Position numbers and translations under genes: made by a program
The notes under the pieces: generated by a model
The model's database searches: none
Seen by the model: the letters and a program-made list of their open reading frames with translations, nothing else
What the model was told of the DNA's origin: nothing
Shown here: piece by piece, positions 1 through 64,000 of the stretch
How the letters are laid out: each line of letters starts with the position of its first letter
Position numbering within the stretch: the stretch's first letter is position 1
NCBI GenBank assembly: GCA_049587755.1
Contig: JBAVEN010000082.1
Coordinates: forward strand, 9,804-73,803
Length of the DNA stretch: 64,000 nt
Origin: Bryobacteraceae bacterium
GTDB taxonomy: Bacteria > Acidobacteriota > Terriglobia > Bryobacterales > Bryobacteraceae
Direction of reading: 5' to 3'

Positions 1-947
1 GAGCGAACAGCCTCGAGCACCAGGAAATCGCCCAGCGGTTTGGGAACACGCAAGCCGGCCGCCAGCGTGTGGGCACCTTCGAAAAAGCGGCTGCGCGTCT
101 CGTTTTCCAGGAAGGCGCGAACCACCGGCGCGCAGCCTTCCGCCTGCACCGCAATCATCTTCGGCCGTCGGCTGCCGATCCAGCCCAGCTTCTCCATTTC
201 GTCGAACGCCTTCCACATGCCGATCATGCCCACGCCGCCGCCGGTGGGGTAGAAGATGGCGTCGGGCGGTTCCCAATCCATCTGCTCGGCCACTTCGTAG
301 CCCATGGTTTTCTTGCCTTCGATGCGATACGGCTCCTTGAGCGTGCTGACGTCGAACCAGCCTTCCTGCGGGCCGCGTTCGGCCACCAGGCGGCCGCAAT
401 CGCTGATCAGGCCGTCCACCAGGGTGACGTTGGCGCCGTATGCTTTGCACTCCAGGTAATTCGCTTGCGGAACGTCGCTTGGCATGAAGATGTATGACTC
501 CAGGCCGGCCGCCGCTGCGTATGCCGCCAATGCGCTGGCCGCGTTGCCCGCCGAAGGAATCGCTACTTTGCGGATGCCCAGCTCCACGCACATCGAGATG
601 GCGCACGCAAGCCCGCGCGCCTTGAAAGACGCCGTGGGATTCAATCCCTCGTCTTTCACCCAGAGCGCTTCGGCGCCGAGCCGCGCGCCCAGCCGCGTGG
701 TGCGCACCAACGGCGTCCAGCCCTCGCCGAGGCTGATGATCGAAGCGTCCGAAGGCGGTAGCACCGGTGCGTATCGCCACATGCTGGAAGGTCCAGTGGC
801 CACTTCGCGCCGCCGCCAGCGGTGCCGTATGCTATCGAGATCGTACCGCACCAGCAGGGGGCCACCGCAGGAGCAAAGGTTCGCCGGCGCGCCCGCATCC
901 GACCTGGAGCCGCACAGGCTGCATTCCAAATGGGTTGCTCTCGCCAT
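1..947 (-). CDS. thrC: threonine synthase (PLP-dependent), N-terminal ~315 codons; the 3' end lies beyond the window edge
   Basis: Absent from the ORF track because it runs off the window. Reverse translation from ATG at 945-947 gives MARATHLECSLCGSRSDAGAPANLCSCGGPLLVRYDL (Zn-ribbon-like N-terminus), GLNPTASFKARG (PLP-lysine motif) and YPTGGGVGMIGMWKAF. The frame stays open to position 1. Confidence 0.75.
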   Translation of the reverse strand, partial: MARATHLECSLCGSRSDAGAPANLCSCGGPLLVRYDLDSIRHRWRRREVATGPSSMWRYAPVLPPSDASIISLGEGWTPLVRTTRLGARLGAEALWVKDEGLNPTASFKARGLACAISMCVELGIRKVAIPSAGNAASALAAYAAAAGLESYIFMPSDVPQANYLECKAYGANVTLVDGLISDCGRLVAERGPQEGWFDVSTLKEPYRIEGKKTMGYEVAEQMDWEPPDAIFYPTGGGVGMIGMWKAFDEMEKLGWIGSRRPKMIAVQAEGCAPVVRAFLENETRSRFFEGAHTLAAGLRVPKPLGDFLVLEAVR

Positions 948-1112
948 GAACCATCAAGTCTAGCATTCGGCGAAACCGGTGCCGCTGGCGCGAGCCTACG
1001 CTAAACATGCTGCCTGCTGCCCGCGATCACTGGCCCTTCCAGTACCGAATCTGGCGCCACGGCATTCCCTTCCGAGCGTCGCGTTTGTTATAAAGAGTGT
1101 TCTCAGACCTCG

Positions 1113-1352
1113 ATGCCCCACTTTAGCGGACACACACACCTCCATCGCCATTACCAGGATCAAGGCGCGCCCGGCAGGAGCGATGTTGGCCAGCAGACCA
1201 ACCCGGCGCCCAGCAGGACCGCGCCAGCTTCGCCCTCTCACGATGAGATCGCCACGCTCGCATATTCCTATTGGGAAGCCCGTGGCAGGCAGGGCGGCTC
1301 GCAGTGGGAGGATTGGTTTCGTGCCGAACGCGACTTGCGCCGCAAGGCGTGA
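1113..1352 (+). CDS. DUF2934-like small protein
   Basis: The C-terminal SHDEIATLAYSYWEARGRQGGSQWEDWFRAERDL matches the DUF2934 pattern as I recall it (IA..AY..WE.RG...G...DW..AE..L). The N-terminus is low-complexity and the start is uncertain. Confidence 0.5.
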   Translation: MPHFSGHTHLHRHYQDQGAPGRSDVGQQTNPAPSRTAPASPSHDEIATLAYSYWEARGRQGGSQWEDWFRAERDLRRKA

Positions 1353-1731
1353 GCCCGTTGCCCGCGAATACACTCGCGGCAGCTTGCGCTCGTGACAAGC
1401 CGGCCCGTGTAATGTCGACGCACCTCAGCGCGACGCGGTCTGGGTGGCCAACCGGTGCTGCCGCCGGAGCTTCCAACAGAACAGGCACTGCAGGGCGCCG
1501 AAGAGGAGCACTGAGAACGAGAGGTTTTGCAGTGGCGTCATCAGAACATTCTCGCGATCACTCTCATTTCACCAGAACTAGTGCTTAGTGACTAGGCCTT
1601 TCAGTACCTTCCAAAGTACCCTATAACCGATAACCGGCAAACACCCGAGACAGGATAACACCCAGGGTTAACATCGTCACTGAAAAGGCGGCTCGCCTGT
1701 CTGGATCCAACGTCATACAATTGAAACCAGG

Positions 1732-2361
1732 ATGCACGGAGGCACACGGCGCAAACTCGCCATTTTGGAGCCGATAGTAGTTTTCGGCCTGATCCTGGCC
1801 TATATCTGGAGTCTGCGCTACCACTACCCGGCCGTTTGGGCGCCGATTCTGGCGCTGCCGCTGGTCTCCCACTGGTGCCGCGGCGAGGGAGCGGCGGCGA
1901 TTGGTTTCCGCGTGCAGAACCTGGCTGAGTGCCTGCGGCGTTTTGCTCCCGCGCTGGCATTCGTGGCACTCACCCTGCTGGCGGTGGGGCTGCTTCTGGA
2001 CACGTTACGCCCCATCGCGCTCGACCGCGTGGCAATCACCTGGGCGATCTACCTCCCGTGGGGGCTCCTCCAGCAGTACCTGGTGAACGGCTATTGCCTG
2101 ACGCGCCTGCAGGTCGTGCTGCCGGATCGGGGTGCGGCCCTGGCCGCTGCGGCGCTTTTTTCCGCCGCACACACGCCGAACTGGTTTTTGATGCCGGTGA
2201 CACTCGTGGCAGGCTACGTCGCCGCGCGCCTGTATAGCAGCTACCGCAACCTTTACTTCCTCGGCCTGGCGCACGGCACGCTGGGTGTGCTGCTGTTTTT
2301 GGTGGTACCGGACTCCATTAGCCACCACTTGGTGGTCGGGCCCGGGTGGTTTGCGCATTAG
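1732..2361 (+). CDS. CPBP (CAAX protease/Abi)-like polytopic membrane protein, probably catalytically degenerate
   Basis: Hydrophobic 209-aa ORF. LFSAAH fits FxxxH and GLAHGTLG fits an HxxxN-like motif, but the expected EExxFRG position reads LLQQYLVNGY. Confidence 0.5.
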   Translation: MHGGTRRKLAILEPIVVFGLILAYIWSLRYHYPAVWAPILALPLVSHWCRGEGAAAIGFRVQNLAECLRRFAPALAFVALTLLAVGLLLDTLRPIALDRVAITWAIYLPWGLLQQYLVNGYCLTRLQVVLPDRGAALAAAALFSAAHTPNWFLMPVTLVAGYVAARLYSSYRNLYFLGLAHGTLGVLLFLVVPDSISHHLVVGPGWFAH

Positions 2362-2516
2362 GCGCCAGGGACGGGATCTTTCGTCCCACCGCGACACAAG
2401 CTGTCCCACAAGCGGACAGTCGGCATTCCAGCCTAACGAAGTATCGCCTTTGAACGTCATATGTTAGCCTATGCGCGAAGTGGCAGAAGCCGTGCCTTTT
2501 CCCCTTGGGAACGGTA

Positions 2517-3803
2517 ATGGACATACAACGCAAGAACGTGGGTCGGAAGAAGGCCATCCGCTGGACCATCATCGGAGTTGTGGTCCTGGCGGTAGTGGGT
2601 GGCGCCGGCTACGGAGTCACTCGCCTGAAGCCCGCGGCGCCCGGCGTGGACATGTCGGCGTTGTGGCCGGACACGGTGAAGCGCGGCCCCATGGTGCGGG
2701 AAGTGCGCGGCCTGGGCACACTGGTGCCGGAAGACACGATGCTGATCACGGCTAACACGGATGCCCGCATCGAGCGCATTCTCATCAAGCCCGGCACGCC
2801 CGTCAAGGCCGATTCCTTGGTGATGGTGATGACCAGCCCCGAATTGGAAACGGCGCTGCTCGACGCGCAATACCAGCTCAAGGCGGCACAGGCCGATTAC
2901 GAAAACCTCAAGGTCACGCTCGAAAAGGCTCTGCTCGACATGCAGTCGCAGGCGGCGCAGACCAAGGGCGATATGGACAACGCCAAGTTGCAGGCCGACC
3001 GCGACCAGACGCTGGCCAAGGACGGCTTGGTTTCGGAAATCGACGCCAAGATCTCCGCCACCAAAGCCCAACAGCTTGCCGAGCAATACCAGCTCGAGTT
3101 GCAGCGCCTGAAGATAAACTCCAAAGCGGACGAAGCGCAGCTTGCGGCCGCCAAGGTGAAAGTGGATCAGTTCCAGGCTGAGTACGATCTGAAAAAAAGC
3201 CAGGTGAACCAGTTGAATGTGCGCGCCGGTTTTGACGGCATGCTGGAAGCCCTGCCAGCCCCGCTCACCGAGGTCGAGGAAGGCCAGAAGGTGCTGGCTG
3301 GCACGCCGCTGGGCAAAGTGGCGCAGCCCTCGCATCTAAAGGCGGAACTGAAAATTGCCGAAACGCAGGTCAAGGACATCACCATCGGGCTGCCGGCGGT
3401 GATCGATACCCGCCTTGCCGGGGGAAACTGGAATGGGCTGATCGACGGGAAGGTTTCCCGCATCGATCCCTCCGTCCTCAACGGCACGGTCACGGTCGAC
3501 GTAGCGTTGAAAGGGCCCATCCCCTCGGTGCTTCGTCCCGATTTGAGCGTGGACGGCACCATTCAGCTTGAGAAGCTGGACGATGTGCTGTTCGTGGGGC
3601 GGCCCGTGTTCGGCCAGGAGAACAGCACCGTGCAGTTGTTCAAGATCGAGCCGGACGGCAAGTACGCCAACAAGGTGAAGGTCGCCTTCGGACGCAGCTC
3701 GGTCAACACCATCGAAATCAAGAACGGACTGAACGTCGGCGATCGTGTGATTCTCTCCGACATGTCGAATTACGATCAATACGACAGGATTAAGCTGAAC
3801 TAG
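2517..3803 (+). CDS. HlyD/MacA-type periplasmic adaptor (membrane fusion protein)
   Basis: N-terminal TM helix WTIIGVVVLAVVGGAG, a long coiled-coil (LETALLDAQYQLKAAQADYENLK...) and a beta-barrel tail. The first in-frame ATG is at 2517; the track ORF starts at TTG 2505. Confidence 0.85.
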   Translation: MDIQRKNVGRKKAIRWTIIGVVVLAVVGGAGYGVTRLKPAAPGVDMSALWPDTVKRGPMVREVRGLGTLVPEDTMLITANTDARIERILIKPGTPVKADSLVMVMTSPELETALLDAQYQLKAAQADYENLKVTLEKALLDMQSQAAQTKGDMDNAKLQADRDQTLAKDGLVSEIDAKISATKAQQLAEQYQLELQRLKINSKADEAQLAAAKVKVDQFQAEYDLKKSQVNQLNVRAGFDGMLEALPAPLTEVEEGQKVLAGTPLGKVAQPSHLKAELKIAETQVKDITIGLPAVIDTRLAGGNWNGLIDGKVSRIDPSVLNGTVTVDVALKGPIPSVLRPDLSVDGTIQLEKLDDVLFVGRPVFGQENSTVQLFKIEPDGKYANKVKVAFGRSSVNTIEIKNGLNVGDRVILSDMSNYDQYDRIKLN

Positions 3804-3838
3804 TTCTTCGCCAATATCGTCTTTGAGGTAGAGGAAAA

Positions 3839-4549
<711 letters not shown>

Positions 4550-4590
4550 CGCCCGCTGCGCCGCCCGGCGCGGTTTGGTAACCTCACCTC

Positions 4591-7017
4591 ATGCACCCGC
4601 TGGTTCAGGATCTGCGGCATGGGGTGCGCCTGTGGTGGAAGGCGCGCGGCTTGGCTGCGCTGGCACTGGTGGCTCTGGCGCTCGGAATTGGCGCCACCAC
4701 GGCTATTTTTAGCGTGGTGAACGCGGTGCTGCTCCAGCCACTGCCCTTTCGCGACGACGGCCGGTTGCTGGCGATCTTTGAGAAGAACGTTCCCCAACGG
4801 AAGAGCGATTTGTACGTGGCGGGCATCAATTTCGACGAATGGCGCCGCCGCTGCCACACCGTGGCGGCGATGGCCGCCATTTCCGACGTGCATGCCACTT
4901 TGACCGGCGGCCCGAACGGCCACATGGACGCCGAGGAATTGAAGGCAGAGCGCGTGTCGGCCAGCCTGTTCCCCATGTTGGGCGTGCAAGCAGTGCTGGG
5001 CCGGACTTTTCTACCCTCCGAGGACAAACCGGCGCCCACCAATGTAGCCCTGATCGGCTATCAACTATGGCAACGCCGCTTCGGCGCCGATCCCTCCATC
5101 CCCGGTAAATCGATCCGCCTGCGCGGCCAGAGCTATACCGTAGTCGGCGTGCTGCCTCCCGGTTTTTCCGTTCTCGAACCGGGCGTGGACGTATGGGTGC
5201 CTCTGAACCTGGACGTGAACGATCCGCGCCAGGCTGCCGGCTCTTTCCTCACGGTGATCGCGCGGCTCAAGCCGGGCGTGACCTACCAGCAAGTGGTGGC
5301 CGAATTCGCCAGCCTGGGCGACAGTCTGGAGCGCGCCTATCCGGCGATCGATAGCGGGTTCCGCGCCGACGTCCGGCCGCTGGTCGAGCAGATTGTGGGC
5401 AAGACCCGCCAGTCGCTCCTGGTGCTGCTGGCGGCGGTGGGCCTGCTGCTGGCGATTGCATGCGCCAACGTAGCCAATCTCCTGCTGGCGCGCGGCGCCA
5501 CGCGGCGCAAGGAAATCGCCGTCCGCGCCGCGCTAGGCGCCAGCCGCCTCCGCATCACCTTGCAGTTGCTGTCGGAAAGTGTGCTGCTGGCGCTGGCCGG
5601 CGGAGCGCTGGGAGTGGTACTGGCCGCCGGCGCTGTCAGCCTGGTTGTCCGGCTAGGCCCCGCCAACATACCGCGCCTGACGCAAATCCACGCGGACTGG
5701 CGGCTGCTGCTTTTCGCCGTCGTCCTCTCTTGCCTCACTGGCATCGTGTTCGGCATGGCGCCCGCCCTGCAGGTGACGTCCGGCAATTTGAACCAAGCGC
5801 TGGTGGAGGGTGGACGAGGCGGCACGGTGGGTCGCTCCAGCCGCATGCTGCGAAGCGGTCTGGTGGTGCTCGAGATCGCCTTGGCCCTGGTGGTGCTGAT
5901 CGGCGCCGGTCTGCTGGCGCGGAGCTTCAACCGGCTGCGCTCGGTTAGCCCGGGCTTCGATCCCTCCAACTTGCTAACCATGCGGCTGCCGCTTTCCGGC
6001 GGCAGAAACGCCGCTCCGGCGCGCCGCGTGGCCTTCTTGCACGCCATCGTGCCACGGCTGGCCGCGCTTCCCGGCGTGCGCGGGGTGGGCGCCTGCAACG
6101 GGCTGCCGCTGACCGGCCTTGGCCTGGGGGTGGTCTTCGCCGTCGCCGACCGTCCGGCGCCGCCGCCCGACCAACGCCCGATCGCGCTGGCTCGCTCCGT
6201 TTCCACAGACTATTTCCGCGTGATGGGCATCCCATTGGTAGCCGGCCGTGGATTTACCGACGCCGACATCAGCCAGTCGCCCGCGGTGGCCGTGATTAAC
6301 CAGATGCTGGCGCGCCGTTTTTGGCCGGGCGCGGATCCGCTGGGCGCGCGTCTGACCCTGGATTCGGGTCCGCCGCGGGTGGCCGAAGTGGTGGGCGTGG
6401 TAGCCGGCGTGAAACCGGAGGTTGTGCAGGGCGAAGACTGGCCGACCATCTATAGCCCATACGATCAGGCGCCCACTGCAGCCACCAACATCGTGATCAG
6501 GACCGACGACGACCCGCTGCCGCTGGCGGTGAGCGTGCAAAACGAGGTGCGGCAGTTGGATCCTGATCAGCCGGTCGCGGACTTACAGACGGGCGACGCG
6601 ATTGTAACCAAAGCCGTGGCTGGCGCGCGCTTCAGCACGCTGCTGCTGGGCCTGTTCGGCTCCATTGCGTTCGTGCTAGCGGCGGTCGGCATCTATGGCG
6701 TGGTTTCGTACGACGCCGGCGAGCGCGTGCAGGAATTGGGAATTCGGATGGCGCTGGGCGCGCAGAAAAGCGACGTGCTGAGCCTGATTCTGGGACACGC
6801 CGCGCGCCTGGCGGCCCTGGGGATCGCTCTGGGACTGGCCGGTGCTTTGCTTCTGACGCGGCTGATGGCCTCCATGCTGTTTGGCGTCCGGCCGCGCGAT
6901 TTTGGCACGTACGCGGCGGCCGCGTCAGGTCTGGCCGTGGTGGCGCTGGCCGCCAGCTACCTGCCGGCGCGGCGCGCCATGGGCCTCGATCCAGTCAGGG
7001 CGCTGCGCCATGAATAG
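4591..7017 (+). CDS. duplicated FtsX/MacB-type ABC permease (ADOP family-like)
   Basis: 808 aa. The N-terminus LRHGVRLWWKARGLAALALVALALGIGATTAIFSVVNAVLLQPLPF is typical of MacB-like permeases. Two FtsX-type TM bundles each follow a large periplasmic domain. Confidence 0.9.
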   Translation: MHPLVQDLRHGVRLWWKARGLAALALVALALGIGATTAIFSVVNAVLLQPLPFRDDGRLLAIFEKNVPQRKSDLYVAGINFDEWRRRCHTVAAMAAISDVHATLTGGPNGHMDAEELKAERVSASLFPMLGVQAVLGRTFLPSEDKPAPTNVALIGYQLWQRRFGADPSIPGKSIRLRGQSYTVVGVLPPGFSVLEPGVDVWVPLNLDVNDPRQAAGSFLTVIARLKPGVTYQQVVAEFASLGDSLERAYPAIDSGFRADVRPLVEQIVGKTRQSLLVLLAAVGLLLAIACANVANLLLARGATRRKEIAVRAALGASRLRITLQLLSESVLLALAGGALGVVLAAGAVSLVVRLGPANIPRLTQIHADWRLLLFAVVLSCLTGIVFGMAPALQVTSGNLNQALVEGGRGGTVGRSSRMLRSGLVVLEIALALVVLIGAGLLARSFNRLRSVSPGFDPSNLLTMRLPLSGGRNAAPARRVAFLHAIVPRLAALPGVRGVGACNGLPLTGLGLGVVFAVADRPAPPPDQRPIALARSVSTDYFRVMGIPLVAGRGFTDADISQSPAVAVINQMLARRFWPGADPLGARLTLDSGPPRVAEVVGVVAGVKPEVVQGEDWPTIYSPYDQAPTAATNIVIRTDDDPLPLAVSVQNEVRQLDPDQPVADLQTGDAIVTKAVAGARFSTLLLGLFGSIAFVLAAVGIYGVVSYDAGERVQELGIRMALGAQKSDVLSLILGHAARLAALGIALGLAGALLLTRLMASMLFGVRPRDFGTYAAAASGLAVVALAASYLPARRAMGLDPVRALRHE

Positions 7018-7023
7018 GACATC

Positions 7024-7683
7024 ATGATTACTCTTCGCAACGTGGAAAAGTTTTATGAAGGCGGATACGGGCGCACCTACGTCCTCCGCCGCATCAATAT
7101 GGAGATCCGCGAGGGTGAGTTCGTCACCATCATGGGCCCCTCCGGCGCCGGCAAGTCGACGCTGCTCAGCATCCTCGGCATGCTCGACGCGGCGTGGACC
7201 GGCGAGTTCGAATTCGTCGATCATCAGGTTCACCGGATGAAGCCCAAAGACCGCGTGGAGCTCAATAAGAAGTACATCGGCTTCGTCTTTCAGAGCTACC
7301 ACCTGATCGACAACCTGACGGTGTATGAGAACCTGGACATTCCGCTCTCTTACCGCAACGTGAAAAGCTCCGAGCGGGCGGCCATTGTCTGCGATTCCCT
7401 CGACCGCTTTCACATCGTGGGCAAGCGCGATCTGTACCCGAGCCAGCTTTCCGGCGGCCAGCAGCAACTGGTGGCCGTGGCGCGCGCCGTGATCGCCAGT
7501 CCCAAGCTGATCCTCGCCGACGAGCCCACTGGCAACCTTCACTCCAGCCAGGGCAAGGAAATCATGGAGCTGTTCAAGAAGCTGAACGAGGAAGGAACGA
7601 CCATCGTGCAGGTGACGCACTCGGAAGCCAACGCCGCTTACAGCCACCGCGTCATCAACCTGGCCGATGGCTGGATTGTGTAG
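7024..7683 (+). CDS. second ABC transporter ATP-binding protein
   Basis: Walker [39 protein letters not shown]. It starts 7 nt after the permease stop. Confidence 0.9.
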
Positions 7684-7776
7684 GCGCGCGTTAAGAGAGG
7701 ATCGCCACGGGCTGGAGTTTCCATGTTCCGGATGCGCGGGGATATATTTCCGAGTGCGTAGGGATATGATTGGTGT

Positions 7777-7984
7777 TGTATCAGGGCACGGCTTCAGCCG
7801 TGCCGCAGAGGCACCGTAAGGAGCCGGGCTTTAGCCCCTGGCAAGGGCCAAGCCTACGCGCAAGGCCCGCCCGGACAAAATGGTGAATTGGGCGCGTACG
7901 TTTCCTGGCAAGGAAAAAACAGCAGGGGCTAAAGCCTCATGATGACTGCATACTGCGGCACGGCTGAAGCCGTGCCCTGATACA
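7777..7984. mobile_element. 208-bp MITE-like element with nested inverted repeats
   Basis: Perfect 32-bp terminal inverted repeats: TGTATCAGGGCACGGCTTCAGCCGTGCCGCAG at 7777-7808 and its reverse complement at 7953-7984. Each arm contains its own GGCACGGC/GCCGTGCC hairpin. A subterminal 15-bp inverted repeat GGGCTTTAGCCCCTG (7826-7840) pairs with CAGGGGCTAAAGCC (7922-7935). No coding capacity. Confidence 0.6.
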
Positions 7985-8138
7985 AACATCGGCATTCGGT
8001 TGGCAAGGCGAGGGGATTCCAGGACGCTCAAATGCACAAACCCCAGAGCGCGGCGATGGCCGATCGCGGCGCGAGCCCATTCACGGAGCACTCTCTGGGT
8101 CGCACCAGGGTTGTCAATCCGGCCCGCAAGCGCATCCC

Positions 8139-8810
8139 ATGACCGCCGCCCAGCTCTTCGCCGCGATCTCCCGGCACTTCCGCCGCCGGCGGATGGCGCG
8201 GTTCGTCGCCGAGCTGGGCGTCAGCTCCGAGACGCGCGTGCTCGATATCGGCGGCACGCCGGATAACTGGCGGCTCCTGAACTCGCCGCCGCGGCTGGTG
8301 CTGCTGAATACGCCGCGCGCTGCCGCGGACCTGGCAGGCGCCTCGGCCTGGGTGGCGGGCGATGGCTGCGCGCTGCCCTTCCGCGATGCGGCGTTCGACG
8401 TGGTTTTCAGTAACTCGGTCATCGAACACGTCGGCGACGCCGCCAGCCAGCGGCATTTCGCGCGCGAGGTGGTGCGCGTCGGCCGCGCCTACTGGGTGGA
8501 AACGCCCAACCGCTGGTTTCCGGTGGAGCAGCACCTGTTCACCCCGTTCCTCCATTGGCTGCCGCAGCGGTGGCAGCGCGCCCTGGTGCCACGTTTCAAC
8601 TGGTGGCGCGTGCTGGTTCCGCTTTCGGTAGACCGGCGTGACTTCTACATCGATCACTACCTGCGCGACGTCAGCCTGCTCGGGCCGCGGGAACTGCGCG
8701 CGCTCTTTCCCGAAGCGCGCATTCTGCGCGAGCGCGTGCTGGGAGTAGCCAAATCGTTGGTTGCTCTGCGGCGGGCCGGGCAATGCCCGGCCCCTACGAA
8801 TCCGCTGTAG
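8139..8810 (+). CDS. class I SAM-dependent methyltransferase
   Basis: VLDIGGTPDNW (motif I-like) and ALPFRDAAFDVVFSNSVIEHV (Methyltransf_11-like). The last codons and the TAG stop lie inside REP palindromes. Confidence 0.8.
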   Translation: MTAAQLFAAISRHFRRRRMARFVAELGVSSETRVLDIGGTPDNWRLLNSPPRLVLLNTPRAAADLAGASAWVAGDGCALPFRDAAFDVVFSNSVIEHVGDAASQRHFAREVVRVGRAYWVETPNRWFPVEQHLFTPFLHWLPQRWQRALVPRFNWWRVLVPLSVDRRDFYIDHYLRDVSLLGPRELRALFPEARILRERVLGVAKSLVALRRAGQCPAPTNPL

Positions 8811-8830
8811 GGGCGAGGCATGCCTCGCCC
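8773..8830. repeat. head-to-head pair of REP-like GC-rich palindromes
   Basis: GGGCCGGGCAATGCCCGGCCCCTAC (8773-8797, reverse orientation, 1-nt insertion), then TGTAGGGGCGAGGCATGCCTCGCCC (8806-8830), which contains a perfect 20-nt palindrome at 8811-8830. Confidence 0.8.
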
Positions 8831-8916
8831 GCGGGCCGCGCGAAAGGCTGCCATGGCGATTTCGGATGGCCCGCGTAGCTGGCTCTTTTGAAGCGCTACC
8901 GCCGCTGGTTTAGCCG

Positions 8917-9726
8917 TTGCCCCGTGCTATCGTGATAGCAGTGTCATCGCCGTTGGATATCCACCTGGAGCATTACGAGGGGCCGCTCGATTTGCTGCTG
9001 GACCTGATTCGCAAGCAGCAGATCGATATCAAGGATATCCCCATCGCCACCATCACTGCGCAGTATCTGGAGTACATGGACAAGGCGCGCGAGATGGACA
9101 TCGACTTGGGGGCGGAGTTCGTCTACATGGCGGCCACGCTGATCCACATCAAGTCGAGAATGCTGTTGCCGCGAGATCCGGCGCTGGGCGGGGACGCCGA
9201 GCAGGCAGAGGATCCGAGGCAGGAACTGGTGGAACGGCTGCTCGAGCACGAGCGCTTCAAAAACGCCGCCGAAATGTTGCAGCAGAAACGGATGATCGAA
9301 GAGAACGTCTGGTCGAATCCGCAAATCAAAGCCTTTGCCGGCGACGAGGACCCTGGCCTGGCGGTCACCCTGTTCGATCTGGTGAAGGCGTTCGGCGAAG
9401 TGCTGGACCGCGCTAAGCTCCGCCCGGTGTACGAGGTGGAAACGGCCGACGTTACGGTGCCGGAGATGATTCGCAACCTGCGCGACCGGTTTCTGGCGAT
9501 GGCGCCGGACCAGCCGATCTTCATTTTGCGCATCTTCGAGGAGCAGCGCTCGAGGCGTGCCATGATCGCGCTGTTTCTGGCCGTGCTCGAAATGGTGCGG
9601 ATGCAGGCGGTGGAAGTGACGCAGAAGCATTTGTTCGGCGAAATCGCGCTGCGGCGGCACCGGGACTTCGATGCTGTGTTCGCCAGCGAGCAGCCCATCA
9701 CCACGATGGAAACAGACTACCTTTAA
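8917..9726 (+). CDS. scpA: segregation and condensation protein A
   Basis: LEHYEGPLDLLLDLIRKQQIDIKDIPIATITAQYLEYM is the ScpA N-terminal signature. The start is uncertain (TTG 8917, or GTG 8932/8941). Confidence 0.85.
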   Translation: MPRAIVIAVSSPLDIHLEHYEGPLDLLLDLIRKQQIDIKDIPIATITAQYLEYMDKAREMDIDLGAEFVYMAATLIHIKSRMLLPRDPALGGDAEQAEDPRQELVERLLEHERFKNAAEMLQQKRMIEENVWSNPQIKAFAGDEDPGLAVTLFDLVKAFGEVLDRAKLRPVYEVETADVTVPEMIRNLRDRFLAMAPDQPIFILRIFEEQRSRRAMIALFLAVLEMVRMQAVEVTQKHLFGEIALRRHRDFDAVFASEQPITTMETDYL

Positions 9727-9731
9727 CCGGA

Positions 9732-10562
9732 ATGGAAGAACTGGAAACACCCGCCGGGCCGGTCTCGCCGGAAGCGGGGCAGCCAACAACCGAGGAGACA
9801 GACACCCCGCCGCAGCCCGTTTCGATGGACGATCTGCTGGCGGGCGTGGCGCCCGACGATGCGCCGGTTTCGCTCGCCGACGCGCAGTTGCGCGCCGTCG
9901 TCGAGGCGATCGTGTATGTCGCTGAGGAGCCTTTGACGGCGGCGCAGGTGGCCGCGGCCCTGGGGCAACCGGCGGACCGCGTCCAGGAAGCGCTGGCCCG
10001 GCTGATTGAGGAATTCGACAAGCCCGAGCACGGCCTGGCGATTCGCGAAGTGGCCGGCGGCTACAAGATGGCCACCAAGGCCGAGCACCATGACGCCGTG
10101 CGCGCGTTCGTCAAGAGCCTTAAGCCGCCGCTCAAGCTCTCGCTGCCGGCGCTGGAAACGCTGGCTGTGATCGCTTATAAGCAGCCCGCCACGGCTCCCG
10201 AAATTATGGAGATTCGCGGCGTGCAAGGCGCGGGCGTGTTGAAGACGCTGCTCGACCGCAAGCTGATCGCCGCGGCCGGTCGCAAGAACGTGATCGGCAA
10301 GCCAATCCTCTACAAGACCACTAAGGAATTCCTGATTCAGTTCGGCTTGAAGGATATGAGCGAGCTGCCGTCGCTCAAGGAATTCGAAGAGATTCGCCGC
10401 ATGGCGTTCGCCGACAGCGAACCGGCCGCCGAATCCGCTGCGCCCGAACTGGCGTCAGCCGAGCCTGTAGGGGCCGGGCATGCCCGGCCCGAACCCGCCC
10501 AGCCCGAGTCCGCGGAACCCAAAACGCCGGCCGCTAGTGAAGAGCCTTCCGGGGACAACTGA
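9732..10562 (+). CDS. scpB: segregation and condensation protein B
   Basis: VEAIVYVAEEPLT, GGYKMATK and LSLPALETLAVIAYKQPATAPEIMEIRGV. The acidic, Pro-rich tail contains a REP copy read in frame. Confidence 0.85.
   Translation: MEELETPAGPVSPEAGQPTTEETDTPPQPVSMDDLLAGVAPDDAPVSLADAQLRAVVEAIVYVAEEPLTAAQVAAALGQPADRVQEALARLIEEFDKPEHGLAIREVAGGYKMATKAEHHDAVRAFVKSLKPPLKLSLPALETLAVIAYKQPATAPEIMEIRGVQGAGVLKTLLDRKLIAAAGRKNVIGKPILYKTTKEFLIQFGLKDMSELPSLKEFEEIRRMAFADSEPAAESAAPELASAEPVGAGHARPEPAQPESAEPKTPAASEEPSGDN
10467..10491. repeat. REP-like palindrome inside the scpB coding sequence
   Basis: TGTAGGGGCCGGGCATGCCCGGCCC, with a perfect 20-nt palindrome at 10472-10491. It is translated in frame as PVGAGHARP. 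Confidence 0.8.
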
Positions 10563-11314
10563 TGGCGGAACAGCGGCTGCAAAAGATTCTCTCGCACACC
10601 GGCGTGGCTTCGCGGCGCCATGCCGAGCGGATGATTGCCGAGGGCCGCGTTTGGGTCAACGGCGCTGCGGTCACCGAGCTTGGCTCCAAAGCCGACCTGG
10701 AGCGCGATCACATCAAGGTGGATGGCAAGCTGCTGCGCGCGCCCAAGCGGCCGGTCTATCTGGCGCTGTACAAGCCGGACAATACCGTCACCACGGTGAG
10801 CGACCCCGAGCAGCGCGCCACGGTGATGGATCTGCTGCACGGGGTAAAGGAGCGCGTCTACCCGGTGGGCCGCCTGGATTATCACAGCGAAGGGCTGCTG
10901 CTGCTCACCAACGATGGCGAGATGGCCAACGCCATCATGTCCGCCACCTCGCATCTGCCCAAGACCTACGTGGTGAAAGTGAATGGCACGCTGACCGCGG
11001 AGCAGGAGGAGCAGTTCCGGCGCGGTGTTCCGCTTTCCGGCCGGCGCACCCTGCCGGCCGGGCTCAAGCTCATCCACGCGGCGCAGAATCCCTGGTACGA
11101 GGTGCGTCTTTTCGAGGGCAGAAATCATCAAATCCGGCTGATGTTCCGGCACTTCGATTTGCTGGTGGAAAAACTGCGGCGGGTGCGCATAGGCCCCATC
11201 GAATTGGGACCGCTCAGGCCCGGCGGCTTCCGCCACCTCACGGAAGACGAGCTAGGCAAGCTGCGGCGCGCGCTCGGTCCTAAGCCGGCCGCGGCCGGGC
11301 AAGAGGGCGCATGA
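10562..11314 (+). CDS. rluB: pseudouridine synthase, RsuA/RluB family
   Basis: S4 domain LQKILSHTGVASRRHAERMI and catalytic GRLDYHSEGLLLLTNDG. The start overlaps the scpB stop (TGATG). Confidence 0.85.
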   Translation: MAEQRLQKILSHTGVASRRHAERMIAEGRVWVNGAAVTELGSKADLERDHIKVDGKLLRAPKRPVYLALYKPDNTVTTVSDPEQRATVMDLLHGVKERVYPVGRLDYHSEGLLLLTNDGEMANAIMSATSHLPKTYVVKVNGTLTAEQEEQFRRGVPLSGRRTLPAGLKLIHAAQNPWYEVRLFEGRNHQIRLMFRHFDLLVEKLRRVRIGPIELGPLRPGGFRHLTEDELGKLRRALGPKPAAAGQEGA

Positions 11315-11709
11315 ACCGGGCCGCGGACATCCTCGGTTCGGCCCATACCATCGCGGTGGTGGGGCTTTCGGCCAGGCGCTTCCGTCCCAGCTATGGCGTG
11401 GCGGAGTACATGCAGCGGGCGGGATACCGCATCATCCCGGTCAACCCGAACGTTGCCGAGGTGCTGGGTGAAAAATCCTACGCGTCTCTGGACGCGATTC
11501 CCGAGCCGGTCGATATCGTCGATATCTTCCGCCGATCAGAGCACGTGCCGGAGATCGTGGAAGCCGCCATTCGCATCGGCGCCAAGGCGATTTGGATGCA
11601 GGAAGGCGTGCTGCATGAAGCAGCGGCGCGCCGCGCCGAATCGGCCGGCATAGCGGTGGCGATGGACCGCTGCATCCTGAAAGACCACCGCCGGCTGGTG
11701 CTCAAGTAG
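11311..11709 (+). CDS. CoA-binding domain protein (YccU/YneT-like)
   Basis: IAVVGLSARRFRPSYGVAEYMQRAGYRIIPVNP. ATGA overlap with rluB. Confidence 0.8.
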   Translation: MNRAADILGSAHTIAVVGLSARRFRPSYGVAEYMQRAGYRIIPVNPNVAEVLGEKSYASLDAIPEPVDIVDIFRRSEHVPEIVEAAIRIGAKAIWMQEGVLHEAAARRAESAGIAVAMDRCILKDHRRLVLK

Positions 11710-11801
11710 GGAAGACGTCTACCGGGCACTTGCGCCGCCATTCTGACTTCTGTTTTCTAAGGCATCGCGTGATGATGGCGCGCGTGCCAGCGCCGGCTCG
11801 C

Positions 11802-12131
11802 TCAGACGTGTGAATCGAGCATTTTCTGGACTTCGGACTTGCCAACGGCGCCGACCCGCTGCTCCACCACCTGCCCGCCCTTGAACAGCAGCAAGGTGGG
11901 AATGCCGCGGATGTTGTAGCGCATGGCCGTTTTGTCGTTGGCGTCCACGTCCAGCTTCCCGATCTTGGCTTTGCCGGCGTACTCGCTGGCCACCACGTCG
12001 ATGGTGGGGGCCATCATTTTGCACGGCCCGCACCACTCGGCCCAAAAGTCCACCAAAACCGGTACTTCCGCCCGAAGGACATCCTGGTCAAACGAAGAAT
12101 CGGTAAAGGTTAAGGTGTTCTGACCTGCCAT
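11802..12131 (-). CDS. trxA: thioredoxin
   Basis: 109 aa with WAEWCGPCK active site. GGAG lies upstream of the ATG. Confidence 0.92.
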   Translation of the reverse strand: MAGQNTLTFTDSSFDQDVLRAEVPVLVDFWAEWCGPCKMMAPTIDVVASEYAGKAKIGKLDVDANDKTAMRYNIRGIPTLLLFKGGQVVEQRVGAVGKSEVQKMLDSHV

Positions 12132-12173
12132 CTTATCTCCTACAATATTAGAATCGGCGCCGGGGAAAAGGAT

Positions 12174-13595
12174 TCATCCCGGTCCCGACAGCCGCTGGTA
12201 CAGTGCCGCATAGGCCTGTGCTGAAGCTTTCCAGGAGAAATCCTTTTGCATCCCGCGGAGCATCATGGCGCGCCACTCATCCTGGTTGGAAAAAGCCTGG
12301 ATGGCGGCGCGAACGGCGCCCAGCAAAGCGGCTCCGGAACACTCCTGGAACTTGAATCCGGTGCCCTCATCGATGGTATCATCCAGACCGCCGGTGGCGC
12401 GAACCACGGGTACTGTGCCGTAGCGCAGGCTGTAGATCTGGCTCAGGCCGCAGGGCTCGTAGCGGCTGGGCATGAGAAACATGTCGGCGCCGGCCTCAAT
12501 CAGGTGGGACAGCCGGTTGTCATAACCGATGCGCGCCGCGATGCGCCCGGGGAATCGTTCAGCCATGGCGCGGAAGGGCTCCTCGTACTCCGGCTCGCCG
12601 GCGCCGAGGGCCGCCAGGTAAACGTCCTCGGCCACGATTTCGCCGGCCACTTTGACCAGAATATCGGTGCCTTTTTGCGGCGTGAGCCGCGAAACGATGC
12701 CCAGCAGCGGCCGATCCTTCGCCTCCGCCGGAAAGCCGAGTTCCGCCACCAGCCGCTCCTTGGCGGCACGCTTGCCGCTTAGATCCTCCGCCGAATAGGG
12801 CGCGGGAATCAGCGGGTCATTCTCCGGACTCCATTCGCGGTAATCGGCGCCGTTCAGGATTCCGGTCAGCACCGCGGCGCGCGAGCGCAAAACGCCATCC
12901 AGGCCGAAGCCGTACTCCGGCGTCTGAATCTCGCGGGCGTAGGTGGGGCTGACGGTGGAGAGCGCGTCGGCGAACGAAATCCCGCCTTTGATGTAACTGA
13001 CCTGGCCGAAGAATTCCATTCCGCCGGGGTTGAAGACGCCTTTATCCAGAGCCACTTCTTCGAGCGCGCTGGCGGGGAACAGCCCCTGGTAGCCCAGGTT
13101 GTGAATCGTGAACAGCGTTTTCACGCCCATAAACGTCGGATCGCCGGCCAGTGTGGTGCGCAGGTATGCCGGCACCAGGCCCGCCTGCCAGTCGTGGCAG
13201 TGCAATATGTCGGGCTGAAACAGGAACCGCGCTACGCCCAAGGCTGCGCGTGCGAATACGGCGAATCGAACGTGGTTGTCCGGATAGTCGACGCCCGCCT
13301 CGCCATAAATCCCCGGCCGGCGAAACAGGCGCGGGCACTCCACCAGGTACAGCGGATACTCCGCCGGCGCCTGGTAGATGGCGATATCGAAGCCCGCCGG
13401 CCCAAGGTACACCGGAAGATGGTCGTATACGCGCCGCGCGTCTTTGAGATGGATCGATCCGTAGAGGGGCATCACCACCGCGGTCTCGCATCCGAACTCG
13501 CGCAGGGCGCCGGGCAATGCGCCAACCACATCCGCCAACCCGCCGGTCTTGGCAAGCGGCGCAACCTCCGAGGAAATCATCAGGACGCGGATCAC
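12174..13595 (-). CDS. glgA: glycogen synthase (ADP-glucose type, GT5)
   Basis: The homologous region begins (M)IRVLMISSEVAPLAKTGGLADVVGALP at GTG 13593-13595. C-terminal PSRYEPCGLSQIYSLRYGTVPVVRATGGLDDT. The 164 extra N-terminal codons of the track ORF overlap pruA and look spurious. Confidence 0.9.
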   Translation of the reverse strand: MIRVLMISSEVAPLAKTGGLADVVGALPGALREFGCETAVVMPLYGSIHLKDARRVYDHLPVYLGPAGFDIAIYQAPAEYPLYLVECPRLFRRPGIYGEAGVDYPDNHVRFAVFARAALGVARFLFQPDILHCHDWQAGLVPAYLRTTLAGDPTFMGVKTLFTIHNLGYQGLFPASALEEVALDKGVFNPGGMEFFGQVSYIKGGISFADALSTVSPTYAREIQTPEYGFGLDGVLRSRAAVLTGILNGADYREWSPENDPLIPAPYSAEDLSGKRAAKERLVAELGFPAEAKDRPLLGIVSRLTPQKGTDILVKVAGEIVAEDVYLAALGAGEPEYEEPFRAMAERFPGRIAARIGYDNRLSHLIEAGADMFLMPSRYEPCGLSQIYSLRYGTVPVVRATGGLDDTIDEGTGFKFQECSGAALLGAVRAAIQAFSNQDEWRAMMLRGMQKDFSWKASAQAYAALYQRLSGPG

Positions 13596-13662
13596 ACCGG
13601 AATTGTACCAGGGGCATGGGGCGCATTGGATTTCGCCGGTTGCTTTTGTCACCATGATAGGC

Positions 13663-15222
13663 ATGGCTACCGCTACCTTGACCGAGTTCCGCAATGAACC
13701 GTACGCCGATTTCTCCCAGCCCGCTATCCGCCGAGCCATGGAGGAAGCACTGCGGCAAGTGCGCTCCGAGTTCGGACGCGAATACCAGCTCCGCATCGGG
13801 AGCGAGTACATCTCGACCGGCGACAAGCTGGAATCGGTCAATCCGTCGAACCCAAGCGAAATTGTGGGGGTGCACCACCGGGCGGACGCCGTATTGGCGG
13901 CCCGCGCCGTCGAAGCCGCCTGGCAGTACTTCCCGGAATGGAGTCGCGTGCCGGCAGAGGAGCGCATCGGCATGACCTTCGAAGCCGCGCGCATCCTGCG
14001 GCGGCGCAAGCTCGAATTCGACGCCTGGCTGGTCTCCGAAGCCGGCAAGACATGGCCGGAAGCAGAAGCCGATGTCTGCGAGGCCATCGACTTCTGCGAA
14101 TACTACGCGCGCGAAATGCAGCGGCTTGCCGGGCCGCAGCCGGTGGTGCAGCTACCCGGCGAACATGACGAGATGATCTACCTTCCGCTCGGCGTCGGCG
14201 TGGTGATTCCGCCGTGGAATTTTCCAGCGGCCATCCTGGTGGGGATGACCGTGGCCTCGCTGGTGGCGGGCAACACCGTGGTGCTGAAACCATCCAGCGA
14301 GACCCCGACGATCGGCGCCAAGTTCGCCGAAGTGCTGCTCGAGGCGGGTTTCCCCGAGCGTTCCTTCACCTTGCTCACTGGCAGCGGCGCGGCGGTGGGC
14401 GATGTGCTGGTGGGACACCCCAAGACGCGCTTCATTTCTTTCACCGGGTCGCGCGACGTGGGCCTGCGCATCAACGAGCTAGCCGCCAGGGCGCAGCGCG
14501 GACAGATCTGGATCAAGCGCGTGGTGGCGGAAATGGGAGGCAAGGACGCGATCGTCGTGGATGGCGATGCCGACCTCGACAAGGCCGTGGACGGCGTTCT
14601 GGCATCGGCGTTCGGCTACCAGGGCCAGAAGTGCTCGGCCTGCTCGCGAGCCATCGTCGATGCCAAGGTGTACGACAGTTTCCTGGAGAAGCTGTCGCAG
14701 AAAGCGCGGAACATCAAGATCGGCCCCGCCGACGATCCGGCCAACTACCTGGGGCCGGTGATCAGCCAGAGCGCGCGCAAAACCATTCAGGCGTATATCG
14801 AGGTGGGCAGGAAAGAGGGCCGCGTCGTGGTTGGGGACCAGCCGGTGCCGGCCGACGGTTACTTCGTTCCGCCTACCATCATCGCGGACGTCGATTCCCA
14901 TGCGCGGATTTTTCAAGAGGAGATTTTCGGGCCCGTGCTGGCGGTGACCAAGGCAAGCGATTTCGAACACGCCCTGCAACTGGCCAACGATTCCGAGTAT
15001 GGGCTCACCGGGGCCGTGTTCTCAAACGATCCCGAGCACCTGCGCCAGGCCGCCGAGCGCTTCCACGTCGGCAATCTCTATTTCAATCGAAAATGCACCG
15101 GCGCCATGGTGGGCGCACATCCCTTCGGCGGGTTCAACATGTCGGGCACGGATTCCAAGGCCGGCGGCCCGGACTACCTGCTGCTGTTCTTGCAGGCAAA
15201 ATCCGTGGCGCAGCGACTCTGA
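13663..15222 (+). CDS. pruA: L-glutamate gamma-semialdehyde (1-pyrroline-5-carboxylate) dehydrogenase
   Basis: MATATLTEFRNEPYADFS at the N-terminus. Aldehyde dehydrogenase motifs EMGGKDAIVV and GYQGQKCSACSR. ATG at 13663 (alternative 13654). Confidence 0.88.
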   Translation: MATATLTEFRNEPYADFSQPAIRRAMEEALRQVRSEFGREYQLRIGSEYISTGDKLESVNPSNPSEIVGVHHRADAVLAARAVEAAWQYFPEWSRVPAEERIGMTFEAARILRRRKLEFDAWLVSEAGKTWPEAEADVCEAIDFCEYYAREMQRLAGPQPVVQLPGEHDEMIYLPLGVGVVIPPWNFPAAILVGMTVASLVAGNTVVLKPSSETPTIGAKFAEVLLEAGFPERSFTLLTGSGAAVGDVLVGHPKTRFISFTGSRDVGLRINELAARAQRGQIWIKRVVAEMGGKDAIVVDGDADLDKAVDGVLASAFGYQGQKCSACSRAIVDAKVYDSFLEKLSQKARNIKIGPADDPANYLGPVISQSARKTIQAYIEVGRKEGRVVVGDQPVPADGYFVPPTIIADVDSHARIFQEEIFGPVLAVTKASDFEHALQLANDSEYGLTGAVFSNDPEHLRQAAERFHVGNLYFNRKCTGAMVGAHPFGGFNMSGTDSKAGGPDYLLLFLQAKSVAQRL

Positions 15223-15425
15223 TAGCCCGCCGGGACTGATCGAGAATCTCGCGGGCAGGTCCGCATTGACTCATATAGGCACCGCATCTTCTGTGCCCAA
15301 TCCTGGTTTGCCGGCACTCAGTCGGCGCTGCGCTGCCTTGAGCCCGGATGGTCCTCGTGGATGCCCAGCGCTCCGGGCAGCTTGTCCGGCCTTGCCAGGC
15401 ATCTGAAACCCGGCCGCAGGCGGGA

Positions 15426-17204
15426 TCACCCAGCCGCCGGCGGAATGGTGACGCTGGTTTCGCCCCATCCGGACGGGCATTCGATCCTGATCCTAAGCTC
15501 GCGGGCTTCTTGAGACAAGGTCTGATAGCAAATCTCGTAACGCGCGTTGAGATTCAGGTAAGCTTCCTCGATGCGCGCGATGATTTCCTCGGGTGCGGCG
15601 GCATATGTATAACTGATGCGGGTCTTGTTGCAGAGGTCATCAAGGGCTGGGTTGGGGACCGACGAAATGACCTGGACCAAGCCGCGGGAGGCGCCAACGG
15701 TGGCCACCAGGCCGGGCCCGGCCCCGCCTTGGACTTGCTCGGCGGCAAAGAGGATCACGTGGCGTTTGCCGCGCGCCATGCTGGATTCGGCTCGCAGGGC
15801 CCGCCAAAGCGTTTGCCACACGTCGCCGCAGTCGGCGCGTTGGGCCATGCGGTGCAAGGAATCGGCCAGGACATCGTGACTAGGGGTGAAGGGCAGCTCT
15901 TCGTTAGCCTGGGTGGCGGATGCGGTTGCGAGGCCTTCACAGGCCGGCACCCACGATAGGTACGCCCACAAATCCGAAGCCCGCTTTCCAGCCAGGCAGC
16001 CGCGCGCACCGGTCACCCAGGGCGGCTCTTGCGCGTCGCCCGCGCGGGGAAACAGGAAGACGACGGACATGGCGGGCGGACTGGGGCGGACCGTCAGGCG
16101 GTAGTTCATCACCGGTTGCCCGTCTTCGCAAATGATGAAGTGGGTGGCGCGCAGCGTGGCCGCCGCGGAGCCCGGGGCAGCTACCGCTACTTGCACGCGC
16201 CGCATTTGTTTCGGCCCGGCGGCTGCGGCCGCAGCCATCGTTTCCAACATCAGGCTGGAGAGCCGCCAGGGCTGCCCCGCGGCCGCCTGAGCCACGGCTG
16301 CCTTGATGCGCGCGACTGAACGCAAGGCCCGCGAACGCACCATCGGGTGCGGGTCCCGCAGCAACCGCGCCACCGTGTCGCGAAACCGCCGATCCCCGGT
16401 CTCTCCCATCACCCAAGCGGCGGTGGCGCGGAAAACCGGCAACGGATGGGCGGCCAGCTTGATGGTTTCGGCGAGGGACACGGATTCGCCCATCGCGTAA
16501 AGCCCATACAGGGCATTGCCCACTACCCGGTTGCTGGCATCGTGCAGCGCGGCCAGCATCAACTCGCGCGCTTCCTCGGTTTCCACCCCCCATAACCCTT
16601 CGACGGCGTTGGCTCGCAGGCGGGGATCCGCGTCGCCCATGCGGCTTTGGACCCACATGGCGCTGCGGTTGCTGCGGCCCATGATGAGCGCAGCCTTAGA
16701 ACGAAGGTCGGCATCCGTCGAATGCAGCAAGCGGGCAAGCGAAGGCAGGATCCTGGCGCCGTCCGAGACGCGGGCCAGAATGGCCAGCACACGCGGTGCA
16801 TTTGCGGCGAGCAGGGGGTGCGTGCCGATAGTTACACCGTCGGCGAGATGCCGGGCCAGGCTCAGTTCCACACCGGGGTCTATCTGGATCGCCATGCGCA
16901 CCGCTGCCGCCGCCTCTTCGACGTCGAGAGACACTTCGCATAACAGCGATTCCAACAGATCGTTGGCAATCAGCAACCCCACCAGGAAGCGCAGACCGCG
17001 CGACGGTTCGCGGGCCCGAAGCGCTTCGATCACGCCGCGATAAAAGAGTTCGGGATCGTTCTCCAGCAGTTCTTCGACGATCCGCTGATTCCCGGCCGCA
17101 CCCATCGACATGCCAGCCACCAGGGCTGCGAAACCCGTCAGGGTGACGTCAGCAACCTTCCCGCTGCTGGTTGCATGTGGCAGCACATTCAACAAATCGG
17201 TCAA
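15426..17204 (-). CDS. HEAT-repeat protein with an uncharacterised C-terminal domain
   Basis: Repeated DADPRLRANAVEGL, NRVVGNALYGL, VFRATAAWVMGETGD and DPHPMVRSRALRSV units. The C-terminal ~250 aa has a vWA-like alpha/beta pattern (HVILFAAEQ). Start uncertain (TTG 17204). Confidence 0.6.
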   Translation of the reverse strand: MTDLLNVLPHATSSGKVADVTLTGFAALVAGMSMGAAGNQRIVEELLENDPELFYRGVIEALRAREPSRGLRFLVGLLIANDLLESLLCEVSLDVEEAAAAVRMAIQIDPGVELSLARHLADGVTIGTHPLLAANAPRVLAILARVSDGARILPSLARLLHSTDADLRSKAALIMGRSNRSAMWVQSRMGDADPRLRANAVEGLWGVETEEARELMLAALHDASNRVVGNALYGLYAMGESVSLAETIKLAAHPLPVFRATAAWVMGETGDRRFRDTVARLLRDPHPMVRSRALRSVARIKAAVAQAAAGQPWRLSSLMLETMAAAAAAGPKQMRRVQVAVAAPGSAAATLRATHFIICEDGQPVMNYRLTVRPSPPAMSVVFLFPRAGDAQEPPWVTGARGCLAGKRASDLWAYLSWVPACEGLATASATQANEELPFTPSHDVLADSLHRMAQRADCGDVWQTLWRALRAESSMARGKRHVILFAAEQVQGGAGPGLVATVGASRGLVQVISSVPNPALDDLCNKTRISYTYAAAPEEIIARIEEAYLNLNARYEICYQTLSQEARELRIRIECPSGWGETSVTIPPAAG

Positions 17205-17323
17205 TGCCCTTAAAACTTTAGAGTGTTTACACGGTCCTTCTTAGACGTGGGATACGTAATTGAAGCGCGGGCCGGGCATGTCCTCCCTACGGCGCTGGCC
17301 TGGGCGCCATTATAATCAAGTTG

Positions 17324-19975
<2,652 letters not shown>

Positions 19976-20180
19976 GGGAGGCGCGAAGGTTCGGGATCCG
20001 CCTGGGGAGGGTGTTCTTGGCCGATACCACGGGCTTAACACCCGCCCTCGTGGACCTCGAAAAATCCCGCTTCAGGATGATTTCACTTCCCCCGAGCTGA
20101 GCAGCAATACACAAGAGCGCTTTTCGTTCGAGACTTCGCTCAGCATACACTAAGACTAGGAGGCGGCGCTGGAATTAGTC

Positions 20181-20905
20181 ATGCAATCACTTATTTCGCT
20201 CACGTTCGACGATGGGCTCCGGTGCCAGTTTGAAAAAGCCATTCCCATTCTCGACGACTACGGCATGCCAGCCACATTTTTCCTGACTGCCAATCAAGAC
20301 CGAACACATGAATCCTGGGATCACAGAGTCGATTGGTGGAAAATCGATTGGCGCGAAGATGACATCGCAAACTTGAAAGAACTGATCGACTACGGTCATG
20401 AGATTGGTAGCCACGGTCTTACTCATCACGAACAGAAAATGAAGGACAACCCCTAGCCGAAGCCCGTGAGTCCAAAGAATTGATCGAGGGCTGGCTTGAA
20501 ACAAAGGTCACGTCCTTTTGCTATCCGTTCTATAGCTCTCACGCCTACCTTGCTGATGTTGTGAAAAATGCTGGATATGAGCAGGCGCGGGGAGGTCCCC
20601 CGGCTTCCTACTATGCCGTCCGCGGCGATCGGTGCTTTGACAGATTCAACGTAGGCTGCCGCCAGATTTCGGCTGACGACAAAGTCTCCGAATGGGTGCG
20701 ACCCGGGTGCTGGCACGTCTTGACGTTTCACGCAGTCGGAGACCAGCGAGATGGGTGGGCACCGATTAGCGTAGGACAATTCGCTACGCTGATGGCGGAG
20801 CTCGCGAGATATAGAGACGAAGGTGCTGTGGAAATTCTCAATTTCAGATGCGGGGTAGCCCGCTTGCCATCACCCACCGTCGATCCTTCCGACGATAACC
20901 CTTAG
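20181..20905 (+). pseudogene. polysaccharide deacetylase (NodB-domain), split by a frameshift
   Basis: ORF 20181-20456 carries TFDDG and GSHGLTHH, then stops at TAG 20454-20456. The family continues in the -1 frame from about 20441 (EGQPLAEARESKELIEGWLETKVTSFCYPFY...) to 20905. The shift lies near the A-run at 20436-20439. Local GC is clearly lower than in the flanks. Confidence 0.7.
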
Positions 20906-21071
20906 GAACAAACCGCCTGGCCTGACCGGCTGAAATTGGGAAGGGGCGCTCATCCGCTCGCACCGATCCGAGTGCCCGAACTCGTTTAAAGAACCCCCTG
21001 GGGTTAGCGGTAGTCAGCCGCAAAAGTTCGAAACGTGCCCAGACTGGGGAGCCAACTCCAGTTTTGGAACC

Positions 21072-21389
21072 TCATTCTGCAAATACCTCGTGCAGTGTCC
21101 TCAACGTGGTGGTGAGCGTCTTTGCAGGAACCGCTCCCAGTTTCTTCGCCAGCCGGGTCTTGTCCACGGCGCGAACCTGATCGAGCAGGATCAAGCCCTT
21201 CCGGCCACCATGAGTGACGCCGATCCGGAACGGCGCCTCGCGACCCGCCGTAGTCATGGGTGCGACGAGCACTGTGCGCAGATGATCGTGCATTTCGGCC
21301 GGGGACACCACCACACAAGGGCGCGTCTTCCTGATTTCACTCCCGACGGTAGGATCAAGATTCACGAGCCAAATCTCTCCACGCGTCAC
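21072..21389 (-). CDS. mazF: MazF/PemK-family endoribonuclease toxin
   Basis: MTRGEIWLVNLDPTVGSEIRKTRPCVVVS...VAPMTT...ILLDQVRAVDKTRL. Confidence 0.85.
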   Translation of the reverse strand: MTRGEIWLVNLDPTVGSEIRKTRPCVVVSPAEMHDHLRTVLVAPMTTAGREAPFRIGVTHGGRKGLILLDQVRAVDKTRLAKKLGAVPAKTLTTTLRTLHEVFAE

Positions 21390-21649
21390 CAGACCAACTC
21401 CGAATCCTCCGCATTACCAAATTCGCCCATGACGAGTTCGTCGTCACCTGCCTCGGCGATTCTCCTGGCGGCCTCGGCCCAACCGGTGCGCGCCGGACTC
21501 GCGGGTCGGCGCAACACAAGTGCACCATCCTCGATTGTCATTTCCGCGCCCGCCCTCGCGTCCAGACCCAACTGCGCCAATACCGGTTTGGGGATGACAA
21601 CTCCTTGGGAGTTGCCTATCTGTCTTATGCTTACGTGTACAGCCCGCAT
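21386..21649 (-). CDS. mazE: AbrB/MazE/SpoVT-family antitoxin
   Basis: MRAVHVSIRQIGNSQGVVIPKPVLAQLGL, with an acidic C-terminus DDELVMGEFGNAEDSELVW. 4-nt ATGA overlap with mazF. ATG at 21647-21649; the longer track ORF is an artefact. Confidence 0.8.
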   Translation of the reverse strand: MRAVHVSIRQIGNSQGVVIPKPVLAQLGLDARAGAEMTIEDGALVLRRPASPARTGWAEAARRIAEAGDDELVMGEFGNAEDSELVW

Positions 21650-21708
21650 AGTAATAACAATGTTATTCCGGCGCGCTTGGCGTGTCAAGCAGGCGGGGCG
21701 CTCCGGGA

Positions 21709-21939
21709 TCACTTCCATGGTTCTGCCATTTCGTCGCCGATTTCGTCGAATTCTCTCTCGATTTCGGCCACGTCCAGGTTCTGATTCGCAACCTCGCAGG
21801 CACGGATCAAGGCAGCGTCGCGCTCTTCCAGCCGCGCAGCCAGGGCCCCACTTACGAAACGTGAACGGTCGCGTGAGGCAACCCGGCGCAGAAACTGCGT
21901 AGCCAACGGCTCGGGTACGCTGAAGGTCATTCTCCTCAT
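21709..21939 (-). CDS. ribbon-helix-helix (CopG/Arc-like) protein, antitoxin- or regulator-like
   Basis: MRRMTFSVPEPLATQFLRRVASRDRSRFVSGALAARLEE shows the RHH beta-alpha-alpha pattern. Acidic tail EIEREFDEIGDEMAEPWK. Start ambiguous (ATG 21954, 21939 or 21930). Confidence 0.55.
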   Translation of the reverse strand: MRRMTFSVPEPLATQFLRRVASRDRSRFVSGALAARLEERDAALIRACEVANQNLDVAEIEREFDEIGDEMAEPWK

Positions 21940-22030
21940 CGCCAACAACCCCATAGTGCCAGAAAGCCAGAATGGCAGGGCGTGGAAGCGAAACCATGCT
22001 TGTTCCTGTCCTCGCTGCTTGGTTCCGGTT

Positions 22031-22444
22031 CTAAACCCCAATCAGGACTATGTCCTCGGCGGCCGCGGCGACCCGCAGTTCCTGATCGAGGGTTGCGAGC
22101 GGAAGACCGCGGCGGCGGGCCAACTCCAAGTACGCGGCGTCATAGAGAGTCAGGCGGTAGCGCGCGGCTAATTTCGCGGTCGCGCCCCAGGCGTGACGAT
22201 CCGTTTCCCCGTCAACGGTGATGGGCAGAAGAGCAAGGTCGGCCAGTGCGGCATCCCGAAAAGCCCCGTCCGTCCGTCCCTTTCGCACGCCCATTTCGAG
22301 GACGTTCGCAACTTCGAGGCGCCAGAGCGCCGGGACCCAAGCCCCGGATTCGGTGACTTTGGCAAGCACATCGGAGACCGCTACCGTGGTTTCGGCAGAG
22401 TAGACCCAGGCGAGAGTTAAGGAACTGTCGAGGACCAGGCTCAA
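22031..22444 (-). CDS. vapC: PIN-domain VapC toxin
   Basis: LVLDSSLTLAW...YDAAYLELARRRGLPLATLD gives the PIN acidic residues and pattern. Confidence 0.85.
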   Translation of the reverse strand: MSLVLDSSLTLAWVYSAETTVAVSDVLAKVTESGAWVPALWRLEVANVLEMGVRKGRTDGAFRDAALADLALLPITVDGETDRHAWGATAKLAARYRLTLYDAAYLELARRRGLPLATLDQELRVAAAAEDIVLIGV

Positions 22445-22692
22445 GGCCTGCCCTCATCGCGGTCGGCCTTGAGGACATCCCAATTGAAAGGTCCGGTCTT
22501 CAGACTGCTGGCGCGGGAACGGATGCGTTCCGCCGCCCCCTTCGCCTGCGCGCAGTCGATGCCCCCAGCACTCGCCACCAGGCGGGCAACTGGTTTGCCG
22601 TGTCTGGTGATCACGATTTCCTCACCCCGCTCGACGCGGTCCAATAGGCTGCCCAGCGTGTTCTTGGCTTCGAAGGCTCCAACTTCCTGCAT
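22441..22692 (-). CDS. Phd/YefM-family antitoxin
   Basis: EAKNTLGSLLDRVERGEEIVITRHGKPVARLV. 4-nt overlap with vapC. Confidence 0.85.
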   Translation of the reverse strand: MQEVGAFEAKNTLGSLLDRVERGEEIVITRHGKPVARLVASAGGIDCAQAKGAAERIRSRASSLKTGPFNWDVLKADRDEGRP

Positions 22693-22708
22693 AACATCCT
22701 CTTAGTCT

Positions 22709-22725
22709 AGCTTAAGCCAGCTTAA
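22709..22725 (-). promoter_or_regulatory. candidate operator: direct repeats AGCTTAA-GCC-AGCTTAA just upstream of the phd-vapC operon
   Basis: Two exact 7-mers, each containing the CTTAAG palindrome, lie 17-33 nt upstream of the ATG at 22692 and next to a TATATT -10-like hexamer on the minus strand. Confidence 0.35.
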
Positions 22726-22824
22726 TATACATCCGCAACCACCGGCGGTTGATTCAATGGTCAAGCCTAGTCGCTTTCGCCTGCGCCCTACTCGTGGCGC
22801 GGAGCACCTTCGCTACTTCAGCGC

Positions 22825-24168
22825 TTAAGGCGTCAACCCCGTTACGCCCCGGCTGTCTTTCACGCTCACCTGGCTGCCGTCTGCGGTCTGAATACGCGTC
22901 TTGGTGAACTTCCAGTTCTCCGCGTTCTGAATGCTCCCCGCCGTCTTGGCTTCAATGTCCACATCTTTGAAGGTGAAATTCTCGAGCGGCGAATCCGCGT
23001 AAGAACTCACCGCGAACGCGCGGCCGGCGCCGCTCGCCCGGATGCCGGAGATCTGCACGTTCCGCAGATGCGGCAGTCCCAACGCCGGCGGCACCGGCTC
23101 CAGCAGCACGCGCCAATAGTCCGGCACCCTGGTCATGCCCTGCGGCAGCTTGGCATAGCTGTAGCTGGGGTTCCAGTTCAGCGCCACGCCGATCGCCGTG
23201 CTGACACCCTGGATATCCATGTCGTCGATGACGATGTTCTTCACCGTGCCCCCGCGCCTGCTGGCCGACTTGAACAGAATTCCGTTCGACACCGATCCGA
23301 GCACGTGTATGCCGTGCGCTTCCACATCGCGGATTCCGCCCGAGGTTTCGCTGCCGAAGGTGATTCCCGCCGCGCCCGCGCGCACCGTGTCGTCGCGGAT
23401 CACCACGTGCCCGGTCGGCCGGTTGACGCGCAACCCGTCGGCGTCCCGTCCCGCCTTCAGGCAGATAGCGTCGTCGTTGCACTCGATGTCGCAATGCTCC
23501 ACCAGCACGTTCGAAGACGAATCGACGTCGATGCCGTCCGTGCTCGGCCCCTTGCCGCCAATGTTGTTGCGAATCGTGACGCCATCCACCGTGACCTTCT
23601 GCGAATAGCAGATGTGTACCGTCCAGAAGCCCGAGCGGCTCAGCCGAGGCCCCTCTAAATCGACATTCGAAGATTTATAGACTTGAATCAAGCGCGGCCG
23701 CTGGCAGTCGTAATCGGCAGCCCAGCGCAGGCCTTTGGGCTCGTAATCGCGCCTCAAGCTCCAGTACTTGTCCCACCAGATCTTGCCGTCGCCGTCGATC
23801 GTGCCCTTGCCCGAAATCCTCACCCCCGATTGTTCGTACACGTTGATGAGCGCTGCCGGCCATTTCATCTCGATGCCCGCGACGCGCGTCGGCATCATCG
23901 GGTATCCTTCCAGGCTCTGGACGCCGCGAATCACCACGCCTTCGTCCAACCGCAGATGCGTGCCCGATTTCAGAAACAGCGCGCCGCTCAGATACACTCC
24001 CGGCCGGAGCACAATCGTTCCGCCGGTTTTCGCCGCCGCGTCGAAGGTCCTCTGAATGGCCGCAGTGTCGTCCGTCTTCCCGTCGCCTTTGGCGCCATAA
24101 TCGGCCACCCGAAAGTCAGCGCACCATCCTGCGGTCCCAATCGCAACCGCGCATACAACCACGCGCAT
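22825..24168 (-). CDS. glycoside hydrolase family 28 / pectate-lyase-fold protein, secreted
   Basis: Signal peptide MRVVVCAVAIGTAGW. DYGAKGDGKTDDTAAIQ, GPSTDGIDVDSS and ECNDDAICLKAG parallel beta-helix motifs. Start taken at ATG 24168. Confidence 0.8.
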   Translation of the reverse strand: MRVVVCAVAIGTAGWCADFRVADYGAKGDGKTDDTAAIQRTFDAAAKTGGTIVLRPGVYLSGALFLKSGTHLRLDEGVVIRGVQSLEGYPMMPTRVAGIEMKWPAALINVYEQSGVRISGKGTIDGDGKIWWDKYWSLRRDYEPKGLRWAADYDCQRPRLIQVYKSSNVDLEGPRLSRSGFWTVHICYSQKVTVDGVTIRNNIGGKGPSTDGIDVDSSSNVLVEHCDIECNDDAICLKAGRDADGLRVNRPTGHVVIRDDTVRAGAAGITFGSETSGGIRDVEAHGIHVLGSVSNGILFKSASRRGGTVKNIVIDDMDIQGVSTAIGVALNWNPSYSYAKLPQGMTRVPDYWRVLLEPVPPALGLPHLRNVQISGIRASGAGRAFAVSSYADSPLENFTFKDVDIEAKTAGSIQNAENWKFTKTRIQTADGSQVSVKDSRGVTGLTP

Positions 24169-24336
24169 CAGTTCCGTCACGATGTGAACCTTTCCCGATC
24201 CACCGTGCACTCGTGTCTTCTCCATGTCGAAGACTTAGATTGTTGCACATGAGGGAAGGCGTCGAGGTGCCGTCCTGCGCAAGCAGAGAGGCACTTGTTT
24301 TATTCGGCAATCGTGTTTCAGTTGAGGAGGTAACCG

Positions 24337-24951
24337 CTACGGCGTGACCGTCAGCGCGTACTCACGAAGCAACTCGCCGGAGGATTTGTTGACGCGCACG
24401 AAATAGCTGCCAGGAGACAGCGCCTTCAGTAGCGCCGGCGGGCCAACGGGAAACTCAGCAACTTGACTCCCCGAGGCATCCACCACTTCGCCGGTGAAGG
24501 GCTGACCATCGCTTAAGCCGGTCAGGTCGAGATCGAGCAACAGGGGGCGGCCGGCGGGCGCTTGCCCTGGCGCAGCCCCGCGGACAGCAGTTAACTCTAG
24601 AGCAAAAGGCAACGGCGCCGGCATGCTGGAACGGCGGCCGGACCATAGCGCGGCGCAAACCACCAACAGCGCCGCGATCACGAACACCGGAGTCACATGG
24701 CCAAGCCACCGTTCGCTCCATGTGCGGCTGGCAACAATGCCGGCCGCCGGCCCCGCCAAGTGGTTCCCGGACCATTGCCGGCCCGCCTGCCGCATGGCGG
24801 CGACGAAGCTCTCCGTTTCCGTCAAGCGGTCGCGACAGGTTTCACACAACAAAAGATGCTCTTCCAGGCGGCCACACCGGACCTCTGCTAGACCGCCCAG
24901 GCAATATAGCTCCAGTTCCTCCTCTTGCACATGATGTGGCGTTCGCGGCAT
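24337..24951 (-). CDS. single-pass anti-sigma factor (zf-HC2-like N-terminus, TM helix, extracytoplasmic Ig-like domain)
   Basis: MPRTPHHVQEEELELYCLGGL...EEHLLLCETCRDRL, then TM helix VTPVFVIAALLVVCAALW. It follows the ECF sigma gene. The 394-aa track ORF extension overlaps that sigma gene. Confidence 0.7.
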   Translation of the reverse strand: MPRTPHHVQEEELELYCLGGLAEVRCGRLEEHLLLCETCRDRLTETESFVAAMRQAGRQWSGNHLAGPAAGIVASRTWSERWLGHVTPVFVIAALLVVCAALWSGRRSSMPAPLPFALELTAVRGAAPGQAPAGRPLLLDLDLTGLSDGQPFTGEVVDASGSQVAEFPVGPPALLKALSPGSYFVRVNKSSGELLREYALTVTP

Positions 24952-25040
24952 ATCTCCGCTCTCCTCACATAGTACGTGCAGTACTGCCTGTAAAATTCTC
25001 AAATACTTGCCACAAAAAGTTAGTAGTCCAAAGGATGGTG

Positions 25041-25706
25041 TTATCTGAACTTGGCCGAAAAGCCCACCCGCCGGGAAAGTCGCGCCTTCCCCAATTCGCC
25101 AAAACGCGCTTTGGCGCGCGATTTGATAAGCCGAAACTGGGTTTCGGTCAGGTTCATCTCGCGGCAGATCTGCTCGGCGGGTTGTTCGTGGAGATAAAAG
25201 CGAACCAATACCTCGCGGTCGCGCTTGGCGATGCTGTTGAGTACGCGCAGAGCGACTTCGACATTCTGTCCTTGGATGGCCAGGCGCTCGGGATCGGGAG
25301 AATGATCGCGGAGCACGATTCCGTCTTCCAGGGAGGCCTGGCGCCGGCGTGCGTGCACATTGGCGTCGATACGGGCCGCCACCTGCCGCCGAACCACCGT
25401 CCGCACGTAGCCCATCAGGCGTTCGGGCTCGCGCAGTTCTCCGCTCTGAATGGCCTGAGCGATGGTCAGGAAGACGTCGTGCACCCGGTCGTCGAGATCC
25501 TGCGGCCCTAGTTGCCGGCAAAGATAGAAACGGATGCCTTTCGAGAACAGGCCGTACAGCTCTTCCAGAGCTGCCGGATCACCGGCGCGGACACCTTCCA
25601 CCAGAGGTGACCAGGCGGCGGCCTGCGGTTCGTCGTGCACCGCAGTGTTCTCCCGTTCGTGGCTGATTGGTTGGGCATTCATGGTCAAGGACGTTGCGTC
25701 ACTCAT
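25041..25706 (-). CDS. ECF-type RNA polymerase sigma-70 factor
   Basis: Region 2 DDRVHDVFLTIAQAI...MGYVRTVVRRQV. Region 4 REVLVRFYLHEQPAEQICREMNLTETQFRLIKSRAKARF. ATG 25706 overlaps the CHAT stop by 8 nt (alternative ATG 25682). Confidence 0.85.
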   Translation of the reverse strand: MSDATSLTMNAQPISHERENTAVHDEPQAAAWSPLVEGVRAGDPAALEELYGLFSKGIRFYLCRQLGPQDLDDRVHDVFLTIAQAIQSGELREPERLMGYVRTVVRRQVAARIDANVHARRRQASLEDGIVLRDHSPDPERLAIQGQNVEVALRVLNSIAKRDREVLVRFYLHEQPAEQICREMNLTETQFRLIKSRAKARFGELGKARLSRRVGFSAKFR

Positions 25707-28203
25707 TTCCCACCATAAAGTACGCTCCCCAGTAACGCGGACGAGCCCGCCAACCGCCGGAGCGAATCATTTCTCGCTGGGCTGAAGCCAGCGCCAACGC
25801 CGGGTCGGGCGTCGGCTGCGATCGTAATTCTCGATACAAAACAGCGAACAGAGCGCCGCTCTCGTCGGGAGTCTCCCAACGGCTGCCTGCCACGCTGTGG
25901 GCACCGGCGGCGAGCCAGGCGCGGGTGAGACCGAGCAATCCGGCCCCCGGCAATACACGCCCGGCATCGGAGTGGCAGCCGCTCAATACCACTAGCTCCG
26001 CCCGGGTCTTCCAATGGGCGATCTCTACGGGTGTCAACAACTCCGTCTCGCCCCGGCCGGTAAGGCTCAGCGCAATCAATCCGTAAGCAGCGCTGGCAGA
26101 ACCGGCGCGATTGCTTTGTGGCGCCGAAGATTCCAGAAAGTGGGTTGCAAAGTGGATGATTTCCGGGTCGCGATCGAGCGCGGCGGCGAGTTCCGGCCGC
26201 GCCGCCCGTGCACCCTCCAGCAGGGTCGCGGGTCCGCCCCAGGCGCGGGCGCAGGAATCCAGCTCGCTCGCGCTGGCCGGCAGCCTGGGAAGGGATAGCG
26301 TGGCCGGCGTGGCGGCGGAAACCGCGGTCGGCCGCAGCCACGCAGGCAAGTGGAATCGCACGGCGCCGCCATGCGAGGCCAAGCGGGAATCAGCGGCGTT
26401 GTAAATCGGGTCTCCGATGCCCAGAAACCGGCCGCCGGCGGACGCGGTGCCGCGCCGCGCCATGGCGTCGACCCAATAACCCGCGCCGGGTGTCACCTGC
26501 GTCACGTGGCGCTCGGCAACGTAGACATGCCGTCCCGAAGCCCGCTCCACCAGCGCCGCAAAAGGGACCTCAAACAGGCTTTTGTCGAGCGAGAGTATCC
26601 AGCGCGCTTTTTCCAGGAAACGCGGCGACACGCTCCCGAACAGGCCGTCGTACAGATCCACGGCGGAGGCCTCCGCGTCAGCCTTGTCCTGGCGGATCGC
26701 CTCCAGCGCAGCGGCGGTTTTCCGCTGCAATTGATCCTGGGGAGGCAGCCGGTAAAGCACCAGTCCCGCGCGGTCCAACACCCATAGCCAGGAGGCGGAC
26801 TCGCCCAGGCGGAAACTGAACAACGCCCCATCGGATGGCAAGGTGGCGGAAACACGGGCCAGCAGGTCCTCGCCCGAAGGCTCGAGCGGGGCTGTGGTGG
26901 AAGCCTCAATACGCGCAAGGTCGGCGCGGCGGTTTTCGACTTGCTCGCGCCGCTCGGCGTTCGGCGATTGCAGCGAGGCTGCTTCGGCGCGGCGCAACCG
27001 CTCCACGGCTTCCCAATAGGAGGGAGGTAAATCGATGGGGGCCCCGCTGCCCGATACCAGCGCCCGCAGGCTGACCGCGCGGTTCTCTTCCGCGGCCTGA
27101 AAGGTCTGGCGGATCAGCCGCGGATCCCGCGACCGTTCGTACAGGCGATTTCCCGCATCGATGTAAGCCGCGTAGACTTCATCGAGCAAACTCTCCGCGC
27201 CGATGCGCGTTGCCTCGCCCGCGGGCACCGACCAGCGAAAGGCTCTGGCCCGCTCAAGCGCGTTGCCGAGATCGTCCAGCGCCTCCGGCAGCCGTCCTTG
27301 CGCCACCCGGACCAGGCCACGAGCGTAATAAACCTGCCAGACTGGCGTAGTGGCGCCGGGCAAGGACGCCAATTCCACCGCGCGATCGAGCAGCACTGAC
27401 GCCGAAGTCAGATCTCCTTGCGCCAGCCGCAGCCTTCCCAGGGTCCGGTAGGAACTGTCCATCGGATAGTGACGAAATTTGCGAACCCGGTAGGCCTCCA
27501 GCAGCGGCGGTTCGGCGGCCGCGTAGTCCCTGTGGAGGAAGTACGCGTCGCCCAGGCTGTTGCAGCCAGTCGCGTATAGTTTCCAGTCACCAGCGGCCGC
27601 CGCGGCTTCGATTCCTTCCTGGAACGAAGCTACCGCTTCCGGCATCCGCCCGCTCTGCGCCCGCATCACACCGCGTTGAATGAGCATCTGGGCAAGATGC
27701 AGCCGGCGGTCGGTGCCGGAAAGACGCTGGATCCCTCCGTCCAGCCAGCGGACACCGTCATCCACATCTCCCATTTGGTAATACAAGGAGCCGATGTTGG
27801 CGTCGGCCACAGCCACGCCGTCGGAATCTCCTAACTTTTCCAGGAGGCTGCGCGCGCGCAGAAACGATTCCAGGGCAGCCTGATATTGATGCAGCGCGAA
27901 ACGGCAGGCGCCGACATTGCCGCCGGCACGGGCGGCCATGCGGTAGTCCCGCGCTGCTTGTGCGGTGCGCGAAAGCCGCTCGAAGGCTTCAGCGGCCTTT
28001 ATATATTGGGCCTGCGCGAACAGCTCGTCGCCCTTGCGCAACTCCACCGCGAACGGCGATAAAGCCGCGTCGCCTGTTGTCTTCGAGGCCCGCCCCCGCC
28101 CGAAGAAACGGGGTAGGTACAATGTCGCCGAGCAGGCGAACAGCACCAAAAGGCCGCACACCAAAATCCTGGCCCTTCTCAAGTAAGAATGGCTCCAGTG
28201 CAA
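25699..28203 (-). CDS. TPR-repeat CHAT-domain (caspase-like) protease with an N-terminal membrane anchor
   Basis: N-terminal RRARILVCGLLVLFACSATLYL. Multiple TPR units (AEAFERL, YQAALESF, YYQMGD...). C-terminal CHAT domain with the putative dyad context EIIHFATHFL and LVVLSGCHSDAG. TTG start at 28203. Confidence 0.85.
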   Translation of the reverse strand: MHWSHSYLRRARILVCGLLVLFACSATLYLPRFFGRGRASKTTGDAALSPFAVELRKGDELFAQAQYIKAAEAFERLSRTAQAARDYRMAARAGGNVGACRFALHQYQAALESFLRARSLLEKLGDSDGVAVADANIGSLYYQMGDVDDGVRWLDGGIQRLSGTDRRLHLAQMLIQRGVMRAQSGRMPEAVASFQEGIEAAAAAGDWKLYATGCNSLGDAYFLHRDYAAAEPPLLEAYRVRKFRHYPMDSSYRTLGRLRLAQGDLTSASVLLDRAVELASLPGATTPVWQVYYARGLVRVAQGRLPEALDDLGNALERARAFRWSVPAGEATRIGAESLLDEVYAAYIDAGNRLYERSRDPRLIRQTFQAAEENRAVSLRALVSGSGAPIDLPPSYWEAVERLRRAEAASLQSPNAERREQVENRRADLARIEASTTAPLEPSGEDLLARVSATLPSDGALFSFRLGESASWLWVLDRAGLVLYRLPPQDQLQRKTAAALEAIRQDKADAEASAVDLYDGLFGSVSPRFLEKARWILSLDKSLFEVPFAALVERASGRHVYVAERHVTQVTPGAGYWVDAMARRGTASAGGRFLGIGDPIYNAADSRLASHGGAVRFHLPAWLRPTAVSAATPATLSLPRLPASASELDSCARAWGGPATLLEGARAARPELAAALDRDPEIIHFATHFLESSAPQSNRAGSASAAYGLIALSLTGRGETELLTPVEIAHWKTRAELVVLSGCHSDAGRVLPGAGLLGLTRAWLAAGAHSVAGSRWETPDESGALFAVLYRELRSQPTPDPALALASAQREMIRSGGWRARPRYWGAYFMVGNE

Positions 28204-28226
28204 TATGGTGGTACTGACCCTGGAAA

Positions 28227-28266
28227 AATCTTTGGGAATATTCCATTCAGAATATTCCCAAAGATT
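28227..28266. promoter_or_regulatory. perfect 17-bp inverted repeat (6-nt spacer) in the CHAT operon leader
   Basis: AATCTTTGGGAATATTC (28227-28243), CATTCA, GAATATTCCCAAAGATT (28250-28266). It lies 24-63 nt upstream of the TTG start, inside an unusually AT-rich 500-bp intergenic region. Confidence 0.45.
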
Positions 28267-28702
28267 AGTATCCAGTTTTTTTTGGAAATTGACTTCCCCG
28301 CAAATGGGGGTTCTTTTGACTAAATCGCGTTTGTGGTCAACGCCGAAAAGCGGTTACTGCAGCAAAGCCGCTAAAATACACACGACCGAATAGATGATGA
28401 TAATCGGATCGCTTGTCATGTTGCTGAAAAAGACCGCACTTGTTCGAGCGGCCTTTCGACTCCAAGCCTAGTCCGGCACGCCTCGCCAACGTGTGAATTC
28501 TTATTGATAAACGATTGAAATGAAACAAAGAATTCCTGCTATTTCCTTCGTGATCGGCGTCACGCCCCGGTGTCGAGCGGGCCGGAAGAAGCGCTCACCC
28601 ACGCGAACCGTTTCCATCTGGAGTACCCGACGCCTCGCCTGCCGCCGCATCCCGTGCACGCTGCTTTAGGAAGCCCCGCCGCTGCTGGTACGATAGAAGG
28701 CG

Positions 28703-29527
28703 ATGAATCCCCAGCCGCCCACTGCAGTGCCGAAGCTGCCGATCTCCGGCGTCAAGAGCCTGATCGCCGTCGGATCCGGCAAAGGCGGAGTCGGCAAGAC
28801 CACCGTGGCTGTGAACCTGGCTGTGGCGCTCGGCCAGCTCGGTTACAAGGCCGGCCTGATGGACGCCGACGTGTATGGCCCCAACGTGCCGCTGATGATG
28901 GGTATCAACCGCACGCCGATGGCTTTCGGGGAGCGCATCCAGCCGCTCGATCAATACGGCGTGAAGCTCATGTCGATGGGCTTCCTCAACCCCGGCGATA
29001 AGCCGCTGGTGTGGCGCGGCCCAATGCTGCATTCGGTGATCCAGCAGTTCTTGCGCGGCGTCGATTGGGGCGACCTGGATTACCTGGTGATCGACCTGCC
29101 GCCGGGCACCGGCGATGTGCAGCTTTCGCTGATTCAAACCGCCCCCATCACCGGCGCGATCGTGGTCACTACGCCCTCCGATGTGTCGCTCGAAGATGCG
29201 CGCAAAGCCGTGTTCATGTTTCACCAGGTGAAAGTGCCGATCCTCGGCATGGTGGAGAACATGAGCTACCTCATGTGCCCGCACTGCCACGAACGCATCG
29301 ACGTGTTCAGCCACGGCGGCGGCCGGCGGACGGCGGAGCAGATGCAGGTGCATTTTCTGGCCGAATTGCCGCTCGACCCGCAGGTGCGCATCGGCGGCGA
29401 CACCGGAAAACCGGTGGCGCTTCAAAAGGACGACCAGGAACCCTTCCTCGCCCTGGCGCGCAACACGGTCACGCGCGTCCAGGAAGTCGAACGCGAGACC
29501 GGCCCTAAAATCGAAATCAGCGAATAG
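28703..29527 (+). CDS. apbC: Mrp/NBP35/ApbC-family Fe-S cluster carrier ATPase
   Basis: GSGKGGVGKTTVAVNLA (deviant Walker A), DADVYGPNVP, and CPHC in MCPHCHERIDVF. Confidence 0.9.
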   Translation: MNPQPPTAVPKLPISGVKSLIAVGSGKGGVGKTTVAVNLAVALGQLGYKAGLMDADVYGPNVPLMMGINRTPMAFGERIQPLDQYGVKLMSMGFLNPGDKPLVWRGPMLHSVIQQFLRGVDWGDLDYLVIDLPPGTGDVQLSLIQTAPITGAIVVTTPSDVSLEDARKAVFMFHQVKVPILGMVENMSYLMCPHCHERIDVFSHGGGRRTAEQMQVHFLAELPLDPQVRIGGDTGKPVALQKDDQEPFLALARNTVTRVQEVERETGPKIEISE

Positions 29528-29717
29528 GGTGCGGCATACTTTTTAGCTTGCCCTTTGTTTTAAGGAACAATCCATTTCTGCGTCGCGTACGCGTTACTTA
29601 GGCCGCACCGCGCGCACTGCGCAGGCCGCGGGTTGTGCTAACAAATCGGAGGCTCACATCGGAAACTCAACTCAATCCAAGCCCGCTGCACCGCGGCTGA
29701 TCGCGGTTCTGCTACTG

Positions 29718-31559
29718 GTGGTGCTGGCCGCGCTGGCGGGCAGCGCGGCGTTCCGCGAATCCGTGGCAATCGACGAATTGGCGCACATCGGGGCTGGCGT
29801 CAGTTACTGGAAACTCGATTTGCGGATGAACCCCGAGCATCCGCCGCTGGTGAAGCTGCTGGCGGCCGCGCCACTGGTGGCGCGCGGCGCGCATGTCGAT
29901 TATCGGGGGCACATCTGGACCTGGAGCGGCCAGGGGCCTTTCAACCCCATGCTGGCCGAATTCCCGTTCGGCGCCTGGATCATCACGCACTGGAACGACC
30001 CTGCCACCACTTTGCGCTGGGCCCGCCTGCCAATGTTGCTGCTGCTGCTGGCCACCGGCCTGGCAATCTACCTCTTTGGCGAGCGGCTCGCCGGCGGCTG
30101 GGGTGGCGCATTCGCGCTGTGCTGGTTCGCCACCATGCCCACGTTTCTGACTTTTGGGCCGCTGGTGCTCACCGATACCGCTGTGGCGCTGTTTTCGATG
30201 GTCGCGCTCTGGACCTTCGCCACGCTTTGGCGCGACCAGTCGCGGAGCGCCATGCGCCGCTTCGCCGTCGCGCTCACTCTGGCGTTGCTTTCGAAATTCT
30301 CCGCCGGGTTGTTGCTATTCGTCTTCGCGGCGTTCCCGTTTGTGTTGCGCTGGCTGCCATTGGCCGGCCAGCCCGCCGCGCCCCAGTTCCCCGCCTGGTG
30401 GCGCCGCGGCTGGCGCCTCACCGGCAAAGCTGTGCTGATGGCGGCACTGATGGTTTACGCGGTTGAGTTCGTGCTCTCGTGGAACCAGCCGACTGATCTG
30501 CTCAAAATGATCGGCGGCGGATGGGCCGCGCTGGTACTGCGCCGGCTCCTGCTGCCGCTGGTGACCTACCTGGGCGGAGTCGTCATGTTCGCGATGGGAT
30601 CCGTCCGTCCGGCATATCTCTTCGGCCACGCGTATCCGCACGGCGTCTGGTTCTTCTTCCCGGTGGTGACGCTGCTGAAGTCCACCCTCGCGTTTGTGGC
30701 CGCGCTGGCTCTCAGCCTGGCGGCAGCGCTCGCCGGCCGCTTCGGGCGCGTGCGCGTCACGGCGGTACGCGCCGGCATGGAATTCCACTGGCGCGCTCTA
30801 TGGCTGGGGATGGCGATCATCACTTTTGTCTGCGTGATCAGCCCGATGACCATTTCCATCCGCCACTTTACGGTCCCGCTGGCGCTGCTCTCGCTGCTGC
30901 TGGCGCCGGTGCCGCGGCTGCTCGAAGATCTGCGCGATGCCGGCCGGCGGTGGGCGCGCCCCGCGATCTGGGTTGCGGCCGCGCTCGCAGCCGCTTCGGT
31001 GGTCACCGTAGTTCGCGCCTGGCCGTATTACATTCCCTTCCTGAATTCGTTCGCCGGCAGCCGTCCCGCTTATGAGTTGGTGAGCGATTCCAACCTGGAT
31101 TGGGATGTTGATCTGCCCGACGTCGAACGCTTCGTCCAGGCACACGGTCTGGACCAAGTGCTGGTCGATCCGTACAACGTCGCCGATCCGTCAGTTTATG
31201 TCCCGCAGGGCAGTTTGTGGGATTGCCAGGCGGCCACCGCCGCCGATGCAGGCCGCTGGGCGTTCGTTTCCGGCGACATGTTCGCCGACGGCGCAAACTG
31301 CGCCTGGATGCTGCCGATTCCCCACCAGGCTCTAGCCGGCGGCAGCATGTATGCGTTTCACCTTCCCGCCACGATTCCCGCGCCGGGTTCGCCGGGTGGC
31401 CCACCGCTTCCCGCCAACTACCGGTACATCGGCGGCGCCCCGTTCGACTGGCGAGGGATCTTCTATCGGGCGATTCGCGATCCCCAGCAGATGCAGGCCA
31501 TCATGGACGACATGATGAAGACATTCGCCGAGATGCAGAAGAACCAGAAGAAGAAGTAG
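29718..31559 (+). CDS. GT-C fold glycosyltransferase (GT39 / ArnT / PMT_2-like)
   Basis: Polytopic membrane protein. AIDELAHIGAG and EHPPLVKLLAA lie in the first loop region. Soluble C-terminal domain with a charged tail MQAIMDDMMKTFAEMQKNQKKK. The start codon is uncertain (GTG 29718; the frame is open further upstream without an ATG). Confidence 0.7.
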   Translation: MVLAALAGSAAFRESVAIDELAHIGAGVSYWKLDLRMNPEHPPLVKLLAAAPLVARGAHVDYRGHIWTWSGQGPFNPMLAEFPFGAWIITHWNDPATTLRWARLPMLLLLLATGLAIYLFGERLAGGWGGAFALCWFATMPTFLTFGPLVLTDTAVALFSMVALWTFATLWRDQSRSAMRRFAVALTLALLSKFSAGLLLFVFAAFPFVLRWLPLAGQPAAPQFPAWWRRGWRLTGKAVLMAALMVYAVEFVLSWNQPTDLLKMIGGGWAALVLRRLLLPLVTYLGGVVMFAMGSVRPAYLFGHAYPHGVWFFFPVVTLLKSTLAFVAALALSLAAALAGRFGRVRVTAVRAGMEFHWRALWLGMAIITFVCVISPMTISIRHFTVPLALLSLLLAPVPRLLEDLRDAGRRWARPAIWVAAALAAASVVTVVRAWPYYIPFLNSFAGSRPAYELVSDSNLDWDVDLPDVERFVQAHGLDQVLVDPYNVADPSVYVPQGSLWDCQAATAADAGRWAFVSGDMFADGANCAWMLPIPHQALAGGSMYAFHLPATIPAPGSPGGPPLPANYRYIGGAPFDWRGIFYRAIRDPQQMQAIMDDMMKTFAEMQKNQKKK

Positions 31560-31670
31560 GGCCGCGGGGCGTGATCGCTGGAGCCCACCTGAAAGCTCGG
31601 AAACTCGGGGTACATCGTTTACTCAGTGGCGCATTGAGTGTATACTGATACAACCTCGGAGGTAACCCGC

Positions 31671-32942
31671 GTGAATATCAGTAACTGGGAACACAAAGAC
31701 CGTCTGAAGGCAGCGTGGGACAAGCTCCCCGATGACAGGAAGGCCGCTATTCAACCATTGATCGACGCGGCGCACGAGCAACTGCGGACTTACCAGGCCA
31801 CAGGAAAGGTACCGCCGCCCGACCCCGCCGCTCCCCACCATCTCATACTGGCAAAGGGAGCACTTACCGACGATGCGGACGGTACCATCGCGGCCTTACC
31901 CGAATTGGAACCCGGAGCCATTGAGATTGCCGTGGACGCCGGGGGCGCAATCTGGGGCACTGGTGATTATCAGCAGCTCGATCCTGGTTGGTTAGGGGCG
32001 GCTGCTGCCTGGTTCGAGCACCTCATCCTGGGTAAGTACCCTTTTCCCAATGGAACCCCACCGGTGGGGATCGTCTCCGACAAGTTCACCATGGCCATCG
32101 CCGGAGACTTTGGAACCGGAGACTGGGGCACAGCGGCCAATCCGGCCCCTAGCACGAAGATACGTCGGGCAATTCCCGGACTCGCTCCGGACCTCACCAT
32201 CCACTTAGGCGATGTCTACTATGAAGGGTCCTCCGACGAGGAGATAGGCAACTTTGTGGACGTGTGGCCGCAAGGGCCCGCAACGGCTGCCAGCTATACG
32301 TTGAACTCCAACCACGAAATGTATTCCGGGGCGAAGCCCTATTTCGTCGAAGCGCTGAACAGTCCGCTCTTCGCGGCGCAAAGGCCGTACAGCTTCTTCG
32401 CGCTGGAAAACGCCAATTGGGTGATAGTGGGACTCGATTCGGCTTACTATTCGGACGAACTCACGCTCTATATGAACGGTTCGTTGGGCAAGAGCGCTCA
32501 AGTCGACTTCCTCAAAGCTCAGGCGCAAAAGGGCAAAAAGGTGATTCTGTTTACACACCACAACGGCCTGTCGGAGGACGGCTCCACGCCCACCGGCCTG
32601 TGGAACGAAGTGATGAGCTGTTTCCCCGCGGGCTCCGGACCTGCCTACTGGTATTGGGGGCACGTTCATGCGGGCGCGGTTTATCAGCCCCGCAACGGCG
32701 TCCAGTGCCGGTGCAGCGGCCATTCAGCGCTGCCGTGGGGATATGCTTCCGAGCTCGCCAATCCGAACGTTGCCTGGTTCGAAAAACGCAACGCCGGCGA
32801 CCCGAATGACACCCTGAGAGTCTACAACGGATTTACTTTTCTCCAACTGACCGGCACTGGTCTGACCGAGACCTTCTACGACGAGAATGGCCGCGTTGCG
32901 TGGCCTGCGAATCAGACCGCGCCAGCCGCCGCTGCAGGATAA
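31671..32942 (+). CDS. calcineurin-like metallophosphoesterase
   Basis: AIAGDFGTGDWG, IHLGDVYYEG, NHEMYSG, FTHHNG and WGHVHAG motifs. GTG 31671 lies 8 nt after GGAGG (31658-31662). Confidence 0.75.
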   Translation: MNISNWEHKDRLKAAWDKLPDDRKAAIQPLIDAAHEQLRTYQATGKVPPPDPAAPHHLILAKGALTDDADGTIAALPELEPGAIEIAVDAGGAIWGTGDYQQLDPGWLGAAAAWFEHLILGKYPFPNGTPPVGIVSDKFTMAIAGDFGTGDWGTAANPAPSTKIRRAIPGLAPDLTIHLGDVYYEGSSDEEIGNFVDVWPQGPATAASYTLNSNHEMYSGAKPYFVEALNSPLFAAQRPYSFFALENANWVIVGLDSAYYSDELTLYMNGSLGKSAQVDFLKAQAQKGKKVILFTHHNGLSEDGSTPTGLWNEVMSCFPAGSGPAYWYWGHVHAGAVYQPRNGVQCRCSGHSALPWGYASELANPNVAWFEKRNAGDPNDTLRVYNGFTFLQLTGTGLTETFYDENGRVAWPANQTAPAAAAG

Positions 32943-33075
32943 GCAGAGAGCTCGACCATTTTGGGGAGGCTTTGGAGCCGACCACCCAGACCTCCTGCGT
33001 TCCCGCCGTACTCAGATGCCGCCCGCTGCTCTCGCTGCTTGCGGCCGGCTCTCCGGAAGGTGCATCATCAGATTC

Positions 33076-34902
33076 ATGCATGCCAGACTTGTCGCGCGAT
33101 TCGCTTGTTTCCTCGTTCCTGTTCTTCTCTTCGCCCAGCCGCCGAAGAAGAAGATCACGCGGGCGGCAGACGTCCCGGTATTCCACTACTCCATCAACGG
33201 GAAGGTCGAGGACCTCGTCCGCTCCGAACAGGCCTTCCGCCCGTTCGCAGCCCAGGTCAGGACCAATGTGGAGTCCGTGCTGCGCGATTACGAGATCGAC
33301 GACGCAGCCACCAAGCGCGGCCTGCTCGGAACGCTGGTTGCCCTGGATGTTCTCGAAGGCCACGACGACGCGGCCCGCCGGGGGCTGGACGAGATCAAAG
33401 CCCTCGAAGAAAAACCCGCGGCCAAGGCCTTGAGCGGTTTGATCACCCGCTCCATCCTCGATGCGCGGCGCGAATCCGGCGACCGCAATTCGCTCGCCTA
33501 CCGCAAGGCCGTCTACGCCGCGGTCATGCGCGCTCTCGACCCCCTGCCCTTCGATGTCGTGCAGAACGATTTGAAGTCCACCAAGGCCTATATCGAGATC
33601 GCCTCGGAATCAATTCTGATTGGCCAGATCCAAGCGAGTTTTGACCCCGTGGTGGAAAAGACCGGCGGGCTCAGTTCCGACCTGGCGCACGACCTGCCCG
33701 GCATTCGCATGTACCTGGTGGAGAGAATCCCGCTGAAGGACACTCTGAATGAGGCACTGGGCGCGTACCTCTCCGCGCACGCCAAGGAGAAGCAAGACAT
33801 CTGGACCGCGCGCGACGTCACGTTGGAGCCGGGCAAGAACTATCAACCCGTCAACGTGGCCGTGTGGGACACCGGGGTTGACCTGGCGATCTTCCGGGAT
33901 CGCGTGCTAAAAGACTCCATAGGCCAACCGGCCGTCCTGGCCTACGACATCGAGAGCCGCAAGACCACTGGCAATCTGTACCCCCTAAACGCCGCACAAT
34001 TGGAGCGCTACCCGCAAGCCAAGCAGGAATTGAAGGGGCTTTCCGACCTGCAAGCCAACGTGGAAAGTCCCGAATCCACCGAGCTGAAGCAGGCCCTGGC
34101 CAAGCTCAAGCCGGATCAGGTAAAGCCCTTCATTGAAGAACTCTCATTATTCAGCATCTACGCGCACGGCACCCACGTGGCGGGCATCCTCACGGCCGGC
34201 AATCCCTACGCGCGCCTCGTGGCCGGCCGCATTACCTTCGACTGGAAGATGATTCCCGACCCATGCCCTTCGCGTGCGCTAACCGACCGCGGAGCCGCTG
34301 CCGATCATGACTACGTGGACTTCTTCAAGAGGAACAAGGTAAGGGTCGTGAACATGAGTTGGGGCGGTTCGGTCAAAGATTACGAAGATGACATGGAGAA
34401 GTGCGCCATCGGCAAGGACGTTGAGGAGCGGAAAAAGATCGCCCGTGAGTGGTTCGAGGTCGAGAAGGGCGCACTGGAAAAAGCCATGCTCTCCGCGCCG
34501 GATATCCTCTTCGTGGCTGCAGCCGGCAACAGCAATGGCGATTCGAGCTTTGAGGAAGCCATCCCGGCCGGCCTGAAGGTCCCGAACCTGCTCACCGTAG
34601 GAGCGGTCGATAAGGCCGGCGACGAGGCCTCATTCACCAGCTACGGTCCGACCGTGGTGGCGGACGCCAACGGCTACGAGGTGGAGAGCTACATCCCCGG
34701 CGGCGACCGCCTCAAAATGTCGGGCACCTCGATGGCCTCGCCCAACGTGGCCAATCTGGCGGCCAAGATCCTGGTCGTGAATCCGAAGCTTACTCCGCCG
34801 CAGGTAATCGACATTATCCGCCAGACCGCCGAGAAAACGGCCGACGGCCGCCGCAACCTGATCGACCCGAAGAAGGCCATCGCCGCGGCCCAGGCCATGT
34901 GA
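33076..34902 (+). CDS. secreted S8 (subtilisin-like) serine peptidase
   Basis: Signal peptide MHARLVARFACFLVPVLLFAQ. Catalytic triad contexts VAVWDTGVD, HGTHVAGIL and SGTSMASPNVANLAAK. Confidence 0.85.
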   Translation: MHARLVARFACFLVPVLLFAQPPKKKITRAADVPVFHYSINGKVEDLVRSEQAFRPFAAQVRTNVESVLRDYEIDDAATKRGLLGTLVALDVLEGHDDAARRGLDEIKALEEKPAAKALSGLITRSILDARRESGDRNSLAYRKAVYAAVMRALDPLPFDVVQNDLKSTKAYIEIASESILIGQIQASFDPVVEKTGGLSSDLAHDLPGIRMYLVERIPLKDTLNEALGAYLSAHAKEKQDIWTARDVTLEPGKNYQPVNVAVWDTGVDLAIFRDRVLKDSIGQPAVLAYDIESRKTTGNLYPLNAAQLERYPQAKQELKGLSDLQANVESPESTELKQALAKLKPDQVKPFIEELSLFSIYAHGTHVAGILTAGNPYARLVAGRITFDWKMIPDPCPSRALTDRGAAADHDYVDFFKRNKVRVVNMSWGGSVKDYEDDMEKCAIGKDVEERKKIAREWFEVEKGALEKAMLSAPDILFVAAAGNSNGDSSFEEAIPAGLKVPNLLTVGAVDKAGDEASFTSYGPTVVADANGYEVESYIPGGDRLKMSGTSMASPNVANLAAKILVVNPKLTPPQVIDIIRQTAEKTADGRRNLIDPKKAIAAAQAM

Positions 34903-34920
34903 CGCCGTGGCGTCTCTTCT
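34901..34920 (+). terminator. candidate intrinsic terminator after the S8 peptidase gene
   Basis: GACGC-CGTG-GCGTC hairpin (34901-34914) followed by TCTTCT. It overlaps the TGA stop. Confidence 0.4.
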
Positions 34921-34969
34921 GCAGGGTCACGTTTCGCTTGCGGTGACAAACCGACCTACGTCGGAATCG

Positions 34970-35075
34970 CTATTCCGACTCCGACACTGTCAGCCTCTCC
35001 GCCAGCCTTATCTTCCCTCTTAACTCGATCGTCGCTGAGCTTCGTCCTACAAGAACCTCGAACTCGCCAGGATCC
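34970..35075 (-). pseudogene. orphan copy of the last ~35 codons and stop of the GH3 gene
   Basis: Aligns with 39988-40093. The core TCTTCCCT.T.A.CTCGATCGTCGCTGAGCTTCGTCCTACAAGAAC.TCGAACTCGCC.GGATC has about 5 mismatches in 63 nt. It encodes DPGEFEVLVGRSSATIELRGKIRLAERLTVSESE*, versus DPGEFDVLVGRSSATIELKGKIHLGAPLTVAAAE* in the real gene. No upstream gene body is present. Confidence 0.75.
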
Positions 35076-35243
35076 CCCGGCGGCCCGCCTCTGCCCGCCA
35101 GCTACCGCTACATCGCTGGCGCCCCGTTCGACTGGCGGAGGACATTGTATCGGGCGATTCGCGACCCCAATCAAATGCAGAACATCATGGACGACATGAT
35201 GAAACAGTGCGACGAGATGCAAAAGCAGCAGACGAAAAAGTAG
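35072..35243 (+). pseudogene. orphan copy of the last ~56 codons and stop of the GT39-like gene
   Basis: Aligns with about 31390-31559 at roughly 80% identity. It encodes PPGGPPLPASYRYIAGAPFDWRRTLYRAIRDPNQMQNIMDDMMKQCDEMQKQQTKK*, versus GSPGGPPLPANYRYIGGAPFDWRGIFYRAIRDPQQMQAIMDDMMKTFAEMQKNQKKK* in the real gene. It abuts the GH3 fragment directly. Confidence 0.75.
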
Positions 35244-35350
35244 CGGCGCCGAGTTTTAGCGGATCAGTGGCGGATATGTCCCGTCTGTCCCTTCGCCCTC
35301 TGTCCCTTCGCCCTCCTGTAGTGGGCATCCAACAATCGCGGGCCGCGGCC

Positions 35351-38300
35351 CTAGTTGAGTCTGCCAAGGTATTTATCCAGCCACGCCAACACTTCCCTCG
35401 ACAATGCGTCCTTCTGCTGGCTAACGCCGTGCGGCGTATCGAAGACCACATGGCGCTTTTCCGCGTTCGGTGTCCCGATCATCCGAAACATCGGCTCTTG
35501 CGCCCGGTCGGGCGAAAAGGTAAAGTCGAACCGGCCATTGACCATCAGCACGGGCTTGGTCAAACGAGGGGCGAAATTCACCTGGTCATCTGCCGGCAGA
35601 GGGGGCGTCAGGAAGAAGCCTCCATCGAGGAAGACGATGGCTTTGAAGCGCGGTTCCAATGCCGCAAAAATGACGCCGTAGGCGGCGCCCCAGCTTGCTC
35701 CCAAATACGCGATTCTGGTCTTGTCGATCTCCGGGCGGGTTTCGAGAAAGTCGATTGTTCGCCCTATTTCCTTGGAGTGCTGGATAACTTGATTCAGGTC
35801 CCCGATGGCTCCGGGCGCAACGAATGTGCCCGAGTGTTCGTAGGTCCCCGTGTAAATCGGGTAGACCAGTGCACGGCCACTCTTGATGACGTAGTCGACG
35901 TCTTCCATGTCGCCAAGATCCTGGCTGCTGGGCATACTGATCACGCCGGCGCTCGGAAAGAAAAGCACGGTTTGATACGGCGGACGGACGTTCCTCGGGA
36001 GAAAGAGGTAGAGCGGGAGGCGTTCGTCCTCGTGTCCCGCATCGATCGTGATTTTCTCCTTGGTCCAATCGGCTGTGTTCTCCGCGACGCCTTCCGATTT
36101 CGCGTTCAGCGGCGCATGGTCGTAGGCGTACATGACCCGGTAAGCCTGAAACACTTCGTCCGGGACGGGTCTTGCCTTGGTGAAGTCCCTCACCTGCCGG
36201 ACCAGGGGTGCAGCAACCGCGGCCGGGATTGGTCCTAGATTCCGCACACAGCGGAAGCCGTTCAAAGCCGAGCGGTCGAACGGCGGCAGGGCTTCCGGAT
36301 CGTATGCCAGATAGGTCTGCGTTCGCCAAGCCCCGCCTAAGATGAAGCGGCGGTCCCCATCGACGGCGTTCCAGCTCCATTCCCTGACATTTCCGCTCAT
36401 GTCATAGGTGCCATAGGGACCGACGCCGGGAAATGTCCCAACCGGGACCGGCCCCCGGCCATTAAAGTTGCTTTGATTGATGCGATAAACGACGAAGTCG
36501 GAGGGCGCGGCCTTATACCACTGCAGGATGACGGGCAGGCTCTTGCCGGCAAAGGCCGCATAAGCAGCGGCCTCATACCAGCTCACGCCTGACACGGGGC
36601 AGTCGGCTTGGGTCGGTGGGAAATGGCCGCCCTCCCAGGTGGAGGGCCCCGGACGGCCTGTGGGATCGCGAAACAAGTCCATGGCCTGCCGCCAGGTCAG
36701 TTCCTTGCCGCCGTTGATGAACTTTTCCTTCCAGTACTCAGATTTTCGATAACCGCCCTGATCCACGAACTCCTGATATTGGCGGTTGGTCACTTCAAAC
36801 CGATCGATGTCAAACGGCGGAAGCTCGTGCTCCAGCCATCCGAGGAAATCAATCATCTCCCCGGAGTCGCCGCCCGGCACGGGAACCATGCCGACAGGTG
36901 TTCCCTCAGCGGGCAACGCGAACCGCATGTTGTCCTTTGTCTCCGGCGCTGCGACGAATTCCGGTGCGCCCGGTCGGGAGACCCTCCAACGAAAGTATCC
37001 GTTGGGGATACGCACCCTCGTGAGGGGAGTCGCGCCCAAAGAAAACCAGGCGCCCGGCGTGACATAATCCTGAATCTCCACCTTCGATCCGGCGGGCACC
37101 GACTGGGCGGAAATGAGGCGGGTCGAGGACTGCGCAAGTTGCGCGAGCGCTGGATCGCCTGGCAGAACCCGCTCTGCCCTGCGCAACAGGAGGAACGCGG
37201 CGAGAGGCTGTTTCGAGACCAGCCGGGAGATCTCCGGGATCGCCTGCTCGCGCACCCAGTGCCGTTGCTCCGAGCGCTGGTAGAACAACACTCCTGCGGC
37301 TGCGAGCAAGAGAAGGATCACCACTGCGGGAATGGCATATATCGGCCGCAGCAGGGAACGCACGCCCTGCAAAGACGGAGCGGCGAGCCGGCCGGCAAGC
37401 GCGGACAACTCCTGGGACACGTCGAACGCGGACTGGCAGCGTTTGGACGGGTCTTTTTCCAGGAGTTTCTCCACCAGCCTGTCCAGGCTGGCTGGAATTC
37501 CAGCGCGCTCCTGAGACGGCGCAGGTGTCGCAGCAGGAGAGCCGCTCGAGAGCATCTGTCCCAGCGACGCTCCCGGAAACGGAAGCCTCCCGGCGGCCAT
37601 TTCGTAGAGAACCAAGCCTAGTGAGAACAGGTCCGTGGCACTAGTGGGCTCCCGGCCCTCCACCTGTTCGGGAGCCATATAGGCGGGCGTGCCCATGATC
37701 GCGCGGCTCTCGGTAATGCCAGATTCGGACAGCATCTTGGCGAGCCCAAAATCCAACACTTTTACGCCGTGGCGGGTGAGCATGACGTTGGACGGTTTCA
37801 AGTCGCGATGCACGATTCCGCGCGCATGCGCCTCCGCCAGCGCGCTTGCAATCTGTGCTCCATAGCGCGCCACGACTTCAGTGGCCAGTGGGCCTCTCTT
37901 GATTTCCGCTGCCAGAGTGGAGCCTTCGATGAGCTCCATGACCAGGTAGTTTGGGCCGACGTCGTAGAGCGTGCAAACGTGGGGATGGTTTAGCGTGGAA
38001 ATCGCCCGAGCTTCGAGTTGAAATCGTTCGCTATAGCGTTCGGACGCAATCTTGATGGCAACCACGCGCCCCAATCGCGTATCGACGGCGCGGTAGACGG
38101 TTCCCATGCCTCCGGCACCGATCTGGGCTTCGATCTTATAAGGACCGAGCTGCGCTCCCGCGGAAACGACGGTTCGCGTAGGCTCGGTCAGGAAGCCTTC
38201 GAGCGGCTGGAAAATCTGACTACCGGATTCCACTTCCAGCATTCGTTCCACGCGGGAGCGGATTTCGGGATCTGTACACGCCAGCAGGGCCGCGCGCTCG

Positions 38301-38365
38301 TTGGGATTACGCTGCTGCGCCGCGTGGTATAGATCTTCGATTTGGCGGAATTGCTCCGGTGTCAT
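35351..38365 (-). CDS. Ser/Thr protein kinase fused to a TM helix, an FGE/SUMF1-like domain and an alpha/beta-hydrolase domain
   Basis: Kinase motifs GAGGMGTVYRA, VAIK, HRDLKPSNVML, DFGLA, GTPAYMAPE. TM helix IPAVVILLLLAAAGVLFY. FGE-sulfatase-like YQEFVDQGGYRKSEYW, VSWYEAAAYAAFAGKSLP and YDMSGNVREWS. C-terminal hydrolase with IAYLGASWGAAYG (GxSxG). Confidence 0.85.
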   Translation of the reverse strand: MTPEQFRQIEDLYHAAQQRNPNERAALLACTDPEIRSRVERMLEVESGSQIFQPLEGFLTEPTRTVVSAGAQLGPYKIEAQIGAGGMGTVYRAVDTRLGRVVAIKIASERYSERFQLEARAISTLNHPHVCTLYDVGPNYLVMELIEGSTLAAEIKRGPLATEVVARYGAQIASALAEAHARGIVHRDLKPSNVMLTRHGVKVLDFGLAKMLSESGITESRAIMGTPAYMAPEQVEGREPTSATDLFSLGLVLYEMAAGRLPFPGASLGQMLSSGSPAATPAPSQERAGIPASLDRLVEKLLEKDPSKRCQSAFDVSQELSALAGRLAAPSLQGVRSLLRPIYAIPAVVILLLLAAAGVLFYQRSEQRHWVREQAIPEISRLVSKQPLAAFLLLRRAERVLPGDPALAQLAQSSTRLISAQSVPAGSKVEIQDYVTPGAWFSLGATPLTRVRIPNGYFRWRVSRPGAPEFVAAPETKDNMRFALPAEGTPVGMVPVPGGDSGEMIDFLGWLEHELPPFDIDRFEVTNRQYQEFVDQGGYRKSEYWKEKFINGGKELTWRQAMDLFRDPTGRPGPSTWEGGHFPPTQADCPVSGVSWYEAAAYAAFAGKSLPVILQWYKAAPSDFVVYRINQSNFNGRGPVPVGTFPGVGPYGTYDMSGNVREWSWNAVDGDRRFILGGAWRTQTYLAYDPEALPPFDRSALNGFRCVRNLGPIPAAVAAPLVRQVRDFTKARPVPDEVFQAYRVMYAYDHAPLNAKSEGVAENTADWTKEKITIDAGHEDERLPLYLFLPRNVRPPYQTVLFFPSAGVISMPSSQDLGDMEDVDYVIKSGRALVYPIYTGTYEHSGTFVAPGAIGDLNQVIQHSKEIGRTIDFLETRPEIDKTRIAYLGASWGAAYGVIFAALEPRFKAIVFLDGGFFLTPPLPADDQVNFAPRLTKPVLMVNGRFDFTFSPDRAQEPMFRMIGTPNAEKRHVVFDTPHGVSQQKDALSREVLAWLDKYLGRLN

Positions 38366-38496
38366 ACTCGCCGCGTCGCTCGATGATTCCTACATCCTAC
38401 GCCATTCCCGACCAGCCAGTTGTGAGTGGCCACAGTCGGCAAACACGAAAAAGGGCCAGAGCCTCGCGCTCTGGCCCCGGTTGACTCCGAAGCACA

Positions 38497-38943
38497 TTAC
38501 CGCGTCGGAACGGTCGCAGCGATGGGAATCATCTGTGCGGCTTCCCGCTCTTCGGTAGCGGTCCCGTGCTTAGGTGTGTGCGGCGCATAATAGAGAACCA
38601 CGCCGATATCCGGCAGGCGAATCTCGCGCACCGTGCTGCCGGTCTTGCCGTTGTCGATCACCAACTCGGCTGGGCCGGCCACTGCCGGATCGTGACTCTG
38701 GGGCAGCACCGTGGCCACCACTTTTCCGTTTTCCCTTACTTGCAGCATGTTGCCGGTTCTCAAGCCCTGCAGGTTGAAGGTGTAGTCGCCCGCCTGCAAG
38801 GTCGCTGTACCCCAGCGGACTTCAGACGGGAGGGAGAATTTCCCTTGGAACGATTGTGCGCTCGCAGCTGCGACGCCCAGGCCGAATAACAGAACCCCCA
38901 GCGCCAGGGTGCGGAGCAGCGTGTTGTTTCGATTCGATGTCAT
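38497..38943 (-). CDS. small secreted hypothetical protein
   Basis: ATG 38943 lies 5 nt after AAGGAGG. Signal peptide LLRTLALGVLLFGLGVAAASAQ. Beta-rich mature part with no recognisable family. It sits between the sigma and kinase genes. Confidence 0.6.
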   Translation of the reverse strand: MTSNRNNTLLRTLALGVLLFGLGVAAASAQSFQGKFSLPSEVRWGTATLQAGDYTFNLQGLRTGNMLQVRENGKVVATVLPQSHDPAVAGPAELVIDNGKTGSTVREIRLPDIGVVLYYAPHTPKHGTATEEREAAQMIPIAATVPTR

Positions 38944-39259
38944 GACGAACCTCCTTAATGTTCGTTGTTGGCCAACCCTCAAGTTGCCTTCACCCTGATA
39001 TGCGCAAACCCGTTCCTGAAAGGGTCAACCGCAGCCAAAATAGTTCGGCAGTCAGCCGAGAGATCCGCCGCTATCCGCGCCCGAAGTGATGGAGCAGGCG
39101 CGGACTCCATCCGCCTGGACCGCGAACCCGGCATTACCTGGATGTCAATCCGGCGATCAACGAGTTTGATTCAAGTGCAGTCGAGCAGCAGGGTAGATCG
39201 GTTCGTGGGTAGACGGTTTAACGAAGAGATGCCGCGGCAAGGCATTGGCTAGCGCCGTT

Positions 39260-39823
39260 CTACCGAGACAGCTCGTGCTTTAGCCAAGCGCGGGCTAATT
39301 TCCAGTCGCGCTTGACGCTTTCCGAGGAGATCTTCAGCACCTCGGCGGTTTCCTTCACGCTCAGGCCACCGAAAAAGCGCAGTTCCACCACTTTGACTTT
39401 GCGGGCATCGAATCGCGCCAACGATTCGAGCGCCTCGTCCAGATCCACCAGCCGGCTGTCCAGTTCGGGTAGGGCATCGATGGATTCGTTTAGATCCAGT
39501 CGCACCACTCCTCCTCCGCGCTTGCGGGACCCGCGGGCCCGCGCTGCATCCACCAGGATGCGCCGCATAATCTGGGCAGAGATGGCGAAGAAATGGGCCC
39601 GGTCCTGCCATTGTACGCCGGTGACATCCACCAGACGCAGGAATGCCTCGTTGACCAGGGCAGTCGCTTGCAACGTGTTCCCTGGTTGTTCCCTCCGCAT
39701 GTAGCCCCTGGCCATGCGGCGCAGTTCTCCGTAAACCAGCGGCATCAACTGCTCCAGCGCTGCGCGGTCGCCGCCGCACCAGGCGCGAAGTAAACGCGTG
39801 ACCTGCGCCGTTTGAGAATCCAC
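39260..39823 (-). CDS. ECF sigma factor, TIGR02999 / ECF43-like (Ser/Thr-kinase-associated type)
   Basis: VTRLLRAWCGGDRAALEQLMPLVYGELRRMARGYMRREQPGNTLQATALVNEAFLRL, WQDRAHFFAISAQIMRRILVDAARA, VVELRFFGGLSVKETAEVL and VKRDWKLARAWL. GTG start at 39823. Confidence 0.85.
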   Translation of the reverse strand: MDSQTAQVTRLLRAWCGGDRAALEQLMPLVYGELRRMARGYMRREQPGNTLQATALVNEAFLRLVDVTGVQWQDRAHFFAISAQIMRRILVDAARARGSRKRGGGVVRLDLNESIDALPELDSRLVDLDEALESLARFDARKVKVVELRFFGGLSVKETAEVLKISSESVKRDWKLARAWLKHELSR

Positions 39824-39852
39824 TTATCGGAATTATAGCCCCGGTTTGCAAG

Positions 39853-39946
39853 GCAACGCGGTAAGCAACGCGGTGACAAGCAACGCGGTGACAGACAAGC
39901 AACGCGGTGACGACAAGCAACGCGGTGACAGCAACGCGGTGACAGA
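39853..39946. repeat. irregular array of six direct repeats GCAACGCGGT(G/A)A
   Basis: Copies start at 39853, 39865, 39880, 39899, 39917 and 39931, giving spacings of 12, 15, 19, 18 and 14 nt. The array lies between the GH3 stop (39988) and the sigma start (39823), next to a minus-strand TATAAT at 39832-39837. Confidence 0.85.
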
Positions 39947-39987
39947 CGGGACGTTTCACGAAACCGCGCCAGGACTCTGCGCGATCT

Positions 39988-42657
39988 CTACTCCGCCGCC
40001 GCCACCGTCAGCGGCGCACCAAGGTGAATCTTCCCTTTCAGCTCGATCGTCGCTGAGCTTCGTCCTACAAGAACGTCGAACTCGCCGGGATCGGCGCGCC
40101 ATAACTTGCCTTTCACATCGTAATAAGTGAACGCCCGGGGCTCGAGCGCGATGCTTACTTGCTTTGTCTCGCCTGGCTTCAGCTCGACTTTCGCAAATCC
40201 CTTCAGTTCCTTGGGCGGGCGTGGAACGGAGGCGTGGCTGTCGCCGATATAAAGCTGCGCCACTTCGGCACCGGCGCGCTTGCCGGTGTTGGTCACTTCG
40301 AACGTCACTTCATACATACCGTCCTTGGCGCCCGGCTTGATTGCGAGCTTGCCGTAGCGGAAGGTGGTGTAGGACAAGCCCTGGCCGAAAGCAAACGCCG
40401 GCGTCACGCCGTTGTGTTCGTAGCCGCGATAGCCCACAAACACGCCGTTGCGATACACCACGCGGCGCGTGCCGGGATCGGGATAGTAGCTGTCGTGCGC
40501 CGGGTTATCCTCCCAGCGCTTCTCGATGCTGATGGGCAGGCGCCCGGAGGGGTTCACATCGCCGAGCAGGATCTCCGCCAGCGCCGTGCCGCCCGCCTGG
40601 CCGGGATACCAGGCGTAGATCAAGCCCGGCACGCGGTCCAGCCAGCCGTGCACGTCCACGCCGCCGCCGGCCGTAATCACCACCACCGTCTTCTTGTTGA
40701 TAGCGGAGATCTCGCGGATCAGCTCATCCTGCCCAATAGGCAACTGGAAGGTGCGGTCACCGCCTTCGCTCTCATTGCTGTCGTTGAAGCCCACTGCCAG
40801 CACCACCACGTCCGCCTTCGCCGCCATCGCCTTGGCCACGGGATCCACCAGGCTCGCCTGCGGCGCGATGCCTACTCGCACCACGTCGCCATGAAAGTTG
40901 AAGCCGCCTTGATACTTCTCGAAGACCACTTGGTGCGGCCCGGCGGCGAGATCGAGCGTCGCCTGGTCCACCATCGCCTTGCGCACCGTCCAGCCATCCA
41001 GAATCGGCTTGCCATCCAGGTAAAGCCGGTAGCCGCCCACGGCATCGGTCGGCGATTCGGCGAAAACCTCGTAGACACCGGCGGTCTTGGCGGTGTAGTA
41101 GCCGCTCCAGCGCATCGACGTGGCTTTGTGCGGGTGGCTCAGCAGCGCGGCAAAGTCCGCGCCGGTCGCCAAATCGGCCATCGCGAAGGCTGGAGCGACG
41201 TTGATGTGCCGGGCTATGCGTGTCTCGGACGGCGCGCCGGAGAGATCCTGGTTGGCGAAGATTTCCATCTTCAGGCCGGCCTCCCCGCCGCCAGCTTCGG
41301 TGGTGAACTCGGTGCTATTGGCGATCCGGCCCCGATCCGGCAGGCCGGGGTTCCACAACACGTTGGCTCTCGCGCCCAGCTTGTCCGTCAACCCTTCCAG
41401 AAAACTGACCGCGGCAAACGGCTTCACACCGGCGCTGCCGCCTGCGTTCGGCACCGCCGGATACGCGCCTGGGCCGATCAGCGCGATGGTCTTGTCGGTG
41501 CCGGCATCGATCGGCAGCAGGTTGCCTTCGTTTTTCAGTAGCACCATGGATTCGCGCGCGGCCTGAAGCGCCACCTGCGCGCCGGTGAAACTGTACCGCG
41601 GAATCGTCAGGTCCGTCTGCTCCCGGTCGAGCCAGCCGAAACGGACCGCCACGCGCAGAATGCGGCGCACCTTGTCGTCAATGGTGGCCATCGAGACCTG
41701 CCCCTTTTCGATCGCCGGCAGCAGGGTGGCGCGGTTCATGTGGTCGCCGGCGGGCATCTCTAGGTCCAACCCGCCGTTGGCCGCCGCTACCCCGTCGTAG
41801 GTGGCCCACCAGTCGGACATCATGATGCCGTCGAAGCCCCAGGTCTGCTTGGCAATTTCGGTGTTGAGGCGCGAACTCTCGGTGAGGCGCTGGCCATTGG
41901 TGAGGTTGTAGGAATCCATCACGGCGCCGGCGTGCGCGCGTTTTACGGCGGCCTCGAAGATGGGCAGGTAGATCTCGCGCATGGCGCGTTCGTCGATGAT
42001 GGCATCTACGTTGTGGCGGTCGAACTCCGAATTGTTGCCCATGAAGTGCTTGATGGTCGCCGATACGCCCAGCTTCTGCATGCCCTCGATGTAGCTGACG
42101 GCGATGCGCCCGCCTAGAAACGGGTCCTCGCCGAAGTATTCGAAGTTGCGCCCGTTCATGGGCGCGACGTAGATATTGACGCCCGGACCGAGCATGAAGT
42201 GAACGCCGCGCGCGCGGGCATCGGCGGCGATGGCGCCGCCCACGCGCTCCGCCAGCGCCGGGTTCCACGTGGCCGCCAGGGCGATTCCGCCTGCCATCGT
42301 GGTGGCCGGTCCGTCGTTGCGCGCGCCCATCGGCCCGTCCGACGTCTTCAGCTTCGGCAGCCCGAGCCGCGGGATGGCTCGGATATAGAAGCCGTCCACT
42401 CCTCCGATCAGGTCGATCTTCTCTTCGGTCGTCATCCGCTTCAGGATGTCGGAGACCCGCTTCTCGGTGTCGGAGACCCGCTTCTCGGTGTCGGAGACCC
42501 GCTTCTCGGTGTCGGAGACCCGCCTCTCGGTGTCGGAGACCCGCTTCTCGGTGTCGGAGACCCGCTTCTCATCGGCCGCAGCAGCGGCCATCAGGGGCGC
42601 GGCGAACAAGGCCGCACAAAGCAAACCGGCAAGCTCGTAAGGAATGGCAGGAATCAT
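39988..42657 (-). CDS. glycoside hydrolase family 3 beta-glucosidase (BglX-like) with an inserted PA14-like domain
   Basis: Signal peptide, then MTTEEKIDLIGG, KHFMGNN, GIMMSDW (nucleophile context), a PA14-like insert (EIFANQDLSGAP...YRLYLDGKPILDGW) and an Fn3-like C-terminus. Confidence 0.9.
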   Translation of the reverse strand: MIPAIPYELAGLLCAALFAAPLMAAAAADEKRVSDTEKRVSDTERRVSDTEKRVSDTEKRVSDTEKRVSDILKRMTTEEKIDLIGGVDGFYIRAIPRLGLPKLKTSDGPMGARNDGPATTMAGGIALAATWNPALAERVGGAIAADARARGVHFMLGPGVNIYVAPMNGRNFEYFGEDPFLGGRIAVSYIEGMQKLGVSATIKHFMGNNSEFDRHNVDAIIDERAMREIYLPIFEAAVKRAHAGAVMDSYNLTNGQRLTESSRLNTEIAKQTWGFDGIMMSDWWATYDGVAAANGGLDLEMPAGDHMNRATLLPAIEKGQVSMATIDDKVRRILRVAVRFGWLDREQTDLTIPRYSFTGAQVALQAARESMVLLKNEGNLLPIDAGTDKTIALIGPGAYPAVPNAGGSAGVKPFAAVSFLEGLTDKLGARANVLWNPGLPDRGRIANSTEFTTEAGGGEAGLKMEIFANQDLSGAPSETRIARHINVAPAFAMADLATGADFAALLSHPHKATSMRWSGYYTAKTAGVYEVFAESPTDAVGGYRLYLDGKPILDGWTVRKAMVDQATLDLAAGPHQVVFEKYQGGFNFHGDVVRVGIAPQASLVDPVAKAMAAKADVVVLAVGFNDSNESEGGDRTFQLPIGQDELIREISAINKKTVVVITAGGGVDVHGWLDRVPGLIYAWYPGQAGGTALAEILLGDVNPSGRLPISIEKRWEDNPAHDSYYPDPGTRRVVYRNGVFVGYRGYEHNGVTPAFAFGQGLSYTTFRYGKLAIKPGAKDGMYEVTFEVTNTGKRAGAEVAQLYIGDSHASVPRPPKELKGFAKVELKPGETKQVSIALEPRAFTYYDVKGKLWRADPGEFDVLVGRSSATIELKGKIHLGAPLTVAAAE
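42448..42573 (-). repeat. in-frame 21-bp tandem repeat (6 units) in the GH3 N-terminus
   Basis: GTCGGAGACCCGCTTCTCGGT repeated from 42448. Unit 4 has one T>C change and unit 6 diverges at its 3' end. It encodes (EKRVSDT) x6 directly after the signal peptide. Confidence 0.9.
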
Positions 42658-42746
42658 GGCTTGACCTTCTGTTGGAACGCGTCGCTGAACCGCAGCATAA
42701 CACCGTTCGTCGCTTGGACCCTCCGGCGCTATCGTAAGATGGTCTC

Positions 42747-43343
42747 ATGGTGCGGGTCTTCCAGGTGGGTGTCATGGTGTCCACTCTGCTGCTCGGCGTG
42801 GCGCCGGCGCAGGTCATCGAATTCGAGTCGAACGGTCTGCGCTATCAAACCCTCACGCGGTCCGGGCTGACCATCATGTTCGCCCATCTTCCCAGGCACC
42901 TGCACGAGTATTCCATCATTCAGGTGGACATCTCCAACGGCTCAGCCGGGCCGTATGTGATCCGCCCGGAAGACTTCAGCATTGAATATGCCGACGGTGC
43001 CGTCGTGCATGGCGCCCCCGCGCACGAGATCATCCAGATGCTGATGCAGAAGGGAAGCGGCGGCGACGTCGTCAAGCTCGTCACCACTTATGAAGCGGGC
43101 GTTTACGGCAACCCGCACTTCAGGTCCACCAACGGCTACGAAACCCGCCGCGAGGCCGCATTGGCGGTCAGCTCCACCCGGTTGCGTGCCGCGGCCGCCG
43201 CCAGCGCTCTTGCCCTGGTGCAAACCCGCCTGGCCCCGGGCGAGAGCACCGATGGCGCCGTCTTCTTTGCCGAAACCAAGGCGCTCGGCGGCAAGCTCGT
43301 GGTCCGGACCAACACGGACGTCTTCCAGTTCAGCGCGGAATAA
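42747..43343 (+). CDS. secreted hypothetical protein
   Basis: Signal-like MVRVFQVGVMVSTLLLGVAPAQ. 198 aa with coding-like composition and no family recognised. Confidence 0.55.
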   Translation: MVRVFQVGVMVSTLLLGVAPAQVIEFESNGLRYQTLTRSGLTIMFAHLPRHLHEYSIIQVDISNGSAGPYVIRPEDFSIEYADGAVVHGAPAHEIIQMLMQKGSGGDVVKLVTTYEAGVYGNPHFRSTNGYETRREAALAVSSTRLRAAAAASALALVQTRLAPGESTDGAVFFAETKALGGKLVVRTNTDVFQFSAE

Positions 43344-43639
43344 ATAGCATTGTGGGGCGGTTGGTAATCAGCGCACCGATTTTCAATCGGCACCGAAGCG
43401 CCAACCGCTGCGGATTAGGCGTGAATCGCAATCACCGGCCTCACAACAATTCTTGCGATTTTAGTTTCAGTTGTTTACAGGCGAGGCGACGATCCACTTC
43501 CGGGGTAGCACCGATATCGTGTGAGTGAGAGGGAATTCGGTGCCCATCTTTCTTACCTGGCAGTTCCTGACCGCCTTCCAAACCGGCCTACCCGCTCCGC
43601 TGGAGCGTTCTCTTCCCACACCGCCGCATTCCCTCGGGT

Positions 43640-43771
43640 TTACTTGCGCGAGCCGCGCTCCGGATTGCGCAGCCTCGATTGACGCGTCTTGCGTTTTTGA
43701 CGTTTGGGCTTGCGAATCACGAAGGTGCCGCTGCCCAGGTATTCCGCCTGGTAATTCTTTTCTGCTGCCAA
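43640..43771 (-). CDS. possible 43-aa highly basic small protein (TTG start)
   Basis: AAGAGGAGAG SD-like sequence 4 nt upstream of TTG 43771. Product MAAEKNYQAEYLGSGTFVIRKPKRQKRKTRQSRLRNPERGSRK. Not recognised. It is the in-frame tail of track ORF 43640-43897. Confidence 0.25.
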   Translation of the reverse strand: MAAEKNYQAEYLGSGTFVIRKPKRQKRKTRQSRLRNPERGSRK

Positions 43772-43876
43772 AGAAACTCTCCTCTTGGTGGGTAAAACTG
43801 CCTTTCCATTGTAACGTGCCGCCTGCCTCCGTCGTGGAGCAGGTCGCCAACCTGCCAAATGTAAGGCGCAGGCCCC

Positions 43877-43962
43877 CGTGGGACAAATCTGTCCCACGAA
43901 AAGAACGCAAGTGCTTGATTTCGAAGCACTGCCTCCTGAATTCGTGGGACAAGTTGTCCCAC
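43877..43962. promoter_or_regulatory. two copies of the palindrome GTGGGACA-N3/4-TGTCCCAC flanking a third hairpin
   Basis: CGTGGGACAAATCTGTCCCACG at 43877-43898 and GTGGGACAAGTTGTCCCAC at 43944-43962, with AGTGCTTGATTTCGAAGCACT between them. They lie in the divergent intergenic region between the small basic ORF and the HEXXH gene. Confidence 0.45.
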
Positions 43963-44068
43963 CAAGCCGCGTTTTCTGAGTCGCAAGGCGCAGGCCGGGT
44001 ATTTCCGGCCTTTGCGGCCAGCACTGGGTAGGATGCCTTAGCGCATTCTCCGCTATGCTGGGAACTGG

Positions 44069-45331
44069 ATGCTGGGGGCGCAGCCGATCGGGAAATTTGG
44101 ACGCGGATGCGTCGCGGCGCTGGCAGGGTTGTGCTTCTTAGTAGCGCCCGCGCGCGCCAGGGATGGTGCGCCAAGCCAAACCCAGTGCCGACAGGTTCCC
44201 GAAATTTCCCGCGAGCTTTCGGAAATCACCGGACTTTCCTGGCGCCACCCCGTACCGTGCAGTTTCATTTTCAGGCAGCAGGTCAACGCCTTCCTGAAGC
44301 GGCGATTGAAGGAAGAGGCCAGCCCGGAAGACATCCGCGCCGAGGAGTTGACGCTCAAGAAGTTCGGCCTCGTTCCCCAGGATTACGACCTGGCCGCCAG
44401 CACCGTGGATCTGCTCACCGAGCAGGCCGCCGCCTTCTACGATTACAACAAGCGCAAGCTCTTCCTCACCGATTCCACCAGTGGAGAATCCGAAGACACC
44501 GTGCTGGCGCACGAGCTTGCTCACGCCCTGGCGGACCAGAATTTCAACCTGGCGCGCTACATCCGGCAGGGCCGCAAGAGCGACGACGGTTCCACCGCCC
44601 GCCTTTCCGTGATGGAAGGCCAGGCCACCTGGCTGATGAGCGAATACGCGGCGCGGCGCCTGGGCCAGACTCTCATGGGTAACCAGGCTCTTACCACCAG
44701 CATGGCCGCTATCAGCGATTCCGGCGACAGCCAGTTTCCGGTTTTCGAAAATGCGCCCCTCTATTTGCGTCGCTCGCTGGTGTTCCCTTACACCGAGGGA
44801 ATGGTTTTCCAGGGCGCCGTGCTCCAACGCGATCACCAGCGCGGATTCGCCGAGGTTTTCACCGACCCTCCCGTCTCCACTCAGCAGATCCTGCATCCCG
44901 AAAAGTACTTCGCCAAGGTGACGCCCACCGAGCCCGGCTTTCCCGACCCCCATCTGCCGCGCGCTTACAAAGGCTTGATCCGCGGCACGCTGGGCGAGTT
45001 GGAACACGCCATTCTGCTCGAGCAATATCTGGGGAAACAGGAGGCGGAAGAGGTCGCTCCCCACTGGCGCGGCTGCCGCTTCGAGCTGCGCGAAAACAAG
45101 AAGGCCGCGCGCGTGGTGCTGCTCTATGCCGTCGAATGGGACGCTGAGCCCGCCGCCGCGAAATACTTCTCCCTATACCGCCAGATCCTCGCTAAGAAGT
45201 GGAAGCACATGACCGTAGACACCGAGACCGCCGACCGCATCTCCGGCCTCGGCGACGATGGCCGCTTCGAGCTGCGCCGCACCGGCGCGATTGTCACCAG
45301 CGTGGAAGGAATGGAGCCGGAACCGCGCTAA
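44069..45331 (+). CDS. secreted HEXXH-motif putative zinc metallopeptidase
   Basis: Signal peptide ...CFLVAPARA. VLAHELAHALADQNF carries the HEXXH motif. No finer family assignment is possible by eye. Confidence 0.6.
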   Translation: MLGAQPIGKFGRGCVAALAGLCFLVAPARARDGAPSQTQCRQVPEISRELSEITGLSWRHPVPCSFIFRQQVNAFLKRRLKEEASPEDIRAEELTLKKFGLVPQDYDLAASTVDLLTEQAAAFYDYNKRKLFLTDSTSGESEDTVLAHELAHALADQNFNLARYIRQGRKSDDGSTARLSVMEGQATWLMSEYAARRLGQTLMGNQALTTSMAAISDSGDSQFPVFENAPLYLRRSLVFPYTEGMVFQGAVLQRDHQRGFAEVFTDPPVSTQQILHPEKYFAKVTPTEPGFPDPHLPRAYKGLIRGTLGELEHAILLEQYLGKQEAEEVAPHWRGCRFELRENKKAARVVLLYAVEWDAEPAAAKYFSLYRQILAKKWKHMTVDTETADRISGLGDDGRFELRRTGAIVTSVEGMEPEPR

Positions 45332-45365
45332 GGCGGTAGCCGCTGCGTAATACCTTCGTACCGGA

Positions 45366-46982
45366 CTAACGGCAACTGTCATTATTCGCGTTCGGCAGAG
45401 CCAGGAATGTAATGCTGGCTGGCGCAAACGCGATCTGTCCCGAAGATGCCGAGGCGCCGGTCAATTGTGGAAGGGCATCGTCTTTTCCTAGCCTCAGTTC
45501 GCTCCCGTTCAATTGAACCACGGTGTCCTCAAGTTTCCGCGCGATCAAGGTGTATCGCACTGTCGCTGTGGAAAGTTCGATTGCCTGCGAAGCCTCTCGA
45601 TCGGTATTGATGACCAGTAGCGCCACGCCGCCAGGCTGGCCCCGCAAGCAGTGGGCGTAAAGGCGCAAGCTCGGCGCGGGCGAAGGACCTGGGTTTAGAA
45701 CCGTCGTGCCCATGAGTTTTCGCCACATCAGAGCCGCCCAGTAATTCGGCCGCGGCATCAGCGTACGCTCATCCAGTAAGCCATAATCGCTCGACGCCAG
45801 CGTGTTGTGAATGTGAACCTGGACGCCGCGTTGGGCCAGGCGTCCCATCTGATCCAGATAGCGGAAACTATCGAGAAAAGTCGATGCCCACGGATTGCCG
45901 CCGCATGCCGCATCGGCTGTCTCGGTCAACCAGAGCCGTTTGCCGGGCTCGAATCTATCGCGAAGGCCCGCGTAATATTGCTCGATTCGGCCGGCGCGCG
46001 ACAGGAATTCCTCGGAGAGGGTCCCCTCCGCGGTTGTCTGCGAGACGCCGCCCATAGCTGCGCAGCGCTTCGAAACCGCGCCGTAGGAATGGTACGAGAA
46101 CACATCGAACACCGGACCTGTGGCGTGAAGCAGATCCTCGGACCTCAACTGATTTCCCGCAAGGCCGGCCGGACCCAGCGAAATTCCCTCGCCGACGCCG
46201 CCGGGGCCAAGGATGATCATGTCCGGAGCAAATTGCCTCATGAAGGCACGGAAGACGGTCATATCGCGTCCATAAGCCGCGGCATCGTATCCTTTCGGCG
46301 CACCGCCCAGCACCGCATACGTTGGCTCGTTCATGAATTCGGCCGCAGCAATACTGCCGCCAATGGAATTGGTGTACTCGAGGAGCTGGCGAGCCTGAAC
46401 AGGCGTCCATGCGCCAGCGGCATCGCGGGTTCCAGGACTGATGGCGAACGATGTGACGAGCTTCGCATTCACCGCCCGCGCGAACTCGATGACACCCTTC
46501 CATTGCTGCCGGGTTAAGACACCGCCAAAGCCCGTCGGCGGTGTCTTCGGCGGCGGCTGATCGGAATTGTAAAAGTATGTCGTGTTGGCCCACGTTCCGC
46601 TTACCCGCATAAAAGCAGGTCCTAATGCTGCGGCTAGCTTACGCAGACGAGGGTTGGCGAGATCGATGGGAGAACGCTGCTGGTATAGGTCCGAAGCCAT
46701 GCCAGCCGGAATCGCTCCAGAATTCTTACCGGAGCCCTTGGCGGATGACTGCGCATCGAGAAGTGAGGAAATATCCGCATAGGGCTTCCAGAATCTTCCG
46801 CCGGTGACTTCGACCATTTCGACGTTATAGGATTGGAACCGCTCATCGACCGCACCGATACGAGGCATCCTCTCAGGTGCGATAGAAAGGGCCGGGGCGC
46901 CACCAGCGGCCATCGAACTTGCGGCACTTCCCAGCATTGCGAGGAATGCCGTTGCGATCACCCCGAAATCTCCCTGGTTCAT
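45366..46982 (-). CDS. glycoside hydrolase, GH79 (beta-glucuronidase/heparanase)-like
   Basis: Signal peptide. VDERFQSYNVEM, FMRVSGTWANTTYF and AAEFMNEPTYA (candidate acid/base NEP), with a C-terminal beta-sandwich. The family call is from memory of motifs only. Confidence 0.55.
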   Translation of the reverse strand: MNQGDFGVIATAFLAMLGSAASSMAAGGAPALSIAPERMPRIGAVDERFQSYNVEMVEVTGGRFWKPYADISSLLDAQSSAKGSGKNSGAIPAGMASDLYQQRSPIDLANPRLRKLAAALGPAFMRVSGTWANTTYFYNSDQPPPKTPPTGFGGVLTRQQWKGVIEFARAVNAKLVTSFAISPGTRDAAGAWTPVQARQLLEYTNSIGGSIAAAEFMNEPTYAVLGGAPKGYDAAAYGRDMTVFRAFMRQFAPDMIILGPGGVGEGISLGPAGLAGNQLRSEDLLHATGPVFDVFSYHSYGAVSKRCAAMGGVSQTTAEGTLSEEFLSRAGRIEQYYAGLRDRFEPGKRLWLTETADAACGGNPWASTFLDSFRYLDQMGRLAQRGVQVHIHNTLASSDYGLLDERTLMPRPNYWAALMWRKLMGTTVLNPGPSPAPSLRLYAHCLRGQPGGVALLVINTDREASQAIELSTATVRYTLIARKLEDTVVQLNGSELRLGKDDALPQLTGASASSGQIAFAPASITFLALPNANNDSCR

Positions 46983-47032
46983 GCTGTTCGTCTCCTCGCT
47001 GCGAGTCGGCGGCACTTTTCCGCTGAGGCAGA

Positions 47033-48442
47033 CTACGAGGTCGTGTGAGTGTCGGGGGCGACGCCCATTTTGTCGATCTCGCTAAAGTAGACCTTGCGGC
47101 CCTCGTCCATCGCCTGGTTGGATAGGATCACGGCCACGGCGTCGGCCAGGCCGACGTCCAGATTTGCCCTCGGGCGGCCGCCGTCGCGGCAATTCTGGAA
47201 GAAACTTTCCAGCTCCACGTCCACCGGGTTGCGCGATTCTTCCTGCACGAAGATGCCCTTTGAGTACAACCAGCGGCGGGCGTACTTGACTTCGCGTTCG
47301 AGAAAACTCTCCCTGCCGTCGAAAGTCAGGTCGCCGGTCATCAGTGGAATCGGGCCGTTGGCGCCGCCCGATGCAACCATGGTGGCGCCGGCCACAAAGG
47401 GCTGCTGCTGCGCACTGGCTTTTTCGACTGTCGAAGTCTTGAGCGGCTCGCGGTACCACCAGGCCACCGGCATGTGCACGTCGTCGCCCACGGTGATTTC
47501 AATCGTGCCGTCGGTGCCCATGATAATCTCGCCCATCTCCGGCCGCGTGCCGTTGAAGTACGGCAAAAACTGGTTGGTGCTGATGGAAGAGTAAGTCAGC
47601 TTCTGCCCGTTGGGATAACGATAGATCAACTGGATGTTGTCGTAAACGTCGCGGCCGTCCTTGAGCATATCCAGGCTGCCCAGGCCCATCACAAATTCGG
47701 GCTCGGAACCGAACATCCAATCGGAGATGTCCACCTGGTGCGAAGTCAGCTCGGCCGTCAGGCCGCCGGAGAACTGCCGGTACAAGCGCCAGTTATCCGG
47801 GTTGGCAGGCCCGCCCGGTTTCATTGTCCACAGCCTGCTGGGCTTGTTGATCATGTTGCGGTGCCACTGCGCGTGAATGTGGTGCACGTTGCCCAGGATT
47901 CGCTTGTCCACCATGTCCTTCACCATCTGGTAGAACTGGCTGTAGCGCCGCTGCAATCCCGTCTGCATGACCTGTTTCGGCCGCGAATTCGAGAGCGCAC
48001 GCAGCGCGTGAACCTCTTCCGGCTTGAACACCAGGCACTTCTCGCAGAAGACGTGCCGGCCGCTCAACAGCACGTCCCGGGTAAGCGGATAGTGCACGTA
48101 GAGAGGGGTGATGACGAAGACGGCGTCCAGATCCTTGCGGTCCAGCAGATCGTGGTAGTCCTTGTAGGTTGCCGGATTGTTGCCGATCGTCTGCACGCCG
48201 CGATCGAGCGCAACCTGCTGTATGTCGCACAGAGCCATGCAGTGGCCGGTCGGGATGCTCTTGAGGTGCTTCAGCAGGTAGGTGCCCCGGCTGCCCGTGC
48301 CGATCATGCCGTATTGCACCTGGTCGTTGGCGGCTTTCACTTTTTGGATCGCCGGAGCGCCCTCGATGGCGGCGGCCACGGCGGTGACGGCGCCAACAGT
48401 TTTGAATAGATCGCGGCGCGAAAAATCGGTCTCCTGGGACAT
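47033..48442 (-). CDS. Gfo/Idh/MocA-family oxidoreductase with a Tat signal
   Basis: MSQETDFSRRDLFKTVGAVTAVAAA is a twin-arginine signal. Rossmann motif YGMIGTGSRGTY. ATG at 48442; the upstream track extension was rejected. Confidence 0.85.
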   Translation of the reverse strand: MSQETDFSRRDLFKTVGAVTAVAAAIEGAPAIQKVKAANDQVQYGMIGTGSRGTYLLKHLKSIPTGHCMALCDIQQVALDRGVQTIGNNPATYKDYHDLLDRKDLDAVFVITPLYVHYPLTRDVLLSGRHVFCEKCLVFKPEEVHALRALSNSRPKQVMQTGLQRRYSQFYQMVKDMVDKRILGNVHHIHAQWHRNMINKPSRLWTMKPGGPANPDNWRLYRQFSGGLTAELTSHQVDISDWMFGSEPEFVMGLGSLDMLKDGRDVYDNIQLIYRYPNGQKLTYSSISTNQFLPYFNGTRPEMGEIIMGTDGTIEITVGDDVHMPVAWWYREPLKTSTVEKASAQQQPFVAGATMVASGGANGPIPLMTGDLTFDGRESFLEREVKYARRWLYSKGIFVQEESRNPVDVELESFFQNCRDGGRPRANLDVGLADAVAVILSNQAMDEGRKVYFSEIDKMGVAPDTHTTS

Positions 48443-48590
48443 CGGGCAACCTCTTGAGTGATTTCGGTTTGATTTTAGCATGCGGAAACCAGGGGGCTCG
48501 CCGACGATTCCCGATTCCGGATCCCAACAAAAAAAGCCGGTGGCACGCTTCGCCACCGGCCTCCCCCGAACACTCGAAATTGCTATGCCG

Positions 48591-48914
48591 TCACCGGCGC
48601 CAGTGACCGGCGTAATAGCGGCCGCCGAAATAGCGCGGGCCTACCCAAACCGCGCCCGCGAAAGGCCGGCGAGCCCAGTAACCGGGGTGCCCTCCCCACG
48701 CGACGATCCACACATAGCCGGGCCGCGGCATGGGCGGCGCATAATAAGCCGGCGCCACCGGCGCGGGAGCGTACGCCACCACAGGCGCGGGAACATAGGC
48801 GGGGTACGTGTACACGGGGCGGACGCCGCCGAACCCAATGCCGAAGAACCCTCGCGGCGCGGCAAACGCGCTGGCACCAGCCAAAAGAAGAACAGCAAGC
48901 AATTTCGTTTTCAT
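48591..48914 (-). CDS. small secreted Gly/Tyr/Trp/Pro-rich protein, YXWGXW-repeat-like
   Basis: Signal peptide MKTKLLAVLLLAGASAFA. GYVWIVAWGGHPGYW and YYAGHW resemble the WxxGxW repeat family. AAGGAGGAG SD. A sigma54 promoter lies upstream. Confidence 0.6.
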   Translation of the reverse strand: MKTKLLAVLLLAGASAFAAPRGFFGIGFGGVRPVYTYPAYVPAPVVAYAPAPVAPAYYAPPMPRPGYVWIVAWGGHPGYWARRPFAGAVWVGPRYFGGRYYAGHWRR

Positions 48915-48974
48915 GACTCCTCCTTAATTCCCTACGTCCGCCGCCCTCTCGGAGCGGCTCACGCTCTGGATAAT

Positions 48975-48990
48975 TGCAAACCGCGTGCCA
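48975..48990 (-). promoter_or_regulatory. sigma54 (RpoN) -24/-12 promoter
   Basis: The minus strand reads C-TGGCACG-CGGT-TTGCA-A, an exact match to TGGCACG-N4-TTGCW. It lies 61-76 nt upstream of the ATG at 48914. Confidence 0.75.
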
Positions 48991-49094
48991 GACGCAACTG
49001 GTTGAGAATCAAGGGCTGCCTGGCCTTCCGGCTGGCCGCCCTCCACCGCCGCGGTGGTTTTCGGCCATCGGCGAGAGGCTCCCCGTACCGGTTT

Positions 49095-49108
49095 TTACAC
49101 GCGTGTAA
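49095..49108. promoter_or_regulatory. candidate enhancer (UAS) palindrome TTACACGCGTGTAA
   Basis: A perfect 14-bp palindrome about 105-120 nt upstream of the -24 element. A partial repeat TGACACGCG follows at 49113-49121. Confidence 0.35.
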
Positions 49109-49208
49109 CGCCTGACACGCGGGCTTGGCAAGCAAACATCGATCTTTCAACCACTTAGCCTTCGGCATCCGGGCTGCATCCTCAACCTGCGTACGGAAGA
49201 TCGGAAAG

Positions 49209-49733
49209 ATGTTCAAGACGGAACAGCAGATCAGGAAGATGGCGACGCTGACTGGCGTGCTGCTGATGGTGGCGGCGGAAGCTCTCGCCCAGGACAAGCA
49301 GCAGCCCGCGCGGCGCATCATTGTCAGCATTCCGGACCGCAAGCTGGCGGTGATGGAAGCGGGGCGCGTGCTGCGTATTTTCCCCACTGCCGTGGGCGCA
49401 ACCAAAAGCCCGAGCCCGGCCGGCGCTTACAAAATCATCGACCGCATTCCCGATCCTACCTGGTACACCAAGGGCCGCATCGTTCCGCCCGGCAAATTCA
49501 ACCCGCTGGGCACGCGCTGGCTCGGCTTGAGCGTCAGGGGATACGGCATTCACGGCACCAACAATCCCGCCTCCATCGGCCACAACGCATCGCACGGCTG
49601 CATTCGCATGCGCAACCACGACGTGGAGCAATTGTTCGAGATGGTCTCCGTGGGAGACGCCGTGGAGCTGTATGACGAGGCCACGCCGGAGACCGGGCAG
49701 ATCTTTGCGGCCGCTACCGGCGGCGCGCAGTAG
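49209..49733 (+). CDS. L,D-transpeptidase (YkuD domain)
   Basis: Signal or anchor segment, then GIHGTNNPASIGHNASHGCIRMRN (catalytic His/Cys motif). Confidence 0.85.
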   Translation: MFKTEQQIRKMATLTGVLLMVAAEALAQDKQQPARRIIVSIPDRKLAVMEAGRVLRIFPTAVGATKSPSPAGAYKIIDRIPDPTWYTKGRIVPPGKFNPLGTRWLGLSVRGYGIHGTNNPASIGHNASHGCIRMRNHDVEQLFEMVSVGDAVELYDEATPETGQIFAAATGGAQ

Positions 49734-49763
49734 AACAGGCGAAAGCATTCACGGAGCACAACC

Positions 49764-49892
49764 ATGGAAAACTTTTTCGGATGTATCCTGATGGCGGCGA
49801 TCACGCTGCCGCTGTCGTTCTTCGTGGCGCGGGGCTGCTTGCGCGGCATCATCCGCGCCCTCGGCGGGAGCAGGAATCGCGATGTGCTATGA
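49764..49892 (+). CDS. possible 42-aa single-TM peptide
   Basis: MENFFGCILMAAITLPLSFFVARGCLRGIIRALGGSRNRDVL. Its TGA overlaps the ATG of the next gene (ATGA at 49889-49892). Not in the ORF track because it is shorter than 60 aa. Confidence 0.3.
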   Translation: MENFFGCILMAAITLPLSFFVARGCLRGIIRALGGSRNRDVL

Positions 49893-51088
49893 TCGCAGCC
49901 GTGACTGCGAGGCGCGCGGCCTGGGCCGCGCTTCTGCTCTGGGCCGTGCCGCTGGCCTATGGCGCCGAGAACCTCGAAGGCGCGGTGCGCGAACTGGCGG
50001 CCAAAACCGCGCTGCTGGCGGGCGCGGGCACGCCGGTTTCGGTTACCTGCCGCAACGCATCATCGCTCGATTCAGCCGCCGCGTCTCGCCTGCCGGCGGC
50101 GTTTGAGAATCTCCTCGAGCAGGCAGGCGGGCACCCAGGGCAAGGCGCGGACGCGGTGAATGTTGCGCTCACGCTGTCCGAAAACGCCACCGACTACCTG
50201 CTGGTGGAAGACGCGCATAAAGGCGACCAGCGAACCGTGTGGATCGCCGCCTGGAAGCGCCCTGCCGCGGGCCAAACCACGGCGACTGGCGCGGGCCTCG
50301 AGAAAAAGCTGGTCTGGGAACAGGAAGAGCAGATTCTCGACCTGGCGATCTCCGGCGACGCCATGCTGGTGCTGGCGCCCTCCGGGATCGCGTTATTCGC
50401 GCGCAATGGGGACCGCTGGGAACCGCGTCAAACCGTGCGCCTGGCGCCGCCGCGGCCGTGGCCGCGCGACCTCCGCGGCCGCCTGCACCTGACCGCGCCG
50501 GGCTTTGAGGCATTCCTTCCCGGCTTGGCTTGCCAGGGCGCCATGGCGCCGCAGTTGACGATGGACTGCCGGCCGGGCAGCCAGCCGTGGATGCTCGAAT
50601 CCGGCAGCCGCGCGCTGCTGGCCGCCAGTTTCGCGCCCGGGCGCAATTACTTCGATGGGCATGTCGTGACACAAACCGGCGCCGCCCGCACAGCGCCGCC
50701 GTTCTTTTCCGCCGCCGCGGTGGAGGATCGCGCATCCACTTACTGGTTGCTGGCGCTGGCGGACGGGCGGGCCGAGCTGTTCGACGTCAACTTCAACCCG
50801 CTGGCGCCGATGCCTTCCTGGGGCGGCGATCTGGCCGGTATCGATGGGCGATGCGGTGCGGCGACCCAGGTGCTCGCCACGCGCGCCGGTGACGCCAACG
50901 AACCTGACGCTATTCAATCCTGGGCGGTGGTGGACCGGACGGCCGGCCCGCTCACGGCGCCCATCCTGTTCCCCGGTCCGGTAACGGCGCTGTGGACCGC
51001 CGGCCCCGATTCGGCCTTGGCCGTTGCTCGCAGCCTGGTCAGCGGCAGATACGAAGCTTATGTGGTTACGCTGGCCTGCGGGTCGTAA
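49889..51088 (+). CDS. secreted hypothetical protein
   Basis: Signal peptide AAWAALLLWAVPLAYGAE. 399 aa with no recognisable family. Confidence 0.6.
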   Translation: MIAAVTARRAAWAALLLWAVPLAYGAENLEGAVRELAAKTALLAGAGTPVSVTCRNASSLDSAAASRLPAAFENLLEQAGGHPGQGADAVNVALTLSENATDYLLVEDAHKGDQRTVWIAAWKRPAAGQTTATGAGLEKKLVWEQEEQILDLAISGDAMLVLAPSGIALFARNGDRWEPRQTVRLAPPRPWPRDLRGRLHLTAPGFEAFLPGLACQGAMAPQLTMDCRPGSQPWMLESGSRALLAASFAPGRNYFDGHVVTQTGAARTAPPFFSAAAVEDRASTYWLLALADGRAELFDVNFNPLAPMPSWGGDLAGIDGRCGAATQVLATRAGDANEPDAIQSWAVVDRTAGPLTAPILFPGPVTALWTAGPDSALAVARSLVSGRYEAYVVTLACGS

Positions 51089-51155
51089 CGAGATGCCTGA
51101 CGCTGGCCCCGCGCGCCACGGTGCTGGCCACCGCTCCCTCACGGTCGCGGCTCCG

Positions 51156-52262
51156 ATGCGGCTTCTGAGCCGCGACCTTGAGGGAGCGGTTGGTGCCGTC
51201 ATCGCGGAACCAGCCCTGGTGCGAGGACACCAAGCTGGTCTCTCCGCGATCGTCTTGTCAGTTTCGTTGCTGCTCGTCTGCGCCTTTTGCAGCCCCGCTC
51301 CCGCCGCCACGCGGCCGCGCTACGGCGGGACGCTGCGGGTGGAGATCCAGGCTTCCATCGAGACCGCCGATCCGCCGCAGCTCGGGCCGGGAATGGCCGA
51401 TCTGGCGCCGGCGTTCGCCATCACGCGCTGGGAAGCGGGCAGGCGCGCGGCCTTCGCAGCCGATGAGAACGCGCCTGGGGGACGGCCGTTTCTGGACGCC
51501 GTCGAGGTCGAACTGGCGCGTCCGCCGCGCGAGCAAGGCATCGATCTCGACGTGGGTAAAGCCGATCTGATCGAAATTCCTCCCAGCGAAGCCCGGCGCC
51601 AGCCCGCCGGCCGCCGCACCTGGGTCTCGCAACCAGTGCGCGTGCTGCTGTTGCTGTTTGGCACGCGCGTGGACGATCCCCGCGCGCGAGAAGCTCTGTC
51701 GCTGGCGGTGGACCGGACGGCGATCTTCAACGTGCTGCTACAGCGGCAGGGCGAGATTTCGGGCGCCCTGCTGCCGCAATGGCTCTCGGGCTATGCGTTC
51801 GTGTTCAGCGCGGCCTCCGACACCGCCAAGGCGCGCGAGTTGGCCGCGGCCATCCCGGCGGCTGCGCGCAGTTTCAGTATCGGCGTGGAAGATGCGGCGC
51901 TGCGGCCCATCGCCGAGCGCATCGCGCTCAATGCGCGAGATGCCGGGCTGGCGGTCGCGGTCGCTCCGCAGGGCGGCGCCGGCGACGTGCGCCTGCTGGA
52001 GGTGCGCATCGCCACCGCCGATCCGGCGCGTGCGCTGGCCGCCATCGCCGCCGCCCTGGGCCTGCCGGCGGCGCCGCCCGCCGAATCGCCCGACGCGCTT
52101 TACAACGCCGAGCGCAGCCTGCTCGAGGACTTTCGCGTGGTACCGCTGTTCCACCTGGCCGATGTCTACGGCGTGGCGGCGCGCGTGAAGGGCGGACCGG
52201 GCATTTCGCCGCTGGGCGAGTGGCGTTTTGAAAATGTCTGGCTGGAAAGCGGCCGGCCATGA
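51156..52262 (+). CDS. reduced family-5 (peptide/nickel type) solute-binding-protein-like periplasmic protein
   Basis: RPRYGGTLRVEI N-terminal signature, LLFGTRVDDPRAREALSLAVDR and VVPLFHL. Much shorter than canonical SBP5 proteins. ATGA overlap with the histidine kinase gene. Start uncertain. Confidence 0.55.
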   Translation: MRLLSRDLEGAVGAVIAEPALVRGHQAGLSAIVLSVSLLLVCAFCSPAPAATRPRYGGTLRVEIQASIETADPPQLGPGMADLAPAFAITRWEAGRRAAFAADENAPGGRPFLDAVEVELARPPREQGIDLDVGKADLIEIPPSEARRQPAGRRTWVSQPVRVLLLLFGTRVDDPRAREALSLAVDRTAIFNVLLQRQGEISGALLPQWLSGYAFVFSAASDTAKARELAAAIPAAARSFSIGVEDAALRPIAERIALNARDAGLAVAVAPQGGAGDVRLLEVRIATADPARALAAIAAALGLPAAPPAESPDALYNAERSLLEDFRVVPLFHLADVYGVAARVKGGPGISPLGEWRFENVWLESGRP

Positions 52263-53998
52263 CGTTCCGCACCCGCCTGCTGATGGTCTTCACGCTGGCA
52301 GTGGTGGCCTCGGTGGGGATGGTGGAGTGGCTGGTGACGCGCGCTACGCGGGAAGCCTTCGAGCGCGTGGAGCACGAGCGCGCCGACGTCCTGGCCGCCC
52401 AATTCCAGCGCGAGTTCGCCCGGCGCGGCCAGGAAATCGTGCGCGCCGTCAAGGACATCGCCCAGTCCGACGCCGCCGTCAATGTCGCCATCTCCTCGGA
52501 CGACTCCGCTTATTACAACGAAGCGTCCGCCATGGCGCGCGCCCACGGGCTTGGGCTGCTCGAACTGGTGGGCGGCGATGGCGCCATCATCTCCTCCGCG
52601 GAGTGGCCAGTGCGCTTCGGGTACGTGGAAGATTGGCTGGCGTCGCCATCGGGCTGGAAGCCGGGTGTCGCTTTCCTGCGGCGCGAAGAGCTGCCGGATG
52701 GATTCACGCTGGCGCTCGCGGCGGTAGAAACGGTGAATGCCGGCGGCCGGCAACTGTACGTGGCGGGCGGCCAGCAGCTCGACCAGGATTTCCTCGCCAC
52801 TCTGGTGCTGCCCGCGGGGATGCGCGTGCTTCTGTACCGCAACCTGGAACCGCAGTTTGCGCCGCATCTGCTGGCCGGCACCGCCGATACCGCGGCTGAC
52901 GCGCAGGAGTTTCAGCCGCTGATCGAACAGGTGATCCGCGAGCGGCGCCCGCTGCTGGCCACTTTGGGCAGCGGCGCCGCGGGGGAGACGGTCCATGCGC
53001 TGCCGCTTGCCGGCATCGAAAACAACCTGCTGGCCGTGCTGCTGATTTCGAGCTCGCGCCGCGAGCTGGTGGAATTGGAAAACTCGCTCGGCCGAAACGG
53101 CGCCTGGGTGGCGGCGGGCGCCATCTTCACCGGCATGCTGATGGCGGCCTGGGCCACCGCGCGCGTCACTCGCCCGGTGCGGCGGCTGGCCGAGAGCGCC
53201 GGCCAGGTGGCGGCCGGAAACTGGAGCGCCACGGTGGAGGTGACCTCGCGCGACGAGGTCGGGCAACTGGCGCAGGCCTTCAACCGCATGACGCATGAGT
53301 TGGTGGAGCAGCGCCAGCGCCTGGTGCAGACCGAGCGCGTGGCCGCCTGGCGCGAGCTGGCAAGGCGTCTGGCGCATGAGCTCAAGAATCCGCTTTTTCC
53401 CTTGCAAATCACCGTTGAAAACATGCAGCGCGCCCGCGAGAGCCATCCGGCGGAGTTCGATGAAGTCTTTCGCGAAGGCAGCCGCACGCTGCTGGCCGAG
53501 TTGGCCAATCTCAAGCAGATCATCGCCCGCTTTTCCGATTTCGCCAAAATGCCGGCGCCCGAAATGCAGCCGGTGAATCTGAACGCGCTGGTCGCGGAAA
53601 CCATGAAGCTGTTTGAGGCCCAGTTCGCCCAGGCGCGGGTGATGGCGCGGGCGGAGCTGGCTCCGGCGCTGCCCACCGTGTCCGCCGATCCGGAGCAGAT
53701 CGCGCGCGCGCTGCGCAACCTGGTGCTCAACGCCATCGATGCCATGCCGGAAGGCGGCGCGCTGACGGTGCGCACCATGCCGCAAGGCTCGGGCGCGCGC
53801 CTGGAGATCTCCGATTCCGGCAAAGGCCTGAGCCAGGAGGAATGCGAGCGCCTCTTCACGCCCTACTACACCACCAAGACGCACGGCACGGGCCTGGGCT
53901 TGGCCATCGTGCAATCGGTGGTCAGCGATCACCACGGCCGGGTTTCGGTGGAGAGCCAGCCCGGCAAGGGCACCACCTTTCGAATTGACTTAGGGTAA
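52259..53998 (+). CDS. sensor histidine kinase (periplasmic sensor, HAMP, HisKA, HATPase_c; NtrB/AtoS-like)
   Basis: Two TM segments, HAMP, H-box LAHELKNPLFPL, N-box LVLNAIDAM, G-boxes DSGKGL and GTGLGLAIV. Confidence 0.9.
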   Translation: MTFRTRLLMVFTLAVVASVGMVEWLVTRATREAFERVEHERADVLAAQFQREFARRGQEIVRAVKDIAQSDAAVNVAISSDDSAYYNEASAMARAHGLGLLELVGGDGAIISSAEWPVRFGYVEDWLASPSGWKPGVAFLRREELPDGFTLALAAVETVNAGGRQLYVAGGQQLDQDFLATLVLPAGMRVLLYRNLEPQFAPHLLAGTADTAADAQEFQPLIEQVIRERRPLLATLGSGAAGETVHALPLAGIENNLLAVLLISSSRRELVELENSLGRNGAWVAAGAIFTGMLMAAWATARVTRPVRRLAESAGQVAAGNWSATVEVTSRDEVGQLAQAFNRMTHELVEQRQRLVQTERVAAWRELARRLAHELKNPLFPLQITVENMQRARESHPAEFDEVFREGSRTLLAELANLKQIIARFSDFAKMPAPEMQPVNLNALVAETMKLFEAQFAQARVMARAELAPALPTVSADPEQIARALRNLVLNAIDAMPEGGALTVRTMPQGSGARLEISDSGKGLSQEECERLFTPYYTTKTHGTGLGLAIVQSVVSDHHGRVSVESQPGKGTTFRIDLG

Positions 53999-54006
53999 CC
54001 TCAGAT

Positions 54007-55377
54007 TTGGCTCACTTGCTGATTGTCGATGACGACGCCAACACGCTGGCGTCCCTTGCGCGCGCGTTTCGCCTGGCTGGCCACGAGGCCGTCGTCTGCG
54101 ATAACGCGGCGCGCGCGCTCGAGCTGGCGAAATCGCAGCCCTTCGACCTGATGATGTCCGACGTGGTGATGCCGGGCAAGGACGGGCTGGCATTGCTCGA
54201 AGATCTGCGCGCGGCCGGCATCGCACTGCCGGTGGTGATGATTTCCGGGCAGGCCAACATCGAAATGGCGGTGCGCGCCACGCGGCTGGGCGCCATCGAT
54301 TTCCTCGAAAAACCCCTTTCCACCGATAAGCTCCTGCTCACTGTCGATAACGTGCTCAAGCTGAAGCGCCTGGAGGAAGAGAACCGCGATTTGCGGCAGC
54401 GCGTGGGTAAGCACGAGATTGTGCACTCGGGCGAAGCTATGCGCCGCGTGATGGCGCAGGTGGATCGCGTGGCGGCCAGCGAAACGCGCGTCTGCATTTT
54501 GGGCGAGACCGGAACCGGCAAGGAACTGATCGCCCGCGCGCTGCATGACCGCAGCCAGCGCAGCGCGGGGCCGTTCGTCACCCTCAACTGCGCCGCCGTG
54601 CCGGGCGAGCTGATTGAAAGCGAGTTGTTCGGCCATGAGAAAGGTTCGTTCACCGGAGCCGCCGCGCGCCATCTCGGCAAGTTCGAGCAGGCCCATCGCG
54701 GCACGCTGTTCCTGGATGAGATTGGCGACATGCCGCTGGTGATGCAGGCCAAGCTGCTGCGCGTGCTGGAGGAGCGGCAGGTGGAACGCGTTGGTGGCGA
54801 CCGCGCCATCCCGGTCGACGTCCGCGTGATCGTGGCCACTCACCGCAACCTCGACGAGTTAGTCAGCAAGGGCGCGTTCCGCCAGGATCTGTATCATCGC
54901 ATCTATGTTTACCCGCTGCTGCTGCCGCCCTTGCGCGAACGCACCGAGGACATACAGCCGCTGGCCGAGCACTTCGCGCGGCAGGTGGCGGAAATCAATG
55001 GCTGGAAGGCAAAGCCGCTGACGCCGGAGGCAATCGCGGAGCTGGTGCGCTACCGCTGGCCCGGCAACGTGCGCGAGTTGCGCAACGTGGTGGAGCGGCT
55101 GCTGTTGCTGGCCGATGGCCCAGTGGACGCCGCGGCGGCGCGCCTGGCCTTGCCCGAAGCTGCAGATGCGCCGGCGGCAGCGCCCTCATCCGGCCACACT
55201 CTCGCCCAACGCGTGGATGGTTTCGAGCGCGGCCAGATCCTGACCGAACTGAAACGTCACGGCCAGCGTATGTCCGACACCGCCAAGGCGCTTGGTCTGG
55301 AGCGCAGCCATCTCTACAAGAAATGCCAGGCGCTCGGCATCGACCTGCGCGCCCTGCGCCACGCAGAACCGTCGTAG
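54007..55377 (+). CDS. sigma54-dependent response regulator (NtrC family: REC, AAA+, Fis-type HTH)
   Basis: LLIVDDD...DLMMSDVVMPG receiver domain. GETGTGKE Walker A, GAFRQDLYHR, and C-terminal HTH TAKALGLERSHLYKKC. Confidence 0.9.
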   Translation: MAHLLIVDDDANTLASLARAFRLAGHEAVVCDNAARALELAKSQPFDLMMSDVVMPGKDGLALLEDLRAAGIALPVVMISGQANIEMAVRATRLGAIDFLEKPLSTDKLLLTVDNVLKLKRLEEENRDLRQRVGKHEIVHSGEAMRRVMAQVDRVAASETRVCILGETGTGKELIARALHDRSQRSAGPFVTLNCAAVPGELIESELFGHEKGSFTGAAARHLGKFEQAHRGTLFLDEIGDMPLVMQAKLLRVLEERQVERVGGDRAIPVDVRVIVATHRNLDELVSKGAFRQDLYHRIYVYPLLLPPLRERTEDIQPLAEHFARQVAEINGWKAKPLTPEAIAELVRYRWPGNVRELRNVVERLLLLADGPVDAAAARLALPEAADAPAAAPSSGHTLAQRVDGFERGQILTELKRHGQRMSDTAKALGLERSHLYKKCQALGIDLRALRHAEPS

Positions 55378-55396
55378 GGGCCGGGCATGCCGGCCC
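55374..55396. repeat. REP-like palindrome overlapping the response-regulator stop codon
   Basis: GTAGGGGCCGGGCATGCCGGCCC, the same family as 8806-8830 and 10467-10491 but missing one C. The TAG at 55375-55377 is the stop codon. Confidence 0.75.
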
Positions 55397-55453
55397 GCTG
55401 CTCAGGTATCGGCCACTCCGGGCCAATCTGCGCTCTGGCGCCGTTGCCGGTGT

Positions 55454-56347
55454 TCACTGCTTGACCAGCGTGGCCACGGACATATGAGGCCAGTTGATCC
55501 CCAGGAAGTTCAGGATCACCGTCTGCGTGTATTGCAGTTGCAGAAACGTGGTGCCGTCCGGCTGCTTCACGGTCTCAATCCAGAAGATGGCATCGAGCTG
55601 AGTGGCGTTTGCATTCGCAACCACAAACGGAATATTGACGATGCCGCCGGCGGGGGTGGTTGAGATTACGATCACCACGGTTTTGACGATGGTCTGCCCG
55701 GCGATCGCTGCCAGAAGGGCCAGGTTCGGATTCTTTACCCAAGGCAGCGGGATGCCTGTAGGCAACGGCGGATTGGCAAAAGGCGTCAGGTAGCCGGGCG
55801 TGACACCCGGCCCGGTGGGAGTGGAATCGATAGCTGCGATTGTCGGACCCGACTGCACCGTTCCGAAGAAGGTGCTCTGAGCCAGCACGGAATCGCCGTG
55901 CGGAATCGTGGCCAGGCGGACCACGGTCTCGGGTTGATTCGGCGGCAACACGGTTGTTGCCGGCACCTTGATCCAGATGCCCGGCTCGATGTGCAGCGCC
56001 GAGTTCGTCACAATGTCGCTGACTCGCTGCAGATAGGTCAGCCCTTGCAGGTTAATATCGGTCTGTCCGGTGCCATTGGCGAGATCCGTCTCAGATCCCC
56101 GGTTGGGAATCGCGCCGCCGATCGGAGTGAATTCAAGAATCTCCCGCGTGGCGTTGAGTTTCAGGCGGAACGGTTTGGGCCCGGTACTCGGGGGCTTGGA
56201 GTCAAAGTCCGGTAGCGAGATCAGGTTGAATCCGGTCCCGACCCAGGTTCCGGCGAGGTCGGCGAGCGGTCCAAGATTGGAAGCTTCGACGTTTAGCGGG
56301 TAACCCGGGCGAATATTCACCGGCAGCGGTGCGGGCGGTGCGGCCAT
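55454..56347 (-). CDS. hypothetical protein, beta-rich, no signal peptide recognised
   Basis: 297 aa after an AAGGAGGG SD. LAGTWVGTGFNLISLP recalls lipocalin/nitrobindin-type openings, but I cannot place the family. Confidence 0.6.
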   Translation of the reverse strand: MAAPPAPLPVNIRPGYPLNVEASNLGPLADLAGTWVGTGFNLISLPDFDSKPPSTGPKPFRLKLNATREILEFTPIGGAIPNRGSETDLANGTGQTDINLQGLTYLQRVSDIVTNSALHIEPGIWIKVPATTVLPPNQPETVVRLATIPHGDSVLAQSTFFGTVQSGPTIAAIDSTPTGPGVTPGYLTPFANPPLPTGIPLPWVKNPNLALLAAIAGQTIVKTVVIVISTTPAGGIVNIPFVVANANATQLDAIFWIETVKQPDGTTFLQLQYTQTVILNFLGINWPHMSVATLVKQ

Positions 56348-56426
56348 ATACTTCCCTCCTTGCTGCGTAGTGCGGCAGCGGCGAAGAACATTTCGGCCGC
56401 GGGATGGAATTCAGTGCTGGATAGCA

Positions 56427-58157
56427 CTAAGAATTGCCGGCCCGAACGTCGTGAATGCCGGTTGGGACGGCTAGCGCGCGGAGTTCGGCCGCCTCTGCGC
56501 GCTGTAGCTGCTGCCAGGTCGCACTCTGGCCGGGCTGTCCGCAAGGCGACGATGGGATGGGCGAACCTTTGGCGCGGAATACGTCAAACTCGAGATCTAT
56601 ATTGGCGGTGGGAAACAAAATCTCCCGCCGCTTCTCATCCGGCACCCTAAAGACGCGGATCAACGCGTAATCCTGCTCGATCCATGGATACCGGGCCTGC
56701 CGGTCCGCCGTCAGATACTCCCCCGGCCTCAGAACCAGGAACGTCGGGCGCAGGTGGTACAACATGGAAATCAGGTTGCGCTCATGCGGATAGTCACGCA
56801 GATACTTCACTACTTTGCGGCTGCACAATCCGGGATAATCGTAAACCGTCCGCCGCGAATAATACTCGATGTACCCGAGCGACTCGGAGCCGATGGTGTC
56901 GCTGGTCTTCGCCACGCATCCCAAATAGCGGCCAATTGCTTCGCGGCCGCCGACCTCGACGTACCGCTGAATGGCTCTGTCGGACTGCATGGTGGCCGGC
57001 AGTATCCATACCAGCGACGCGATGTACGCTACCCCCACCCCCGCGGCGATGGCCTCGCGCATCCTTGGCGCCGTGAAAGGCTCCAGCATTCGCCACAGGC
57101 CGTAGGCGCTGCCGACAATCCCAACTGCCGCAACGGGCCCTGTGTACCATCCAAAGATGAAGCTGACGCTGAAAGTGAGGTACACGGAATACGCTGCCAG
57201 AAACGCATAGACCAAAAGCGCTTCGAAGTGCCGCTTGCGGAGAGCCGCGACTATTCCCGGAAGCGCCAGGAGAACCGCCAGACGGGAAATCATGTACCCG
57301 CCCCATAAGGGCTGAAAGCCGGTTCCATTGCCGCCGTAGGCCGGGCCCAGCGTCGCAAAGATGGAAAAGAAGTGGTGCCCCGCGTGTTCGGCTTTTGCCA
57401 GAGCCGGCAACTTCCAGAGCTCGGATAACTCATTCGAATAACCCAGGCCTTTGGCCAGAATCGTGTTGGGAACCGGGCTGCCATAGTATAAGGACGTGAA
57501 GATCAGCCATGGCGCATAGAGCGCCGTCAGTCCACCCAGCAGCGGAACCAGCCGCCGCCACGCGCGGGATTTCCGCGCCCGCCAGAATTCCACCGCGCAC
57601 GCAATCGCCACCCAGATTGCCGCGTCCGGACGCGCCAACATGGCGAATCCGAGCGACAGGCCCTTCTGCCACTGAGTGCCGCGCTCGATGCGATCGATGG
57701 AATACAGGTATGCCACCGTGACGAACTGCGTCTCCATCCCCGCCATTCCCCACATGATCTGGTGATGTTCAAAGGCCAGGAAAGCGGCGGCTGTCAGAGC
57801 GAGGGCGCGCGGCATCCCCAGGTTCAGGCAGATACGCGCACCCAGCCAGGCCGCGATGCCCCCGCAGAGAGCGGAGAGGATTTTCAGCAATGACAGGCCG
57901 AACCCGAGGTGAACCAGATCGCCCAGCAACGGCAGCAACACACTGAGCGGGCTGGTGAAGCCGTGCAAAGGCGGCTCGCCGGGTTGCACGTGGGTTAAGC
58001 CCAGCCCGCGAACAGCGTTCTCCGAATGGAGAACGCTGATGAGCGCGTCTTCCCAGGTTCTGCCGGTGTAGAACCAGAAGAAGAGACGAATCAGCACTGC
58101 GGATACGACGATCAGAATCAAAGCCCTGGAGAACCACCGGGGGGCGCCGGAATCCAT
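56427..58157 (-). CDS. polytopic membrane protein, probable GT-C-type glycosyltransferase
   Basis: About 12 predicted TM segments plus a C-terminal soluble domain. Start taken at ATG 58157 (MDSGAPRWFSRALILIVVSAVLI). Assigned from architecture only. Confidence 0.5.
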   Translation of the reverse strand: MDSGAPRWFSRALILIVVSAVLIRLFFWFYTGRTWEDALISVLHSENAVRGLGLTHVQPGEPPLHGFTSPLSVLLPLLGDLVHLGFGLSLLKILSALCGGIAAWLGARICLNLGMPRALALTAAAFLAFEHHQIMWGMAGMETQFVTVAYLYSIDRIERGTQWQKGLSLGFAMLARPDAAIWVAIACAVEFWRARKSRAWRRLVPLLGGLTALYAPWLIFTSLYYGSPVPNTILAKGLGYSNELSELWKLPALAKAEHAGHHFFSIFATLGPAYGGNGTGFQPLWGGYMISRLAVLLALPGIVAALRKRHFEALLVYAFLAAYSVYLTFSVSFIFGWYTGPVAAVGIVGSAYGLWRMLEPFTAPRMREAIAAGVGVAYIASLVWILPATMQSDRAIQRYVEVGGREAIGRYLGCVAKTSDTIGSESLGYIEYYSRRTVYDYPGLCSRKVVKYLRDYPHERNLISMLYHLRPTFLVLRPGEYLTADRQARYPWIEQDYALIRVFRVPDEKRREILFPTANIDLEFDVFRAKGSPIPSSPCGQPGQSATWQQLQRAEAAELRALAVPTGIHDVRAGNS

Positions 58158-58270
58158 GCCCGGATGGTAGCATCGCTCCACCGCGCCGGCCAGCGGAGCA
58201 TCAGCGCCGGGATTGAAGTCAGTCGGCACAGGAATGGCAATACGGGGCTGCGATGCCCGGCCTGCGAAGA

Positions 58271-58843
58271 TTACGGCCGCGGCTTGGTGGAGGCGGCCTT
58301 CGGCGGCGGGGCTTTTCTGGGTGCTGGCTTGGGGCGGGCGAGCAGCGCGTCCATCGACTTGCGCAAATTCTGTTCCTCTTGGTCGCCGAGGTAAGCCGCG
58401 TCGGCGCCATCGTGCTGTTCCCGCACCATGCCCTGGCGGTCGATGAATAGCAGAATCGGCATCAGAGGCAGACGGGAAAGCGAATAACCCGCGAAGTTCA
58501 GCACGGCGATGGGGTCGTCATAGCCGATCGCAAAGGGCGGGTGCATGGACTTGATGAACAGGGGCACCGCGGACGGCGCGTTTTGGTCGATCGCCGATGC
58601 CAGGATCACCAGGCCGCGCCGCTCGTACTCCGGCTGCAATTTGTTCAGGATCTCCACGGCATGCTGGCAATGCGGGCAGGTAGTCAGAATGAACGCCAGC
58701 AGCACCGGCTTGCCCTTGTACGCGGCCAGCGAGAGCGGCTTGCCGCCGGGGACTTGGATGGTCCATTCGTTCGTTTTGCGAGGGACCTGCTGGGCCATCA
58801 CCGTCGCGGCCGCGGCCAGAGACAATACGAACAGCTTGGACAT
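58271..58843 (-). CDS. TlpA-like periplasmic thiol-disulfide oxidoreductase (redoxin)
   Basis: Signal peptide, then GKPVLLAFILTTCPHCQHAV (CxxC). Lys/Pro-rich tail. Confidence 0.85.
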   Translation of the reverse strand: MSKLFVLSLAAAATVMAQQVPRKTNEWTIQVPGGKPLSLAAYKGKPVLLAFILTTCPHCQHAVEILNKLQPEYERRGLVILASAIDQNAPSAVPLFIKSMHPPFAIGYDDPIAVLNFAGYSLSRLPLMPILLFIDRQGMVREQHDGADAAYLGDQEEQNLRKSMDALLARPKPAPRKAPPPKAASTKPRP

Positions 58844-59100
58844 GAAACGTCCAGTTTAACAGCACAAGGCGGGCGGGCATGCGCTTTTAGAGCAGCCGTC
58901 AGGTACCAAGAAAGCAAGGGAAGAACGGTTTCGTGTGCGTCGTGCAACGATCATGGACCGCTGGAATCGAACACGGCTGCTCTGTAGTTCCCGACTCGGT
59001 CCTTTTGCCCCAGGAGAGTCCGCAGATTCACCAAAGGAGACACGAATCAGCGTCATTGCACGCTGGAACGGCGTATAACTTATAACTTATTGATTCTAAC

Positions 59101-59124
59101 TGGCGGTGAGGGTGGGATTCGAAC
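59101..59124 (-). other. isolated tRNA 3'-end-like fragment (T-loop, acceptor 3' strand, GCCA)
   Basis: The minus strand reads GTTCGAATCCCACCCTCACCGCCA. The upstream sequence lacks a complementary T-stem (GAGCG versus CCCAC) and there is no GGTGAGG 5' acceptor strand within 400 nt, so no cloverleaf can be drawn. Confidence 0.4.
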
Positions 59125-59468
59125 GCTCCGGCCCCATTTGGGATCTGCAAGTTGCAGATTCTTCGTTGCCGCCACTGCCATTTGTGCCATCGCTGCCGTT
59201 GCGCATTGCCCACCATTGCCCACGGACAGACGCAGCCAACCGTCTACAGGGTGAGCACGCGGAAGACGGAAGAGGGTGAGCATGTTCGTCCTTCGCGCTG
59301 TCCTGCCTCCAGACTCCGGCGCACGCGTCACTTTTGGTGGTCAGGAGCGGCCTGGTTGGGGGTAAAGAGGAAGTCAAAAATGGAATTCTGGGAAAGCACC
59401 CTTCGCTTGGACCCGGCGCTCACGCCATCCTCGTCAAGACGACTGGCTTGCCATCCGAACTTGGAAGC

Positions 59469-60410
59469 TCATTTTGCCGGTCTGGCGTGATCCAGGCAGA
59501 GCGCGACCAGATCTGTGGCATTGGCTTCGCCCACACACATGACCGTGTCTGCGCCGCCCCAATAGATCTTCACGGTTCCATCGGACTCCGCAACGGCGCC
59601 ACAGGTGAACACGACATTGTGGACATATCCCGTGATTTCCCAGGGATCTTCGGGCTGCAGAATCCACGAGTCGCCTACGCCGATGATCTTTGCCGGGTTT
59701 TGCAGGTCATGAAGAGCGACCCCCAAGCGATAGACTGATCCGTCCATTGTCTGGAAAACGCCGTGATAGATGGAAAGCCATCCCTGCTCGGTCTTGATCG
59801 GCGGCGCGCCGGGGCCTATCTTCATTTCGTCCCAGTGATACTGTACGGGCCGCATGATGAGTTGCGACTCGCCCCAAAAACGCAGGTCCGGGGAATAGGA
59901 AATCCAAATCGACCAGGGAGCGATCTCCGAATGGGGACGGTCCAGCCGGGCATAGAGTCCATCGAACTTCTCGGGAAAGATCACCACATTCCGGTAGTCC
60001 GCCTCGGTGATAAGGGAGATCCGCTCCACGTAACTGAAATCCTTTGTCTTCGCTAGGGCGATCCGCACGCCATGTCGCGAGTAAGCGCTATAAGTGATGA
60101 GATACTCGCCGTCGACGCACGTGACGCGCGGATCTTCGACACCAAACTCCTCGTAGGTGGCGAAAGCGCCGTTGGGCGCGGGAGTCAAAAAGGGCGCCGG
60201 ATCAGCCGTGAAGTGGAATCCGTCGGGACTGCGTGCCAAACCGATGATGGACCGACCCGTGCGCAGATGGGAACGGAACAGCATGATGTATTCGTTCTCA
60301 TGCTTCGCCACCGCTGCGTTGTGGACCGTCTCGACCGGATAAGGGACATCGGCTTTGGTGAGGATGGGGTTGTGAGGGTATCGCCTTACGATGTCCGGCT
60401 TAGTATTCAT
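59469..60410 (-). CDS. glycoside hydrolase family 130 (beta-mannoside phosphorylase/hydrolase-like, DUF377)
   Basis: RYPHNPILT, VHNAAV, FGVEDPRV, GPGAPPIKTEQGWLSIYHGV and YWGGADT. Confidence 0.85.
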   Translation of the reverse strand: MNTKPDIVRRYPHNPILTKADVPYPVETVHNAAVAKHENEYIMLFRSHLRTGRSIIGLARSPDGFHFTADPAPFLTPAPNGAFATYEEFGVEDPRVTCVDGEYLITYSAYSRHGVRIALAKTKDFSYVERISLITEADYRNVVIFPEKFDGLYARLDRPHSEIAPWSIWISYSPDLRFWGESQLIMRPVQYHWDEMKIGPGAPPIKTEQGWLSIYHGVFQTMDGSVYRLGVALHDLQNPAKIIGVGDSWILQPEDPWEITGYVHNVVFTCGAVAESDGTVKIYWGGADTVMCVGEANATDLVALCLDHARPAK

Positions 60411-61438
60411 GACTTCCCTTCCGACGCAAAGATCGCTCCGTAGACCCGCTCGTATGCTTCCACCATAGTTTCGATGGAGAAAAACTGCTGGACCCGTTGG
60501 CGGCACGCGTTCCGATCGATTTCACCAAGGCGCTTCAGGGCCTGCGCCGCCTGGTGGACATCATTGACGAGGAAGCCCGTCTGCCCATCCTGGATCACCT
60601 CGCGGCAAGAGCCGAGGTCCGTGGCGATCACGGGCACGCCGGCGGCATTGGCTTCCGCCAGGACCAGTCCGAATCGCTCCGGGATGGTGTTCAGGTGCAG
60701 CAGCGCCCGGGCGCGCGCGAACAACGCGTTCTTGCCCGAAACGTCCACTGGCCCGATGTAGCGGATCGCCTGATCGAGGTGGGGCTCCACTTGGTTGCGG
60801 AAATAGGTCCGATCCTGGATGATGCCGGCTATGCGCAGCGGCAATCCGCTCAGGCGCGCAACTTCGATGGCCAGATGGACCCCCTTGTCCGGGTGAATCC
60901 GGCCGAGGAAGATCAAGTCATCGCCGCCACGGCCCTGCATCGGGTACAGCGAAAGGTCGATGCCGTTATAGACTGTCGCCAGATAATTCAGCCCCGGTGC
61001 GCGATCGGAGTTGCTGATGGAGACAAAATATCCGTCACGATACTTGTCATAGACGCGCATGATTTTGGGCGACGAGAATCCGTGAATAGTCGTGAGCACC
61101 GGCGTCTTTACCAGCCGAGTGTAGGAGAGCGCCATGAAGTCGTAATGACTGTGGATCAACTCGAACTCGGCAGCGTGCTCAAACACTTCGGAGATGTGAA
61201 GGTACTCGGCCACTTTGGGATCGATGGCGGGATCCTCTTCGTACCCACGGTCTATTACCGCATGTAAGTGCGCTCGGGTTACGGAATCCCGAGTGGCGAA
61301 CAACGTCACATCCCAGCCACGGGCGACCAGTCCTTCGGTGATGTTGCTGGCAACTGTCTCCCACGCGCCGTATTGCCGGGGAGGTGTTCGCCAGGCAACA
61401 GGCGACAGGACGGCCACCCTTTTGTTGGGGATGGTCAT
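60407..61438 (-). CDS. GT4-family (group 1) glycosyltransferase
   Basis: RVAVLSPVAWRTPPRQYGAWETV N-terminus and ERFGLVLAEANAAGVPVIATDLGSCREVI (EX7E region). ATGA overlaps with both neighbouring genes. Confidence 0.85.
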   Translation of the reverse strand: MTIPNKRVAVLSPVAWRTPPRQYGAWETVASNITEGLVARGWDVTLFATRDSVTRAHLHAVIDRGYEEDPAIDPKVAEYLHISEVFEHAAEFELIHSHYDFMALSYTRLVKTPVLTTIHGFSSPKIMRVYDKYRDGYFVSISNSDRAPGLNYLATVYNGIDLSLYPMQGRGGDDLIFLGRIHPDKGVHLAIEVARLSGLPLRIAGIIQDRTYFRNQVEPHLDQAIRYIGPVDVSGKNALFARARALLHLNTIPERFGLVLAEANAAGVPVIATDLGSCREVIQDGQTGFLVNDVHQAAQALKRLGEIDRNACRQRVQQFFSIETMVEAYERVYGAIFASEGKS

Positions 61439-62901
61439 ACTATTGCGGCTTCCGGCTCCATGGCAGCCAATACCTCGGCAAGCGGGACGGTCGCGAAACC
61501 AGTGGCGTGATCGGCCATGCCATAAGGAATGATGAGTTCGCCGTTGTGGACGAGAGCGCCGCAGGTGTATACGACATTGGGCACGTAACCCTGGCGCTCG
61601 CTCTGGTTCGGCTTGAGCAAGGGTTCGCGGAGCCGTCCAATCACCTTGCTCGGATCGTCTCGATCGAGCAGGAACGCGCCGATCGAGTACTGTCGCATCG
61701 GGCCGACCCCGTGGCTGAGAACGAGCCATCCGGCATCGGTCTCGATCGGAGATCCGCAGTTCCCGAGCTGGACCAATTCCCACGGAAAGGCTGGCTTGAG
61801 GAGCACGCTGCGCTCATTCCAGAAGTGGACGTTATCGGAAAACATCAGGTAGATGTTCTCGTTGTCCTGGCGGGAGAGCATGGCGTAGAGGCCGCCGATC
61901 TTCCGGGGGAAGATTGCCATGCCTTTGTTTTCGGCGGCCGGACCGTTCAGAGTAATGAAGCGAAAGTTGAGGAAGTCGGAAGTCTGCACCAACTCCGGCA
62001 CGACGACCCTGCCATCGAAGGCGGTGAAGGTCGCGTAGTAGATGTAGGTACCATCGTCGTTCCGGAAGCAAACGAAGCGGGCGTCCTCGATGCCATTGCG
62101 TTGGGACGGTGTGGCTGGGAACAAGATGCGCTCGGACAACTCCTGGTCCGGCCGGAACTGGACCTCGTAGTTGGACCGGGCGAGTATCCAAATCCCCTGC
62201 GAGGCGTCTTGATCCTTCTGCGACATGCCATCCGGAAGGCGAAACTGCTCCGCCTGGAGCCCGGCGCGAAGATCTTCCAGCGCAAACGACTCCCCCAGTT
62301 TTTTCATCACGCGGCGCGTGAATTCGCCCGTCAATCCCAGCTCAGAGAGTTTTCGCTCGAACAGCGGCTTTTCGTACAGGGGGTTTGGGATCTGGCTCGG
62401 CTCGGTGAGAAAGCCCGTGGGGGGAAACACCTGGATCCGCTGATCGCGAAAGATGATACCGGTTCGAAACGTAATCGAAGAAATGTGTCCTTCCCCGGTG
62501 GCGCGCAAGCTGAGAATGAATCGCAGAGCGCCTGCCGCGAGACCGGCTTGGTCAGGATGCGGCACGATGGAAGGATTGAACAGGGCAGCGGATTCCAAAG
62601 AGTATTCAGCCAGGAAGTAGGAGCCGATCAGGAGTCGTCTTGGTTCGGAAATGTCCTCAACCCCCGCCAAAGACTCACGGACCTGTTCGAAGCGCTCCAG
62701 GAAGCGATCGCGAATTTGCCGGTGGCGCTGGGAGAACTCGGCGGTAACCTCGTTCAGCAGCCGGCTGGCCCGGTCTTTCGGAAGCGCTATGATCCTGGCG
62801 ACGATCCTGGCGACCCGCTCAGGACCACCCGGACTGAACGGCCGCAGGAGAACGCGGGACTGGTCGGGATTGACGAATGTGGATGTACGTTTGAGGTGCA
62901 T
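61435..62901 (-). CDS. GH130-like protein with a ~150-aa N-terminal extension
   Basis: The C-terminal two thirds show the GH130/DUF377 pattern: IEDARFV, YYATFTAFDG, GSPIETDAGWLVLSHGVG and IIPYGMAD. Confidence 0.7.
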   Translation of the reverse strand: MHLKRTSTFVNPDQSRVLLRPFSPGGPERVARIVARIIALPKDRASRLLNEVTAEFSQRHRQIRDRFLERFEQVRESLAGVEDISEPRRLLIGSYFLAEYSLESAALFNPSIVPHPDQAGLAAGALRFILSLRATGEGHISSITFRTGIIFRDQRIQVFPPTGFLTEPSQIPNPLYEKPLFERKLSELGLTGEFTRRVMKKLGESFALEDLRAGLQAEQFRLPDGMSQKDQDASQGIWILARSNYEVQFRPDQELSERILFPATPSQRNGIEDARFVCFRNDDGTYIYYATFTAFDGRVVVPELVQTSDFLNFRFITLNGPAAENKGMAIFPRKIGGLYAMLSRQDNENIYLMFSDNVHFWNERSVLLKPAFPWELVQLGNCGSPIETDAGWLVLSHGVGPMRQYSIGAFLLDRDDPSKVIGRLREPLLKPNQSERQGYVPNVVYTCGALVHNGELIIPYGMADHATGFATVPLAEVLAAMEPEAAIV

Positions 62902-62920
62902 GGAAATGGGCGTTTGGCGG

Positions 62921-64000
62921 CTACTCCGTGATAGCGATCGGTTCGTTAAAGCTCGTCAGCATGTTTTGCGCAAGTTGCATTTCCGCCAGGGAAAGCAGGA
63001 AGGCCAGGGTGGATTCCGCTCCCTGGTTTCCGTTGACCCGATCCACATGCAACCCATCGCGGCAGCCCCCTGTCTCGGAAGAGTAAAGCTCGAGTCCGAG
63101 ATCGTTCCAGCCGATGAACCAGTCAAAAGCGCGCTGTGCCTGCTCATACCACCAGACGTCCGATGTGGCGCGGTAGGCTTCCAGACAGGCCGAGACTGTT
63201 GCCTGCGCATCAATGGGCTGCTGGTCGAAATTGGCGCGCGTGCCGCCGCGGCGGTAAAACCCATTACTGCCAACGGGCCGAAAGTGCCCCTTCTCAGACA
63301 TCTGCAACTCGGTCAGCCAGCGTAGAGCATCGAGGCCGCGCTGCAGCACCGCTGGTTGTCCCGTTGCATGTCCGCTAACAATCAAGGCGTGCGCGAGCTT
63401 CGCGTTGTCGTAAGACAGTTCCTCTTCAAACCATTGCCAATCCGGATGCGCGCTCGCTTCAAAGAGCTCCATGAGATGGCAAGTCAATGCCTCCCGGGTT
63501 TGATTGACCAGGCTGTCACCGCTCAACCGCCGTAAATATTCGTGGATGCCGAGCAAGCCGAAGGCCCAAGCCCGAGGCGAAGTGAACTCGGTCACCGCGG
63601 GCAACGCCAGTGCGAAGAGCTGTCCCGCCATCATCTGGAAGCTCCGAAAGGGCGAACGTCCCACGCCGATGCCCAGCGCCCAGAGCGCCCTGCCTTGACA
63701 ATCTTCCGATCCCTGTTCGTCCAGCCAATGGCGCTCGAAGCTCAGGTGGTTGTGGAAGCGTTTCGTTTTGAGATCGAAAGCGTGATGGAGGAACGCCCCG
63801 GAGGTGGAGGCCAGTGCCCGCACGCGCTCCGGCTCCTCACCCAGTTCACCGAGCAGCACGGCCAGGATAAAGGCACGAGCGTTATCGTCGGTGCAATAGC
63901 CTTCGGAAAAATTCGGAACACTGAAAACAGCATGTTGGAAGACCCCGGTGGAATCGGTCATCCGCGAAAGATGGCTCAACTTCATCGGCGGCAGCTCCCG
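62921..64000 (-). CDS. (alpha/alpha)6 six-hairpin glycosidase-like protein, probably 5'-truncated by the window edge
   Basis: FSEGYCTDDNARAFILAV, GRALWALG, and repeated W/aromatic helical hairpin pattern. The frame stays open upstream of ATG 63985 to the window end. Confidence 0.55.
   Translation of the reverse strand, partial: RELPPMKLSHLSRMTDSTGVFQHAVFSVPNFSEGYCTDDNARAFILAVLLGELGEEPERVRALASTSGAFLHHAFDLKTKRFHNHLSFERHWLDEQGSEDCQGRALWALGIGVGRSPFRSFQMMAGQLFALALPAVTEFTSPRAWAFGLLGIHEYLRRLSGDSLVNQTREALTCHLMELFEASAHPDWQWFEEELSYDNAKLAHALIVSGHATGQPAVLQRGLDALRWLTELQMSEKGHFRPVGSNGFYRRGGTRANFDQQPIDAQATVSACLEAYRATSDVWWYEQAQRAFDWFIGWNDLGLELYSSETGGCRDGLHVDRVNGNQGAESTLAFLLSLAEMQLAQNMLTSFNEPIAITE

Follow-up and report, generated by a model that had tools for sequence, protein, structure and literature searches.

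A conserved TPR-CHAT protease, ECF-like sigma factor and anti-sigma factor cluster in Bryobacterales that resembles a split DdvA-DdvS system

In a 64 kb stretch of DNA from a soil acidobacterium (the window), three consecutive minus-strand genes encode a TPR-CHAT protease, an ECF-like sigma factor and an anti-sigma factor, as an earlier sequence-only reading had placed them, and the cluster is kept across the order to which this bacterium belongs. Taking sequence, structural models and analogy together, the module looks like a two-protein, split, trans-acting variant of the one-protein DdvA switch of Myxococcus xanthus, and we give about an even chance that it is a conserved Bryobacterales signalling module that operates in the manner of a split DdvA-DdvS system. 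In DdvA, a ZAS/TM anti-sigma factor is fused to a periplasmic TPR-CHAT region that blocks RseP, and the ECF sigma factor DdvS is its partner (PDB 8ROT/8RW5; PMC11506125); self-cleavage of DdvA, with CHAT as the site-1 protease, is a proposal of that study (PMC11506125). Given this precedent, the ECF activation route that the sequence-only reading had called uncharacterised is not wholly so. The cluster would permit a direct test of the proposed protease trigger. Its coding part comprises the following features:

25699..28182 (maximal ORF to 28203), minus strand: TPR-CHAT protease gene (Pfam, AF2, Foldseek, alignment)
25041..25706, minus strand: ECF-like sigma-70 family factor, 221 aa, sigma2 + sigma4 (TIGR02937, Sigma70 r4_2 and r2 matches)
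24952..25040, minus strand: sigma/anti-sigma spacer, 89 nt (sequence; spacer across loci)
24337..24951, minus strand: single-pass anti-sigma factor, 204 aa (alignments A2 and A3; AF2; Foldseek; ChrR ZAS, PF13490)

Across 80 species-level loci from Bryobacterales/Terriglobia, the sigma gene followed the CHAT gene in 77/77 testable cases and an anti-sigma gene followed the sigma gene in 69/74. This order was held at CHAT identities of 37–93%, and even species with CHAT proteins only 37–50% identical share it. The linkage is well beyond chance, in line with the earlier expectation that it would be conserved in related genomes. The GH28 gene, once suggested as a candidate regulon member, adjoins the module in only 2/80 loci and is not a conserved partner, so synteny does not bear that suggestion out. 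A TgpA-like transglutaminase gene follows the module in ~27/80 loci; no other conserved substrate gene was found nearby.

The CHAT stop and the sigma ATG overlap by 8 nt (ATGAGTGA, 25699-25706), as first read, and the two overlap or abut across loci; by this arrangement CHAT and sigma are translationally coupled. The sequence-only reading had extended the coupling to all three genes, which does not hold for the second junction: 89 nt lie between the sigma stop (25041) and the anti-sigma ATG (24951), including the latter's own Shine-Dalgarno sequence (GGAG), so that these two genes are not translationally coupled. Homologous loci are also spaced here, mostly by ~50-130 nt, and a two-part, promoter-like motif is conserved within the spacer (TGAGA-N17-22-CAC[CGT]T; window 25001-24974); it occurs there in 33 loci versus 7 matches elsewhere in 865 kb (both strands).

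These junctions bear on an unlikely alternative in which CHAT is an output: sigma would autoregulate an operon led by an exported protease for other periplasmic or surface substrates (e.g., damaged envelope proteins, competitors' proteins or matrix), and the anti-sigma factor would be inactivated otherwise, for example by oxidation of the ZAS zinc/thiol site or by a different site-1 protease. An anti-sigma gene uncoupled from CHAT-sigma and behind its own conserved promoter-like motif fits such an arrangement, redox sensing is compatible with invariant ZAS ligands, and conserved neighbours of ECF genes may be either regulators or targets (Casas-Pastor et al., PMC7826278). Moreover, five loci (L026, L035, L036, L041, L045) retain sigma and CHAT with an intact dyad and have no adjacent anti-sigma gene, so that CHAT cannot serve solely to cut that neighbour, unless the anti-sigma gene has moved. 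Against this, linkage as strict as 77/77 and coupling to the sigma gene are rare for regulon members, the DdvA fusion favours a physical TPR-CHAT/anti-sigma link, and conserved substrate genes are otherwise lacking nearby, TgpA being present in only ~27/80 loci.

The maximal CHAT ORF encodes 834 aa, the length given by the sequence-only reading, which stands for the ORF and probably not for the protein: comparison supports TTG 28182, with GGAG 12 nt upstream, as the probable start, giving 827 aa (MRRARILV...). Pfam agreed with the TPR-CHAT assignment, matching CHAT at residues 517-833 (139 bits, E 2.9e-40) along with several TPR families, and the protein comprises ~9 TPR-like helical pairs followed by a caspase-fold CHAT domain (AF2 model: pLDDT 80.4, pTM 0.80). 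Both active-site motifs noted previously (IIHFATHFL and VLSGCHS) are present, and in a proper alignment H684, H688 and C743 (834-aa numbering) were invariant in 80/80 homologues. Hydropathy likewise recovered the proposed N-terminal anchor, i.e., RRAR plus one hydrophobic signal/anchor segment, which is conserved across the CHAT family, and CHAT is predicted to be exported from the cytoplasm. With this single segment, the protease and the anti-sigma ectodomain would share the periplasm. Linkage, dyad and predicted topology all agreed with the earlier reading.

Foldseek searches with the CHAT model ranked DdvA first (8rw5, 1.3e-12; 8rot_A, 1.6e-12), followed by Craspase TPR-CHAT (7.6e-12) and separase. 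The sequence-only reading had likened the locus to the signalling arm of Craspase (type III-E Cas7-11, Csx29, Csx30, Csx31, RpoE) without CRISPR, and at the level of the fold that resemblance stands, with a shared TPR-CHAT fold and catalytic dyad and, in both, genetic linkage to a sigma-70 family, ECF-like factor. Csx29, however, is a cytoplasmic, Cas7-11-bound protease, activated by RNA through Cas7-11, that cleaves soluble Csx30 (PMC10028731), whereas the N-terminal segment kept across the CHAT family predicts a topology that contradicts a cytoplasmic CHAT, and sigma is inhibited by a membrane-spanning ZAS protein unlike Csx30. No cas gene (as that reading had noted), CRISPR array, PADLOC match, Csx30-like gene or cytoplasmic CHAT was found in the 64 kb window. 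That a cytoplasmic TPR-CHAT protein cuts a soluble sigma-binding inhibitor here, as in Csx29/Csx30/RpoE, is therefore highly improbable, and we rejected a CRISPR-less Craspase arm; with DdvA as the closest solved structure, ahead of Csx29 and separase, the comparison points to a split DdvA-type module instead.

The sigma protein is a two-domain, ECF-type sigma-70 factor that scores slightly below curated cut-offs (TIGR02937, 42.2 bits versus 42.9; Sigma70_r4_2, 23.7 versus 25.7; r2 also matches), has a mean column identity of 59% in its alignment (A5), and has no transmembrane segment by hydropathy. The partner protein agrees with its initial description as a zinc-type, single-pass anti-sigma factor with an Ig-like outer domain. 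Its zinc motif is invariant in the alignment (H7 / H32-x3-C36-x2-C39), and the AF2 model (pLDDT 84.6) shows an N-terminal three-helix zinc (ZAS-type) domain, placed in the cytoplasm, a single TM helix at ~87-106 and a C-terminal periplasmic Ig-like beta-sandwich (residues 116-203), the first loop of which carries an invariant R124-G125. Profile matches were a weak ChrR ZAS hit and PF13490 on some homologues, and Foldseek returned generic Ig/PKD-like matches.

The likeness to DdvA-DdvS thus extends over a periplasmic TPR-CHAT with a His-Cys dyad, a cytoplasmic zinc-bound three-helix anti-sigma domain with a single TM, an adjoining ECF-type sigma gene, and the proposed logic of CHAT cleavage followed by RseP cleavage. 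In contrast to DdvA, there are two polypeptides here, CHAT with its own signal/anchor and an anti-sigma factor with a small Ig-like ectodomain; the zinc ligands are HHCC versus CHCC, the phylum is Acidobacteriota versus Myxococcota, no CBASS/CRISPR island lies nearby, and the operon is preceded by a micro-ORF and structured leader. The fusion of TPR-CHAT and anti-sigma in another phylum makes a Rosetta-stone case for their interaction. At HMMER level, none of the three proteins resembles DdvA or DdvS in sequence, and the likeness may therefore have arisen by convergence.

What DdvA implies for function can be read in two ways. Removal of its TPR-CHAT domain turns DdvA into an RseP substrate (PMC11506125), which makes that domain a steric block, and TPR-CHAT here might correspondingly be a periplasmic sensor or co-anti-sigma factor shielding the anti-sigma ectodomain, like RseB on RseA or the bulky DdvA ectodomain before RseP, with proteolysis directed at itself (autoprocessing or release). 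A TPR array is a protein-binding scaffold, and coupling of CHAT to sigma suggests stoichiometric members of a complex. The invariance of the dyad indicates, however, that catalysis is selected, leaving the substrate unspecified, and no evidence of an autocleavage site was found; we rate shielding slightly below the output alternative. A trans-acting site-1 protease role for CHAT on the anti-sigma factor is plausible, with about as much chance of being right as wrong; the five loci that lack an adjacent anti-sigma gene count against it.

Under the split DdvA-type reading, sequence and models give an mRNA in which the coupled CHAT and sigma genes come after an Ile-rich micro-ORF and a long structured leader. 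The anti-sigma factor, preceded by a promoter-like motif of its own, is translated separately, and its zinc-binding domain would hold sigma at the membrane. Exported CHAT places a TPR sensor/scaffold and a caspase-like His-Cys site beside the Ig-like ectodomain, which it might cut upon an envelope or extracellular signal, perhaps, as a guess, at the R124-G125 loop near the membrane. A site-2 protease of the RseP type, together with proteases of the cytoplasm, would then attack the exposed stub, and freed sigma would transcribe its regulon, to which its own operon probably belongs. As in classical regulated intramembrane proteolysis (RIP) (RseA/DegS/RseP; RsiW/PrsW/RasP), a single-pass anti-sigma factor with an N-in sigma-binding domain would meet a postulated, dedicated extracytoplasmic site-1 protease; unlike there, the candidate is neither a serine nor a metalloprotease but belongs to the caspase-like Cys proteases of clan CD and has a TPR sensor, and its gene lies in the sigma operon, where it is translationally coupled. 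Published descriptions of ECF54 (Actinobacteria) also give a CHAT-domain protein as conserved neighbour, with subtilase and carboxypeptidase proteins (PMC8999054), and proteolytic control has been proposed; that group, however, belongs to another phylum and has no anti-sigma factor (PMC7826278).

Upstream of CHAT lie three further features:

28427..28555, minus strand: upstream leader/putative promoter region (conserved box, AT-rich block, hairpin P0)
28354..28419, minus strand: micro-ORF MTSDPIIIIYSVVCILAALLQ* (pattern search, codon variation)
28220..28344, minus strand: structured 5' leader RNA (MFE folds, covariation)

A conserved G[GA]TCAC box (window 28550-28555) keeps a constant spacing to the ATG of the micro-ORF (-132 to -144). 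The region also has a conserved block rich in A and T, and hairpin P0 (28427-28453) lies immediately 5' of the micro-ORF. The leader RNA forms hairpins P1 (28326-28344), P2 (28296-28310) and a long P4 (28220-28275, with an 18-bp core at 28228-28265); P3, found in most relatives, is missing from the window's clade. Independent MFE folds gave an identical architecture, 84.1% of alignment cells were paired versus 35-54% in slid controls, and 26/35 pairs had two-sided changes, the observed values being reached by 0/500 shuffles. No Rfam family matched the leader, no further copies of P4 were found elsewhere in the loci or window, and a conserved terminator T-run after the hairpins is absent outside the window's clade.

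The Ile-rich micro-ORF (M..DPIIII, core [DE]-P-I-I-I-[IV]), which precedes the CHAT start by ~170 nt, matched a strict pattern in 56/74 loci. Other loci have near-variants of it, and its variation falls at third codon positions, as for coding sequence; it is a candidate regulatory leader peptide. Among leader-peptide attenuators and arrest peptides, ilv leader peptides are Ile/Val-rich and ErmCL is a short arrest peptide. The arrangement is similar here, with a tiny upstream ORF holding a single-residue run, then conserved hairpins, then the regulated genes, although these encode a protease/sigma operon and not amino-acid biosynthesis or resistance. The micro-ORF and hairpins might tune operon expression by translation-dependent attenuation or processing. 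A micro-ORF and structured leader ahead of CHAT were unexpected, and the micro-ORF lies next to CHAT in metagenome contigs as well.

Three adjacent minus-strand genes, encoding a TPR-CHAT protease, an ECF-like sigma factor and a single-pass ZAS anti-sigma factor, constitute a strictly conserved module, in which the CHAT and sigma genes are translationally coupled and which is preceded by a leader with a translated-looking micro-ORF. The three genes are arranged as follows.

25699-28203, minus strand: TPR-CHAT ORF, 834 aa counted from the first TTG
25041-25706, minus strand: sigma gene, 221 aa, a two-domain sigma-70 protein
24951 (ATG) to 24337 (stop), minus strand: anti-sigma gene, 204 aa, the best reading of this ORF

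Comparison with relatives places the probable CHAT start at TTG 28182 (MRRARILV..., 827 aa), with a GGAG 12 nt upstream; residue numbers below follow the 834-aa ORF. We scanned CHAT relatives in one genome per species, which yielded 366 loci, and analyzed the best 80 of them (37-93% CHAT identity, all Bryobacterales/Terriglobia). A separate CHAT gene is located upstream of sigma in all 80 loci, and no CHAT fused to an anti-sigma factor was found among the homologues listed (495-894 aa). The sequence-only reading had named missing linkage of the three genes in related genomes as evidence against it, and this linkage was clearly kept: a sigma homologue lies directly downstream of CHAT in 77 of 77 loci (the contigs of the remaining 3 of the 80 stop short of that position), and an anti-sigma homologue comes next in 69 of 74, six more contigs ending too early. 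NCBI also lists an identical anti-sigma protein under a Bryobacteraceae MAG. On L081, an extra long-read metagenome contig, the CHAT gene was called as two ORFs (L081:5545-8004; TPR, 451 aa, and CHAT, 287 aa), which is probably a frameshift or assembly error and not a real split.

Translational coupling had been proposed for all three genes, and it fits the first junction, where the two genes share 8 nt, from the sigma ATG to the CHAT stop (ATGAGTGA); overlapping or almost abutting genes are found at this position in most loci. The second junction was misread, because 89 nt separate the sigma stop from the anti-sigma ATG and the anti-sigma gene has its own GGAG. Such a spacer is the rule across loci (mostly ~50-130 nt), and in the window it contains one further element.

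24974-25001, minus strand: bipartite motif TGAGA-N17-22-CAC[CGT]T, within the 89 nt between sigma and anti-sigma

This motif occurs in the spacer of 33 loci, compared with seven matches elsewhere in 865 kb, and may represent a candidate internal, perhaps sigma-dependent, promoter of the anti-sigma gene.

By its domains, catalytic residues and fold, the first protein is assigned to the CHAT clan CD caspase-like peptidases with TPR, its activity being predicted. The Pfam CHAT model (PF12770) matched residues 517-833 of the ORF with 139 bits (cut-off 24, E 2.9e-40), and several TPR families matched residues ~57-320. The His/Cys dyad suggested from the sequence withstood a proper alignment, as H684, H688 and C743 are retained in 80 of 80 homologues compared, including five loci that have no adjacent anti-sigma gene. 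In the AF2 model (pLDDT 80.4, pTM 0.80), an N-terminal helix is followed by a long TPR-like superhelix and then by a caspase-type alpha/beta domain, in which the catalytic His and Cys come after beta-strands 682-686 and 737-740. The top Foldseek matches in PDB were DdvA, the Myxococcus xanthus anti-sigma factor of the ECF sigma factor DdvS (8rw5 at 1.3e-12 and 8rot_A at 1.6e-12), followed by the TPR-CHAT protein of Craspase (7xsq_B, 7.6e-12) and human separase (1.4e-11); global TM-scores were low (0.27-0.34), which is normal for a protein of several domains. The relation to DdvA and Craspase is visible in the fold search only; when PDB sequences were searched by HMMER with the CHAT protein or with its profile, TPR proteins alone came back, and DdvA, Craspase and separase were not seen. 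A ~14-residue insertion (SSAPQSNRAGSASA) is present in the window's clade just past the catalytic His (residues 693-706, window ~26090-26130); it has low AF2 confidence and is missing from relatives at ~50% identity.

The only hydrophobic segment of the CHAT protein lies right behind MRRAR, with none elsewhere. Family members share this N-terminal segment (consensus ..A...ACCLLV..L.GT), which does not qualify as a lipobox, and the prediction is accordingly of a protein that is exported, or held by an N-terminal anchor, and has most of its chain outside the cytoplasm. A lipoprotein was considered and rejected: the Cys of LFAC|S is not conserved, and the Cys residues of the other clade sit within the hydrophobic core.

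The sigma protein is the most conserved of the three (59% mean column identity) and falls just below the curated cut-offs of TIGR02937 (42.2 vs 42.9 bits) and Sigma70_r4_2 (23.7 vs 25.7 bits) and well below that of the sigma-70 r2 model (14.1 vs 24). Many of its homologues carry PF08281 (among at least 120 matches listed, at 65% identity or more), and single-sequence and profile searches of solved sigma factors gave marginal matches; it is distant from every one of them. It shares with ECF (group 4) sigma factors a cognate anti-sigma gene nearby (69 of 74 loci). In the anti-sigma protein, H7 and H32-x3-C36-x2-C39 are invariant across an alignment of 34 family members, a pattern that identifies it by sequence as a ZAS protein with ChrR-like spacing. 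Its description as a zf-HC2 anti-sigma factor survives in part: the ZAS ligands are invariant and some homologues match zf-HC2 (PF13490), but the window protein has no Pfam match of its own and weakly matches the ChrR zinc anti-sigma domain. In the AF2 model, built with database homologues (pLDDT 84.6), three helices on the cytoplasmic side (10-65) lead through a disordered linker to a TM helix (87-106), beyond which residues 116-203 fold into an eight-strand beta-sandwich with generic Ig/PKD-like fold matches only. In the first loop of this ectodomain, R124 is invariant and G125 nearly so.

The topology is compatible with cleavage, as the protease (signal or anchor) and the anti-sigma ectodomain (beyond a single TM helix) are in the same predicted compartment; CHAT is a caspase-fold protein with intact catalytic residues, predicted to be extracytoplasmic and to share that compartment with the ectodomain. 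We hypothesize that the TPR array would sense a signal and the CHAT protease would cut the anti-sigma ectodomain (site-1), that the cut stub would become a substrate of an RseP-type protease (site-2), and that the sigma factor would be released after proteolysis of the stub. To this series of steps we assign roughly even chances. The site-1 role is suggested mainly by synteny and by DdvA, where both functional parts are one polypeptide; removal of the TPR-CHAT part of DdvA exposes the anti-sigma factor to RseP, and self-cleavage by CHAT has been proposed (PMC11506125). The stand-alone protease might alternatively serve as a shield or co-anti-sigma factor, one of two main rival readings and to us a rather improbable one. 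Another substrate for the protease finds its main evidence in five loci (L026, L035, L036, L041, and L045) in which DNA is present after sigma, yet no anti-sigma gene is found there; these loci, described as a subclade, keep the sigma gene and an intact CHAT dyad. With synteny and the DdvA analogy on the other side, we regard it as unlikely that the protease is an output of the regulon rather than its regulator, and retain site-1 cleavage of the anti-sigma factor as the working reading.

The likeness to Craspase noted from the sequence extends to the fold and to having a CHAT protease paired with a sigma factor, and does not extend to Cas7-11 association, cytoplasmic location or Csx30. Craspase comprises Cas7-11/gRAMP and a CRISPR array (PMC10028731), whereas neither accompanies the module in the window; its cytoplasmic CHAT protease cuts a soluble Csx30-type inhibitor, whereas the CHAT protein here has a signal or anchor and the inhibitor is a transmembrane ZAS protein. 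That cas genes are absent near the module was borne out: no CRISPR-like array was found in the 64 kb window, no cas-like conserved neighbor across the 80 loci, and PADLOC models compared with the three module proteins gave nothing beyond a weak TPR match. The large ORFs of the window encode housekeeping or carbohydrate-active enzymes (the largest, 1004 aa, a kinase/FGE-sulfatase protein), and no defense genes were detected in the window or among conserved neighbors. The sequence-only observation is largely right; its interpretation is partly supported and has to move from Craspase to a periplasmic system of split DdvA type.

Among known systems, DdvA-DdvS comes nearest in both logic and structure. 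Like DdvA, the anti-sigma factor of the module has a cytoplasmic zinc-binding domain and a single TM helix; unlike in DdvA, the TPR-CHAT part does not belong to the anti-sigma polypeptide. This likeness exists at the fold level and not as sequence homology: HMMER single-sequence and profile searches of PDB chains returned TPR proteins and weak sigma matches, never DdvA or DdvS. DdvA-DdvS also controls a CBASS/CRISPR defense island, whereas the module has no defense genes nearby, although only a subset of DdvA-like pairs is located near defense systems (PMC11506125). Fused DdvA-like proteins are reported only from Myxococcota and one Comamonas, Acidobacteria not being mentioned in the main text (PMC11506125). 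For ECF54, CHAT neighbors have been noted (PMC8999054) and the group is described as being without an anti-sigma factor (PMC7826278). Our literature search, with ECF-Hub group descriptions outside its range, found no description of an acidobacterial CHAT/sigma/anti-sigma module. Taken with Craspase and DdvA, the module suggests at least three recruitments of bacterial TPR-CHAT proteins to the control of sigma factors.

To our knowledge, few protease types are known as triggers of ECF anti-sigma destruction by extracytoplasmic signals. DdvA is hard to dissect because its protease and substrate share one polypeptide and its trigger is unknown. The split module offers a cleaner test, as protease, substrate ectodomain and catalytic mutants can be made and mixed separately, so that the question of whether a caspase-like protease is a site-1 protease becomes directly answerable in trans, for an arrangement that an entire order of Acidobacteria, abundant in soil and peat, has conserved.

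Separately, the module yields a leader peptide and an RNA element as new candidates. The DNA upstream of CHAT is conserved far more than an ordinary intergenic region and contains the following features.

28427-28555, minus strand: upstream region with a G[GA]TCAC box, a conserved AT-rich block and hairpin P0
28354-28419, minus strand: micro-ORF MTSDPIIIIYSVVCILAALLQ upstream of CHAT, with an in-frame ATG and the core [DE]-P-I-I-I-[IV]
28220-28344, minus strand: leader RNA with hairpins P1 (28326-28344), P2 (28296-28310) and P4 (28220-28275)

A strict pattern identified micro-ORFs of 12-36 codons with this core in 56 of 74 loci (e.g., L011:4773-4817), mostly ~150-240 nt upstream of the CHAT start, and other loci have near-variants, some with a Pro run after the Ile run. 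Among 55 distinct core sequences, codon positions 1 and 2 are almost invariant and the third varies, in a set whose search pattern conditions on amino acids. The micro-ORF may encode a leader or arrest peptide. The G[GA]TCAC box keeps a constant spacing to the micro-ORF ATG (-132 to -144). Immediately 5' of the micro-ORF comes P0 (28427-28453), which carries a T-run in the window; this region may act as a promoter or an insulator. A search of the rest of the window for the box, with a regular expression that also missed the window's own copy, gave no match.

Three to four hairpins with strong covariation occupy the stretch from the micro-ORF to the CHAT ribosome-binding site (P3 is absent in the window's clade), and independent minimum-energy folds of 40 sequences gave the same architecture. 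Run on the raw MAFFT alignment, RNAalifold gave two helices only; the structure used here was voted from folds of the single sequences. In the leader alignment, 84.1% of cells were paired versus 35-54% with partners slid, and two-sided changes were found at 26 of 35 leader pairs versus 12-15 in slid controls; none of 500 shuffles reached the observed values. The 18-bp core of P4 was 92% paired, with compensatory changes at 15 of its 18 pairs. Rfam gave no credible match for the leader RNA. We speculate that the long perfect P4 stem could be an RNase III site. Considered as an attenuator, the leader has a short ORF with an Ile run upstream of the module genes, and only members of the window's clade have a T-run behind P4; P4 was accordingly rejected as an intrinsic terminator in general. 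A genome-wide repeat was rejected as well, since neither the 865 kb of loci nor the window has a copy of P4 other than in the leader. A metagenome scan returned 120 P4-pattern matches: 42 adjoin a CHAT gene; 7 more carry the micro-ORF with little sequence on one side of the hairpin, CHAT possibly being off the contig; and 71 are unrelated inverted repeats, the palindrome pattern alone being unspecific. The micro-ORF and leader RNA thus constitute an additional finding that appears to be undescribed.

The full proposal, in which the exported stand-alone TPR-CHAT protein is a dedicated trans-acting site-1 protease and the module is gated by the Ile-run micro-ORF and a four-hairpin RNA with a 20-bp stem, is one we hold tentatively, with the balance somewhat against it. 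If it is true, ECF signaling would gain its first site-1 protease of cysteine/caspase fold that acts in trans, and the gating leader would be a previously undescribed cis-regulatory element.

Downstream of the module, gene content varies. A GH28 gene had been put forward as a regulon member, and we dropped it as a conserved partner: it directly follows the anti-sigma gene only in L008 and L009 (2 of 80 loci). In ~27 of the 80 loci, the next gene, on the same strand and directly after the anti-sigma gene, encodes a ~710-aa membrane transglutaminase; carriers include L001-L006, L010-L013 and the additional contig (L081:9351-11478), where independent gene calls label it TgpA_N, Transglut_core and DUF4129. 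By synteny, this TgpA-like transglutaminase, whose gene is absent from the window, is a better candidate regulon member than GH28. In three of the five loci without it (L035, L036 and L045), the place of the anti-sigma gene after sigma is taken by a large ORF whose N-terminus resembles a signal peptide; this ORF is ~1100 aa in L036 and L045 and BNR/VPS10-like by eye. Beyond GH28, the window has two adjoining type II toxin-antitoxin pairs.

21072-21637, minus strand: MazE/PemK-MazF type II toxin-antitoxin pair, just downstream of GH28
22031-22692, minus strand: Phd-YefM/PIN type II toxin-antitoxin pair

Their presence suggests lineage-specific rearrangement downstream of the module.

Follow-up and report, generated by a model that had tools for sequence, protein, structure and literature searches.

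Fused gene-end remnants at a variable GT39-GH3 slot of an uncultured Bryobacteraceae bacterium: a probable case of haplotype stacking

Described routes to exchanged and stacked cargo

Replacement-type flexible genomic islands, such as glycosylation or O-antigen loci, are exchanged by homologous recombination in the flanking genes. The locus described here, which lies between a GT39-like glycosyltransferase gene and a GH3 beta-glucosidase gene, resembles these islands in that conserved genes frame variable cargo, divergence reaches the ends of the flanking genes and a glycosyltransferase is involved. Flexible islands result from clean double crossovers that leave no stubs, whereas one side of the present exchange appears to be illegitimate and both cargoes were kept.

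Homology-facilitated illegitimate recombination (HFIR) has one homologous end and one illegitimate end, the latter at a microhomology of 3–10 bp, and the intervening resident DNA is lost (PMC3240628). Experimentally, it has been shown only in transformation of Acinetobacter baylyi, Streptococcus pneumoniae and Pseudomonas stutzeri, and in conjugation of E. coli (PMC3240628). Our locus shares with it a joint at a short GC-rich microhomology, the loss of resident DNA and the absence of a dedicated recombinase gene. It differs from the experimental cases in several respects. The insert is about 4.9 kb long, compared with the 1 kb or so that is typical in experiments. Donor and recipient apparently share the flanking genes, and the illegitimate end, falling inside a homologue-bearing slot, would have left two recognisable stubs. 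HFIR depends on RecA and on the entry of linear DNA by transformation or conjugation. The present event was inferred, not observed, from sequence alone in the natural genome of an uncultured acidobacterium.

Stacking at T6SS and Rhs loci is the closest natural parallel that we found. At Vibrio cholerae T6SS effector-immunity loci and at Rhs/CDI loci, orphan arrays grow by displacement, and HFIR has been proposed (PMC5361080). As in those arrays, a conserved gene would have served as the homology anchor, and a module was added while the old 3' part was displaced as a remnant, which amounts to stacking and not replacement. Unlike them, the locus offers no toxin-immunity logic or selective rationale for keeping a remnant. 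Its stubs are non-coding, its cargo consists of regulatory and hydrolytic genes, and its homology anchor lies at the 3' end of one of two convergent genes, where the known arrays have a constant 5' region.

Clean natural fossils of one-sided recombination are uncommon. Because the ends of both parental genes can be seen here together with the microhomology and with a sister genome whose left side is undisturbed, the sequence allows the mechanism of gene gain to be read. It is of a known kind that is rarely documented, and we claim no new mechanism or molecular system.

The scar and its surroundings

The window, the whole 64 kb stretch of DNA analysed, comes from an uncultured soil and peat member of the Bryobacteraceae (Acidobacteriota), a placement based on the relatives of the window genes. 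L-numbers denote the related contigs and loci compared with it. A planctomycete origin had been prompted by the pairing of an ECF sigma factor with a kinase and was rejected, as the relatives belong to Bryobacteraceae, Acidobacteriota. The sister species is represented by L005 and L098, which belong to the same or nearly the same species as each other and share 98% (ParA), 96% (metallophosphoesterase), 92% (S8 peptidase) and 96% (p198) protein identity with the window.

On the left, the intact PMT_2/GT39-like glycosyltransferase gene (29718..31559, plus strand; Pfam PF13231) has orthologues with 73–91% amino acid identity at 12 Bryobacteraceae loci. Its tail A (31383-31559, plus strand) is the counterpart, in the tail alignment, of the stub A' discussed below. 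A first islet, X1 (31638..34902, plus strand), holds a metallophosphoesterase gene (MPE, 31638-32942; Pfam Metallophos) and an S8 peptidase gene (33076-34902; Pfam Peptidase_S8). Alignment to the sister species identifies the 34903..34969 segment as the S8-GH3 intergenic spacer, retained with a GH3 remnant. This remnant, B' (34970..35074, minus strand), comprises, by codon alignment, the 34 terminal codons and stop of GH3, in a sister-species-type allele. It is joined to A' (35067..35243, plus strand), which consists of the 58 terminal codons and stop of a GT39-like gene, in an allele unlike that of the intact gene. The spacer that follows (35244..35314) was seen solely in contigs of the same species.

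The second islet, X2 (35315..39850, minus strand), is a discrete kinase/sigma module by its Pfam and NCBIfam content. It encodes a Ser/Thr kinase-FGE-sulfatase protein with Pkinase and FGE-sulfatase domains (35351-38365, minus strand), a 148/161-aa protein with no assigned family (38497-38982, minus strand) and an ECF sigma factor (39260..39823, minus strand; Sigma70_ECF, PF07638/TIGR02999), the last being the true gene as opposed to a longer overlapping ORF. A spacer (39851..39987) separates the sigma module from the stop of the intact GH3 beta-glucosidase gene (39988..42657, minus strand; Pfam), the protein of which is 85–86% identical to that of the nearest other species. The GH3 tail B (39988-40092, minus strand) is the counterpart of B'. 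Pfam and NCBIfam thereby confirm the gene identities proposed in the earlier note on this DNA. GC content is 0.58–0.66 throughout, without a step at the joint. Between ParA and p198, the domains of the genes (Pfam/NCBIfam) included no integrase or transposase, and neither a tRNA nor an Rfam element was found there.

Self-BLASTN of the window aligned 35065-35249 with 31381-31565 (+/+, 81.7% of 186 nt, E 3e-46) and 34966-35074 with 39984-40092 (+/+, 80.7% of 109 nt, E 6e-24). No further repeats were seen in the 64 kb except for two weak pairs near 4–8 kb and an array of 21-nt tandem repeats. In codon-level alignments, the A'/A and B'/B pairs are direct, ungapped and in frame, with their TAG stops aligned. 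Similarity ends abruptly at the inner ends of both stubs, and nothing is shared past the microhomology. The stubs overlap in GCCAGGATC (35066..35074), a microhomology of 8–9 nt that can be read either as where B' ends or as where A' begins, and that is common to the GH3 tail, where the sister allele is identical, and the GT39 reading frame. At the equivalent sites, the intact GT39 gene reads GCCGGGTTC (31382-31390) and the intact GH3 gene reads GCCGGGATC (40084-40092). All elements are direct in the order A ... B'|A' ... B, which is a head-to-tail topology.

Self-BLASTN and codon alignment thus confirm the description in the earlier note of truncated GH3 and GT39-like 3' ends fused back to back, and the intact genes agree with its 9-nt match, GCC(A/G)GGATC, common to both parents. 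Its coordinates are off by about 5 nt at most; the first base of the GT39 copy is 35067, which gives it 58 codons, not about 56. Neither stub is a usable ORF. The frame of A' has no start codon before 35145, that of B' is closed by a TAG at 35102-35104, and no ORF with a start codon was found in the stubs. Searches at the scar found no promoter-like site, Rfam family or tRNA, and its RNA folding, being no better than that of shuffled sequences, gave no stable fold. The sole terminator-like hairpin of the scar region is a weak one at the S8 stop.

Of the remaining repeats, the 21-nt array lies within GH3 (42436-42570; 6.4 copies, 95% matches) and encodes EKRVSDT repeats after the signal peptide. 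Their copy number varies among strains of the same species, with proteins of 889, 882 and 861 aa. The weak pairs are a direct repeat (4280-4456 and 7444-7620, 70% identity, E 3e-13) and an inverted repeat (7776-7840 and 7923-7985, 84% identity, E 2e-10).

The junction is real and not an assembly error. The same joint recurs in no fewer than eight further contigs of this Bryobacteraceae species, which come from various samples and assemblers. The joint-bearing contigs (L093-L096, L123-L128) stem from independent MAG, metagenome and Logan assemblies and are as long as 1.7 Mb in one case, with others of 112 kb and 226 kb. Every contig returned by a look-up with the exact ParA has the same composite locus. 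Between the S8 and kinase stops, a distance of 448 nt, same-species contigs are identical or differ by one SNP (35051 A/C). An assembly chimera at about 35075 has next to no probability. It would account for short-read assemblies breaking at this point, as in the Logan contig L130, which ends 151 nt past the S8 stop and inside B', and in L005, which ends within the GH3 fragment. The recurrence of an identical joint, also in the 226 kb and 1.7 Mb contigs, contradicts it, as does the segregating SNP, which is what a real locus would show. The short-read graph breaks at B' because B' is a real repeat of the GH3 tail: it is identical to B over a 33-nt run up to 35056, and L130 stops in this run.

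The SNP at 35051 is the sole within-species polymorphism in the scar. A C is found in all relatives and in L093, L124 and L128, and an A in the window and five other contigs. The A equals the base in the intact GH3 tail (40069) and may represent a point mutation or a tiny conversion patch.

The GT39-GH3 slot in relatives

The order ParA - GT39> ... <GH3 - p198 recurs in more than 10 related lineages with different or absent cargo, so that the expectation of the earlier note, that GT39 and GH3 would be convergent neighbours in close relatives, was borne out by the synteny comparison. The slot is a variable islet framed by these two conserved genes. About 1.3 kb separates them in L001, while the slot of L008/L099 holds small ORFs and a ParE toxin gene, that of L009 a metallophosphoesterase gene alone, directly beside GH3 and without S8, and that of L005/L098 both metallophosphoesterase and S8 genes. 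GH3 is absent from L002 and L012. A metallophosphoesterase gene is thus present in the slot in three lineages (the window, L005/L098 and L009), and the kinase module in this species only. None of the relatives has a duplicated slot with homologous interiors.

Homologues of the S8 peptidase with 88–91% amino acid identity were found in three or more unrelated genomic settings (L106; L107-L110; L111-L113). Since S8 homologues sit elsewhere and the L009 metallophosphoesterase gene adjoins GH3 without S8, it is probable that S8 entered the slot earlier, on its own. A search through these homologues, which lie in unrelated contexts, did not find an intact empty site of the order GT39-MPE-S8-<intact GH3.

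The kinase/sigma module also has homologues outside the slot. Its 35315-39850 segment is 96.4–96.7% identical in nucleotides to the module in other contexts, with sharp ends at 35315/35329 and 39850. In L114-L121 it lies downstream of an integrase gene (integrase-NmrA-p437-sigma-p148-kinase-FG-GAP), in L104 beside an HNH gene (kinase-p98-HNH) and in L122 beside AhpC (kinase-AhpC). The sigma-p148-kinase module behaves like a discrete transferable unit, and it looks like a recent traveller. The putative donor order GT39*-kinase/sigma-GH3* was not found among kinase-bearing metagenome contigs, the protein database or cluster members. In one of the other contexts, a tyrosine recombinase gene is located about 3 kb away. 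Tandem repeats lie directly outside both module ends in the window: a 15-nt unit present in 2.1 copies (35284-35315) and a 15–19-nt unit in 3–5 copies, AAGCAACGCGGTGAC (39853-39944). These flanking repeats might be filler from an earlier end-joining insertion. The array at 39853-39944 lies immediately upstream of the ECF sigma gene and could consist of operator or promoter repeats or of insertion filler.

The sister species has a scar of its own. In L098, the slot contains S8, a 205-codon 3' fragment of GH3 (15807-16442), genes for PadR and a MacB-type permease (12763-15706) and a full GH3 gene (10001-12583). The fragment is 97–100% identical to the full gene over about 540 nt, and 52–85% over its last 100 nt or so. 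A GT39 stub is lacking, and the breakpoint is not that of the window. It appears that stacking took place in this slot a second time, probably independently and through GH3 homology, from a donor that would be almost conspecific save for the islet and the linked gene tail. Because of this parallel scar, we suggest that the GT39/GH3 frame has served repeatedly as a point of entry. That the slot is a recurrent, recombinase-free hotspot of cargo stacking, in which cassettes linked to divergent 3' ends of the framing genes are added as well as swapped through one-sided homologous recombination and GH3 is the habitual anchor, is a more tentative idea that we consider possible but doubtful. If it is true, two sister species record independent events, with a kinase/sigma module in one and PadR-MacB in the other.

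Origin, direction and age of the joint

The left side of the joint follows the sister species up to its last base. From 21959 to exactly 35074, the window is collinear with L005/L098 at 91.6% identity (92–99% in nucleotides across islet X1), after which the sister continues into GH3. The 34903-35074 segment is 95.3% identical to 15160-15331 of L005, where it likewise runs on into GH3. Sister-type GH3 sequence past the equivalent of 35074 is present in L005/L098 and absent from the window, which means that resident DNA was lost or replaced. The identity of B' is 94.3% with the sister fragment and 81.0% with tail B of the window. Of 26 informative sites in B', 22 match the sister, among them the two nearest to the joint (35057, 35069), and the four that do not are scattered. 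Because B' is sister-like in both measures, we regard it as the stump of a GH3 allele that belongs with the MPE-S8 block, and not as a copy of the present GH3. The window's GH3 is clearly nearest to the sister just from about 41235 rightwards, as is p198. Sliding identity hints at a homologous crossover in GH3 at about 41200, and noise in the block-wise dS against six lineages prevents its placement. GH3 looks mosaic in all lineages.

On the right side, A' and A differ at 34 of 177 positions, mostly third codon positions (80.8% identity). Their dS is 0.83 and their dN/dS 0.15 (95% bootstrap 0.05–0.36), compared with a dN/dS of 0.05–0.16 between orthologous GT39 tails of different species. Decay of a dead copy after duplication in place gives a much higher ratio, and from this codon pattern A' must have diverged mostly as the end of a working gene, under purifying selection. 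In the identity matrix, the tails nearest to A' are those of L009 (85.3%) and L003 (84.2%), ahead of the window's own A. The stub itself appears to be mosaic: its 35074-35138 segment has two mismatches in 65 nt (97%) to the real GT39 tail of the sister, compared with 6–10 for other lineages, and the rest of A' has 26 mismatches in 102 nt to the same tail.

The intact GT39 gene also stands apart from its surroundings. Identity between window and sister breaks sharply at about 29500-29700 and about 31600, at both ends of GT39. The gene is 87.6% identical to that of the sister in nucleotides overall (78–89%), with a dS of 0.43, compared with 0.07 for ParA and 0.075 for MPE, and in it window and sister are not mutual nearest relatives. 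A whole-gene allelic replacement or an old polymorphism likely explains this.

We propose, with a probability of roughly 75%, that an HFIR-type event in one direction or the other stacked two alternative haplotypes of the slot. The two sides of the joint come from different haplotypes, as B' is sister-like and A' is only 80.8% identical to A; the microhomology falls within the 3–10 bp range of HFIR (PMC3240628); and GH3 beyond the joint is intact and in frame. Islets X1 (31560-34969) and X2 (35244-39987) have no significant similarity in BLASTN or TBLASTX. An event with the kinase/sigma side incoming and anchored in GH3, to which we give an even chance, would have proceeded as follows. The resident chromosome would have had the order ParA - GT39 - MPE - S8 - <GH3 that is still recognisable in the sister species, and the incoming DNA, from a related strain or species, a slot of the order GT39* - kinase/sigma module - <GH3*. 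The right side of the incoming DNA would have paired homologously with resident GH3. The left end, which lay in GT39* 58 codons ahead of the stop, would have been joined illegitimately to the resident gene 34 codons ahead of its own stop, at the shared GCC(A/G)GGATC. Dead stubs would thereby have been left back to back, one with the final 34 codons of the resident gene and one with the final 58 of donor GT39*, the kinase/sigma module would have been added and not exchanged, and a complete GH3 would have been restored from donor and resident sequence. Both the one-sided homologous step and its direction are what we infer here.

Of the two readings offered in the earlier note, this one, in which HFIR brings in the block from GT39 tail through kinase and sigma to GH3 tail, fits best; the diverged donor that the note invoked may be a close relative with another haplotype. 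The result would be the addition of a regulatory module (ECF sigma plus Ser/Thr kinase) beside a hydrolase pair without any mobile-element gene.

The alternative reading in the earlier note was a tandem-duplication joint. The head-to-tail topology that suggested it is there, but its simple form was rejected. The interiors X1 and X2 are dissimilar, and the tails are not mutual nearest relatives, B' being sister-like and A' nearer to L009 and L003 than to A, with an A/A' dN/dS of 0.15. A duplication from GT39 tail to GH3 tail followed by homologous replacement of the interiors and outer tails would preserve the topology and might leave the stubs partly sister-like and the intact tails not, at a locus where replacements are evidently frequent. 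It needs at least three events, however, its interiors retain no similarity, no relative has a duplicated slot with homologous interiors, and the distal 100 nt or so of A' are unlike the sister tail (26 mismatches in 102 nt); we consider it improbable. Marginally less probable still is the excision of the donor islet as a circle at the microhomology of the GT39 and GH3 tails, followed by a Campbell-type single crossover in the GH3 tail. This would give the same topology, and circularisation followed by a single crossover is documented for incoming DNA in E. coli (PMC3240628). The 33-nt run shared by B and B' speaks for it, yet the shared homology is just 105 nt at 81% identity, and B' is of the sister type at 22 of 26 sites up to the joint, with no crossover visible upstream of the last 5 nt.

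Direct 3'-end repeats around inserted DNA also resemble the attL/attR sites of elements that insert at gene ends, which could point to a site-specific mobile element that brings its own replacement tails when it integrates at gene 3' ends. Such an element is very improbable and close to refuted: there is no recombinase gene from ParA to p198, a tRNA is absent, the repeats share no more than about 81% identity, their two pairs are interleaved and not nested, and the parallel scar of the sister lies at a different GH3 position without a GT39 stub.

In the mirror case of the HFIR reading, an incoming GT39-MPE-S8-<GH3 tail would have entered a resident GT39(tail A')-kinase/sigma-<GH3 slot, with homologous pairing on the left (ParA/GT39 start) and the illegitimate joint in resident GT39, 58 codons before its stop. 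The sister-like start of A' agrees with it, intact tail A having about 10 mismatches where A' has two. So does the unlikeness of the intact GT39 gene to the sister, since the identity breaks at its ends are expected if it co-entered with MPE-S8, and the dS of MPE, being below background, suggests recent exchange on the MPE-S8 side. The sister-like start of A' and the non-sister-like intact GT39 fit the mirror case at least as well as the opposite direction. The lineage would, however, have had to lose MPE (and perhaps S8), present in the slot of the sister and L009, and then regain it. A single donor fragment would be unevenly distant from the sister (dS of 0.43 for GT39, 0.075 for MPE and 0.20 for S8), and the kinase module, 96–97% identical elsewhere and absent from the slot in all other lineages, would have to be the older resident despite looking like a recent arrival.

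Both directions need one further replacement event. We favour entry of the kinase side over the mirror case by roughly two to one, which makes the latter unlikely. We do so because MPE occupies the slot in three lineages and the kinase module only here, because the dS of S8 and B' to the sister (0.20 and 0.17) equals the genome background of 0.21–0.36, and because the module looks recent from its near identity to copies in other contexts.

The earlier note had called the rearrangement datable. Only a time bracket can be given, and a closer date for the stubs would take the donor allele. All same-species contigs are 99.7–100% identical and all have the joint, which places the event before the sampled population of the species spread. 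If the kinase side was the incoming one, the event would postdate the split from the L098 species (dS about 0.25).

Strains of this species differ elsewhere as well. About 6–8 kb upstream of ParA (about 2000–4000 in L123-L125), they vary in PemK, MazE-like, PIN and Phd toxin-antitoxin genes, and an AAA_15/SMC-like gene in the same region also differs among them. This region is another variable spot.

Follow-up and report, generated by a model that had tools for sequence, protein, structure and literature searches.

A probable divergent double σ54 control region between a small secreted-protein gene and an L,D-transpeptidase operon in a Bryobacteraceae genome

At NtrC/glnAp2-type promoters, activator dimers bind to upstream palindromes and act through DNA looping, often with the assistance of IHF. 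Our literature searches found nothing on σ54 regulons in the Acidobacteriota, a dominant and poorly cultured phylum of soil bacteria, and these regulons are essentially uncharted. Here, we describe a 294-bp gap (48915-49208) between a small gene and an L,D-transpeptidase (LDT) gene in a 64,000-nt stretch of Bryobacteraceae bacterium DNA, which we refer to as the window. One promoter in the gap, P1, has a GG-N10-GC element, and the site that we call UAS2 is a palindrome located upstream, in the interval from about -80 to -90; both features are shared with NtrC/glnAp2-type promoters. Comparisons of DNA sequences suggested, with reasonable confidence, that the gap is a divergent double σ54 control region in which P1 would be served by UAS2, a second promoter (P2) would be served by UAS1, and a regulator encoded on contig C88 is a candidate activator. 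A better reading of the locus is that it contains two σ54 units placed back-to-back. One of them appears to be part of a previously undescribed regulon for secreted low-complexity proteins that is conserved in Terriglobia. The enhancer and the regulator that a preliminary description of this DNA had assigned to the small gene were probably wrong.

When the gap was aligned among 12 congeners, footprints were observed at UAS1, UAS2, the IHF-like box, the -24/-12 elements, a 5' hairpin, and the Shine-Dalgarno sequence, and the sequence between these footprints was variable. The alignment of the 12 upstream regions contained discrete conserved blocks: CGTGTCA-N7-ACACGCGTGTAAAAACCGGTACGG; the almost invariant TGGCCGAAAACCACCGCGGCGGTGCAGGGCGGCCAG; TTTCAATGAGTTGCG; TGGCA..N..TTGCA; and the hairpin GAGCCGC...GGCGGCGG, which was followed by the Shine-Dalgarno sequence. 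The sequence elements, their conservation, their genome-wide recurrence, and their spacing are the directly established portion of this analysis. In the source genus, both UAS1 and UAS2 are within enhancer range of both P1 and P2, and we infer the pairing of UAS1 with P2 and of UAS2 with P1 purely from comparative co-occurrence.

The preliminary description had proposed that the small gene has a σ54 promoter on the minus strand, and our results agreed with this proposal. The P1 element TGGCACGCGGTTTGCA (48975-48990; GG at 48988-48989, GC at 48976-48977, and a predicted +1 at about 48964) matched 12 of 12 fixed positions of TGGCACG-N4-TTGCW, and the 18-mer noted originally corresponds to 48974-48991. 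Dinucleotide shuffles yielded 0.02 exact matches per window, which is close to the rate of about 0.01 that had been given for chance matches. We also scanned the genome (5.69 Mb, 62.6% GC) and found two exact matches, compared to about 1.5 expected from composition by our own arithmetic; thus, the motif alone was not significant genome-wide, and its weight comes from context. Both exact matches were intergenic (according to the crude gene mask that we used for intergenic and coding calls), correctly oriented, and located 5' of genes for small secreted Gly/Tyr-rich proteins. The second match, on contig C29, was an identical 16-mer located 37 nt upstream of its gene. In the window, the ATG of the small gene is at 48914, which is 60 nt past the P1 motif.

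The conservation of P1 was that of a functional-looking promoter, since the -24 and -12 elements were kept in the 12 congeners and in several other genera. In the congeners, TGGCA and TG(C) were kept and the N positions varied; the -12 element was weakened in two of them (TTGTA in G007 and GTGCA in G012). A σ54 element together with UAS2 was also found upstream of the small-gene orthologues in representatives of three other genera (G013, G029, and G048). A consensus scan of the region detected no σ70-like promoter. The genome does carry rpoN, as indicated by a PF04552 match (197 bits) on contig C26. In the proposed mechanism, σ54-RNA polymerase would form a closed complex at P1 and would await an ATP-driven activator bound upstream.

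The remaining elements of the small-gene transcription unit were located on the same strand. The Shine-Dalgarno sequence AAGGAGGAG (48917-48925) was invariant in the 12 congeners. A 5'-UTR hairpin, GAGCCGCUCCGAGAGGGCGGCGG (48938-48960), starts a few nucleotides past the predicted +1; it had a folding energy of -18.8 kcal/mol (z -2.0) and a conserved sequence in 12 genomes, and a covariation test on these genomes revealed no compensatory changes. A fold of 48515-48595 yielded an intrinsic terminator (48526-48565), which the consensus terminator scan missed; it has a 15-bp stem (GGAGGCCGGUGGCG...UGCCACCGGCUUUUU in the centroid structure) followed by a T-run, and it is located about 25 nt past the stop codon. 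Because of this terminator, we take the small gene to be monocistronic; its mRNA, transcribed from P1, would carry the 5' hairpin, a strong ribosome-binding site, and the terminator. An IHF-like box, TTCTCAACCAGTTG (48995-49008; TTTCAATGAGTTG in most congeners), is located 17-18 nt upstream of the P1 -24 element, and it resembles the IHF consensus WATCAANNNNTTR. TTTCAAnnnnTTR boxes with one mismatch were present 17-18 nt upstream of the -24 elements of both P1 and P2. We considered such boxes as a general feature of σ54 promoters in this organism and rejected the idea, as only one further case was found among the σ54 candidates of the genome.

In the opposite direction, the gap is followed by the LDT operon. 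The divergent L,D-transpeptidase gene of the preliminary description was readily verified, as residues 63-181 of its product matched YkuD (PF03734; E 5e-26). This gene (49209-49733, plus strand) has the conserved start MFKTEQQIRKM and is the first gene of the operon. The rest of the operon (49781-55377, plus strand) was assigned via Pfam and contains genes for an unknown secreted protein (X), an SBP5-like protein (to 52262), a HAMP histidine kinase (HK; 52259-53998), and a response-regulator σ54 activator (RR; 54007-55377), which is encoded by the last gene. The P2 element CGGCATCCGGGCTGCA (49163-49178, plus strand; GG at 49164-49165, GC at 49176-49177, and a predicted +1 at about 49189) is about 30 nt ahead of the LDT start at 49209, and the second IHF-like box, TTTCAACCACTTA (49145-49157, plus strand), is 18 nt upstream of it. 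P2 is off consensus (CGGCAT...CTGCA) and its score was modest, as only the core GG-N10-GC and CTGCA were present; these were kept in 12 of 12 congeners, and the spacer bases varied. P2 would head the operon for LDT, the unknown protein, the SBP5-like protein, the kinase, and the activator. Since an LDT operon with its own σ54 activator has a σ54-type promoter, peptidoglycan cross-linking would be linked to enhancer-dependent control.

The arrangement of the operon was retained outside the source genus. In G017, which belongs to a different genus, the order LDT-X-SBP5-HK-RR was kept, and the upstream region contained ACGCGTGT-GTGCGC-TGACACGCG, a TTTTCAAGCACTTT box, and the σ54-type element TGGCGCTCGATCTGCA. 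The upstream neighbor in G017 was a co-directional gene for a LuxR-type regulator, not the small WXXGXW gene. In G014, the LDT gene was preceded by CCGTGT-N8-ACACGG and TGGTAA-N5-GTGCC, and the P2 equivalent was TGGTAACGCTCGTGCC. In the case of G011, a transposase interrupted the operon after the second gene, which accounts for the location of the activator gene on another contig.

The preliminary description had placed the enhancer of the small gene at a perfect 14-bp palindrome. The palindrome, TTACACGCGTGTAA, is indeed present (49095-49108; 0.07 expected even with up to 2 mismatches), but it overlaps only the left arm of UAS1, a 22-bp inverted repeat (CGCGTGT-N8-ACACGCG; 49100-49121, plus strand) that was unique in the genome and conserved in congeners. 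The center of UAS1 is at about -79 from P2 and at about -146 from P1. One could still suppose that the NtrC-like regulator encoded in the window binds at about 49095-49121, activates P1 from about -140, and perhaps activates P2 as well, in a single local envelope regulon. The small gene is divergent from the regulator's operon in 12 of 12 congeners, which is a classical regulator-target layout; UAS1 was conserved wherever this divergent layout exists; and the distance from UAS1 to P1 is permissible for an enhancer. Nevertheless, we consider a local regulon of this kind unlikely. UAS1 was missing 5' of the small-gene orthologues that keep the σ54 promoter in G013, G029, and G048; it was also missing at the two other UAS2/σ54 loci of this genome, and the linkage between the regulator and the small gene was lost outside the genus. 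Furthermore, G017, G014, and G004 had UAS1 ahead of the LDT operon, with no divergent small gene at this position. G004 has no small gene and keeps UAS1, the box, P2, and the LDT gene; thus, UAS1 travels with the LDT operon and not with the small gene. A match to the UAS1 composite pattern in G037 was set aside, as it had no LDT gene and looked like a chance match. We infer that UAS1 is the enhancer of P2 and the LDT operon, and the activator encoded in the window would autoregulate its own operon via UAS1 and P2.

The most likely enhancer of P1 is UAS2 and not the 14-bp palindrome. UAS2 is a 35-bp composite palindrome, TGGCCGAAAACCACCGC-G-GCGGTGGAGGGCGGCCA (49033-49067, minus strand), with its center at about -86 from P1. 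Its pattern, TGGCYGAnnnSCACC-N5/6-GGTGSnnnnCRGCCA, was nearly invariant in the 12 congeners. The inner arms were CCACC-N5-GGTGG in the window and, at the other two genomic sites, GCACC-N6-GGTGG or CCACC-N6-GGTGC; we take these (G/C)CACC-N5/6-GGTG(C/G) arms to resemble the enteric NtrC site GCACC-N5-GGTGC. When the genome was scanned by position count, three sites matched at 22-23 of 23 positions (the window locus on contig C82, C29:43991-44026, and C77:28050-28085), and all others matched at 21 or fewer; by the gene mask noted above, all but two of these weaker matches fell in coding sequence. Downstream of each of the three sites, at 77, 88, or 78 bp, was a GG-N10-GC element and then a gene for a protein with a signal peptide and an aromatic/Gly-rich tail (107, 186, and 344 aa). 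Enrichment of the 10-mer ACACGCGTGT was considered separately and rejected, as there were 8 sites compared to about 6.5 expected (our own arithmetic).

UAS2 also recurred in other genomes. The exact pattern had 22 matches in 41 relatives, compared to 0 for a reversed control. The same footprint was found at the C29-type promoter in four species, and in at least five genera, both UAS2 and an element of the TGGCGA-N5-ATGCA type accompanied C77-type orthologues. A scan of public data (about 185,000 species genomes) revealed more than 119 UAS2 loci, which were overwhelmingly from Acidobacteriota (Bryobacterales, Solibacteraceae, and other Terriglobia). The genes downstream of UAS2 fell into a few families, all of which encode proteins that have a signal peptide and are aromatic/Gly-rich; most of the proteins end in WRR, FRR, or RRW. 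A σ54-like element was located at the canonical distance on exactly one side of 44 of 71 public sites. Of these, 19 had a spacing of 76-81 bp between UAS2 and the -24 element, and 25 had a spacing of 86-90 bp; no spacing of 82-85 bp was observed, and about 4.5 would be expected under a uniform distribution. Two spacing classes that are one helical turn apart are predicted by face-of-the-helix activation. DNA looping from UAS2 would depend on the face of the helix and might be assisted by the IHF-like box. The UAS2-spacer-promoter unit would also control two further secreted proteins of this genome, both rich in Gly, Tyr, Trp, and Pro, as well as relatives of these proteins across Bryobacterales and other Terriglobia.

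It is conceivable that UAS2 is instead bound as an operator by a repressor or a nucleoid protein, or that it is a structural feature, such as a cruciform or a REP-like sequence, and is simply found alongside these genes. UAS2 is a long, G+C-rich palindrome that could form a hairpin, its binding protein is putative, and 27 of the 71 public pattern matches had no σ54 element at the canonical distance. On the other hand, the arms were conserved in sequence and the center and spacers varied, the distance to the -24 element was strict and two-phased with nothing in between, and the site was always 5' of the promoter and never overlapped it. In addition, only three copies were present per genome, unlike REP elements, and no T-run followed UAS2. 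We therefore regard these alternatives to an activator site as improbable. Less probable still is a fortuitous -24/-12 match at P1, with the small gene transcribed via another σ factor: composition alone would supply about 1.5 exact matches per genome, as noted above, and the negative σ70 scan is weak evidence because acidobacterial σ70/ECF promoters are poorly defined, but in 12 congeners and in other genera, GG and GC were conserved and the distance between them was fixed, the paralogous locus on C29 carries the identical 16-mer, and the σ54 element accompanies UAS2 across dozens of genomes.

If UAS2 is the enhancer of P1, its activator is likely encoded elsewhere. The activator gene at 54007-55377 was described as the only one of its kind in the window and as the obvious candidate for the regulator of the small gene. 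The former is correct for the window, but the genome has 20 such genes, as judged by strong PF00158 matches to the AAA+ domain. The latter was not supported: the window activator is one of 20, it is linked to the small gene in one genus only, and a search of 17 genomes from the sister family f2 at E ≤1e-140 returned no orthologue of it, while UAS2 is spread across Terriglobia. Only four public UAS2 loci had a GAFTGA-type gene, and three of these genes encoded one type of regulator, with the HTH sequence NKSxAARLLGLxRNAxRYRL. At L090 and L173, the order was kinase, regulator, UAS2, σ54 element, and secreted Gly-rich protein; at L150, the regulator gene was 3 kb away. The best match of the L090 and L173 regulators in the genome studied here was C88:42194-43543 (62% and 60% identity; 545 and 498 bits), and the window regulator ranked sixth (339 and 325 bits). 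The kinase adjacent to the UAS2-linked regulators matched C88:40827-42068.

The distribution of the C88-type regulator pointed in the same direction. A single orthologue was present in nearly all genomes of families f1 and f3 and in five genera of f2. In genus g30, the regulator was missing in all 11 genomes, and the C77-type protein was missing as well, except for two weak matches. The link between this regulator and UAS2 was drawn from these three loci and this one clade-level co-absence. No UAS2-like sites above background were found near the 20 activator genes of the genome, contigs C29 and C77 contained no activator genes, and the C88 kinase-regulator pair had no adjacent target in G000. 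Both the C88 and the window regulators are generic NtrC/AtoC-like response regulators that scored below every equivalog cut-off, including NCBIfam ntrC. Taken together, the comparisons make the C88 regulator the better candidate for the UAS2 activator, with a likelihood that we place slightly below even; the window regulator is an unlikely choice, and the other activators share the rest. The proposed activator would then be an NtrC-family response regulator (C88:42194-43543) with its kinase (C88:40827-42068).

The small gene (48591-48914, minus strand) encodes a 107-aa protein with a signal peptide (residues 1-18; cleavage between MKTKLLAVLLLAGASAFA and AP), a Pro/Ala/Tyr linker, and a C-terminal WXXGXW-like module. 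The description of this product as a tiny secreted YXWGXW-like protein was borne out, as the signal peptide was found and 12 of 23 family members matched PF12779 (best E among these homologues, 2.7e-6). The window protein itself did not match PF12779 even at E up to 10, and no Pfam or NCBIfam model matched it or the C29 and C77 proteins. The window protein is a divergent, degenerate relative of the WXXGXW-repeat proteins, as judged by family comparison, and not a scoring member of PF12779; one repeat unit is absent from the window copy and from those of the congeners, which leaves a gap of 8 aa in the family alignment. The family comprises over 200 homologues with lengths of 100-120 aa; these carry the annotation hypothetical and were derived from Bryobacteraceae MAGs wherever a source was named, and the family consensus is MKTKLLA...PGPGYxWIxGYWYPxGxRxxWHAGYWARPPYAGAVWVGPRYYGGRYYxGYWRR. 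Of the 12 other genomes of the genus, 11 (all but G004) had an orthologue of the small gene, and orthologues were also present in several other genera.

The mature part of the protein (89 aa) consists of 93% G/A/P/Y/W/F/R/V and contains 9 Arg residues and no Asp, Glu, or Lys; the product would be a Sec-exported, highly basic protein of 89 aa. In the AlphaFold model, which was of moderate confidence (mean pLDDT 62), residues 18-57 had pLDDT values below 50, residues 60-107 had values of 75-87, and the C-terminal module formed six short strands within residues 67-106. The model suggested a disordered Pro/Ala/Tyr linker followed by a small β-hairpin WXXGXW-like module. A PDB fold search with this model yielded no match, and we found no report on the function of the family in the searchable literature. 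We propose that the secreted proteins are cationic, aromatic-rich components of the envelope or matrix.

The envelope-remodelling regulon suggested in the preliminary description is plausible. A broader joint reading, which we offer only tentatively and think is more likely to be wrong than right, is that UAS2 and σ54 constitute a Terriglobia-wide inducible program that exports cationic, aromatic/Gly/Pro-rich, Arg-terminated proteins and thereby forms envelope or matrix material. If so, the exported set would comprise WXXGXW minis, 150-240-aa proteins rich in Gly and Tyr, and 310-410-aa proteins with YG/PY tails; these proteins would form an amyloid-like or condensate-like material that becomes part of the envelope or extracellular matrix or covers it. 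The program would be under the control of a dedicated two-component system, and in this genus it would be wired back-to-back with a σ54-dependent peptidoglycan cross-linking operon. The transcription start sites, the assignments of proteins to sites, the signal that induces the system, and the role of the secreted proteins are all predictions within this scheme. The testable items from the analysis are the 35-bp cis-element UAS2, a rule for its geometry by which the -24 element lies 76-81 or 86-90 bp away, a target set of secreted Gly/Tyr/Trp/Pro-rich proteins that includes the uncharacterized WXXGXW family, and a candidate two-component regulator.

The mechanism itself is conventional, and the novelty is a new σ54 regulon. 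Like NtrC/glnAp2-type systems, P1 and UAS2 have spacing that is phased by the helical turn, an IHF-like box between or near the site and the promoter, and candidate activators that are receiver-AAA+-HTH response regulators. In contrast to NtrC/glnAp2 sites, UAS2 is longer and composite, with extra outer arms (TGGCYGA...TCRGCCA) and binding that is only predicted, and its targets are secreted low-complexity proteins rather than nitrogen-assimilation genes. The small protein shares its size, its signal peptide, and its repeated aromatic-x-W-x-x-G-x-W motif with PF12779 and the NCBI "YXWGXW repeat-containing protein" family, but a Pro/Ala/Tyr linker and a C-terminal WRR that is invariant set the window subfamily apart, and the window copy has one unit fewer. 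In the case of the LDT operon, the closest parallels are positively autoregulated two-component σ54 operons (glnA-ntrBC and zraSR-type), as the LDT operon likewise has its own σ54-type promoter and a private palindrome. The LDT operon differs from these operons in that its autoregulation is a prediction, it opens with an L,D-transpeptidase gene, and it includes genes for an unknown secreted protein and a shortened SBP5-like protein.

Among the congeners, only G004 lacked the small WXXGXW gene. In this genome, the corresponding locus (L206, approximately 22600 to 23100 on contig C6) retained UAS2 (the palindrome proposed as the enhancer of the small-gene promoter), UAS1 (the inverted repeat proposed as the enhancer of the L,D-transpeptidase [LDT] operon), the IHF-like box, the divergent σ54-type promoter P2, and the LDT gene. 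The sequence on the far side of UAS2 had been replaced, and a stray TGGCACG was located just 6 nt away from UAS2. The locus looks like a natural loss of the small gene via a deletion with a breakpoint close to the small-gene promoter. In another species, G011, a transposase gene (PF21804) was located behind gene 2 of the LDT operon (contig C173, locus L082:3015-3761), and the operon's kinase and activator genes were found at the beginning of a separate contig. Thus, the LDT operon was disrupted or rearranged in G011.

When the product of the small gene (48591-48914, minus strand) was compared with the family alignment, an 8-aa unit, GYWYPxGxRxxW, was missing from every member of its genus-level clade. 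This unit, which corresponds to a single WXXGXW repeat, was found in the remainder of the family. The extreme 5' end of the predicted small-gene mRNA contained a conserved, G+C-rich hairpin (48938-48960, minus strand). Although its sequence was conserved, no compensatory changes were seen in the hairpin, which may be an mRNA-stabilizing stem or else a DNA-level element.

In addition to the two main spacing classes (76-81 and 86-90 bp), UAS2 loci L083 to L201 yielded a smaller group of 11 GG-N10-GC matches located 125-134 bp from UAS2. This group could reflect a third phase, or it could be a coding motif that recurs.

Other σ54-like sites were located outside the window, on other contigs of the genome. 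At C14:70837-70869, the box TTTCAAnnnnTT and TGGAATGCCGTTTGCA were found at a distance of 50 nt upstream from a gene encoding a protein that resembles citrate synthase at its start; this may be a central-metabolism gene under σ54 control. Near-identical σ54-like elements were located at C110:11018, C20:18957, and C111:116925, with TGGCAGGGGAATTGCT in two and TGGCACTGGAATTGCT in one. The downstream genes were examined at C110 and C111, and both were large FtsX/MacB-like (ADOP-type) permease genes. These three elements may belong to a further σ54 regulon.
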